Assembly: GCA_012522035.1 (NCBI GenBank)
Contig: JAAYLF010000356.1
Coordinates: 1 to 33,687, forward strand
Direction: 5' to 3'
DNA: 33,687 bases
Origin: Clostridiaceae bacterium
Lineage (GTDB): Bacteria > Bacillota > Clostridia > UBA1212 > DUPL01
The translations under genes and the position numbers were made by a program. Each line of letters starts with the position of its first letter. Position 1 is the first letter of the stretch. The notes beneath the pieces are model-generated. The model was not told where the DNA came from, ran no database searches, and was given only the letters and a program-made list of their open reading frames with translations. Below are positions 1 through 33,687 of the stretch, piece after piece.

Positions 1-1045
1 CCAGTGTAACGCTTAGCATCATCAAGTTCTTGGGATTTGAGCAGATATTCAAAAACTCGCTTACCGGACTCTCCATAGGCGGAGGAAAAGGCGGTGCCAA
101 CTTTGATCCAAAAGGAAAATCCGACAGGGAGATAATGGCGTTTTGCCAGAGCTTTGTTAATGAACTGTACAGACATGTAGGCAATGATATAGATGTCCCG
201 GCAGGAGATATTGGTGTCGGAGCAAGAGAAATAGGCTATATTTACGGACAATACAAAAGACTTACCGGTCTTTTTGACTGCACATTCACCGGTAAAGGAT
301 TATCGTATGGCGGTTCCCTTGTCCGCAAGGAAGCCACCGGATATGGTCTCGTTTACCTGACGGAGAAAATGCTGGAGTCAGTAAACACATCAATCAAGGG
401 AAAAACCATTACCATATCAGGATCAGGCAATGTAGCAATATATGCTGCTGAAAAGGCAACAATGCTTGGAGCAAAAGTTGTTACCATGAGTGATTCCAAT
501 GGATACGTTTACGATCCAAACGGAATCGATGTCAGCACGGTAAAACTTATTAAAGAGCAAAGAAGAGAAAGAATAAAGGAATATGTACGCTACTACGACA
601 CAGCAAGATACTACGAAAACGGTCTTGTTTGGTCAGTGCCTTGCGATATAGCACTTCCATGTGCGACACAAAATGAAATAACAGGCACGAGTGCTGAATT
701 GCTGGTCAAAAATGGATGTATGGCGGTAGCGGAAGGTTCGAACATGTCCACTTCCATCGAGGCAGTGGAAATCCTGCAAAAGAACAATGTCATGTATGTG
801 CCCGGCAAAGCTTCAAACGCAGGCGGGGTTGCAGTTTCCGCATTGGAAATGGCACAGGCAGGCGCACATCTTTACTGGACCTTTGAAGAGGTTGACCAAA
901 GCTCCAAGGTATCATGCACAGCATTTATACCAACATTTCAGAAACAGCGGAGCGATATGGCATGAAAGGAAATCTTGTTGCTGGCGCAAATATTGCAGGC
1001 TTCAAAAAAGTAGCGGAGGCAATGCTGCAGCAAGGTGTTGTTTAA
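1..1045 (+). pseudogene. gdhA: NAD(P)-dependent glutamate dehydrogenase; 5' end lies outside the window. The reading frame is broken by an apparent 1-nt deletion in the A-run at 898-900.
   Basis: The frame of ORF 30..965 is open from nt 3 (SVTLSIIKFLGFEQIFKNSLTGLSIGGGKGGANFDPKGKS..., GSGNVA dinucleotide fold). After ...WTFEEVDQ this frame gives 29 unrelated aa and TGA at 963-965. The -1 frame from nt 899 reads KLQGIMHSIYTNISETAERYGMKGNLVAGANIAGFKKVAEAMLQQGVV then TAA at 1043-1045, a typical GDH C-terminus. Confidence 0.85.
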
Positions 1046-1066
1046 TTGGCAACAGGAGGTACTGCT

Positions 1067-1543
1067 ATGAAAAATACTATTGAAAAGAAAATTGAATTGG
1101 GAAGACCTGTCATATCACCTGTTCTTGTTCCGGTAATACATAGAGCCACACCTAATTGTATTAACGAAACATTCATGGTGAATGGCACACCATACAAAGT
1201 CACTGCTCTCTCCTTTGGTGAACCTTTCGGGGTGGTAGTGGTTGAGGATGTAGATAACTTGAGTGTTTCCTCCATTGGTCCTCAACTTGCTTCACATCCC
1301 CTGTTCCCCCTAGGTGCAAATATTGTTTTTGCTCCGGTACTTGAAAACAACTGTGCAAAAGCAAGAGTATGGCAAAAGAATACAGGAGAAGTTCCCTTCA
1401 CACCCCAGGCATGCGGTGCCGCTGCAACGGCCCTTATGATGCTTCACAAAATTATGATAAATACTGTAAAAGTATATATGGGAGGCAGTCCTTATACGGT
1501 GGAATGGGATAAAGACTCCAACAATATGACAGTGCCGATCTAA
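1067..1543 (+). CDS. Single-domain DapF-like (diaminopimelate epimerase fold) protein, about half the size of DapF
   Basis: RBS caGGAGGt lies 7 nt upstream of ATG 1067. The segment SFGEPFGVVVVEDVDNLSVSSIGPQLASHPLFPLGANIVFAPVL...ARVWQKNTGEV...QACGAAATALMM...VKVYMGGSPYTVEW parallels the C-terminal DapF domain (GNPH..VDDVD...HP.FP...NV.F..V...R.WERG.GET.ACGTG...GG.L.IEW). Several catalytic-region positions are changed. Confidence 0.55.
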   Translation: MKNTIEKKIELGRPVISPVLVPVIHRATPNCINETFMVNGTPYKVTALSFGEPFGVVVVEDVDNLSVSSIGPQLASHPLFPLGANIVFAPVLENNCAKARVWQKNTGEVPFTPQACGAAATALMMLHKIMINTVKVYMGGSPYTVEWDKDSNNMTVPI

Positions 1544-1566
1544 AGGATGGCAAAACGCCATCCTTT
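1542..1566. terminator. Bidirectional rho-independent terminator between the convergent DapF-like gene and the helicase gene
   Basis: Perfect stem aaaggatggc / gccatccttt with loop aaaac. It is flanked by T-rich tracts when read on either strand. Confidence 0.7.
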
Positions 1567-1571
1567 ATTCA

Positions 1572-3659
1572 TCATCCTATATAATCGGCAATGAACTCCT
1601 TTCTTGTCAAAACATCGGGCACAAACTTTCTCAATTTGCCGCCCAGATCATATACATCCACATGAAAATCAAACTTGTCAGGTTTGTGTTTTTCAATCTT
1701 GTCAACAACATCCCTTACGTCATTGGCATAGCTTCCAGGTATTGAAATATATATTGGCACAAAACTCAAATAGCGTATTTCATTTTCATACCCATACATT
1801 CTTAATGCGCAGGAATAGTACATAATCTCCTTTGTGCCAAGCCTGGGCAAAAACAAACATTTATCTCCTGCCTGCATCACATTGTCTCTAATCCTTAAAG
1901 CTGAAAATCTTTTCCGTGATGAAAAAAGCCTTTCCAAAGCCCTTTTGCCAAGATAATTATATGCTTTATCCGATGACAGAACCTCAAACATCTTTGCAAC
2001 CAGTTTGGATGGGACAATCAACCTCATGTCTGACTTGTATCTGCTTTCTGCATGCTCCTCATGCGGTTTTACATGAATGACATGAGAACTTTTGTCAATT
2101 GAAACAACCTGCCACGCTCTTCCTGCAAGGGAGAAGGTTTCTTCCTCTTCGTAAGGAACCATAACCTGCCCAATTTCCCTGTTCTCATAAATAACGGAGT
2201 ACTCTATGGCAGTTTCAAACACTGAAAAGAAATCAAAATTTGATATGATTGCTTCTCCAAGAGAACCTACATGCAGAAAACCTTCCTCCGTTCTTTCCAA
2301 AAGCCCGTCGTCGATCATTTTAAGCAGCATGATTCTGTAGTCTTCCTGGGATATGTTTCTGAAGGGACTCATTGTCAGCATGTATTCTGCAAGTTTTGCA
2401 GCTCTTGTCTCATGTACGGATGCAACATGGCTGAGTGTCTGATGCAGAAGGATTTCATATGGATACTGTCCTGCCACAACAGGTTCTATCCATCGTTCTT
2501 TTAAGTAAAGCTCAATAACTGCAATACATTTTACAAGCTCCCAATCTATCTTGTCTATAGGCATGTTGCCATAGCCTGGTTTCTCTCTAAAAGTAAAATA
2601 CATGACTCCTACACCGCTTTTTCTCCCGCTTCTTCCAAGCCTTTGAACAAAGGAGGATACACTAAGGGGAGCACCTGTCTGCACAATCATCTCCAAATCT
2701 CCCACGTCAATACCAAGCTCCAGTGTAAGGGTAGCTCCAACCACCGTCTTTACCTCCCCTGTCTTCATGGCCTTTTCTGCTTCCTCCCTCATGGATTTTG
2801 ATATGTTTCCATGGTGCACCTTGTATGCATCCATCGTTCCCTTCTCTTTGGCAATTCTCCTCAGGCTTGTAATGTTTTCTTCCACTTCTGCCTTGCTGTT
2901 TGAGAATATTATGCACTGCTTGTTCAATGTCCTATAATACAAGTCAAGGAAGAACTCATCTTCTTCCGGGTAATCCACCAAAAGCTTGACTCTTCTTCCC
3001 TTTTCCTCAATCAAGGGAACCTGACACGCTCTGTTTGTCCCGGCACTTAAATACTTTTCTGCATATGTGTAATCACCCAAAGTAGCGGACAAGCCTATGC
3101 GTATGGGTATTCTGTTAATATCCCTTTGAATTCTTTCAAGGATGCAAAGAAGATGTATCCCCCTGCCACTTCCCATAAAGGTATGAACCTCGTCTATTAT
3201 GATGTATCTCAAATCAGAAAACAGCATCTTTATTTCATGCCGTCTCAATACAAGCATTGCCTCTAGCGACTCGGGCGTGGTCTGCAGTATTCCTTTAGGA
3301 AAACTTCTGAGTTTCTCTTTACCGCCTGCAGAAGCATCCCCATGCCACTTGGTAACAGGGATAATTGCCTCCTTCAGCAAATCATTAAGTCTTTCAAACT
3401 GATCGTTAATAAGAGCTTTTAACGGACTTATATACAATACCGAAACGGAATCAATTTTTTCCTTGTATATCTTTGAAATAACGGGCAAAAAGGCAGCCTC
3501 CGTCTTCCCGGAGGCCGTGCCCGATGCCAATAGCAGATTGTCTTGTGTGTTGAAAATACATTCACAAGCAGCAATCTGTATGTCTCTCAGTTCCTTCCAT
3601 TTGCTTTTGTATATATACTCCTGTATGAAAGGAGCCAGTTTTTCAAACGCATCGTTCAT
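1572..3659 (-). CDS. SF2 DEAH-box helicase, Lhr/BrxHI-like (Shango SngC-like)
   Basis: Motif I ASGTASGKTEAAFLP, Ia YISPLKALINDQ, II IIIDEVH, III GLSATLG, VI FVQRLGRSGR. A C-terminal extension of about 280 aa has no motif I recognise. The start ATG overlaps the stop of the upstream ATPase gene (ATGA at 3656-3659). Confidence 0.85.
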   Translation of the reverse strand: MNDAFEKLAPFIQEYIYKSKWKELRDIQIAACECIFNTQDNLLLASGTASGKTEAAFLPVISKIYKEKIDSVSVLYISPLKALINDQFERLNDLLKEAIIPVTKWHGDASAGGKEKLRSFPKGILQTTPESLEAMLVLRRHEIKMLFSDLRYIIIDEVHTFMGSGRGIHLLCILERIQRDINRIPIRIGLSATLGDYTYAEKYLSAGTNRACQVPLIEEKGRRVKLLVDYPEEDEFFLDLYYRTLNKQCIIFSNSKAEVEENITSLRRIAKEKGTMDAYKVHHGNISKSMREEAEKAMKTGEVKTVVGATLTLELGIDVGDLEMIVQTGAPLSVSSFVQRLGRSGRKSGVGVMYFTFREKPGYGNMPIDKIDWELVKCIAVIELYLKERWIEPVVAGQYPYEILLHQTLSHVASVHETRAAKLAEYMLTMSPFRNISQEDYRIMLLKMIDDGLLERTEEGFLHVGSLGEAIISNFDFFSVFETAIEYSVIYENREIGQVMVPYEEEETFSLAGRAWQVVSIDKSSHVIHVKPHEEHAESRYKSDMRLIVPSKLVAKMFEVLSSDKAYNYLGKRALERLFSSRKRFSALRIRDNVMQAGDKCLFLPRLGTKEIMYYSCALRMYGYENEIRYLSFVPIYISIPGSYANDVRDVVDKIEKHKPDKFDFHVDVYDLGGKLRKFVPDVLTRKEFIADYIG

Positions 3660-4963
3660 AAAGTAAACTCCGCAAATTCATCTGATACATCATCATCTTC
3701 TGAGACTGCAAACTCAAAACCGCTAGAACCAAGAACCTCCTCAACGGTCTTGTCCGGGTTTTGATATAGGACATTCAATAGTTCAATAAAATCTCTAATT
3801 ATCTCTCTTGGAGTCATGTAGATTTGAGCGCCTATTCTCCCACTCTCGATTTCCCAAAAAGCGTAAATATCCTTTTGCGTAATTTTGGATTCATACCCAT
3901 AAAGGTCTGCATGAATGGAAGCAAGTTTTTCAAGCAGTACAAAGATTTCCTCAGCTTCAAGCGGAGCAAGCTTGATAACCGGTGCCATCATGTCTCCATC
4001 ATTGCTGGCGCTTATCCAGCCTGATTCAAGCCTTGTTCTTAAAGCTTCATAACTGTAGATCCCCTTTCTCGGGTCTTCCAGAGCCTGGGGTGTAAGAGCC
4101 ATGATTATTCCCATGTGACTTGCTTTCCCTTGCAATGTATCGTTGTACATCGAAAGAAGTTTATCATAGTTGTACTGCCTGGTTTGTGAATTAGGAATCT
4201 TGTATATGTTAACCAGTTCATCAACAAGCATCAGCAGTCCTTTAAAGCCGGCCTTGACGAGGAAGGATGCAAACAACTTCAGATAATCATACCAGTTGGA
4301 ATCGGTAATAATCTCGGACAGTCCCAAATCCCTTTTTGCCTCGGTTTTGGTTGAATACTCTCCCCTGAACCATCTCAGAACATTGCTCTTGTTTTCCTCA
4401 TTTCCATCCCTGTACGCATGCCAGTAAATACTCAGCGCCTTTGCAAAATCAAAACCATGCACAAGTTGCTTCAATTCGCCAACCGTTTCAAATATTTTCA
4501 ACTCAACTTCGAAAGACAGTTTTTCATCAAAAGCCGAAAGTTCCTTTTCCCTCATCACTTCCTGCTGTATTGCATATATCCATTTTTCCAGTATCAATGG
4601 CAAAGCTCCTCCATCGGGCGTTGTTTTTGTGGACTTGTTCTTCATAAGCTCTCTGTAGGTTGCAAGACCCTGCTTCTGTGAACCTGTGAATCTTCTTTCA
4701 GGAGACAAGTCCGCATCCACAACCACAAACCCTCTATCCATGGCATAATTTCTGATGGTCTGAAGGAGAAAGCTCTTTCCACTTCCGTATCTGCCAACAA
4801 TAAACCTAAACGAAGCTCCCCCATTCTGCACAATTTCAATATCGTGCAGCAAGGCATCAATTTCCTTCTCCCTGCCCACCGCAATATATCCAAGGCCAAC
4901 TCTTGGAACAACTCCACCTTTCAGTGAGTTCATTATTGCAGAGGCAATTCTTTTTGGAACCAT
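3656..4963 (-). CDS. DUF2791 / BrxD-like P-loop ATPase (Shango SngB-like)
   Basis: Walker A FIVGRYGSGKSFLL and Walker B GLLMLVDELVN. The N-terminus (IMNSLKGGVVPRVGLGYIAVGREKEIDALLHDIEIV..GGASFRFIVG) is typical of the family annotated as BREX system ATP-binding protein. SD GGGAGGG sits 7 nt upstream, inside the last codons of the TerB gene. Confidence 0.8.
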   Translation of the reverse strand: MVPKRIASAIMNSLKGGVVPRVGLGYIAVGREKEIDALLHDIEIVQNGGASFRFIVGRYGSGKSFLLQTIRNYAMDRGFVVVDADLSPERRFTGSQKQGLATYRELMKNKSTKTTPDGGALPLILEKWIYAIQQEVMREKELSAFDEKLSFEVELKIFETVGELKQLVHGFDFAKALSIYWHAYRDGNEENKSNVLRWFRGEYSTKTEAKRDLGLSEIITDSNWYDYLKLFASFLVKAGFKGLLMLVDELVNIYKIPNSQTRQYNYDKLLSMYNDTLQGKASHMGIIMALTPQALEDPRKGIYSYEALRTRLESGWISASNDGDMMAPVIKLAPLEAEEIFVLLEKLASIHADLYGYESKITQKDIYAFWEIESGRIGAQIYMTPREIIRDFIELLNVLYQNPDKTVEEVLGSSGFEFAVSEDDDVSDEFAEFTL

Positions 4964-4966
4964 ATT

Positions 4967-7900
4967 TTACCCTCCCAATAATTTTATTATTTCATCTGAA
5001 TAATCTTCAACCAACGTATGATCCACATCCACCACACTGTCGCCTATTGTTTCAATGGCCACATCGTTTATTCCGTCAATGACAACTTCCAACATTACAC
5101 CAAGTTTCCTGGCAACAGAATATGCATCCTCTTTGTTGGCTATTGCCTTTAACAAATGCATCTGAATATCATCCAGCATTCTTGCAAACAATTTATATGG
5201 ATTCTCTCCTGAAACATCCGTTATATCACAAATATCATATGTTTTCTCTTCCGCTGCTGCAACTTCTTCAACTTCTTCCTCTTCATCAACAACCAGCTTT
5301 TCAGTCAGCCTTTTTGATATTGCTCTTATCTCATCCAGCTTGTCAAAATCAATTTCCACCTTTTCAATCCTGGGAGTGGGTATCGCATCATCAACGAATA
5401 CTCCTTTTTCTCCCAAAACTTCTGCAGCAGCTGCCATAACGCAGTCGCCAAGCTTCTCCGCCCCTATGGTCTCAATCAAATACCTTATCTCATCACTTGT
5501 TTTATCCGTAATATCCAGAGGAGACTTGAGAGTTCCTTTGAAGGACAACAGATTTCTCAAGGCAATTTCTGCCAGTTTGACTATGATACCATATAGAACA
5601 TAAGTCGATTCTTTTAAACCACAGTATCCACAACGGCTTATGCATATTTCGTCCTTCCATTCATATGCCAAATAATCATTTATAACTGCCGTCTTCTTTC
5701 CTTTTCTTAATCTGACGTATTGCAAATCATTAAAAATCCCGTCTTTACGTTCAAGCTTTTGTCTTTCGCCCAATATATATGCAGGCAAAGAAAGGTCGTA
5801 TTTAGAAAAGAGTTCGTCCAGTTTTTCAAGCACCTTTGGCATGCAGAGATCTATAAGATAACCATCACTTCCTTTTCCAAAGGCACTTTCCCTTGCCCTG
5901 TATGGACTTTTTTCAAGTATGTACTTGCTGGCACAATCATAGTCGCCTTCAAAAATCTTGTACAGCCCGTAGATGGTATAATATCTCTTTGGAAACTTTT
6001 TCACATAAAATGAATAGGTTTTTTCCAAATCATAGGCAATGTATGCATCCATGATGACACTCTCGATCAAGTCATCGATATTGTCCGACACCTTGCTGTA
6101 CCCGCGCCAGAATTTAATCAGCTCGTCCATCAATTCTTCTTCATTCTCAACTCCTATCAAATTGACAAGCTCGGACAAATACAAAAGAACCATGTTTTTG
6201 TTTGCAGGCTTGAATATTCCCCGCCTTACATCTGATCTCCAATTCAGGTAGTAACGGTTTGCAAAATCATAATCATGAGAGACTCTCTGTTTCTCATATA
6301 CATCAACATCTTCAAGAAGGCAAGCCTGAATATAAAAATCAACAGGATTATAGGAATCATACCTATAAGTCTGCCTGCTCGAAATCCTTTGGTCTTTAGC
6401 TTCAGAACTTACCAATGAAATCAGATGCTTGTTTTGTTGTACGACTTCAGGATCATAGTATCTCTTCTTTCCACCAAGAACAAAGCTTTCCAATCTTTGC
6501 TTTTTCTTTATCTTCACATCCTTGTAAATCTCTTTGACCTCATTGGTCAAAATATTTACAAATCTCATGGATTCAATGATTTCTGCATGTTTTGTGTAGC
6601 TTTCCAGTCCGGAAAAGATAATATCAAAAGGAATATCTGAAAAATCTCCTTTTTTGTACCTTCTTGCTGCAGTGGCAATGATATTTACAACATACTCGCA
6701 GAACTTTTGCGCCCTTTTATCAAAATCAAAGCCGCAATAAAACAAGGAACCGCCATCAAAAATATACCTAATCCCCTTGTTTATACAAGTTTCTTCTTTT
6801 ATCCTGCACCCATTTTTATCAATCAGGTATCCAAGTTTCGAAAACGGTACTTCTTCTTTTACAACTTCGCCCAGCAGCAGGCTTGCAATCGAAAATGCAC
6901 ATTCCCTTTCAAGCAAGTCCGATACTTCCTTAAGCGCAGCAGGCAGAACTTTTTTAAGAACACTCTGAAATTCTTTGGAAGCACTTATTCTTATTCTTCT
7001 ACTTAGATACTCATACACATTTGTGTAATTGCCTTGAGCAATCTCATCCATAAGCAAGGAACTGCCAATATACCCTTCAGGAAAACTCTCACAAATCTTT
7101 TCAAAAGGCATGTCCAATCCCTTAAGGACATAAAACTCAATAATGGTGTTCTCCATTAGATTATCAATATCAGCAACAAGCCTCATACCCTTCCAGAATT
7201 CAAGAAGCTTTGAAAGAGCATCCAGCTCATCAATACAATTTGCAAGAAGTATTGTTTCGTTCAGATACAGTTTAATATATCCGATATCCGCCTTTTCATA
7301 AATCCCTTTTCTAATCTTTGTTCTCCATGAGAAATAGCCAAGCAGTTGCTGGTTTGTCATATGGGTATATGTAGGATATACATTTAAAAAATCCACCAAT
7401 ACCACATCTTCATTGTACTCAACCTTTTCCATGAATTTAACTTGTTTTAGAAATAACTCCGCACCATAAATCATTCCTTTGGGAGTTCTTGAAAGAGATC
7501 TCATCTTATCGAACTTGTCTTTAATCCGAATCTGCCTGTTGAGTTCAGCAACTTCTTCATGCATAACGATAGCTATTTGCTTATGGATTACCTTAACCAG
7601 TTCTCCTGTATCTATTATGCTGCGCATCTCTTCGTCCTGGTAAAGACTCGTATCATATATTTTCAAGGGTTTTTCACCAAGAATTTCCCTTATTCTTGAT
7701 TCCATATGCTTAAGTATGAAAGATATGAGTCTTGCATGTTTCCTGACAGGGAAGAGCTTTTCCGCATACAGGATGTTGTCTTGTACAAAATATCTTTCCG
7801 TTTCTGATATAACGTACTCAGTGAATCCATAGTCCTTTTTCACAAATGGATTGTATTTGAAAGGCTCGTAAACATCCACTTTTCTTTCAAAAAGCATTTC

Positions 7901-8596
7901 ATTAAATGCAACACCCTTTTGGGAAAAGTATTCACTCACACCTTTCATAACAGCATCAAAAGCACTGTCAATATATCTTCCCTTTTCACTTCTGTAAAAA
8001 GAGCTGCCATAAATTTGGTGCTGGGCACTCATTTTGTCGAAATACGGAAGAGTATGTTCATAATCACCGGAATATATTTTGTCCTCGTAAGACGCTATTT
8101 GAAACTTTTCATCAAAACTCTTGACTATGTTATTGAAAGGACCTGCAGAATGAAGGATGCAGTAGTCTTTGATAATGTAATAAAACTCAAGATCAGTAAG
8201 CTCGTCGCATTTGTTCCATAAATCAATCAGAAGTGCAAGCCCTTCCTCACAGGTTACACCCACCAGATTGACAAGCTCGTTTATGTATACAAGAATGTAT
8301 TCTCGTTTTGTTTGCTTGTAATTGTTCTCCAAAAACTGTGTGCGCCAGTACACATAGTGATAAAGATTGGACTCCGTCATGTCTTCGAAGGATCTAATGC
8401 TTCCAATACCATCCGGTCTGCCCTTGTACGAATGATAAAAGCGATAGTCCTTTAAAAAGTCTGCACATTTTAAAAAACGGACAAAAGGCTCCCCATTGTC
8501 CCTGGATAATTCACGCACCTTGCTGATTGCTTCGTGATCCAGTATCTTTTCTGACAACAATGTGAAAGCCTTTTCCTTTAAATCCTTTTCTTTCAT
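4967..8596 (-). CDS. 1209-aa TerB-N / TerB-C domain protein with three tandem TerB-N-like modules (Shango SngA-like)
   Basis: There are three internal repeats: LYHYVYWRTQFLENNY..YILVYINELVNLVGV (aa ~78), LLGYFSWRTKIRKGIY..YIKLYLNETILLANC (aa ~418) and RYYLNWRSDVRRGIF..VLLYLSELVNLIGV (aa ~781). The C-terminal ~130 aa (EIDFDKLDEIRAISKRL...acidic linker...LEVVIDGINDVAIETIGDSVVD) match my memory of the TerB-C domain. Start ATG 8596 overlaps the amidase stop (ATGA). Confidence 0.75.
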   Translation of the reverse strand: MKEKDLKEKAFTLLSEKILDHEAISKVRELSRDNGEPFVRFLKCADFLKDYRFYHSYKGRPDGIGSIRSFEDMTESNLYHYVYWRTQFLENNYKQTKREYILVYINELVNLVGVTCEEGLALLIDLWNKCDELTDLEFYYIIKDYCILHSAGPFNNIVKSFDEKFQIASYEDKIYSGDYEHTLPYFDKMSAQHQIYGSSFYRSEKGRYIDSAFDAVMKGVSEYFSQKGVAFNEMLFERKVDVYEPFKYNPFVKKDYGFTEYVISETERYFVQDNILYAEKLFPVRKHARLISFILKHMESRIREILGEKPLKIYDTSLYQDEEMRSIIDTGELVKVIHKQIAIVMHEEVAELNRQIRIKDKFDKMRSLSRTPKGMIYGAELFLKQVKFMEKVEYNEDVVLVDFLNVYPTYTHMTNQQLLGYFSWRTKIRKGIYEKADIGYIKLYLNETILLANCIDELDALSKLLEFWKGMRLVADIDNLMENTIIEFYVLKGLDMPFEKICESFPEGYIGSSLLMDEIAQGNYTNVYEYLSRRIRISASKEFQSVLKKVLPAALKEVSDLLERECAFSIASLLLGEVVKEEVPFSKLGYLIDKNGCRIKEETCINKGIRYIFDGGSLFYCGFDFDKRAQKFCEYVVNIIATAARRYKKGDFSDIPFDIIFSGLESYTKHAEIIESMRFVNILTNEVKEIYKDVKIKKKQRLESFVLGGKKRYYDPEVVQQNKHLISLVSSEAKDQRISSRQTYRYDSYNPVDFYIQACLLEDVDVYEKQRVSHDYDFANRYYLNWRSDVRRGIFKPANKNMVLLYLSELVNLIGVENEEELMDELIKFWRGYSKVSDNIDDLIESVIMDAYIAYDLEKTYSFYVKKFPKRYYTIYGLYKIFEGDYDCASKYILEKSPYRARESAFGKGSDGYLIDLCMPKVLEKLDELFSKYDLSLPAYILGERQKLERKDGIFNDLQYVRLRKGKKTAVINDYLAYEWKDEICISRCGYCGLKESTYVLYGIIVKLAEIALRNLLSFKGTLKSPLDITDKTSDEIRYLIETIGAEKLGDCVMAAAAEVLGEKGVFVDDAIPTPRIEKVEIDFDKLDEIRAISKRLTEKLVVDEEEEVEEVAAAEEKTYDICDITDVSGENPYKLFARMLDDIQMHLLKAIANKEDAYSVARKLGVMLEVVIDGINDVAIETIGDSVVDVDHTLVEDYSDEIIKLLGG

Positions 8597-9411
8597 CTTT
8601 TGGTTACATCATTCTCCTTGAGAAACTCTACAATTGCATTCACAATTTTATCCTGATATTCATCAGATACAAGCTTCTTCTCTTCCTCTTCATTGGTCAA
8701 ATATCCAAGCTCAAGTATCATGCAGGGACCTTCCGTCCAGTTGATACTTGTATAATTGTCGCTTCTTCGGACATTTCTGTTGGCAGCTCCTGTAGCATTT
8801 ACAAGCTTCTCCATAAGCATGTTTGCAATTGCAAGCTCATAGTTTGCAAGCTTCTTTGTTTCCTCGCTGCCATCTCCCTTGTCCCTTATATATATCTCCA
8901 TGCCGTGCACGTCCTTGTTATTCACTCCATTCAAATGGAGCCTGAGGGTCAGATGTGCTCCGAACTCATTGGACATAAGGGCTCTTTCCTTGTTGGATAT
9001 GTCCACGTCATGAGACTCTCTTGTCATAAGTACTTCCGCCCCTGCCTTTTCAAGAGCATCACGCAGTTTAAGGCCAATCTTCAAAGTCAGGATATATTCA
9101 GGTGTACCTGTTATTGCACCTGTTGTACCTGCCGCAATCTTTCTCTTTTTTTCACTGCTCCAGGGAGCCAGTTCCTCAAAATCATTGTTCGCTTTGCCCT
9201 GATGACCAGGATCAATGCATATCTTTAGACCATGCAAAGGAAGAACTTCGGTGGGAGAAGGAGTTGGTTCGTCTCCTTCTCCCGGTGTTTTATCAATATT
9301 ATCAGCTCCTGTTGGTTGTGCTGTTTCATCTGCTGGTACATTACCGTTTGCACATCCTGTAACAAGGAGTGCAATCAATACCAAAATTGCTGTTATCTTA
9401 TGTGTTTTCAA
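8593..9411 (-). CDS. N-acetylmuramoyl-L-alanine amidase (Amidase_3 family), lipoprotein
   Basis: TTG start with SD AAGGAG 9 nt upstream. Signal peptide plus lipobox LLVTGC. A Pro/Thr/Glu-rich linker precedes CIDPGHQGK...AAGTTG...LMTRE...LHLN, characteristic of Amidase_3. Confidence 0.85.
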   Translation of the reverse strand: MKTHKITAILVLIALLVTGCANGNVPADETAQPTGADNIDKTPGEGDEPTPSPTEVLPLHGLKICIDPGHQGKANNDFEELAPWSSEKKRKIAAGTTGAITGTPEYILTLKIGLKLRDALEKAGAEVLMTRESHDVDISNKERALMSNEFGAHLTLRLHLNGVNNKDVHGMEIYIRDKGDGSEETKKLANYELAIANMLMEKLVNATGAANRNVRRSDNYTSINWTEGPCMILELGYLTNEEEEKKLVSDEYQDKIVNAIVEFLKENDVTKR

Positions 9412-9427
9412 ATCGTACTACTCCTTC

Positions 9428-11893
9428 TTATTCAATAGTATAGCTGCCCGGTTCGTTAAGATTGATTCTTATACGATTGCCATCCCTTTCAAACTCGGAT
9501 ACGGGAACAACCTTGTCATTTATTCTTATCGTAGAATTTTCATCCTTGTTTATGAGGGGGAAGAACAATGAAGCCCTTGTGGGAACTGTGCAGTTATAAA
9601 CAAAGGTGCCGTTTTCCATTCTCCAGCTACTCTTTATTAGTCCGCTGGCAGATTCATACTCCGCCTCAACAAAGGTGATGTTCTCCTGACCTTCCGTCAG
9701 CTCATCCTTGGTTCTGGTATCGGGCATCGGTCTTAAGACCACATGTTTGAAACCAGGTTCGTCAAAGTCATTGTTTATGCCCGCCATATACTTGTACATC
9801 CACTCCAACACAGCACCGTATGCATAATGGTTGAAGGAGTTCATGCCGGCATCTCCAAAGCCCTTTTCAATCGTATAGGAGTTCCATCTCTCCCAAATTG
9901 TTGTCGCACCCTGATATACGCTGTACAGCCATGAGGGATCTTCCGTCTGCAGCAGCAAAGAGTACGCAATATTGCTTTTTCCAAACTCACTCAAGGTCTG
10001 GTTCAATATACCTGTTCCGATAAAACCGGTACTCAACCTGTATCCGTTGTCCTTTATCTTCTGCTCCAGGCAGTCCGCCGCTTCCTGAACATAGGATTCT
10101 GGCAGCATGCGTGTCTTTAGGGCCAGGAGATATGCTGTCTGGGAGGTTTCCTTAAGCTTTCCATTCTCGTCAAGGAATTTATCCTGGAAATGCTTCTTGA
10201 TATCCTCATATAGCTTTGCATACTCTACTTCCTTTTCCGAACCTATAGCCCTTGCCATGTCCCTCATGTACATGGTGCTCAAGGCAAACATGCAGCAGGA
10301 GATGTATTCCTTGTCGGTAGGCTCATAACTTAGCCAGTCTCCATACACTGCATTGCCTCCACCAAGGCCAAAACTCCTCAAGTACTGGATGTACCTGTCC
10401 ATAGCTTCAAAATTGTCCTCTATTATCTTCTTGTCACCATACATGCGGTAGATTACATATGGAACAATAACACCGGCATCCGCCCATGCAGCGTTGCCCT
10501 CTCCCACCACTCTGACACGGGGAGCCACATCAGGGAAAGCCCCATTTTCACTCTGGCAGTCCCTCATATCCTGCATCCACTTGTGGAAGAATTCGCGAAC
10601 GTCCGCATTGTAGCATGCCGCATTGACAAATATCTGCGTATCGCCTGTCCAACCAAGCCTTTCGTCTCTCTGCGGGCAGTCAGTAGGTATGCTTAAGTAG
10701 TTACCTCTCTGTCCCCATATCACATTACTGATCAGCTTGTTTACATCCTCACTGGATGTTCTTATTCTGCCTGTTTCCTTTGTATCCGATCCTACTACGC
10801 AGGCTTTGATAAACAGTATGCCAATGTCGTCATCCGCTGTAATTTCTGTGTATCTGAAACCGAAGAAGGTATGGGTTGGATTGTATGTCTCTCCAAACTC
10901 GTCCCCTCTCAAGATGTACTGTATCCTTGATTTTGCACTCCTGTAGTTTTCAGTATACAGACTTCCCTTCGGTCCGTCATTGCCTCTTGATTTGTCTCCG
11001 CTGTCATTGAGCATTTCAGCAAATCTCACAAGAAGACTTGTACCTCTTTTGCCTTTCACCGTGAATCTTGGCCATCCAACCAGGTTCTGACCAAAGTCTA
11101 TCAAAAGGGTTTGTCCCTTCCTTATTGTGACTTCCTGTCCTATCTCAAACTCATTTACATATACAACTTCGCCATAATCCGTTCCGTTGTCCCTTATTCC
11201 CTCATACAGCTTCATGCTGACAGGAAGCATGTTCAAAAATTCCCTCTCCCTGATTGCAGGCCCTATATGCTTTGAGACCTCACCTTTAAAGTTTGTATAA
11301 ATTAATGCATTGTTCCAATCCGAATCATCAAAACCGGGATATTTAAAGGCATCATTGTCTATTCTTGCATCGTAGAACTCTCCATCCCAAATATCCGCAT
11401 TCAAAACCGCACCGCCGACCTTGCATTTCCAGTCCTCGTCTGTACTGACATGGCTTGTGGTGCCGTCCGCATAAGTAAAATCAAGCCTTGCAAGAAAAGC
11501 CACGTTATCCTTCGGATAAGTATCGATATTGATTCTTCCCTGCCACCAGCCAGGAGACACAACTCCTGTTATGCAGTTTACGCCCTCTGTAAGATACTCT
11601 TTTACATCGTATTCATAATACAGAACTCTCTTTCTGTATTCTGTCCAGCCGGGCTTCAAAACATCCTTTCCCACCTTCTTGCCGTTTATATACAGTTCGA
11701 ATATGCCCAATGCAGTTGCTTTGACTACAGCATCTTTTATCTCTTTCGATACTGTGAATTCTTTTCTGAAAATAGGCAGTCCACCACCGTTTTTCAAAGG
11801 TGCCTTCCTGTAATCGGCAGTGCTCTGATGCTCCCAAGGATTTACTCCATTTTCCACTCTACGGTATTCAATACTTATCCATTTTGCTTCCAT
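9428..11893 (-). CDS. Alpha-L-rhamnosidase, glycoside hydrolase family 78 (no signal peptide)
   Basis: GH78 signature PTDCPQRDERLGWTGDTQIF. The N-terminal rhamnosidase domain pattern is present (ELYINGKKVG..LKPGWTEY..RVLYYEYDV). Length is 821 aa. Confidence 0.85.
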   Translation of the reverse strand: MEAKWISIEYRRVENGVNPWEHQSTADYRKAPLKNGGGLPIFRKEFTVSKEIKDAVVKATALGIFELYINGKKVGKDVLKPGWTEYRKRVLYYEYDVKEYLTEGVNCITGVVSPGWWQGRINIDTYPKDNVAFLARLDFTYADGTTSHVSTDEDWKCKVGGAVLNADIWDGEFYDARIDNDAFKYPGFDDSDWNNALIYTNFKGEVSKHIGPAIREREFLNMLPVSMKLYEGIRDNGTDYGEVVYVNEFEIGQEVTIRKGQTLLIDFGQNLVGWPRFTVKGKRGTSLLVRFAEMLNDSGDKSRGNDGPKGSLYTENYRSAKSRIQYILRGDEFGETYNPTHTFFGFRYTEITADDDIGILFIKACVVGSDTKETGRIRTSSEDVNKLISNVIWGQRGNYLSIPTDCPQRDERLGWTGDTQIFVNAACYNADVREFFHKWMQDMRDCQSENGAFPDVAPRVRVVGEGNAAWADAGVIVPYVIYRMYGDKKIIEDNFEAMDRYIQYLRSFGLGGGNAVYGDWLSYEPTDKEYISCCMFALSTMYMRDMARAIGSEKEVEYAKLYEDIKKHFQDKFLDENGKLKETSQTAYLLALKTRMLPESYVQEAADCLEQKIKDNGYRLSTGFIGTGILNQTLSEFGKSNIAYSLLLQTEDPSWLYSVYQGATTIWERWNSYTIEKGFGDAGMNSFNHYAYGAVLEWMYKYMAGINNDFDEPGFKHVVLRPMPDTRTKDELTEGQENITFVEAEYESASGLIKSSWRMENGTFVYNCTVPTRASLFFPLINKDENSTIRINDKVVPVSEFERDGNRIRINLNEPGSYTIE

Positions 11894-11941
11894 GATCTAT
11901 CCCCCTATGTTCCTATGGTACACTTGTTCCAATTTCCTTGT

Positions 11942-11970
11942 ATTATATATTCACACAATCTTTGTGTCAA
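11942..11970 (-). promoter_or_regulatory. Consensus sigma-A type promoter upstream of the GH78-amidase-TerB-ATPase-helicase gene string
   Basis: The minus strand reads TTGACA (11970-11965), a 17-nt spacer, then TATAAT (11947-11942). The -35 box overlaps the trmFO stop codon. SD GGGGGA precedes ATG 11893. Confidence 0.6.
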
Positions 11971-13262
11971 CCGTTCAAGCTTATCTTGATATTTTCAATT
12001 TCCTCAAGAGCATTTTCGGAAATCTTCCTTCTTCTCTCAGCCTTGTTTTTTATTCTAATATCCCCACTGGCAATTATGCCAAAATTAATTCCCATGGGCT
12101 GAAAATCCTTGCCCGGGTAGGTTGCCACATAATTTGCAAGAGCACCTATCGCAGTGGATTCCGGAAAGATTATTGGCGTCTTTCCCTGAAACAGTCTTGC
12201 AGCATTTATGCCTGCCACAAGTCCGGAGGACGTGGAATCCATATATCCTTCCACCCCGGTAATCTGTCCTGCAAAAAATATATTCTTACCTATAACTTTG
12301 TAAGTCCTGTCCAAAAACTTGGGAGACTTAAGGTATGTGTTTCTATGCATAACTCCGTATCTTGCATACTCTGCATTTCTAAGAGCAGGAATAAGGCCAA
12401 ATACTCTTTTCTGTTCTCCAAACTTGAGCCTTGTCTGAAAACCAACAATATTGTATATTGTGCCTTCGAGATTCTCCTGTCTCAGCTGTACAATGGCATA
12501 ATATTTCTTGTCAAACCCCACAGGTTTCAAAGGGCCAAACCTTAATGTGTCCACACCTCTCTTGGCCATTTCTTCAATTGGCATGCATCCCTCATAAAGC
12601 CTCAAATCATCAAAATCCTCAACATATGCAGTTTCAGCATTTATGAGGTTGTTATAAAATTCGAGGTATTCCTCTTTGGAAAGGGGGCAGTTTATATAAT
12701 CATCATCACCTTTTCCGTATCTGGAACCTCTGAATGCATGATTCATGTCAATGGATTCAGCATACACAATGGGGGCAGCAGCATCAAAAAACGAAAAAGA
12801 GGGACAAAGCTTTGCAATTTCCTGTGACAAGGCGTCACTGGTCAATGGCCCTGTTGCGTATATCGTTATTTCATCCTCAATTATCCTTGTTACTTCTTCC
12901 CTTGATATTTCAATCAAAGGATGACTCTCAATTCTTTCCGTTACAAGTCGGGAAAAAAGCTCCCTGTCTACAGACAGCGACCCTCCTGCAGGCACTTCGG
13001 CTTTCAATGCACAATCCATTATCAACGAGCCTAAAGACTTCATTTCTTCCTTTAACAAGCCGGAAGCATTTTCAATATTCCGTGCCTTAAAGGAATTGCT
13101 GCAGACAAGTTCTGCAAAATCTACGCTTTTATGCGCAGGTGAAAACTTTTTTGGTTTCATCTCATAAAGCCTTACAGGCACACCCCTTTCAGCTATCTGA
13201 AAGGCTGCCTCGCACCCTGCAAGACCTGCTCCAACCACATTAATCCTTCTGTCCATATGCAT
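11967..13262 (-). CDS. trmFO: Methylenetetrahydrofolate--tRNA-(uracil54-C5)-methyltransferase TrmFO (Gid)
   Basis: [37 protein letters not shown]...CSNSFK is the FAD-binding TrmFO N-terminus. The chosen ATG at 13262 overlaps the topA TGA (TGATG). The longer ORF start at 13304 would lie inside topA. Confidence 0.9.
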
Positions 13263-15379
13263 CAGCCCTTGCCATTCTCCACTACATCCATCTTGTAGGA
13301 GCATTTTTTATTACTGCAGACTATCTGTCTGCCGCCTCTTTTATTCACATACTCAAGATGCTCACCGCACTCGGGGCACTTTTCTCCTGTTGGCACATTC
13401 CAGGACTGGAACTCGCAATCCGGATAATTTGAACATCCTACATACTGACGTCCTGTCTTTGTTTTTCTGTATATCAAAGGCTTGCCGCAGGAAGGACAGT
13501 CAACCCCCACCTCTTCAACAATGGGTTTTGTGTTCCTGCACTCGGGAAATCCGGGACAAGCCAGGAATTTTCCATACCTGCCGGTTTTGTACACCATCAT
13601 TCTTCCGCATTTTTCACAAGGCACATCGCTTACCGGATCCTCCAGCTTTACTTTTTCAAGCTCCTTCTCAGCTTTTTGTACCTGCTTTTCAAAAGGCTCG
13701 TAAAAGTCTCTGATAACAGAAACCCAGTCTTCCTTGCCTTCGGCAATCTTGTCAAACCTGTCTTCAATATTTGCTGTAAACTCCACATTTACAATATCAC
13801 TGAAACTCTTTTTCAGAAGGTCATTAACTATCCTTCCAAGTTCTGTTGGATACAAAACCTTCTTTTCCCTTCTAACATATCCTCGTGCAAGAATTGTTGA
13901 GATGGTAGGAGCATAAGTACTTGGTCTTCCAATGCCGTGTTCTTCCAAAGCCTTGACCAGGGAAGCTTCCGTATACCTTGGTGGCGGCTGGGTAAAATGC
14001 TGCTTTTTATCCAGCTTGTGAAGATTCAAAACCTCGCCTGCTTCCAGAACCGGCAGCATCTTGTTTGCCTCTTCTTCATTGTCGTCATTGTCATCGCTCT
14101 TGGAATCCGTATAAATTGCGGTGTATCCCTTGAACTTCAACGTGCTGCCTGATGCCTTGAATATATAATCTCCCTTGGATGTGAGTATGTCAACACTTAC
14201 CGTATCATATACCGCTTCAGCCATCTGGGAAGCCACGAACCTTTCGTATATCAGTTTGTATAGTTTGTACTGGTCGTTTGTCAGTTTGTCCTTTATCTTG
14301 TCAGGAGCATGTTCAAGATAAGTTGGCCTGATTGCCTCATGGGCATCCTGCGCCTGATTCTTGTTTTTGTAAACCCTTTTCTTTTTGGGAACATACTCGT
14401 CTCCAAAATTGCTTTTAATGTATTCAAGAGCCTGGTTTTGAGCATTATCCGAAATCCTAACAGAGTCCGTCCTGATATACGTAACAAGACCGGTAACACC
14501 CAGTTTACCACCTAAATCAATACCTTCATAAAGCATCTGCGCAACCAGCATCGTCTTTGACGCAGGGAACCCAAATCTTCTGGATGCTTCCTGCTGCAGT
14601 GTGCTGGTGGTAAAAGGTGGTGCAGGGCTTCTCCTTCTTTCGGATTTCTTTATGTCAACAACCTTGAACTCACTGTTTTCAATCTCATTGTAGATGGCTT
14701 TTGCCTGTTCCTCGTTTTCAACCTCTATTTTTCCACCTTGTTTTCCGTGGAATTTGGCCTCAAACGTATCCTTTTTGCCAAACTTTGACAACAAGGCGGT
14801 AATGGACCAGTATTCCTTTGGCTCGAAGGCTTCTATCTCGTCTTCCCTGTCGCATATAAGTCTTGTGGCAACAGACTGCACCCTTCCCGCACTAAGTCCT
14901 TTTTTAACCTTTTTCCACAGAACAGGACTTATCTTGTAGCCAACAATCCTGTCCAAAACACGTCGTGCCTGGTAAGTGTCCACCAGATTCATATCTATCG
15001 GCCTTGGATTCTTAAAACCTTCCAAAACAGCATTTTTTGTTATTTCATTGAATGTTACCCTGCAAGGCTCATTGGCATCAATATCCAGCAGCTGTGTCAG
15101 ATGCCACGAAATGGCCTCTCCTTCCCTGTCCGGGTCCGTTGCAAGATATACCTTTTTTGCCTTTCCGGCTTCCTTCTTAAGGGTTTTAATCAAGTCTCCC
15201 TTTCCTCTTATGTTAATATATTGAGTTTCAAAATCATTCTCTATATCAATTGCCAACTTGCTTTTTGGCAAATCCCTTACATGTCCTGCCGATGCATCGA
15301 CCTTGTAACTTCTGCCTAAAAACTTCTTTATTGTATTTGCTTTTGTGGGTGACTCCACAATAACAAGATAATCAGCCAT
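13262..15379 (-). CDS. topA: DNA topoisomerase I with three C-terminal zinc ribbons
   Basis: [22 protein letters not shown] (Toprim), an active-site region, and three CxxC...CxxC fingers. SD GGAGG lies 9 nt upstream of ATG 15379. The upstream extension of the ORF has no SD. Confidence 0.95.
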
Positions 15380-15453
15380 TTTTCTTTCCTCCAAAATATG
15401 TTTGCTCAATATAAACCAACTCATGATAGCACAATCCGCATTTTCCATCAATA

Positions 15454-16545
15454 TTATATTACAACCTGCAGATTACCATGTCTATCTCTTCCCAAAATCC
15501 CCTTCACTTCCAAAATCGTCGTAATTGCAACGACTCTTGCACTGTCCAGTCCGGTTATGCTGCTGATTTCCTCGATCTTTACTCCTTTGTAAATCAAATC
15601 TGCAACCACTGCCTCCTCCTTGTCCAAACCATTCAGCCAGCCAACAGTCCCTGCAATTTTCCTTCCTTCAACCAAATTCAAACCTTCCAAAACATCTATA
15701 TGGCTGGTGGCAATACAAGCACCAGCCTTTATCAGGCTGTTACACCCTTCGCTGTAGCTTGAATCAATATTGCCAGGTACGGAGAATATATCCCTTCCCT
15801 CATTTATTGCAAAGTTAACCGTTATCATGGCACCGCTTTTCTTTCCTGCTTCACAAACAAGAAGCCCTTTGCCAAGACCTGCAATTATTCTGTTTCTTGC
15901 CGGAAAATGATGCTTAAGTGGCATTGTTCCTGGCGGGTGCTCTGAAAGAACAAGCCCGTTCTCTTTTATCCTGTAATATATGACCTCGTTCTCCATAGGA
16001 TAAATATTGTCAGGCCCTCCTCCCAATACAGCAATCGTGTATCCTTCAGCATCAAGACATCCCGCATGCGCTCTGGCATCAATTCCTTTTGCCATTCCGC
16101 TTACAATCCCAACACCGTGTTTTGCAATATTGAAGCACATGTCATAAGTGACTTTTCTTCCGTATGCGGAACACTTTCTTGAACCCACCACCGACAAGAG
16201 AGTCGTGTTTTTATCCGGCAATTTACCATAATAGTACAAAACGAAGGGCGGGTCAAATATATTTTTCAAATCCTCAGGATAATCCTCCCTGAAGACATGC
16301 GTTATCTTAACCCCCTTCTCCAAAACCCTTTCATAAATCCTTGCTGCTCTGTCCTTAATGGATTCATCTAGTAGTCTCTGACATAATAACCGATTATTCC
16401 TTAATTCACAAGTCACATCAGAATAACTTCCAACCAAATAAGCTTCTCTCAAACTCCCATAGTTTTCGACCAGCAAATTTGCAATTTTGCCTGCAGGTCT
16501 TCCAAGCAAAGTAACCCAAATATGTACAAGATTATCCGAATACAT
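15454..16545 (-). CDS. dprA: DNA-processing protein DprA (Smf)
   Basis: SVVGSRKCSAYGRKVTYDM...GIVSGMAKGIDARAHAGCLDAEGYTIAVLGGGPDNIYPMEN is the DprA Rossmann core. SD GGAGG lies 8 nt upstream of ATG 16545, which overlaps the upstream gene's TAA. Confidence 0.9.
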   Translation of the reverse strand: MYSDNLVHIWVTLLGRPAGKIANLLVENYGSLREAYLVGSYSDVTCELRNNRLLCQRLLDESIKDRAARIYERVLEKGVKITHVFREDYPEDLKNIFDPPFVLYYYGKLPDKNTTLLSVVGSRKCSAYGRKVTYDMCFNIAKHGVGIVSGMAKGIDARAHAGCLDAEGYTIAVLGGGPDNIYPMENEVIYYRIKENGLVLSEHPPGTMPLKHHFPARNRIIAGLGKGLLVCEAGKKSGAMITVNFAINEGRDIFSVPGNIDSSYSEGCNSLIKAGACIATSHIDVLEGLNLVEGRKIAGTVGWLNGLDKEEAVVADLIYKGVKIEEISSITGLDSARVVAITTILEVKGILGRDRHGNLQVVI

Positions 16546-17153
16546 TAAACAATCCTCCTTTTTAAATGTAAATAGCACGATACATATCCCAAGGCTTCAG
16601 CCACATCAAACCTGGATATCGTCTCTCGAAACTCAAGATCCGCTATTGTTCTTGCCACCCTGACCACCTTGTCCATGTCTGTCATGCTGCATTTAAAAAA
16701 CTTCTGCGCATCTTTTAAAAATTCCTGTGCCTCAAAATCCATCCTGCAATACTTTTCAAAACCATTTCTACTCAGATTTCCGTTATACTTTGACTTATTG
16801 TTTCTGTACCGCCTTTCCTGCATCCTGTGCACAGCATTTATCCTTTCACAATCCACATCCTGCCTCAAATCATTAATCGGCACGTACATGTCCGACAAGT
16901 TTAGTTGTCTGGATGGAATGTTGGCAAGTGTGTACTGTATGTCCAAATCAGAACATGTACAAGCTCCCCTGAAAAACCGACCACATTTGCAGGGCAAGCA
17001 ACAAGCAATAAAAAATTTTTCTATTGTAATTGGCATTAAATCAACACTGCCAAAAAAAATGCAGTTGTGTTTTCCTGACAAAGCTATTTCCAAAACCCTC
17101 TTCAAACTATACATGGCTTTTCCTTTCTGAATAATAAAAAAACCCTCCATCAT
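16545..17153 (-). CDS. ComM/YifB (Mg-chelatase-like) remnant lacking the Lon-like N-domain and the AAA+ core
   Basis: KRVLEIALSGKHNCIFFGS parallels KRALEIAAAGGHNLL.GPPGSGKT, but the Walker A motif is absent. CLPCKCGRFFRGACTC matches the NPCPCG...C.C zinc motif. VVRVARTIADLEFRETISRFDVAEALGY matches the Mg_chelatase_C end. SD AGGAG lies 9 nt upstream of ATG 17153. Confidence 0.55.
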   Translation of the reverse strand: MMEGFFIIQKGKAMYSLKRVLEIALSGKHNCIFFGSVDLMPITIEKFFIACCLPCKCGRFFRGACTCSDLDIQYTLANIPSRQLNLSDMYVPINDLRQDVDCERINAVHRMQERRYRNNKSKYNGNLSRNGFEKYCRMDFEAQEFLKDAQKFFKCSMTDMDKVVRVARTIADLEFRETISRFDVAEALGYVSCYLHLKRRIV

Positions 17154-17212
17154 TGCAGCACTCCTGCAATATTCTGGGGGGATAAAAAATCAAATTCGGT
17201 TTTAGAGCTTAT

Positions 17213-17680
17213 TTACTCACTTCTTGTGCTGTTTTGCATGATTCCTTTCAGTTCTTCCATGAAGGTATCTATATCCTTGAACTCCTTGTAAACGGACGCA
17301 AATCTTACATAAGCCACCTGGTCAAGATGTCTTAGCTTTTCCATAACAAATTCTCCAATTTCCTTGGAGGTAATTTCCTTCTTCAAAGAATTTAAAAAAT
17401 ACTGTTCAGCTTCATCTGCAAGTGCTTCCACCTGCTTGAGCTTGATTGGTCTTTTCTCACAGGCTCTCATAACACCAGAGATAAGCTTGTACCTGTCAAA
17501 GGCCTGTCTTGTTCCGTCTTTTTTAATAACGAACAACTGGGTGCTCTCAATCTTCTCATAAGTAGTATATCTGGATCCGCAAGCCAAGCACTCTCTGCGC
17601 CTGCGAATAACGGTATGTTCATCCGTAGGCCTTGAGTCTATTACCTTGTCGTCCAAATGATTGCAGTAAGGACACTTCAC
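17213..17680 (-). CDS. nrdR: Transcriptional repressor NrdR (zinc ribbon + ATP-cone)
   Basis: VKCPYCNHLDDKVIDSRPTDEHTVIRRRRECLACGSRYTTYE... The GTG start at 17680 is preceded by GGTGGAG. The longer ORF to 17725 would run through the gene's own predicted promoter. Confidence 0.9.
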   Translation of the reverse strand: MKCPYCNHLDDKVIDSRPTDEHTVIRRRRECLACGSRYTTYEKIESTQLFVIKKDGTRQAFDRYKLISGVMRACEKRPIKLKQVEALADEAEQYFLNSLKKEITSKEIGEFVMEKLRHLDQVAYVRFASVYKEFKDIDTFMEELKGIMQNSTRSE

Positions 17681-17713
17681 TTCAGCTCCACCCACTTTCA
17701 AAATATTTAGTAT

Positions 17714-17743
17714 ATTATACAACATTTTCCTATATCATTGCAA
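17714..17743 (-). promoter_or_regulatory. Predicted nrdR promoter
   Basis: The minus strand reads TTGCAA (17743-17738), an 18-nt spacer, then TATAAT (17719-17714), about 30 nt upstream of the nrdR GTG. Confidence 0.5.
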
Positions 17744-17939
17744 GGAATAAAAAGGTCTTCCGGTTTAGAAAACCGGAAGACATCAAATCAGAAGTAACCT
17801 TGCTTTCAGGCATCCTTGCCTTGTCCAGCTCAAATCTATCAAGGTCAACAAAATGGCTTAAAAAATCATATGCAATATCAGCCAGATCATCAACTGAGTC
17901 TACAGGTTTGCTTTCACTTAATACTGTGTTGAACGCCAT
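17730..17939 (-). CDS. Hypothetical small acidic protein (69 aa) or non-coding transcript; coding status doubtful
   Basis: The ORF begins MAFNTVLSESKPVDSVDDLADIAYDFLSHFVDLDRFELDKARMPESK... There is no convincing SD. The stop codon (17730-17732) lies downstream of the terminator hairpin and U-tract. Confidence 0.2.
   Translation of the reverse strand: MAFNTVLSESKPVDSVDDLADIAYDFLSHFVDLDRFELDKARMPESKVTSDLMSSGFLNRKTFLFLAMI
17746..17781 (-). terminator. Rho-independent terminator immediately upstream of the nrdR promoter
   Basis: An 11-12 bp perfect stem gtcttccggtt / aaccggaagac (17755-17781). On the minus strand it is followed by CTTTTTATT. Confidence 0.75.
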
Positions 17940-18098
17940 GAATAGTTTATCCGTACCGGAAACAAAAACCACTCAATTTCTGTATTTTATTTCGCACTTT
18001 CCTTTAACCTTACTTTATATTACAATACATAAACTCCAATAACACAAATTTCTTTTTTGGGTAACGGTTTATTAATCTTTTATACATGGTCTGCTTCA

Positions 18099-18127
18099 TT
18101 GATTTTGAATATTTCACGTGATATAAT
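18099..18127 (+). promoter_or_regulatory. Predicted extended -10 promoter of the MutS-paralogue gene
   Basis: TTGATT (18099-18104), a 17-nt spacer ending in TGa, then TATAAT (18122-18127). SD AGGAG is at 18151-18155 and ATG at 18166. Confidence 0.55.
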
Positions 18128-18165
18128 GGTTAAAAGTAAAAAAGTCAAACAGGAGTGAGAAACGA

Positions 18166-19929
18166 ATGGATCAAAAGTTTATGTTCAGTCTCTTATGGCC
18201 TGACTACTTCGAAGGTAAGAAAATGGAAGAAAGAATAAGAAGTGGTGAGGGCAAACTGTATAATCAGGATTTTCTTGAAAGAGACATGAACGTAGAAATG
18301 CTACTTGAAGGCATGGGAGTAAAGAATGAAAGCAGACCCTACGTTAAAGCCCGCTTGATGGACATGGTTCTCGACGAGAAGATTATCAAGTACAGACAAG
18401 ATATCCTTCAGGATTTTCTTGACTATCCGGAAATCCAACAAGCCTTTGACCAGGAACTGATGCCGCTTGTTATCAATCTGAACAAAATGCAGAAAACCAA
18501 CATATCCCACGACGACGACATCAGAAAAATTGCATGGCGACTTGAAATTCTCAGGGTATATACCCAGTGTGTCACAATCCTGCATCGCGTCTTTTGTAGC
18601 AAAGACAGAGACTTCACATCAGAAGGACTGCAGAGACTTCAATCAATAATTTCCAGCATCGTAGAAAATGAAGGATACAACGAACTGTTAAGACTTCTGC
18701 CGGATTTGCATGAAAAACTGCAAACCATGTCCGGTGTAACTCTTGGTATCAATCTGGACCATGAATTAAGACCAACCGAGGCTGTATTATTGTCCATTGA
18801 ACCAAAGCCTTTCAGGAACAAGGCGCTTTTAACATCAATATTCGGAACAAGACGAAATGATGAATTGTATCACGGAATAGGAACATTTTATTCAATTCTG
18901 AAAGATACTACTGCAAACGCTCTTGACCAGGCCATAATGAGGGATCTGGCTTATGTCATGGAAGACACCTTCAGGCACATGGCCATGGTGCTCAACCGTT
19001 TTGCCTGGGTTGAAACCGCATTCATTTTCGATTTGGTTCCAGAAGTCTACTACTACATTGGCGGCAGCAACCTGGCACGCAATCTTCTGGAGGGCGGAAT
19101 GCCTGTATGCTTCCCTACTCCGATGCCAGCAGAAGAAAGGGTTTTCATAGTAAAGGACCTTTACGATGCAAGCTTTGCAATTCGTATCCTATCAGATACT
19201 GGAATAAAGGCACTTCACAACATCATTGTCACCAACGATGCAAGAATGTGCGACGATCCGGGAAGACTGCTCATCCTTACAGGAGCCAACCAGGGTGGAA
19301 AGACCACCTTTACAAGAGCTGTTGGAATTGCACAAATTCTGTTCCAGGCAGGTCTTCCAATACCGGGCACTGAAGGAAAAATCAGCCCTGTGGACAATAT
19401 CTACACACACTTTCCGGAGCTTGAGAAAAACTCCATCAGCGAAGGCCGTCTGGGCGAAGAGTGCGTAAGGCTTGAAGGAATACTGCCAAGACTTACAAAG
19501 TACAGCATGATACTCATGAATGAGTCACTGTCTAGTACAAGCCATCAGGAAAGCCTGACCATTGCCGAAGAAATCATGAAATACCTCAGAACCATAGGTG
19601 CAAGAGGCGTATTCGCAACCCATATGCACGAACTGGCGGAAGACTTGGATGAAATAAACAAACAGCCTGCTCTGAGCAATCTGGTAAGTCTTGTGGCAGG
19701 TGTTGATGAAACAAAGCAAATGGAGGTAATGACGGAAGAAGGCGTCAAGAAATTCAGAGGCTCCAAGAGAACATACAAAATTATCGAGTCTCCACCACAA
19801 GGAAGAAGCTTTGCGCTTGACATTGCAAGAACGTACGGAATTACCTTTGAACAATTACTTGAATCGCATAAAAACAGATATGAGCTGGGTGTGGAGGAAG
19901 AAACTCCGCTCCCAAGAAGGATAGTATAG
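18166..19929 (+). CDS. MutS-family ATPase paralogue (core and ATPase domains only; no mismatch-binding or Smr domain)
   Basis: MutS domain V is present: LLILTGANQGGKTTFTRAVGIAQILFQAGLPIPG (Walker A), MILMNESLSSTS (Walker B region) and FATHMHELA. Length is 587 aa. Confidence 0.8.
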   Translation: MDQKFMFSLLWPDYFEGKKMEERIRSGEGKLYNQDFLERDMNVEMLLEGMGVKNESRPYVKARLMDMVLDEKIIKYRQDILQDFLDYPEIQQAFDQELMPLVINLNKMQKTNISHDDDIRKIAWRLEILRVYTQCVTILHRVFCSKDRDFTSEGLQRLQSIISSIVENEGYNELLRLLPDLHEKLQTMSGVTLGINLDHELRPTEAVLLSIEPKPFRNKALLTSIFGTRRNDELYHGIGTFYSILKDTTANALDQAIMRDLAYVMEDTFRHMAMVLNRFAWVETAFIFDLVPEVYYYIGGSNLARNLLEGGMPVCFPTPMPAEERVFIVKDLYDASFAIRILSDTGIKALHNIIVTNDARMCDDPGRLLILTGANQGGKTTFTRAVGIAQILFQAGLPIPGTEGKISPVDNIYTHFPELEKNSISEGRLGEECVRLEGILPRLTKYSMILMNESLSSTSHQESLTIAEEIMKYLRTIGARGVFATHMHELAEDLDEINKQPALSNLVSLVAGVDETKQMEVMTEEGVKKFRGSKRTYKIIESPPQGRSFALDIARTYGITFEQLLESHKNRYELGVEEETPLPRRIV

Positions 19930-19944
19930 GGTGAAGTATATTAT

Positions 19945-21156
19945 ATGAAATATATTGTAGTATTAGGAGACGGAATGGCTGATTACCCGGTGAAAGAACT
20001 GGGATACAAGACACCTTTGCAATGTGCCAACAAACCAAACATGGACAAACTGGCTCAATTAGGCGAATTGGGACTTGTGCATACCGTGCCCTTGACCATG
20101 AAGATGCCTGGCAGTGATATTGCAAACATGTCGGTTTTGGGTTACGATCCTGAAAAATATTACACGGGTCGCTCCCCACTTGAAGCAGTAAGCATGAATA
20201 TCAACCTGGGAGAAGATGACCTGGCTGTAAGATGCAATCTTGTAACTCTAAGCGGAGAAGAAAACTATGAGGACAAAACCATGGTGGACTACAGCAGTGA
20301 CGAGATTACATCCGAAGAAGCAGCCGAACTGATTAAACTGGTTGATGAAAAACTCGGCAGTGATACCATCAGTTTTCATGCCGGAGTCAGCTACAGACAC
20401 TGCATGGTTTGGAAGCTTAAAGAAGAGCCGAACCTTGACCTGACACCACCCCATGACATATCAACAAAAAGGATTGGCAACTACCTGCCCAGAACGGAAC
20501 AAGGCAAGATCCTTCTTGAACTTATGAAGGAAAGCGAAAAACTTCTTAAGGATCACCCCATAAACAAGGACAGGATAAAAAGAGGTTTGAATCCTGCAAC
20601 TTCCATATGGCTTTGGGGCGAAGGAAGAAAGCCTTATCTTGACAGTTTCTATGACAAGTACAAGCTAAAGGGTGCGGTTGTTTCAGCAGTCGACTTAATC
20701 AAGGGTATAGGTTTGTGTGCAGGTCTTAAACCTCTTTATGTAAAAGGCGCTACAGGCAATATCAATACGGACTTTTCTGCAAAAGCAAAAAGTGCCATTG
20801 ACTTTCTTCTCAATGAAGGAGACTTTGTCTACATACACGTGGAAGCTCCGGATGAGTGCGGACACAGGCATGAGATTGAGAACAAGGTAAGATCAATCGA
20901 ACTAATTGACGAGAAAGTGGTGAGTCCGATACTTGAGGAGATGGAAAAACAAGGCGACTTCAGAATAATGATACTGCCTGACCATGCAACACCATTATCA
21001 CTAAGAACCCATACCCACGATCCGGTGCCTTACGTAATATATGACAGCTCGAGCACAAAAAACTCGTCAAGTCTTAAATATGACGAGGAAAGTGCAAGGA
21101 AAACGAACAGAATAATTGAAAAAGGTTACACATTGATGGACCATTTTCTTAAATAA
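19945..21156 (+). CDS. Cofactor-independent phosphoglycerate mutase family protein (ApgM-type metalloenzyme; the clade also annotated as proposed homoserine kinase)
   Basis: MKYIVVLGDGMADYPVKELGYKTPLQCANKPNMDKLA..., HVEAPDECGHRHE and ILPDHATP are hallmarks of the ApgM / alkaline-phosphatase-superfamily fold. Confidence 0.75.
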   Translation: MKYIVVLGDGMADYPVKELGYKTPLQCANKPNMDKLAQLGELGLVHTVPLTMKMPGSDIANMSVLGYDPEKYYTGRSPLEAVSMNINLGEDDLAVRCNLVTLSGEENYEDKTMVDYSSDEITSEEAAELIKLVDEKLGSDTISFHAGVSYRHCMVWKLKEEPNLDLTPPHDISTKRIGNYLPRTEQGKILLELMKESEKLLKDHPINKDRIKRGLNPATSIWLWGEGRKPYLDSFYDKYKLKGAVVSAVDLIKGIGLCAGLKPLYVKGATGNINTDFSAKAKSAIDFLLNEGDFVYIHVEAPDECGHRHEIENKVRSIELIDEKVVSPILEEMEKQGDFRIMILPDHATPLSLRTHTHDPVPYVIYDSSSTKNSSSLKYDEESARKTNRIIEKGYTLMDHFLK

Positions 21157-21159
21157 CAT

Positions 21160-21191
21160 AAAAAAGATAGGATTTTAATCCTATCTTTTTT
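21160..21191. terminator. Bidirectional rho-independent terminator between convergent genes
   Basis: Perfect palindrome aaaaaagataggat-ttta-atcctatctttttt. A- and T-runs on both sides allow function on either strand. It overlaps the last codons of the kinase gene. Confidence 0.75.
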
Positions 21192-21861
21192 GTTTCATCA
21201 TTCTTTCAATTCCTCGTTCTATTTCTTCGGCAATTTCATCTATGGGCCTCATGATTCCATCAACAGTACATTCAAGCAGCCAGACATTGTCAAAATGCTT
21301 TGCAGCCTCAATATACCCTTGTCTTGCCTTGTCAAGAAGGTCTCTGTTCTTCTCGTAGACATCGGCATTATCACCTACATAATCCCTGTGTCCTTTTAAA
21401 GAAACATTCCTTCTTGAGTTGTCTGTAGTAACATCAAATACAATAAACAAGTCAGGTTTTGGTATTCCGAGAATCCCATACTCCAGCTCATGAATCCAGG
21501 CTATCAAATCCTTCTTCTTTTCATCACTGGTTCTGTTGCTTTGATACACTGCATTGGACAAAGTGGACCTGTTTAGAAGAACAATGTCATATACGGACAA
21601 ATCCGTATTCTTGAAAGCAAGCCATCTGTCCATGGCGTACCAAAGGGACATGGATTTGACATCCATGTTGCTGGCAGTAGTTTCCTCTTTTCCTGAAAGA
21701 AATATTCCTATTTCCTTTCCAAAGAAGGAGTCGTAAACAGGAAAATCCAAAACCCCTACCCTGAATCCTTTTCTTGATAGCCTCTCACAAGCTTCCTTTA
21801 GCTGCACTCCTTTTCCACTGCCATCAATGCCCTCAAAAGCAATGATTAAGGTTTCTTTCAT
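21181..21861 (-). CDS. Thymidylate (dTMP) kinase family protein
   Basis: The P-loop LIIAFEGIDGSGKGVQ fits the Tmk pattern EG.DG.GK. SD AAGGAG lies 7 nt upstream of ATG 21861. Confidence 0.7.
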   Translation of the reverse strand: MKETLIIAFEGIDGSGKGVQLKEACERLSRKGFRVGVLDFPVYDSFFGKEIGIFLSGKEETTASNMDVKSMSLWYAMDRWLAFKNTDLSVYDIVLLNRSTLSNAVYQSNRTSDEKKKDLIAWIHELEYGILGIPKPDLFIVFDVTTDNSRRNVSLKGHRDYVGDNADVYEKNRDLLDKARQGYIEAAKHFDNVWLLECTVDGIMRPIDEIAEEIERGIERMMKQKR

Positions 21862-21880
21862 CTCTCTACTCCTTGCCTGA

Positions 21881-22747
21881 TTAAAATCCATTGTTCATGT
21901 AATAGTATATCTCACTGTTGGTGACAAATATCAGGTCTTCCGCTTCAGACATTTTTTTAAGTACGCTTTCAAACTCATCCCATGTGTCATACAAATCAAA
22001 CTCCCAGGAATGACCCCATACATAAAGAAGCATATCCTCCTTTGCTTCCTGTGAGATGAACTTGTCCACAAGATTCTTCACTTCAGACTGGTGGCAAGTC
22101 GGTCTCCATATCATAAAATTGTTGGGCATGGTAAAACGATAGGTGGAGGTTGTTTCCCTTGCATACTTTATTTCCGTATTGTTCTGTATTACATCAATAA
22201 CCCTGCGGTTGTAAAACGGACCTCCAGGGTATGCCATCCCTATAACCTTTTGCCCCATTATTTCCTGTATTGTGTTGAAATCATCATTTACTTCCTTGAT
22301 GATATCCTCATCCTCCAATGTTCTCAAATCAGGATGATTCACCGTATGTACAGCAACCTCATGGCCTTCATACACGCTTTTTATTTCCTCAGCCGACAGC
22401 TTGGTAAAGTCCACGGTACCATCTGGCAAATTCAATTTGCCTTCCACGCCCAACGAGCCGGTATTTATGTTGAACGTACACTTAATACCGTATTTGTTGA
22501 ACAGCTCAGCCAGTCTTTTGTCCTGTACTGTTCCGTCATCGAAGCTGAAAGTCACAAACTTGTGAGGCTTGTCCTTATCCAGATCCTTGATAAAATCCGA
22601 TACAGGTTCTCTTAAAGTTTCCGTCACAGGCGGCTCTTCAGTAGGTTCGATTATCTCTTCCTTTTTTTCTTCATTGCCTTTCGTACATGAACCGAGCACA
22701 AAACACATTGTTAAAAGAATAAAAACTTTGAAAAACTTCGCAACCAT
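21881..22747 (-). CDS. Polysaccharide deacetylase (NodB / CE4 family), lipoprotein
   Basis: Signal peptide plus lipobox FVLGSC. NodB motifs are present: FVTFSFDDG, HTVNHPDL and AYPGG. Confidence 0.8.
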   Translation of the reverse strand: MVAKFFKVFILLTMCFVLGSCTKGNEEKKEEIIEPTEEPPVTETLREPVSDFIKDLDKDKPHKFVTFSFDDGTVQDKRLAELFNKYGIKCTFNINTGSLGVEGKLNLPDGTVDFTKLSAEEIKSVYEGHEVAVHTVNHPDLRTLEDEDIIKEVNDDFNTIQEIMGQKVIGMAYPGGPFYNRRVIDVIQNNTEIKYARETTSTYRFTMPNNFMIWRPTCHQSEVKNLVDKFISQEAKEDMLLYVWGHSWEFDLYDTWDEFESVLKKMSEAEDLIFVTNSEIYYYMNNGF

Positions 22748-22789
22748 AAATCCTCCATAATAAAGTAGTCATTCTTTAGTTTAGCACCA

Positions 22790-22824
22790 GAAAAAGCATA
22801 AAACAAGAGGCAAACGCCCCTTGT
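22790..22824 (-). terminator. Rho-independent terminator of the recombinase gene
   Basis: A 9-bp stem (one mismatch), acaagaggc-aaac-gccccttgt (22803-22824), starts right after the TGA at 22826-22828. On the minus strand it is followed by TTTTATGCTTTTT. Confidence 0.6.
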
Positions 22825-22825
22825 C

Positions 22826-24268
22826 TCACAAACAATACCAAATGCAGATCTCTTTTTCGGATACGGTTATCTTCTCAACAACAATCTTTACAATCTTCCT
22901 CTTAACTTCCCTGCTCAAATCCTTATACGACTTTATGACATCAAGAAGCACATCAAGGGATTTTTTGTTTTTATCCCCATATCGCTCCAGCCTCTCAATT
23001 TCTTTTTTGTATCTTTCTATGGAAGATTCAAGCTCCAAATTCATACTGTCATACATATCAGCAGAAATACGTCCATCAAGTCTGTCATAGTACAGAATTT
23101 TCTGTTTTTTCATGGAAGATTCGACGAGATTTCTCAATACTCCAATCTCCCTGTCCCTCTCCCCATTTAACATTGCCAGCTCTTCAATGCAATCAGGATT
23201 ACTCTTTACATAATCCCTCAGCACCGTATATATATCAGAAAAAACAATATTGGATAAAAAACACTCACTTACAAAATGTCTTGAACAAGCAGCCCTGCCT
23301 TGTTTTTCATACGTCTGGCAGGTATATCCATCAAGTCCTTTCGTTTGTTTTCTGGAATACATCCTTTTGTTGCAGTCAGCACAATATACAAGACCTTTAA
23401 AAACACTTAACGCACCCTTGTGATTTCCACATCCTTTTTGTCTTCTTTCTCTTTCCTTTTGTACTTTTGCAAATGTTTCCTCATCAACTATTGGTTCGTG
23501 GGTGTTTTCTGTAAGCACCCATTCGGACTCCGGCAATCTTCTTGTTTTCTTGCTTTTATAACTTACTCTTTCACTAACCCCCTGCACGGTATCTCCCACA
23601 TAGACGCGGCTTGTAAGGATTCTTTTTATATGTGTTGCATTCCATTTCTTTTTGCCTATTCCCTCTTCATTAAGCATTTCGGAAATCTTCTTGTATCCAT
23701 AACCTTCAAGATACAGTTTATATATCTCTCTAACCACAAGAGCTTCCTCTTCACAAACTTCCAGCCTGTTTCTTACATCCTTTGACTTCACATACCCATA
23801 GGGAGGATTCCCAATGTATTCTCCCCTTTCAATCTTGTGTCTTAAATTCGCCCTAATCTTTCTGGATATATCAATAACGTATCTTTCATTGAACCAGCTG
23901 TCAATTCCTACAGTTTCTGCATCCCTCAAAGAATCATATCTTCCGTCATATGTCAGAACCCTAACGCCAAACTCTTCCACACTTTCAAGAAAAAGAAGCG
24001 TTCTGGCATTGCTCCTTCCCAGTCTGGACAAGTCTTTTGCAACGAGTATGTCAAACTTGCCACAGGATGCATCTTCAATTAGTTTTTTAATGCCAGGACG
24101 CTCAAAGTTGATACCCGAATAATTATCATCCTCATATATTTTATACACCGCGCCCAAACCTTTTTCTTCAACAAATTTCTCAAGAAGACTTTTTTGAGTT
24201 TCGATGGTTTCATAAGACAATCCAAGATCATCCCTGCTCTCTCTTACATATATGGCAACCTTTTTCAT
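22826..24268 (-). CDS. Large serine recombinase (resolvase catalytic domain + recombinase domain + zinc ribbon + coiled coil)
   Basis: MKKVAIYVRESRDD (catalytic Ser region), VAKDLSRLGRS, GNPPYGY, zinc ribbon YCADCNKRM...YTCQTYEKQGRAACSRH, and a C-terminal coiled-coil-like tail. SD AGGTGA lies 7 nt upstream of ATG 24268. Confidence 0.9.
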   Translation of the reverse strand: MKKVAIYVRESRDDLGLSYETIETQKSLLEKFVEEKGLGAVYKIYEDDNYSGINFERPGIKKLIEDASCGKFDILVAKDLSRLGRSNARTLLFLESVEEFGVRVLTYDGRYDSLRDAETVGIDSWFNERYVIDISRKIRANLRHKIERGEYIGNPPYGYVKSKDVRNRLEVCEEEALVVREIYKLYLEGYGYKKISEMLNEEGIGKKKWNATHIKRILTSRVYVGDTVQGVSERVSYKSKKTRRLPESEWVLTENTHEPIVDEETFAKVQKERERRQKGCGNHKGALSVFKGLVYCADCNKRMYSRKQTKGLDGYTCQTYEKQGRAACSRHFVSECFLSNIVFSDIYTVLRDYVKSNPDCIEELAMLNGERDREIGVLRNLVESSMKKQKILYYDRLDGRISADMYDSMNLELESSIERYKKEIERLERYGDKNKKSLDVLLDVIKSYKDLSREVKRKIVKIVVEKITVSEKEICIWYCL

Positions 24269-24423
24269 TAAAAAATCACCTAAATATCAATATCCGCAAT
24301 CAAAGCCAAAAGAGCGAGCAGGGATTTCTTTACACAACCTTTATAGACTCTCTTTATCTCATATTTCATCAGGAATCATCCTTGACAATTCGTTTAATAA
24401 ATATATATGAGATATGAAAAAAG

Positions 24424-25872
24424 CTATTCTTGTTCAAACATCATGGACATGACATAAAAGTCACTGAAATATTTGCTGTTGGCAAGCTCTATGTATTCAA
24501 CAGCCTTGCTTATCTCAATTGCAGTATCCAAAAGTTTATCATCAAGCAAAATCTCACTTGCTCCCTTTCCTGATGAGTTGCCACAGGATCTTGTTTTGCC
24601 TCTAAACTCATAAGGAAGAAGAGTAGCATCAATGGCGCTATTTATGTCAATATAGCTGCCAAAGCCTCCTGCAAGCAAGACTTCATCTATTTCATCAAGA
24701 GAGATGCCTGCATGTTTTGCAATCACCCGTATGCCTGCTCCTATGGCCGCCTTTGCATTTTGGAACTCCCTTACATCCCTTGTGGTGAGGTATATGCCAT
24801 TACTTACCTCAAAGTCTTCCTCCATGAAGCCCGTTTCATCGACAAGTTCCATCTTTACAAGACATGCAATCAAATCTATAAGGCCGCTTCCGCATATCCC
24901 GCGAGCTTTTTCATTACCCAGGGTATATACATTCAACGACCCATCCTCTTTCATCTCAACCTTGCAGATGGCACCGGAGACACCCCCCATCCCATACTTT
25001 ATATTCGCTCCTTCAAACGCCGGACCACAAGCGGTGGATGCTCCAATCAATCTGCCTTTGTTGTTCAAAACCATTTCGCCATTTGTTCCCATGTCTATCA
25101 GCAAGATGTTTTTGTCACTCTTGTACATGCCCGTAGCTAGAACACCTGCTGTAATATCCCCGCCTATGAATGCAGAAATGGAAGGCGTTAGAATTACCTT
25201 TTCCACCCCCAGCCCAAGTTCATCATTAGTGAATATCTTTGCCTCGGTAAACACAGGGACATAGGGTGCAACAGCAATGGTTTTTGTTTCTTCTCCCACC
25301 AGGAAATGCAGCATGGTGGTGTTTCCTGCAATAACGCATACAGAAATATTGTCAAATCTGGACAGAAGGTTCTTGAGGCAGGATACAATCAGTGCCTGCA
25401 GGACTTTTGTTCCGTTCTTGTTGTTAATTGTGTAATCTATTCTTGATATGACGTCTGCGCCATGCTTTGCCTGTGGATTGAGACAGGAATCCACATGAAT
25501 TAATTCCTTTGTTTCAAGGTCATAAAAGTATGCGGCGATGGTGGTAGTTCCAATATCTATGGCAGCACCAATCTTTTCACTGACAGATTTGGCTCTCAGC
25601 GACATGCCATCTGACAAGGTAAGTACAAAGGCCTCTACTCTTTCTGTTGCATATTCAGGCAGTATTACCTTGTGGTTTGAATCTATCTTGAACATGCAGG
25701 AAAGAACATCTTCACCATCCACGTTGACCTTGCATTTGTTGCAGGTGCCCTTTCCACCACAAGTGGCGTTAATCCTGTATCCTAAGTCGGTTAATATGTC
25801 AAACAAGAGTTGTCCGTTTTCCGCTTCGATTTCCTTCAACAAATTCCCTTTCGTGTCATAAATGGAAAGCAT
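24424..25872 (-). CDS. 2Fe-2S ferredoxin domain + ASKHA-fold ATPase (DUF4445), RACo-like reductive activator of corrinoid proteins
   Basis: The N-terminal plant-type ferredoxin motif is ATCGGKGTCNKCKV...LSC. Then come AIDIGTTTIAAY, LLIDMGTNGEMV and GPAFEG, the acetate/sugar-kinase-like phosphate motifs typical of RACo/AcsV-type proteins. Confidence 0.75.
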   Translation of the reverse strand: MLSIYDTKGNLLKEIEAENGQLLFDILTDLGYRINATCGGKGTCNKCKVNVDGEDVLSCMFKIDSNHKVILPEYATERVEAFVLTLSDGMSLRAKSVSEKIGAAIDIGTTTIAAYFYDLETKELIHVDSCLNPQAKHGADVISRIDYTINNKNGTKVLQALIVSCLKNLLSRFDNISVCVIAGNTTMLHFLVGEETKTIAVAPYVPVFTEAKIFTNDELGLGVEKVILTPSISAFIGGDITAGVLATGMYKSDKNILLIDMGTNGEMVLNNKGRLIGASTACGPAFEGANIKYGMGGVSGAICKVEMKEDGSLNVYTLGNEKARGICGSGLIDLIACLVKMELVDETGFMEEDFEVSNGIYLTTRDVREFQNAKAAIGAGIRVIAKHAGISLDEIDEVLLAGGFGSYIDINSAIDATLLPYEFRGKTRSCGNSSGKGASEILLDDKLLDTAIEISKAVEYIELANSKYFSDFYVMSMMFEQE

Positions 25873-25958
25873 ATATAATCACCTTTTTCTTGTTTTTACA
25901 TTTCGGATAGTATACACTAAGAATGGAATAAAATAAAGGGAGATATCAGGAGTTTTGT

Positions 25959-27161
25959 ATGACAATCTGTGCAATTATATGTGAATACAATCCATTTCAC
26001 AACGGTCATGCGCACCATATTGAAGAAACCAGAAGAATAACAAACTGCGATTATATAATCTCCATTATGAGCGGGAACTACGTTCAAAGAGGAGAACCTG
26101 CCATTATGGACAAATGGGAAAGAACAAGAACAGCCTTGAAATGCGGTTCCGATCTTGTAATTGAGCTTCCCTTTATCTACGCCTGCTCAAGTGCTGAGTA
26201 TTTTGCTAATGCGGCTGTAGATATCATAAACAAAACCAATGTGGTTGATTTTCTGTCTTTTGGCAGCGATTCTGGAGATATTGATTTTCTAAAAAACATA
26301 ACAACAAAAAGAATGAACAAAAACATAGATCTTACAGGTGAAATTTCAAGAGCATACAAGGAAGGCATCTCCTATCCCAAGGCGATGCAGCTGATATATG
26401 ACGAACCTGAGATGAAATCAAACGACATCTTGGGTATTAGGTATCTTATGGCACTGGAAAAATCAAAAAGTTCAGTGGAGCCTGTAACCATTAAAAGAAA
26501 AGGATCAGAATACAAGGACAAGACAATAACCAGTGAAACTCCCAGCGCTACTGCCATAAGGAAACATATCACAGATTCTAAAGATTTCAACCTTTTGTCA
26601 AAAGTAATGCCCAAGGAATCCTTGCACGTCCTTATGGAGGAAATTGAAAAAGGAAGAGCCCCTGTTACCCTCAAGTCCTTTGAGAAACAGATACTATCGA
26701 CTATAAGAACACTAAAACCGAAGGGAATCGCTGACAAACCTCATATAACCCCCGGACTTGAGTACAGACTCTACCAAAATGCCATGGAATTCTCAAACAT
26801 TGATGAGGTTATAGATGCTACAATAAGTAAAGTCTTTACAAGAACCAGAATCCAAAGACTTTTGATTCATGCACTTCTTGGTGTGACAAAAGAAATGCAT
26901 GCAAGTTACATGGACGTTCCATATGTACGAGTACTTGGTTTCAAGAAAAGAGCTGAACCTCTCTTGAAAAAGATTAACAGAAGCCGCAAAGTACCTGTAA
27001 TATACAGGGCAAAAAAGGATTATGAAAACCTGACAGACAGAGGAAAAGCACTTTTTGAGCTTGAAGCCTTGTCAACTGACATTTATGTACTGGGATATCC
27101 AAACAGCATGTACTCTGGCGGAGGGCAGGAATTTTCACGAAAAATAATTATTGTGGAGTGA
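25959..27161 (+). CDS. tmcAL: tRNA(Met) cytidine acetate ligase TmcAL (YlbM / UPF0348 nucleotidyltransferase)
   Basis: ICAIICEYNPFHNGHAHHIEETRR is the HxGH nucleotidyltransferase signature of this family. Length is 400 aa. SD cAGGAG is upstream. Confidence 0.85.
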   Translation: MTICAIICEYNPFHNGHAHHIEETRRITNCDYIISIMSGNYVQRGEPAIMDKWERTRTALKCGSDLVIELPFIYACSSAEYFANAAVDIINKTNVVDFLSFGSDSGDIDFLKNITTKRMNKNIDLTGEISRAYKEGISYPKAMQLIYDEPEMKSNDILGIRYLMALEKSKSSVEPVTIKRKGSEYKDKTITSETPSATAIRKHITDSKDFNLLSKVMPKESLHVLMEEIEKGRAPVTLKSFEKQILSTIRTLKPKGIADKPHITPGLEYRLYQNAMEFSNIDEVIDATISKVFTRTRIQRLLIHALLGVTKEMHASYMDVPYVRVLGFKKRAEPLLKKINRSRKVPVIYRAKKDYENLTDRGKALFELEALSTDIYVLGYPNSMYSGGGQEFSRKIIIVE

Positions 27162-27220
27162 TGCACAAGGAGTACCTATTCATCATAGGATAAACTAGAG
27201 CCTATGAAAGGAGTAGTTTA

Positions 27221-27646
27221 ATGCCTCATCACGAAAAACAGGATATGGGACCTGAACCTTACATCCTAAACATCAGACAGAAAGCAAAACAGAACACAAA
27301 CTACCGCACAACCCTTTGGACAGGAGAATATTTGCAATTATCACTCATGAGCATTGTCGCAGGTGGAGATATAGGGCTTGAGTTGCATCCTGACGTTGAT
27401 CAATTCATACGTGTGGAAGAAGGCCAGGGTCTTGTCCAAATGGGAGATAGAGAGGACAATCTAAGTATTCAAAAAAGAATTTACAGCGGATATGCCTTCA
27501 TAATCCCTGCAGGCACATGGCACAATCTGATAAACACCGGCATGAAACCCTTGAAGCTCTATTCGATATACGCACCTCCCCAACACCCTCCTGGAACAAT
27601 ACACCGGACAAAAGAAATAGCAATGCAGGAAGAACACCATGATTAG
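27221..27646 (+). CDS. Cupin-domain protein
   Basis: The two-motif cupin pattern is present: G.DIGLELHPDVDQFIRVEEGQG ... FIIPAGTWHNLINTG. SD AAAGGAG is upstream. Confidence 0.7.
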   Translation: MPHHEKQDMGPEPYILNIRQKAKQNTNYRTTLWTGEYLQLSLMSIVAGGDIGLELHPDVDQFIRVEEGQGLVQMGDREDNLSIQKRIYSGYAFIIPAGTWHNLINTGMKPLKLYSIYAPPQHPPGTIHRTKEIAMQEEHHD

Positions 27647-27682
27647 AAAAAGGCTAATGGCATATAAAGCCATAGCCTTTTT
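27647..27682. terminator. Bidirectional rho-independent terminator (cupin gene / dpnB-like gene)
   Basis: aaaaaggcta(a)tggc-atataaa-gccatagccttttt forms a stem with one bulged A. A- and T-runs flank it on both sides. Confidence 0.7.
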
Positions 27683-28545
27683 CAATTTCCAGTCAAAAGT
27701 GATGTCAATAATCCTTTTTCCAAATCATTAATGTTATACACCGTTTCCATTACATTAAAAGTTTCTCTCAAATTATCTTTTGCAGAAGTCCATCCAATCC
27801 CATCGGTAATCCAGACCAGCGTAAAACCGTCTATTCTTTGCGCTTCCTGATATAGCATTTTGTAACTTCTTGCAGTCTCATTAAGCTTGGAACCGTGACC
27901 TGTATAAAAATTAGTTTCAATACCAAAAATCATTTTGTCTGTTTTTACAACAAAATCAAACTTTTTTTCAGCCCTCTTCTCATCTCCAAACACAGACAAA
28001 TCAAGCCCAAACCTTTGTTTAATTTCTGTCAGCTTCATTTCCTTGAAATAGTTAATGTTCTTAACAAAGCCTGCTGCAATTATGTACTTCTCAACCAAAT
28101 CCTCCATGGAATCTCCGCCCCTGTTTTTTCTACCGTGTGAATCAAGCCCCGTTTCCACACCGAAAGCATAATCCACCAAATTGCTGACTATGTGATTCTG
28201 GAGCATTTCAAATAGTCCCGTTTCCCGCATGAAATGTTTGTACTGCTCTATGCTGTAATTCATCCTGCTAAAATTGTAAACCAGGACACCTTGCAAATCA
28301 TTTATGTATATCTTGCTTTTTCTAACCGCCATTAAAAGCGGTATGCATTTCAGGGTCTCAGGATACCTGGTCACAATATCTTCAAAATCCTTCTCTATAT
28401 TCTTTGATCCAACCAGAGCATTAAGTATATTCAACTCAATTTTGTACTGCTCCACATTCTTCACAACCTTCTCAAAATCTGTGTAGTACTTGTAGCTTGC
28501 AATACTTTTCTTCATTGATGCAAACCACTCATCAAAGCTCCTCAT
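27682..28545 (-). CDS. dpnB: Type II restriction endonuclease, DpnII/MboI family (predicted to cut unmethylated GATC)
   Basis: The sequence is collinear with my recollection of R.DpnII: FDEW...YYTDF.KV.KNV......LN.LN.L.GSKNIE.DF...YPE.LK..PLL.A.R..., HIVSNLVDYAFGVETGLDSHGRKNRGGD, NFYTGHGSKLNETARSYKM, WITDG.GW...KNNLRETF...YNINDLE. Size is 287 aa. Confidence 0.9.
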   Translation of the reverse strand: MRSFDEWFASMKKSIASYKYYTDFEKVVKNVEQYKIELNILNALVGSKNIEKDFEDIVTRYPETLKCIPLLMAVRKSKIYINDLQGVLVYNFSRMNYSIEQYKHFMRETGLFEMLQNHIVSNLVDYAFGVETGLDSHGRKNRGGDSMEDLVEKYIIAAGFVKNINYFKEMKLTEIKQRFGLDLSVFGDEKRAEKKFDFVVKTDKMIFGIETNFYTGHGSKLNETARSYKMLYQEAQRIDGFTLVWITDGIGWTSAKDNLRETFNVMETVYNINDLEKGLLTSLLTGN

Positions 28546-29338
28546 TTTTCACCTTCTCCAATCTTCTTTTGGTTATCTCCATATACTCCTCACAATTGTC
28601 AATACCAACAAATTTTCGCCCAAGTCTGATAGTTTCCACTCCAGTAGTTCCCGAACCACAGAATGGATCAAGAACCAAGTCTCCATCCTGGGTTGAAGCA
28701 AGAACTATTCTTTCCAAAAGATATCTTGGTTTTTGTGTTGGATGTCTACCTTCGGTCTTTTCCGATGGCTTTGTAAGACTGCCCGTCCATACATCTTTCA
28801 TTTGCTTCCCATTGTTTAATTCTTTCATCTTTTCGTAGTTGAAATAATGCTTTGCCTTTTCATCCTTTTTTGCCCACAAGATGGTTTCTGTAGAATGTGT
28901 AAAACACTTGCATGCAAGATTTGGAGGTGGATTTGTTTTCTGCCATGTAATATTATTCAATATCTTGTACCCTTCCTGCTCCAAAGCCATGCCTATGGAA
29001 TATATGTTGTGCAAAGTGCCTGAAATCCATATGGTACCATTAGGTTTCAGAACTCTTCTGCACAAGCTTATCCACCTACGGTTAAATTCATGTTTTTCCT
29101 CTATAGTTGTAGCATTTTCGTTAAGCTTGTCCCATGATCCCTTATTAACAGACACCATTTTGCCTCCTTGGCATGTAATGCCGTTGTTGCTTAAAAAATA
29201 TGGTGGATCTGCAAAAATCATATCAAAACATTCTGATTTCATTTCTCTCAGTATTTCAAAAGAATCTCCCAATACAAGAATTGAATCCTCTGTTTCGTAA
29301 TAACTTGGTATGTTGTTTTCAAATACACTTTTCCTCAT
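28532..29338 (-). CDS. dpnA: Beta-class N6-adenine DNA methyltransferase, DpnA (M2.DpnII)-like
   Basis: Motif IV IFADPPYFLSNNG is N-terminal and motif I VLDPFCGSGTTGVE is C-terminal. ATG 29338 is preceded by GGGAGA embedded in the end of dpnM, giving a 268-aa product. The ATG at 29350 has no SD. Confidence 0.85.
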   Translation of the reverse strand: MRKSVFENNIPSYYETEDSILVLGDSFEILREMKSECFDMIFADPPYFLSNNGITCQGGKMVSVNKGSWDKLNENATTIEEKHEFNRRWISLCRRVLKPNGTIWISGTLHNIYSIGMALEQEGYKILNNITWQKTNPPPNLACKCFTHSTETILWAKKDEKAKHYFNYEKMKELNNGKQMKDVWTGSLTKPSEKTEGRHPTQKPRYLLERIVLASTQDGDLVLDPFCGSGTTGVETIRLGRKFVGIDNCEEYMEITKRRLEKVKNEEL

Positions 29339-29339
29339 T

Positions 29340-30182
29340 TTATCTCCCATGGTAATTGCAAATAATTATTTCCTCTCCTACACGATTGTTCGCATCTGAA
29401 TTTATCATGCGCTTAACACTTACTACATCTATCCTGTACCCCTTATTGCCATATAACTCGTTAATGAACTCAGTGTTGTGGTTTGTCAGCATGCAGAAAC
29501 ATCCTCTTTCTGTAAGTTCATCAAAAAGTCTCGCAAGTCTAATATGGCTTTCAACATCAAAACCTTCTTTTGTATAGGATTCAAAGGAGGTAGGATTAAG
29601 AGGGGCGTACGGACTGTCAAGAAACACAAAATCCCCTTCCTTAGCCAAGTGGCAAGCATCTTCAAAATCCCCTTCAAGGATTGTTACATTCTTAAGGTAT
29701 TTCGATACTTCAAGAATTGATTCAGCATCTACAGATCTCCTTCTTGAGTTGTTATACGGTACATTGAACAACCCTTGTGCGTTCACTCTGTATAGCCCGT
29801 TATAGCAGTGCTTGTTTATAAACACTAACATTGCGGCAAGTTCTACATCATACTCCTGCCTCATTAGCTTGTCGTTGTATTTTTCGCGTATGTGATAGTA
29901 GTATTTTTTTCCATCATCCCACATCTCATCATCAAGCTTGTTAACTACTTCTAAAAATTCTTCAGGCGATGTGGATATCTGTCTGTAGGCATTTATCAAT
30001 GCCTTATTTATGTCGTTTATAACTGCATTATGAGGAAGCAAATCAAATAAAACCGCACCACCTCCTACAAAGGGCTCATAATATGTATTAAACTTTTCAG
30101 GCATTCTCTCTCTTATATGTGTTAGAAGCTGGCGTTTTCCACCAGCCCATTTGACAAAAGGAGCTATTTTAGACTTCTGCAT
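29340..30182 (-). CDS. dpnM: Dam-family (alpha-class) N6-adenine DNA methyltransferase, DpnM (M1.DpnII)-like, with an atypical DSPY motif IV
   Basis: APFVKWAGGKRQLL, YYEPFVGGGAVLF (motif I), and VFLDSPYAPLNPTSF where Dam proteins have DPPYAPLS. The start chosen at ATG 30182 (MQKSKIAPFVKWAGGKR) matches the Dam N-terminus. Confidence 0.88.
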   Translation of the reverse strand: MQKSKIAPFVKWAGGKRQLLTHIRERMPEKFNTYYEPFVGGGAVLFDLLPHNAVINDINKALINAYRQISTSPEEFLEVVNKLDDEMWDDGKKYYYHIREKYNDKLMRQEYDVELAAMLVFINKHCYNGLYRVNAQGLFNVPYNNSRRRSVDAESILEVSKYLKNVTILEGDFEDACHLAKEGDFVFLDSPYAPLNPTSFESYTKEGFDVESHIRLARLFDELTERGCFCMLTNHNTEFINELYGNKGYRIDVVSVKRMINSDANNRVGEEIIICNYHGR

Positions 30183-30224
30183 TAATATTTCCCCATCTCT
30201 ACTATAACTTATTGTACATCCCCT

Positions 30225-30253
30225 ATTATAACTACAATTTTGCAAAATAACAA
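30225..30253 (-). promoter_or_regulatory. Predicted promoter of the dpnM-dpnA-dpnB operon
   Basis: The minus strand reads TTGTTA (30253-30248), a 17-nt spacer, then TATAAT (30230-30225). It lies in the 78-nt gap below the stop of the fourth methyltransferase gene. Confidence 0.5.
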
Positions 30254-30260
30254 ACTTGTA

Positions 30261-31004
30261 TTACTTAACAAACACAAATATATATTCGTGTGCTATCATT
30301 AAGAAGTTCTTCTTTACATTCTTCCAATATGCAGTAGACGTGCAATTATGCTGCTCCTTGATAATAATTTCCTTCAATGTGAATCCCGCCTGTATAAAAC
30401 ACTCCATAACACGAAAACCCAAAGGAACTACCTTTCCCTGCCTTCTTGTGTCGCCCATCATTACCGTGCACATTTTTCCCCGTTTCAACACTCTGAAAGA
30501 TTCCCTTGCCACCACTTTCATTTTTTCAACAAACTCATTAACGTCCAACAGTGATATATCTTCTGCTATACCATTTGAATACTTGATTATGTTTGCATAC
30601 GGTGGATGTGTACATACAAAGTCCATTCTGCCATCTTCGATAAATTCAAGATTCATTGCACTGCCATTTACAACATGAATTATGGATTTCGTACTGCATG
30701 TAAAGTTGAGATTACTTTTCGTCAATTGAACAGATTGCGGATTTATATCAACACCTATTGCATTTCGTCCCAATAATTTTGCTTCGACCAACGTAGTACC
30801 GCTGCCAACAAACTGGTCCAGAATCCAATCACCGGGCTTAGTGTACAAAAGTATTAGATTCCTTGGTATGTATGGTGACCAGTTACCCCTGTATTGACCT
30901 GTATGAGTCGCCCAACTACCTCGGTCGGTGAAAGACCATACTGTAGTTGTTTCAAGCATGAAATTTTCAGGACTTAAACGAATAAAGCATACCTCCTTTG
31001 TCAT
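30261..31004 (-). CDS. SAM-dependent DNA (N6-A or N4-C) methyltransferase with motif I preceding motif IV; specificity unknown
   Basis: WSFTDRGSWATHTGQYRGNWSPYIPRNLILLYTKPGDWILDQFVGSGTTLVEAKLLGRNAIGVDINP contains motif I. It is followed by DFVCTHPPYANII (motif IV-like). No SD is recognisable at ATG 31004. Confidence 0.7.
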   Translation of the reverse strand: MTKEVCFIRLSPENFMLETTTVWSFTDRGSWATHTGQYRGNWSPYIPRNLILLYTKPGDWILDQFVGSGTTLVEAKLLGRNAIGVDINPQSVQLTKSNLNFTCSTKSIIHVVNGSAMNLEFIEDGRMDFVCTHPPYANIIKYSNGIAEDISLLDVNEFVEKMKVVARESFRVLKRGKMCTVMMGDTRRQGKVVPLGFRVMECFIQAGFTLKEIIIKEQHNCTSTAYWKNVKKNFLMIAHEYIFVFVK

Positions 31005-31093
31005 GTTTCATTTATTCTAATACATATTCAGAAAAAAATCCACTTGGTAATATGAAGTTACAGTTTTTTTAATATTTACTTTACAAAAAACTA

Positions 31094-31122
31094 TTGCATT
31101 CGATGAGCTTTTATGGTATTAT
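31094..31122 (+). promoter_or_regulatory. Predicted promoter of tRNA-Gln
   Basis: TTGCAT (31094-31099), a 17-nt spacer, then TATTAT (31117-31122), about 33 nt upstream of the mature tRNA 5' end. Confidence 0.5.
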
Positions 31123-31155
31123 TGACAATGTTGAAGTGCTAATTGGCTCACTCGA

Positions 31156-31229
31156 TGCGGAATGGTGTAACGGTAGCACGAATGACTCTGACTCATTTTG
31201 TCTGGGTTCGAATCCTAGTTCCGCAGCCA
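31156..31229 (+). tRNA. tRNA-Gln (anticodon CUG), CCA encoded
   Basis: Hand-folded cloverleaf: acceptor TGCGGAA/TTCCGCA (U1:A72), discriminator G73, CCA; D stem GTGT/GCAC; anticodon stem AATGA/TCATT with loop CT-CTG-AC; T stem CTGGG/CCTAG with loop TTCGAAT. Length is 74 nt. Confidence 0.9.
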
Positions 31230-31232
31230 AAC

Positions 31233-31267
31233 AGGAGTTCAGACCTTTGTCTGGACTCCTTCTTGTT
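31233..31267 (+). terminator. Rho-independent terminator after tRNA-Gln
   Basis: A 12-bp stem aggagttcagac / gtctggactcct (one G-U pair) with loop cttt, followed by TCTTGTT. Confidence 0.6.
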
Positions 31268-31364
31268 AACTTTTCCACTTTAACACAATTTAATGTTTAC
31301 AACTGAGTATTTAGTGGTATAATAATTGAACAAGATTTGATCGATAATTTTTTTGGAGGTATAT

Positions 31365-33059
31365 ATGAACGAAATTAGTAGAAACTTACGAGTTATACCG
31401 TTGGGTGGACTAGAGGAGATCGGAAAAAACCTGACAGTATTTGAAACAGAAACAGACATTATTGTAGTGGACTGCGGTATAGCTTTCCCAGATGACGATA
31501 TGTTGGGCGTAGATTCGGTAATCCCGGACATAACATATTTGATAAAGAAGAAGAACAAGATAAGAGGTATCTTCATAACACACGGACACGAAGATCACAT
31601 TGGAGGACTGCCCTACTTTCTAAAAGAAATAAATGTACCAATTTACGGAACAAAGCTGTCACTCGCCCTTATCGAAAGAAAGCTCGAAGAATTCAAGTTA
31701 AATGATTCAGTCGATTTGCACGTAGTTCAACCAGGTTCCACAATCAAACTGGGCTTGACATTCACAGTAGAATTCATACACACAAATCACAGTATCGCAG
31801 ACAGCTGCGCTCTGGCAATCACAACACCCGCGGGCATAGTTATTCACACAGGCGACTTCAAAGTCGACTACACTCCAATTGATGGACATCCCATAGACTT
31901 GAGAAGATTTTCAGAATACGGAGAAAAAGGCGTACTCTTGTTAATGGCAGACAGCACTAACGCTGAAAGAAAAGGATTTACAATGTCCGAAAAAACTGTT
32001 GGTGCGGCATTTGATGAGATTTTTTCAACTACCGAAGGCAGAATCATTGTCACAACCTTCTCATCAAACATCCACCGTGTACAGCAGATAATTAACGCAT
32101 CGAAGAAGTTTGGAAGAAAATGCGTGATTTGCGGCCGCAGCATGGTGAACGTTGTTGACGTTACAAGGCAAATCGGCTATATGGACAACATTGATGATGT
32201 GCTTATTGACATTGAGGAAATTGGCAACTACAGCCCTGAAGAACTCTGCATCATAACTACGGGAAGCCAAGGAGAACCCATGAGTGCACTTGCACGTATG
32301 GCTATTGCAACCCACAGACAAATTGACATAGTTCCTGGAGATACTGTCATTATTTCAGCAAACCCAATTCCAGGCAACGAAAAACCCATTGCCAAAATGA
32401 TAGACGAGCTCTTCAAACGTGGTGCGAATGTAATATACAAATCTCTGGCGGAAGTACACGTATCCGGACATGCCTGCGAAGAAGAGTTGAAACTTATACA
32501 GGCACTGGTAAAACCCAAGTATTTCGTCCCTGTGCATGGTGAGTACAAACACCTTATAAACCACAAGAAAATTGCAATAGGAATGGGAATTCCTGAAGAA
32601 AACATATTCATACTGGAGAATGGAAGAGTTCTTGAGTTTGAAAATGGTGTGGTTGTTAATACTGAAGAAACCGTACCTGCAGGCAACATTCTCGTTGACG
32701 GTCTTGGCGTTGGAGATGTAGGTAATATTGTATTGAGAGACAGACGTCACCTCTCTGCTGACGGTTTGATAATCGTTGTAATGACCATAGAAGCAAATAC
32801 AGGTAAACTCCTTTCAGGTCCGGACATCATCTCAAGAGGCTTTGTATACATGAGAGAGTCTGAAGACATGATTGCAAAAATAAGGGAAGTAACAAAAGAA
32901 GCCCTTGCCAGATCAGATGACTCAAGAAAGCGTGACTGGACTCTCAAGAAGACAAACATTAGGGATGCTATTCATGAGTATGTATACGAACAGACAAGAC
33001 GCAACCCAATGATTCTTCCCATAATCATGGAAGTTGACCTGGCAAAACTGGATTATTAA
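31365..33059 (+). CDS. rnj: Ribonuclease J (metallo-beta-lactamase / beta-CASP)
   Basis: LRVIPLGGLEEIGKNLTVFE, ITHGHEDHIGGLPYFL (HxHxDH), beta-CASP motifs, HVSGHA and PVHGEY. SD GGAGG lies 5 nt upstream of ATG 31365. Confidence 0.9.
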   Translation: MNEISRNLRVIPLGGLEEIGKNLTVFETETDIIVVDCGIAFPDDDMLGVDSVIPDITYLIKKKNKIRGIFITHGHEDHIGGLPYFLKEINVPIYGTKLSLALIERKLEEFKLNDSVDLHVVQPGSTIKLGLTFTVEFIHTNHSIADSCALAITTPAGIVIHTGDFKVDYTPIDGHPIDLRRFSEYGEKGVLLLMADSTNAERKGFTMSEKTVGAAFDEIFSTTEGRIIVTTFSSNIHRVQQIINASKKFGRKCVICGRSMVNVVDVTRQIGYMDNIDDVLIDIEEIGNYSPEELCIITTGSQGEPMSALARMAIATHRQIDIVPGDTVIISANPIPGNEKPIAKMIDELFKRGANVIYKSLAEVHVSGHACEEELKLIQALVKPKYFVPVHGEYKHLINHKKIAIGMGIPEENIFILENGRVLEFENGVVVNTEETVPAGNILVDGLGVGDVGNIVLRDRRHLSADGLIIVVMTIEANTGKLLSGPDIISRGFVYMRESEDMIAKIREVTKEALARSDDSRKRDWTLKKTNIRDAIHEYVYEQTRRNPMILPIIMEVDLAKLDY

Positions 33060-33127
33060 AACTAAAGAACAAGAGACCATGGTACCGGATTGTGAAAACA
33101 GTCCGGTCTTTAAATTTGAGGTGTTTT

Positions 33128-33687
33128 ATGGAAACAAAAGCTAAAAGATTAAACATACTTGCAATATATTTAACCCTTGTACTTATACTTTCTTCCTGCT
33201 CGCTGTTTAAGAAAGACATATCCCCTACCCCCACAATTCCACCCACACAAAGTCTGGAAACACCGGAGACAACATCCTCAGCTACTCCAACACCCACACC
33301 CACTCCCTACTATACTCCAGACATTCCGACCCCTACGGTTTTTCCGACCTTTGTTCCAGAGGACCAGCTGGTTGTCAATCCTTTCAGGATATACAACTCT
33401 CAAACCTTCGAGTTTGATGTTCTTAATCTTGCCCACAGGTATTCAGATATTCTGGAAGTCGAGGTATTTGGAAAGTCCTACATGGGAAAAAAACTCTATG
33501 TAGTAAAGCTTGGAAAAGGAAGCACGAAGGTGTTGGTTACCGGAACAACACATGCAAGGGAAAACATCACCACCAACTATATCATGCGTACCATTGAGGA
33601 GTATGCAATCAGCTATCTCAACAAGGAAACTTACGATGGCTACAACGTCTATGAAATACTCAACAAGGTAACCATATACTATGTACC
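33128..33687 (+). CDS. Zinc carboxypeptidase (M14 family) lipoprotein, 3' end outside the window
   Basis: This open frame is absent from the ORF track because it has no stop in the window. It begins METKAKRLNILAIYLTLVLILSSC (lipobox), continues with a Pro/Thr linker (TPTPTPTPYYTPDIPTP), then FGKSYMGKKLYVVKLGKGSTKVLVTGTTHARENITT (HxxE zinc motif). SD GAGGTG is upstream. Confidence 0.75.
   Translation, partial: METKAKRLNILAIYLTLVLILSSCSLFKKDISPTPTIPPTQSLETPETTSSATPTPTPTPYYTPDIPTPTVFPTFVPEDQLVVNPFRIYNSQTFEFDVLNLAHRYSDILEVEVFGKSYMGKKLYVVKLGKGSTKVLVTGTTHARENITTNYIMRTIEEYAISYLNKETYDGYNVYEILNKVTIYYV

Follow-up and report, generated by a model that had tools for sequence, protein, structure and literature searches.

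Shango is a widespread anti-phage system of three genes, sngA, sngB and sngC, whose protective effect has been demonstrated experimentally in E. coli (Millman et al., 2022) and in P. aeruginosa PA14 (Johnson et al., 2022/23). The literature searched contains no published account of how any Shango system works, and a preprint of September 2025 still termed the role of its TerB-type protein unclear. Relatives of its other two proteins belong to type 2 BREX, where, according to a 2026 comparative analysis, BrxD is an ORC/Cdc6 AAA+ ATPase that is tightly linked to BrxHI and is proposed to act as a loader/activator (PMC12839542).

Here we describe a minus-strand gene triad from an uncultured Clostridia bacterium, located in what we call the window, the whole 33.7-kb stretch of DNA that was analysed; the nearest genome to the locus is a Clostridia MAG. 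We are confident that the triad is a complete, apparently functional SngA-SngB-SngC system, with an amidase gene and a rhamnosidase gene as its neighbors (Table 1). It is a further copy of an already described system, and its novelty is the uncommon triple-module architecture of SngA. By analogy with the homologous systems of E. coli and P. aeruginosa, this copy would be expected to protect its host from phages.

Table 1. Features of the clostridial Shango locus, numbered by position in the window.
Feature	Position	Strand	Evidence
Perfect hairpin, 10-bp stem and 5-nt loop	1542..1566	.	Between convergent sngC and dapF-like remnant
sngC, 695 aa, Lhr/BrxHI-like SF2 DExH helicase with winged-helix and C-terminal domain	1572..3659	-	PADLOC SngC 7.7e-201, covering 3-693 of 695 aa
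sngB, 435 aa, P-loop ATPase of the BrxC_BrxD/DUF2791 family	3656..4963	-	PADLOC SngB 6.8e-182, covering 2-435 of 435 aa
sngA, 1209 aa, three TerB_N modules and one TerB_C tail, putative sensor/scaffold	4967..8596	-	PADLOC SngA 4.8e-66
SngA acidic linker and TerB_C tail, aa 1061-1209	4970..5416	-	TerB_C 1e-15 (segment scan), pI 4.4
SngA module 3, aa 701-1060	5417..6496	-	PADLOC profile alignment, AF2 model
SngA module 2, aa 351-700, best-conserved TerB_N copy	6497..7546	-	TerB_N 1e-14, profile positions 11-202 of 207
SngA module 1, aa 1-350, TerB_N and extension	7547..8596	-	TerB_N 1e-9; module alignments
Lipoprotein N-acetylmuramoyl-L-alanine amidase, 272 aa	8593..9411	-	Pfam Amidase_3 2.5e-41; signal and lipobox ...LLVTGC
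GH78 alpha-L-rhamnosidase, 821 aa, first gene of the unit	9428..11893	-	Pfam Bac_rhamnosid6H 3e-117, plus N, concanavalin-like and C domains
Predicted sigma-70 promoter, TTGACA-17 nt-TATAAT	11942..11970	-	Sole 12/12 consensus match in 18.2 kb, upstream of rhamnosidase gene

Identification of the triad as Shango

All three proteins are matched strongly by the Shango-specific profiles of PADLOC, and each of these profiles outscores every other defence profile, those of type 2 BREX included. The Pfam models recognize three stretches of TerB_N (1e-33, which passes the gathering cut-off) and TerB_C (5.3e-14) in SngA, BrxC_BrxD (1e-161) in SngB, and DEAD and Helicase_C, together with a weak WH_Lhr match, in SngC. 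The genes are adjacent and co-oriented in the order A-B-C, and the same order and coupling recur in about 80 metagenomic Shango loci. A first-pass annotation made from the sequence had already read the triad as Shango, had stated that the system protects E. coli and P. aeruginosa, and had suggested Pfam and PADLOC searches as a check; the profile results and the literature agree with it, its reading frames prove exact to the nucleotide, and the helicase and ATPase motifs that it listed are all present. Shango is callable here by existing tools. The same annotation took Shango to be the likeliest defence system in the window; it is not the only one there, as a DpnII-type restriction-modification system lies at 27682-31004.

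The junctions between the genes were also confirmed. The end of sngA reads ...GGAGGG TAA AAT ATG, so that its stop codon lies 3 nt before the sngB ATG and a GGAGG ribosome-binding sequence falls within the sngA coding end, and sngB and sngC overlap by 4 nt as ATGA. The three genes are translationally coupled.

Relationship to BREX and to repair helicases

As the first-pass annotation had proposed, SngB and SngC have homologs in BrxD and BrxHI of type 2 BREX (PADLOC 5e-48 and 3.8e-124; NCBIfam BrxD 2e-47 for SngB), a kinship that might be taken to mean that the locus is what remains of a type 2 BREX (Pgl) system, or a satellite of one, with the BrxD-BrxHI dyad as its sole survivor. We find this scarcely credible, as the Shango profiles give 3-4 times more bits than their BREX counterparts for SngB (603 vs 162) and 1.6 times more for SngC (668 vs 414), no PglZ, PglX, BrxC or PglW was found among the Pfam-scanned ORFs of the window, and a TerB_N/TerB_C protein precedes the dyad, as it does in every Shango locus examined. 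With the NCBIfam BrxD equivalog model, SngB reaches 162 bits against a cut-off of 350 and is therefore not BrxD proper. Its Walker A (GRYGSGKS) and Walker B (MLVDE) motifs are intact and invariant in the SngB alignment.

Helicase motifs I, II, III and VI of SngC (GTASGKT, DEVH, SAT and QRLGRSGR) are invariant in an alignment of 42 sequences, and the nearest solved structures are those of MrfA/YprA (6znp, 1e-30) and Lhr (5v9x, 1e-29). No Pfam family match was found for the C-terminal ~230 aa of SngC, a region that could hide an effector activity. Since MrfA and Lhr are repair enzymes, one may ask whether the triad instead serves DNA repair or DNA processing as a housekeeping module that combines an Lhr/MrfA-like helicase, a loading ATPase and a scaffold and belongs to the conserved dprA-topA-trmFO chromosomal neighborhood, with no part in immunity. 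The fixed chromosomal position beside dprA, topA and trmFO wherever a lineage's flank is visible would suit such a module, as would the lack of any relative found in IMG/VR viral contigs or of any mobile-element gene found adjacent to the locus, and the original 2012 prediction, as cited in later work, was of 'DNA processing'. Against it, the Lhr-type repair models score SngC well below their cut-offs (TIGR04121, 210 bits vs 850; PRK13767, 204 vs 849) while the Shango profiles fit far better, and homologous triads protect against phages experimentally. Moreover, the locus, which occupies the same site in the window and in L014, L001, L004-6, L003 and L007, is missing from L009 and L094, both of which keep dprA-topA-trmFO-amidase; the downstream flank differs among close relatives, with homology ending exactly at the sngC stop; and sngA has a higher AT content than its flanks, evolves fast and is mosaic through recombination, all hallmarks of conflict genes. 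We consider a housekeeping role very unlikely and retain the assignment to Shango. Within its lineage, the locus looks vertically inherited rather than like a recently mobile island.

Architecture of SngA

The length of SngA results from the triplication of a ~350-aa unit, consisting of TerB_N and an extension, ahead of a single TerB_C tail. In module 1, hmmsearch places domains at aa 41-238 and 239-347, and the WRxxxR motif reads WRTQFL, without its second Arg, which is otherwise invariant in the family. Module 3 and the tail correspond to a canonical single-module SngA, the 528-position PADLOC profile aligning to aa 722-1207, and an AF2 model of aa 701-1209 has a pLDDT of 82 and a pTM of 0.68. 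The last ~75 aa are predicted to fold into a helix-turn-helix-like bundle: residues 54-127 of the tail model have pLDDT above 90, and the top 50 Foldseek matches are all HTH or wHTH domains, yet at E-values of 0.3-2.6. DNA binding by this region is unlikely because it is acidic (pI 4.4).

The first-pass description of a giant protein with TerB_N repeats and a TerB_C tail stands. The TerB core domain (PF05099) was not found by Pfam in the whole protein at E up to 0.01 or in four segments at E up to 1; to call SngA a 'TerB protein' is to speak loosely. Domain and defence-profile scans found no nuclease, TM or toxin domain in SngA, SngB or SngC, and no solved structural relative was found for SngA or SngB. 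Among the 150 best SngA representatives, drawn from 1.84 billion proteins, 121 carry one unit and about 20 carry two, and the three-unit form is almost confined to the lineage of the clostridial locus.

Evolution of SngA

The fastest-evolving gene of the five-gene unit described below is sngA. In two between-lineage comparisons, SngA is 45% and 37% identical, as against 77% and 74% for SngB, 68% and 62% for SngC, and 82% and 74% for the rhamnosidase, and dN/dS falls from 0.25 in sngA to 0.13-0.15 in sngB and sngC and to 0.06 in topA, trmFO and the rhamnosidase gene. Recombination has also made sngA a mosaic: positions 5371-6079, 709 nt in all, match L004 without a single difference, next to stretches at 81% identity. 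Orthologous modules are 41-56% identical and paralogous modules only 23-25%, which indicates that the triplication is old and that each copy has been kept. On these sequence comparisons, fast evolution, mosaicism and variable module number point to SngA as the arms-race part of Shango, although its rapid evolution would also be consistent with relaxed constraint or with SngA being attacked by phage inhibitors.

The five-gene unit and the amidase

The triad makes up the 3' end of a larger unit that consists of a consensus promoter, five genes and a hairpin, and this unit is common to three diverged lineages. Because the only 12/12 sigma-70 promoter lies upstream of the rhamnosidase gene, the transcription unit probably comprises five genes rather than three, namely those for the rhamnosidase and the amidase followed by sngA, sngB and sngC. 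The promoter is predicted from its consensus match; its -35 box overlaps the trmFO stop codon, and L001, L004 and L006 retain both hexamers around a diverged spacer. At the other end of the unit, the first-pass annotation had placed a terminator, and the hairpin there is well supported, with a predicted energy of about -18.5 kcal/mol (z = -4.65; none of 200 shuffles folds as stably). It is followed by only three U, with no long U-tract, and was not listed by the terminator scan, whose T-run rule it fails; it is a putative bidirectional terminator, plausible from its fold.

An ATGA at 8593-8596 joins the amidase stop to the sngA start, an overlap that the first-pass annotation missed; L004 and L003 keep it, and in L007 a gap of 4 nt takes its place. 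In L003 and L007 the rhamnosidase gene, 74-82% identical, immediately precedes that of the amidase. These arrangements raise the question of whether Shango exists here in a four- or five-gene form, to whose function the exported lipoprotein amidase, and perhaps also the rhamnosidase, contributes; the amidase would then link peptidoglycan damage or remodelling at phage entry or lysis to cytoplasmic SngABC, or would be a lytic effector. Besides the ATGA overlap itself, which is conserved down to 45% SngA identity, such a variant could account for the persistence of the adjacency across three lineages, down to 37-45% SngA identity, for the exclusive co-occurrence of amidase, rhamnosidase and triple-module SngA, and for the single promoter that seems to serve five genes; membrane surveillance has also been proposed for TerB-type proteins in the literature. 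We nevertheless judge it improbable. The closest non-Shango amidases, in L009, L010 and L094, occupy this same position, immediately behind trmFO and with a stop-start overlap, so the adjacency is most simply inherited synteny, and neither an amidase nor a rhamnosidase was found in the flanks (up to 10 kb) of about 75 other Shango loci, which argues that the amidase is not a Shango component. In addition, the amidase is exported whereas neither a signal nor a TM segment occurs in SngA, SngB or SngC, and the rhamnosidase, in which no signal peptide or hydrophobic N-terminus was found, is a cytoplasmic GH78 enzyme of a kind typical of plant-glycoside use. The lineages with the five-gene block could also be one family, in which case the co-occurrence may be a single event. 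We conclude that the amidase, while probably co-transcribed, is most likely an inherited trmFO neighbor, and that the rhamnosidase is probably a metabolic passenger.

A tentative mechanism

A possible, and at present tentative, scheme for the action of this system gives SngA the part of specificity or sensor subunit, whose three old, individually conserved modules would recognize phage-derived cues, the triplication widening the range recognized. The single acidic, HTH-like TerB_C tail would dock SngA to the engine, the docking being a guess. SngB, as an ORC/Cdc6-type AAA+ ATPase, would act as an ATP-dependent switch or loader, and SngC, as an Lhr-type 3'-5' DExH translocase, would be placed or activated by SngB on phage DNA or replication intermediates, where unwinding or stripping would block phage replication with no dedicated nuclease. 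The loader-helicase idea draws by analogy on the proposed BrxD-BrxHI relationship and on the Lhr/MrfA relatives of SngC. A bolder version, which we think unlikely, is that each old TerB_N module senses a different phage cue and that the exported amidase has been recruited as a fourth, envelope-facing component. Were it true, Shango would couple cell-wall events to a cytoplasmic ATPase-helicase engine, and there would be a first mechanistic handle on TerB_N/TerB_C sensing.

Comparison with known systems

With the validated Shango of E. coli and P. aeruginosa, the clostridial locus shares a TerB_N/TerB_C protein, a DUF2791/BrxD-like ATPase and an Lhr/BrxHI-like DExH helicase, in the same order, as well as the tight coupling of the genes and the lack of a recognizable nuclease or toxin. 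It differs in that its SngA has three modules (1209 aa) rather than one (profile 528, most relatives 430-650 aa), in that the triad is appended to a rhamnosidase-amidase pair, apparently under a single consensus promoter and always in the position behind trmFO, and in its host, an uncultured Clostridia bacterium. Its SngC, at 695 aa, is ~50 aa shorter than the approximately 745 aa seen in other metagenomic Shango loci. The locus leaves the definition of Shango unchanged; it extends the system to uncultured Clostridia at a fixed chromosomal site, which is useful for presence/absence comparison, and its natural three-module SngA offers a handle on whether TerB_N units set phage specificity.

Like the BrxD-BrxHI dyad of type 2 BREX/Pgl, the locus has a tightly linked pair of ORC/Cdc6-type ATPase and Lhr-like SF2 helicase. 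The BREX components sought in the window were not found, however, which implies that there is no methylation-based self/non-self module; a TerB_N/TerB_C protein stands in for the rest of BREX, and SngB misses the BrxD cut-off. With the Lhr-core and MrfA/YprA repair helicases, SngC has in common the RecA1-RecA2-winged-helix core and the DExH motifs, but it scores far below the Lhr-type cut-offs, is obligately linked to SngA and SngB, and ends in a C-terminal region that matches no family. Finally, SngA resembles Bunzi BnzA and Dionysus DinB in its Ter-family domain naming and in being discussed as a possible membrane or stress surveillance module. In Bunzi and Dionysus, a TerB core domain occurs with TM partners or pore-forming toxins, whereas SngA has neither a TerB core nor a TM segment, and its partners are an ATPase and a helicase.

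Identity of the triad

The three minus-strand genes, coding for proteins of 1209, 435 and 695 aa (sngA, sngB and sngC), lie where the first-pass annotation had placed them, and its interpretation of them as Shango is borne out by PADLOC, Pfam and NCBIfam profiles. The PADLOC profiles match SngA at 4.8e-66, SngB at 6.8e-182 and SngC at 7.7e-201, with BREX type 2 relatives as runners-up (BrxD, 5e-48; BrxHI, 3.8e-124). The Pfam searches that the annotation had proposed return TerB_N in three stretches (1e-33), TerB_C (5e-14), BrxC_BrxD (1e-161), DEAD and Helicase_C, together with a weak Lhr winged-helix match in SngC, and the motifs it had read in the helicase SngC (GTASGKT, DEVH, SAT, QRLGRSGR) and in the ATPase SngB (GRYGSGKS, MLVDE) are all present. 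In NCBIfam, SngB falls under the BrxD cut-off and SngC far under the cut-offs of the Lhr-type repair helicases. Judged from these profile results, the triad therefore has every testable defining feature of Shango, which is the call that standard tools (PADLOC or DefenseFinder) would make for it. Pfam and PADLOC profiles, together with transmembrane and signal scans, found neither a TerB core domain nor a nuclease, toxin or transmembrane segment in the three proteins. That the triad is a BREX type 2 remnant is exceedingly improbable and was rejected: no PglZ, PglX, BrxC or PglW was found among the window ORFs scanned, and SngB scores 162 bits against a BrxD cut-off of 350. This copy of Shango is set apart by its triplicated sensor, which is uncommon, and by an operon setting that is unusual.

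Features of the window in order of position
Feature	Position	Strand	Remarks
dapF-like ORF	1046-1543	+	165 aa; a single DAP_epimerase domain where two are usual; converges on sngC
Hairpin	1542-1566		Perfect 10-bp stem; -18.5 kcal/mol, z = -4.65 (folding)
sngC	1572-3659	-	695 aa
Terminator-like hairpin in sngC	3494-3517	-	Strong, with T-run; over Walker A codons (GTASGKTEAAF)
sngB	3656-4963	-	435 aa
sngA	4967-8596	-	1209 aa
Run identical to L004	5371-6079		709 nt, in sngA module 3
Amidase	8593-9411	-	Overlaps sngA as ATGA
Rhamnosidase	9428-11893	-	First gene of the unit
Predicted promoter	11942-11970	-	TTGACA-17-TATAAT; 5' of rhamnosidase gene
comM/Mg-chelatase-like ORF	16545-17153	-	C-terminal domain only, 202 aa; between nrdR and dprA
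MutS domain V ATPase protein	18166-19929	+	587 aa; sole domain match; adjoins nrdR in L004, L005
Large serine recombinase	22826-24268	-	Resolvase, Recombinase and zinc-ribbon domains; among core genes
DpnII-type type II restriction-modification cluster	27682-31004	-	REase (Pfam DpnII 3e-104) and three adenine or N4/N6 methyltransferases
tRNA-Gln	31156-31229		Beside the DpnII-type cluster

Operon layout and chromosomal setting

The junctions are as first described: 3 nt separate the sngA stop from the sngB start (...GGAGGG-TAA-AAT-ATG), with the Shine-Dalgarno sequence within sngA, and sngB and sngC overlap as ATGA. Such tight translational coupling is compatible with a stoichiometric complex. 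The first-pass annotation had overlooked both the amidase overlap and the sole perfect TTGACA-17-TATAAT in 18 kb, a 12/12 match to the sigma-70 consensus whose -35 box overlaps the trmFO stop codon and whose hexamers are kept in the related loci L001, L004 and L006, with a diverged spacer. The terminator that it had placed directly beyond sngC stands as a hairpin, but one without a U-tract and not in the terminator scan output. The hairpin inside sngC was rejected as a real terminator: in L003, L007 and other loci its fold is weaker, so it probably just follows from the codons for Walker A. In two other metagenomic Shango loci (L067, 3700-6951; L092, 11311-17067), about 3-6 kb is inserted between sngB and sngC, and in L092 the sequence upstream of sngB yielded no SngA-like ORF.

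The window is chromosomal core DNA, in which gdh and a half-length dapF remnant are followed by the convergent sngC-sngB-sngA-amidase-rhamnosidase block and then by trmFO, topA, dprA, a comM remnant and nrdR. The same arrangement is found in L001, a Clostridia MAG, and in the metagenome contigs L004-L006 and L014. L001 is 90% identical in nucleotides over window positions 1579-14957, and its homology ends exactly at the sngC stop codon, beyond which it carries pyrimidine-biosynthesis genes; in L003 an AraC regulator follows sngC. By these alignments, the boundary at 1572-1579 is a rearrangement breakpoint. A scan of viral contigs found no SngB relatives. The comM-like ORF seems to be the conserved relic of a longer gene; it is 189 aa in L004, and in L009 that position is occupied by a gene of 494 aa or more. 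The serine recombinase may mark an integrated element, and the MutS domain V protein has no PADLOC profile match. The DpnII-type cluster is the window's second defence system, about 19 kb from Shango.

Architecture and evolution of SngA

The 1209-aa protein, for which TerB-N-like repeats and a TerB-C-like tail had been claimed, proves by self-comparison and alignment to consist of three tandem modules of about 350 aa (aa 1-350, 351-700 and 701-1060), each a TerB_N domain with an extension of about 110-150 aa, followed by an acidic linker and a single TerB_C. The 528-position PADLOC SngA profile aligns to module 3 and the tail, and in the WRxxxR motif of module 1 the second of the invariant arginines has been lost in this window. 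A word-indexed homologue search with SngA returned two relatives only, so an exhaustive search was needed; HMMER against 1.84 billion representatives gave 1590 relatives at E ≤0.001, only 18 of them at ≤1e-30. Among the best 150 of the 1590, 121 have one module and about 20 have two, and three modules occur in this lineage (P0001, P0002, P0123) and one other (P0195). As modules are 41-56% identical between orthologues of different lineages and only 23-25% between paralogues, the triplication is, on these identities, old and every copy is maintained.

No sequence relative of SngA or SngB was found in the PDB, where the best matches of SngC are MrfA/YprA and Lhr; a homologue search with the C-terminal 255 aa of SngC returned no relatives. 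For SngA aa 701-1209, AF2 with a 105-sequence alignment gives a confident model (pLDDT 82, pTM 0.68) that is mainly helical with one small sheet, and Foldseek found no match to it in the PDB or BFVD at E ≤0.001. A tail-only model has pLDDT >90 across the last ~75 residues, and its top 50 Foldseek matches, all weak (E 0.3-2.6), are HTH or winged-HTH DNA-binding domains only. Since this region is HTH-like but acidic (pI 4.4), the modelled tail is tentatively taken as a docking domain and not a DNA binder.

Divergence of the genes of the unit and of two neighbours. Identities are to L003 / L007; dN/dS is against L004, a relative about 90% identical
Gene	Identity (L003 / L007)	dN/dS (L004)
Rhamnosidase	82% / 74%	0.06
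Amidase	64% / 57%	0.13
sngA	45% / 37%	0.25; 0.56-0.69 in TerB_C region
sngB	77% / 74%	0.135
sngC	68% / 62%	0.149
topA	n/a	0.064
trmFO	n/a	0.057

Overall identity to L004 in this region is about 90%, and within it module 3 of sngA holds an exactly identical 709-nt run whose adjoining stretches are 81% and whose surroundings are 81-96% identical. Codons ~851-1050 show a dS of 0, as against 0.66-0.73 for codons 501-650. The exact run beside the 81% stretches, together with the uneven dS, indicates recent recombination inside sngA, and the gene is a recombination mosaic. The gene is also AT-richer than its flanks (GC 0.36-0.39 versus 0.42-0.47). This pattern is as would be expected if SngA were the component facing a changeable ligand of phage origin. 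The locus is mainly of value as a natural system for finding out which Shango subunit sets specificity. Such conflict-type evolution, the absence of the triad from relatives and the Shango-specific profile fits all speak against its being a housekeeping repair module, which we consider very unlikely.

The amidase and rhamnosidase

L003 and L007 also have the five-gene block, and in both of them the amidase gene remains coupled to sngA. Beyond the Shango-bearing lineages, the closest relatives of the amidase (48% identity; L009, L010, L094) lie directly 3' of trmFO with stop and start overlapping, and are followed by a divergent glycosyltransferase, with neither rhamnosidase nor Shango there; other homologues at ~50% identity sit in unrelated TetR-linked or YchF-linked contexts. 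This synteny suggests that the amidase was inherited as a neighbour of trmFO and that the triad was then added next to it. Approximately 75 other metagenomic Shango loci, with SngB 59-71% identical and a one-module SngA (428-789 aa), have no amidase or rhamnosidase within their available flanks. The amidase carries a predicted lipoprotein signal, SngA, SngB and SngC are predicted to be soluble, and the rhamnosidase is a predicted cytoplasmic GH78 enzyme. Because of the trmFO synteny, the loci without it, the lipoprotein signal and the cytoplasmic rhamnosidase, the amidase is probably not part of the Shango system. A functional link, with the amidase as a fourth component, would accord with the conserved overlap and with its co-occurrence with triple-module SngA only, but is unlikely given those ~75 loci and the trmFO-adjoining relatives.

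Proposed mechanism

Protection by Shango has been shown in E. coli and in P. aeruginosa PA14. The mode of action of TerB-type defence proteins is still described as unclear in a preprint of September 2025, and our literature search found no paper on the Shango mechanism. We suggest that the SngA modules would sense a phage cue and that SngA would be coupled to SngB through its TerB_C tail. SngB, putatively an ORC/Cdc6-type AAA+ ATPase by analogy with BrxD, would then load or activate SngC, a predicted Lhr-type 3'-5' helicase, on phage DNA or replication intermediates, and replication would be blocked without a nuclease. The SngB-SngC pair is thereby likened to BrxD-BrxHI of BREX type 2, in which BrxD is described as an ORC/Cdc6-type AAA+ ATPase and proposed to load or activate the helicase BrxHI (PMC12839542).
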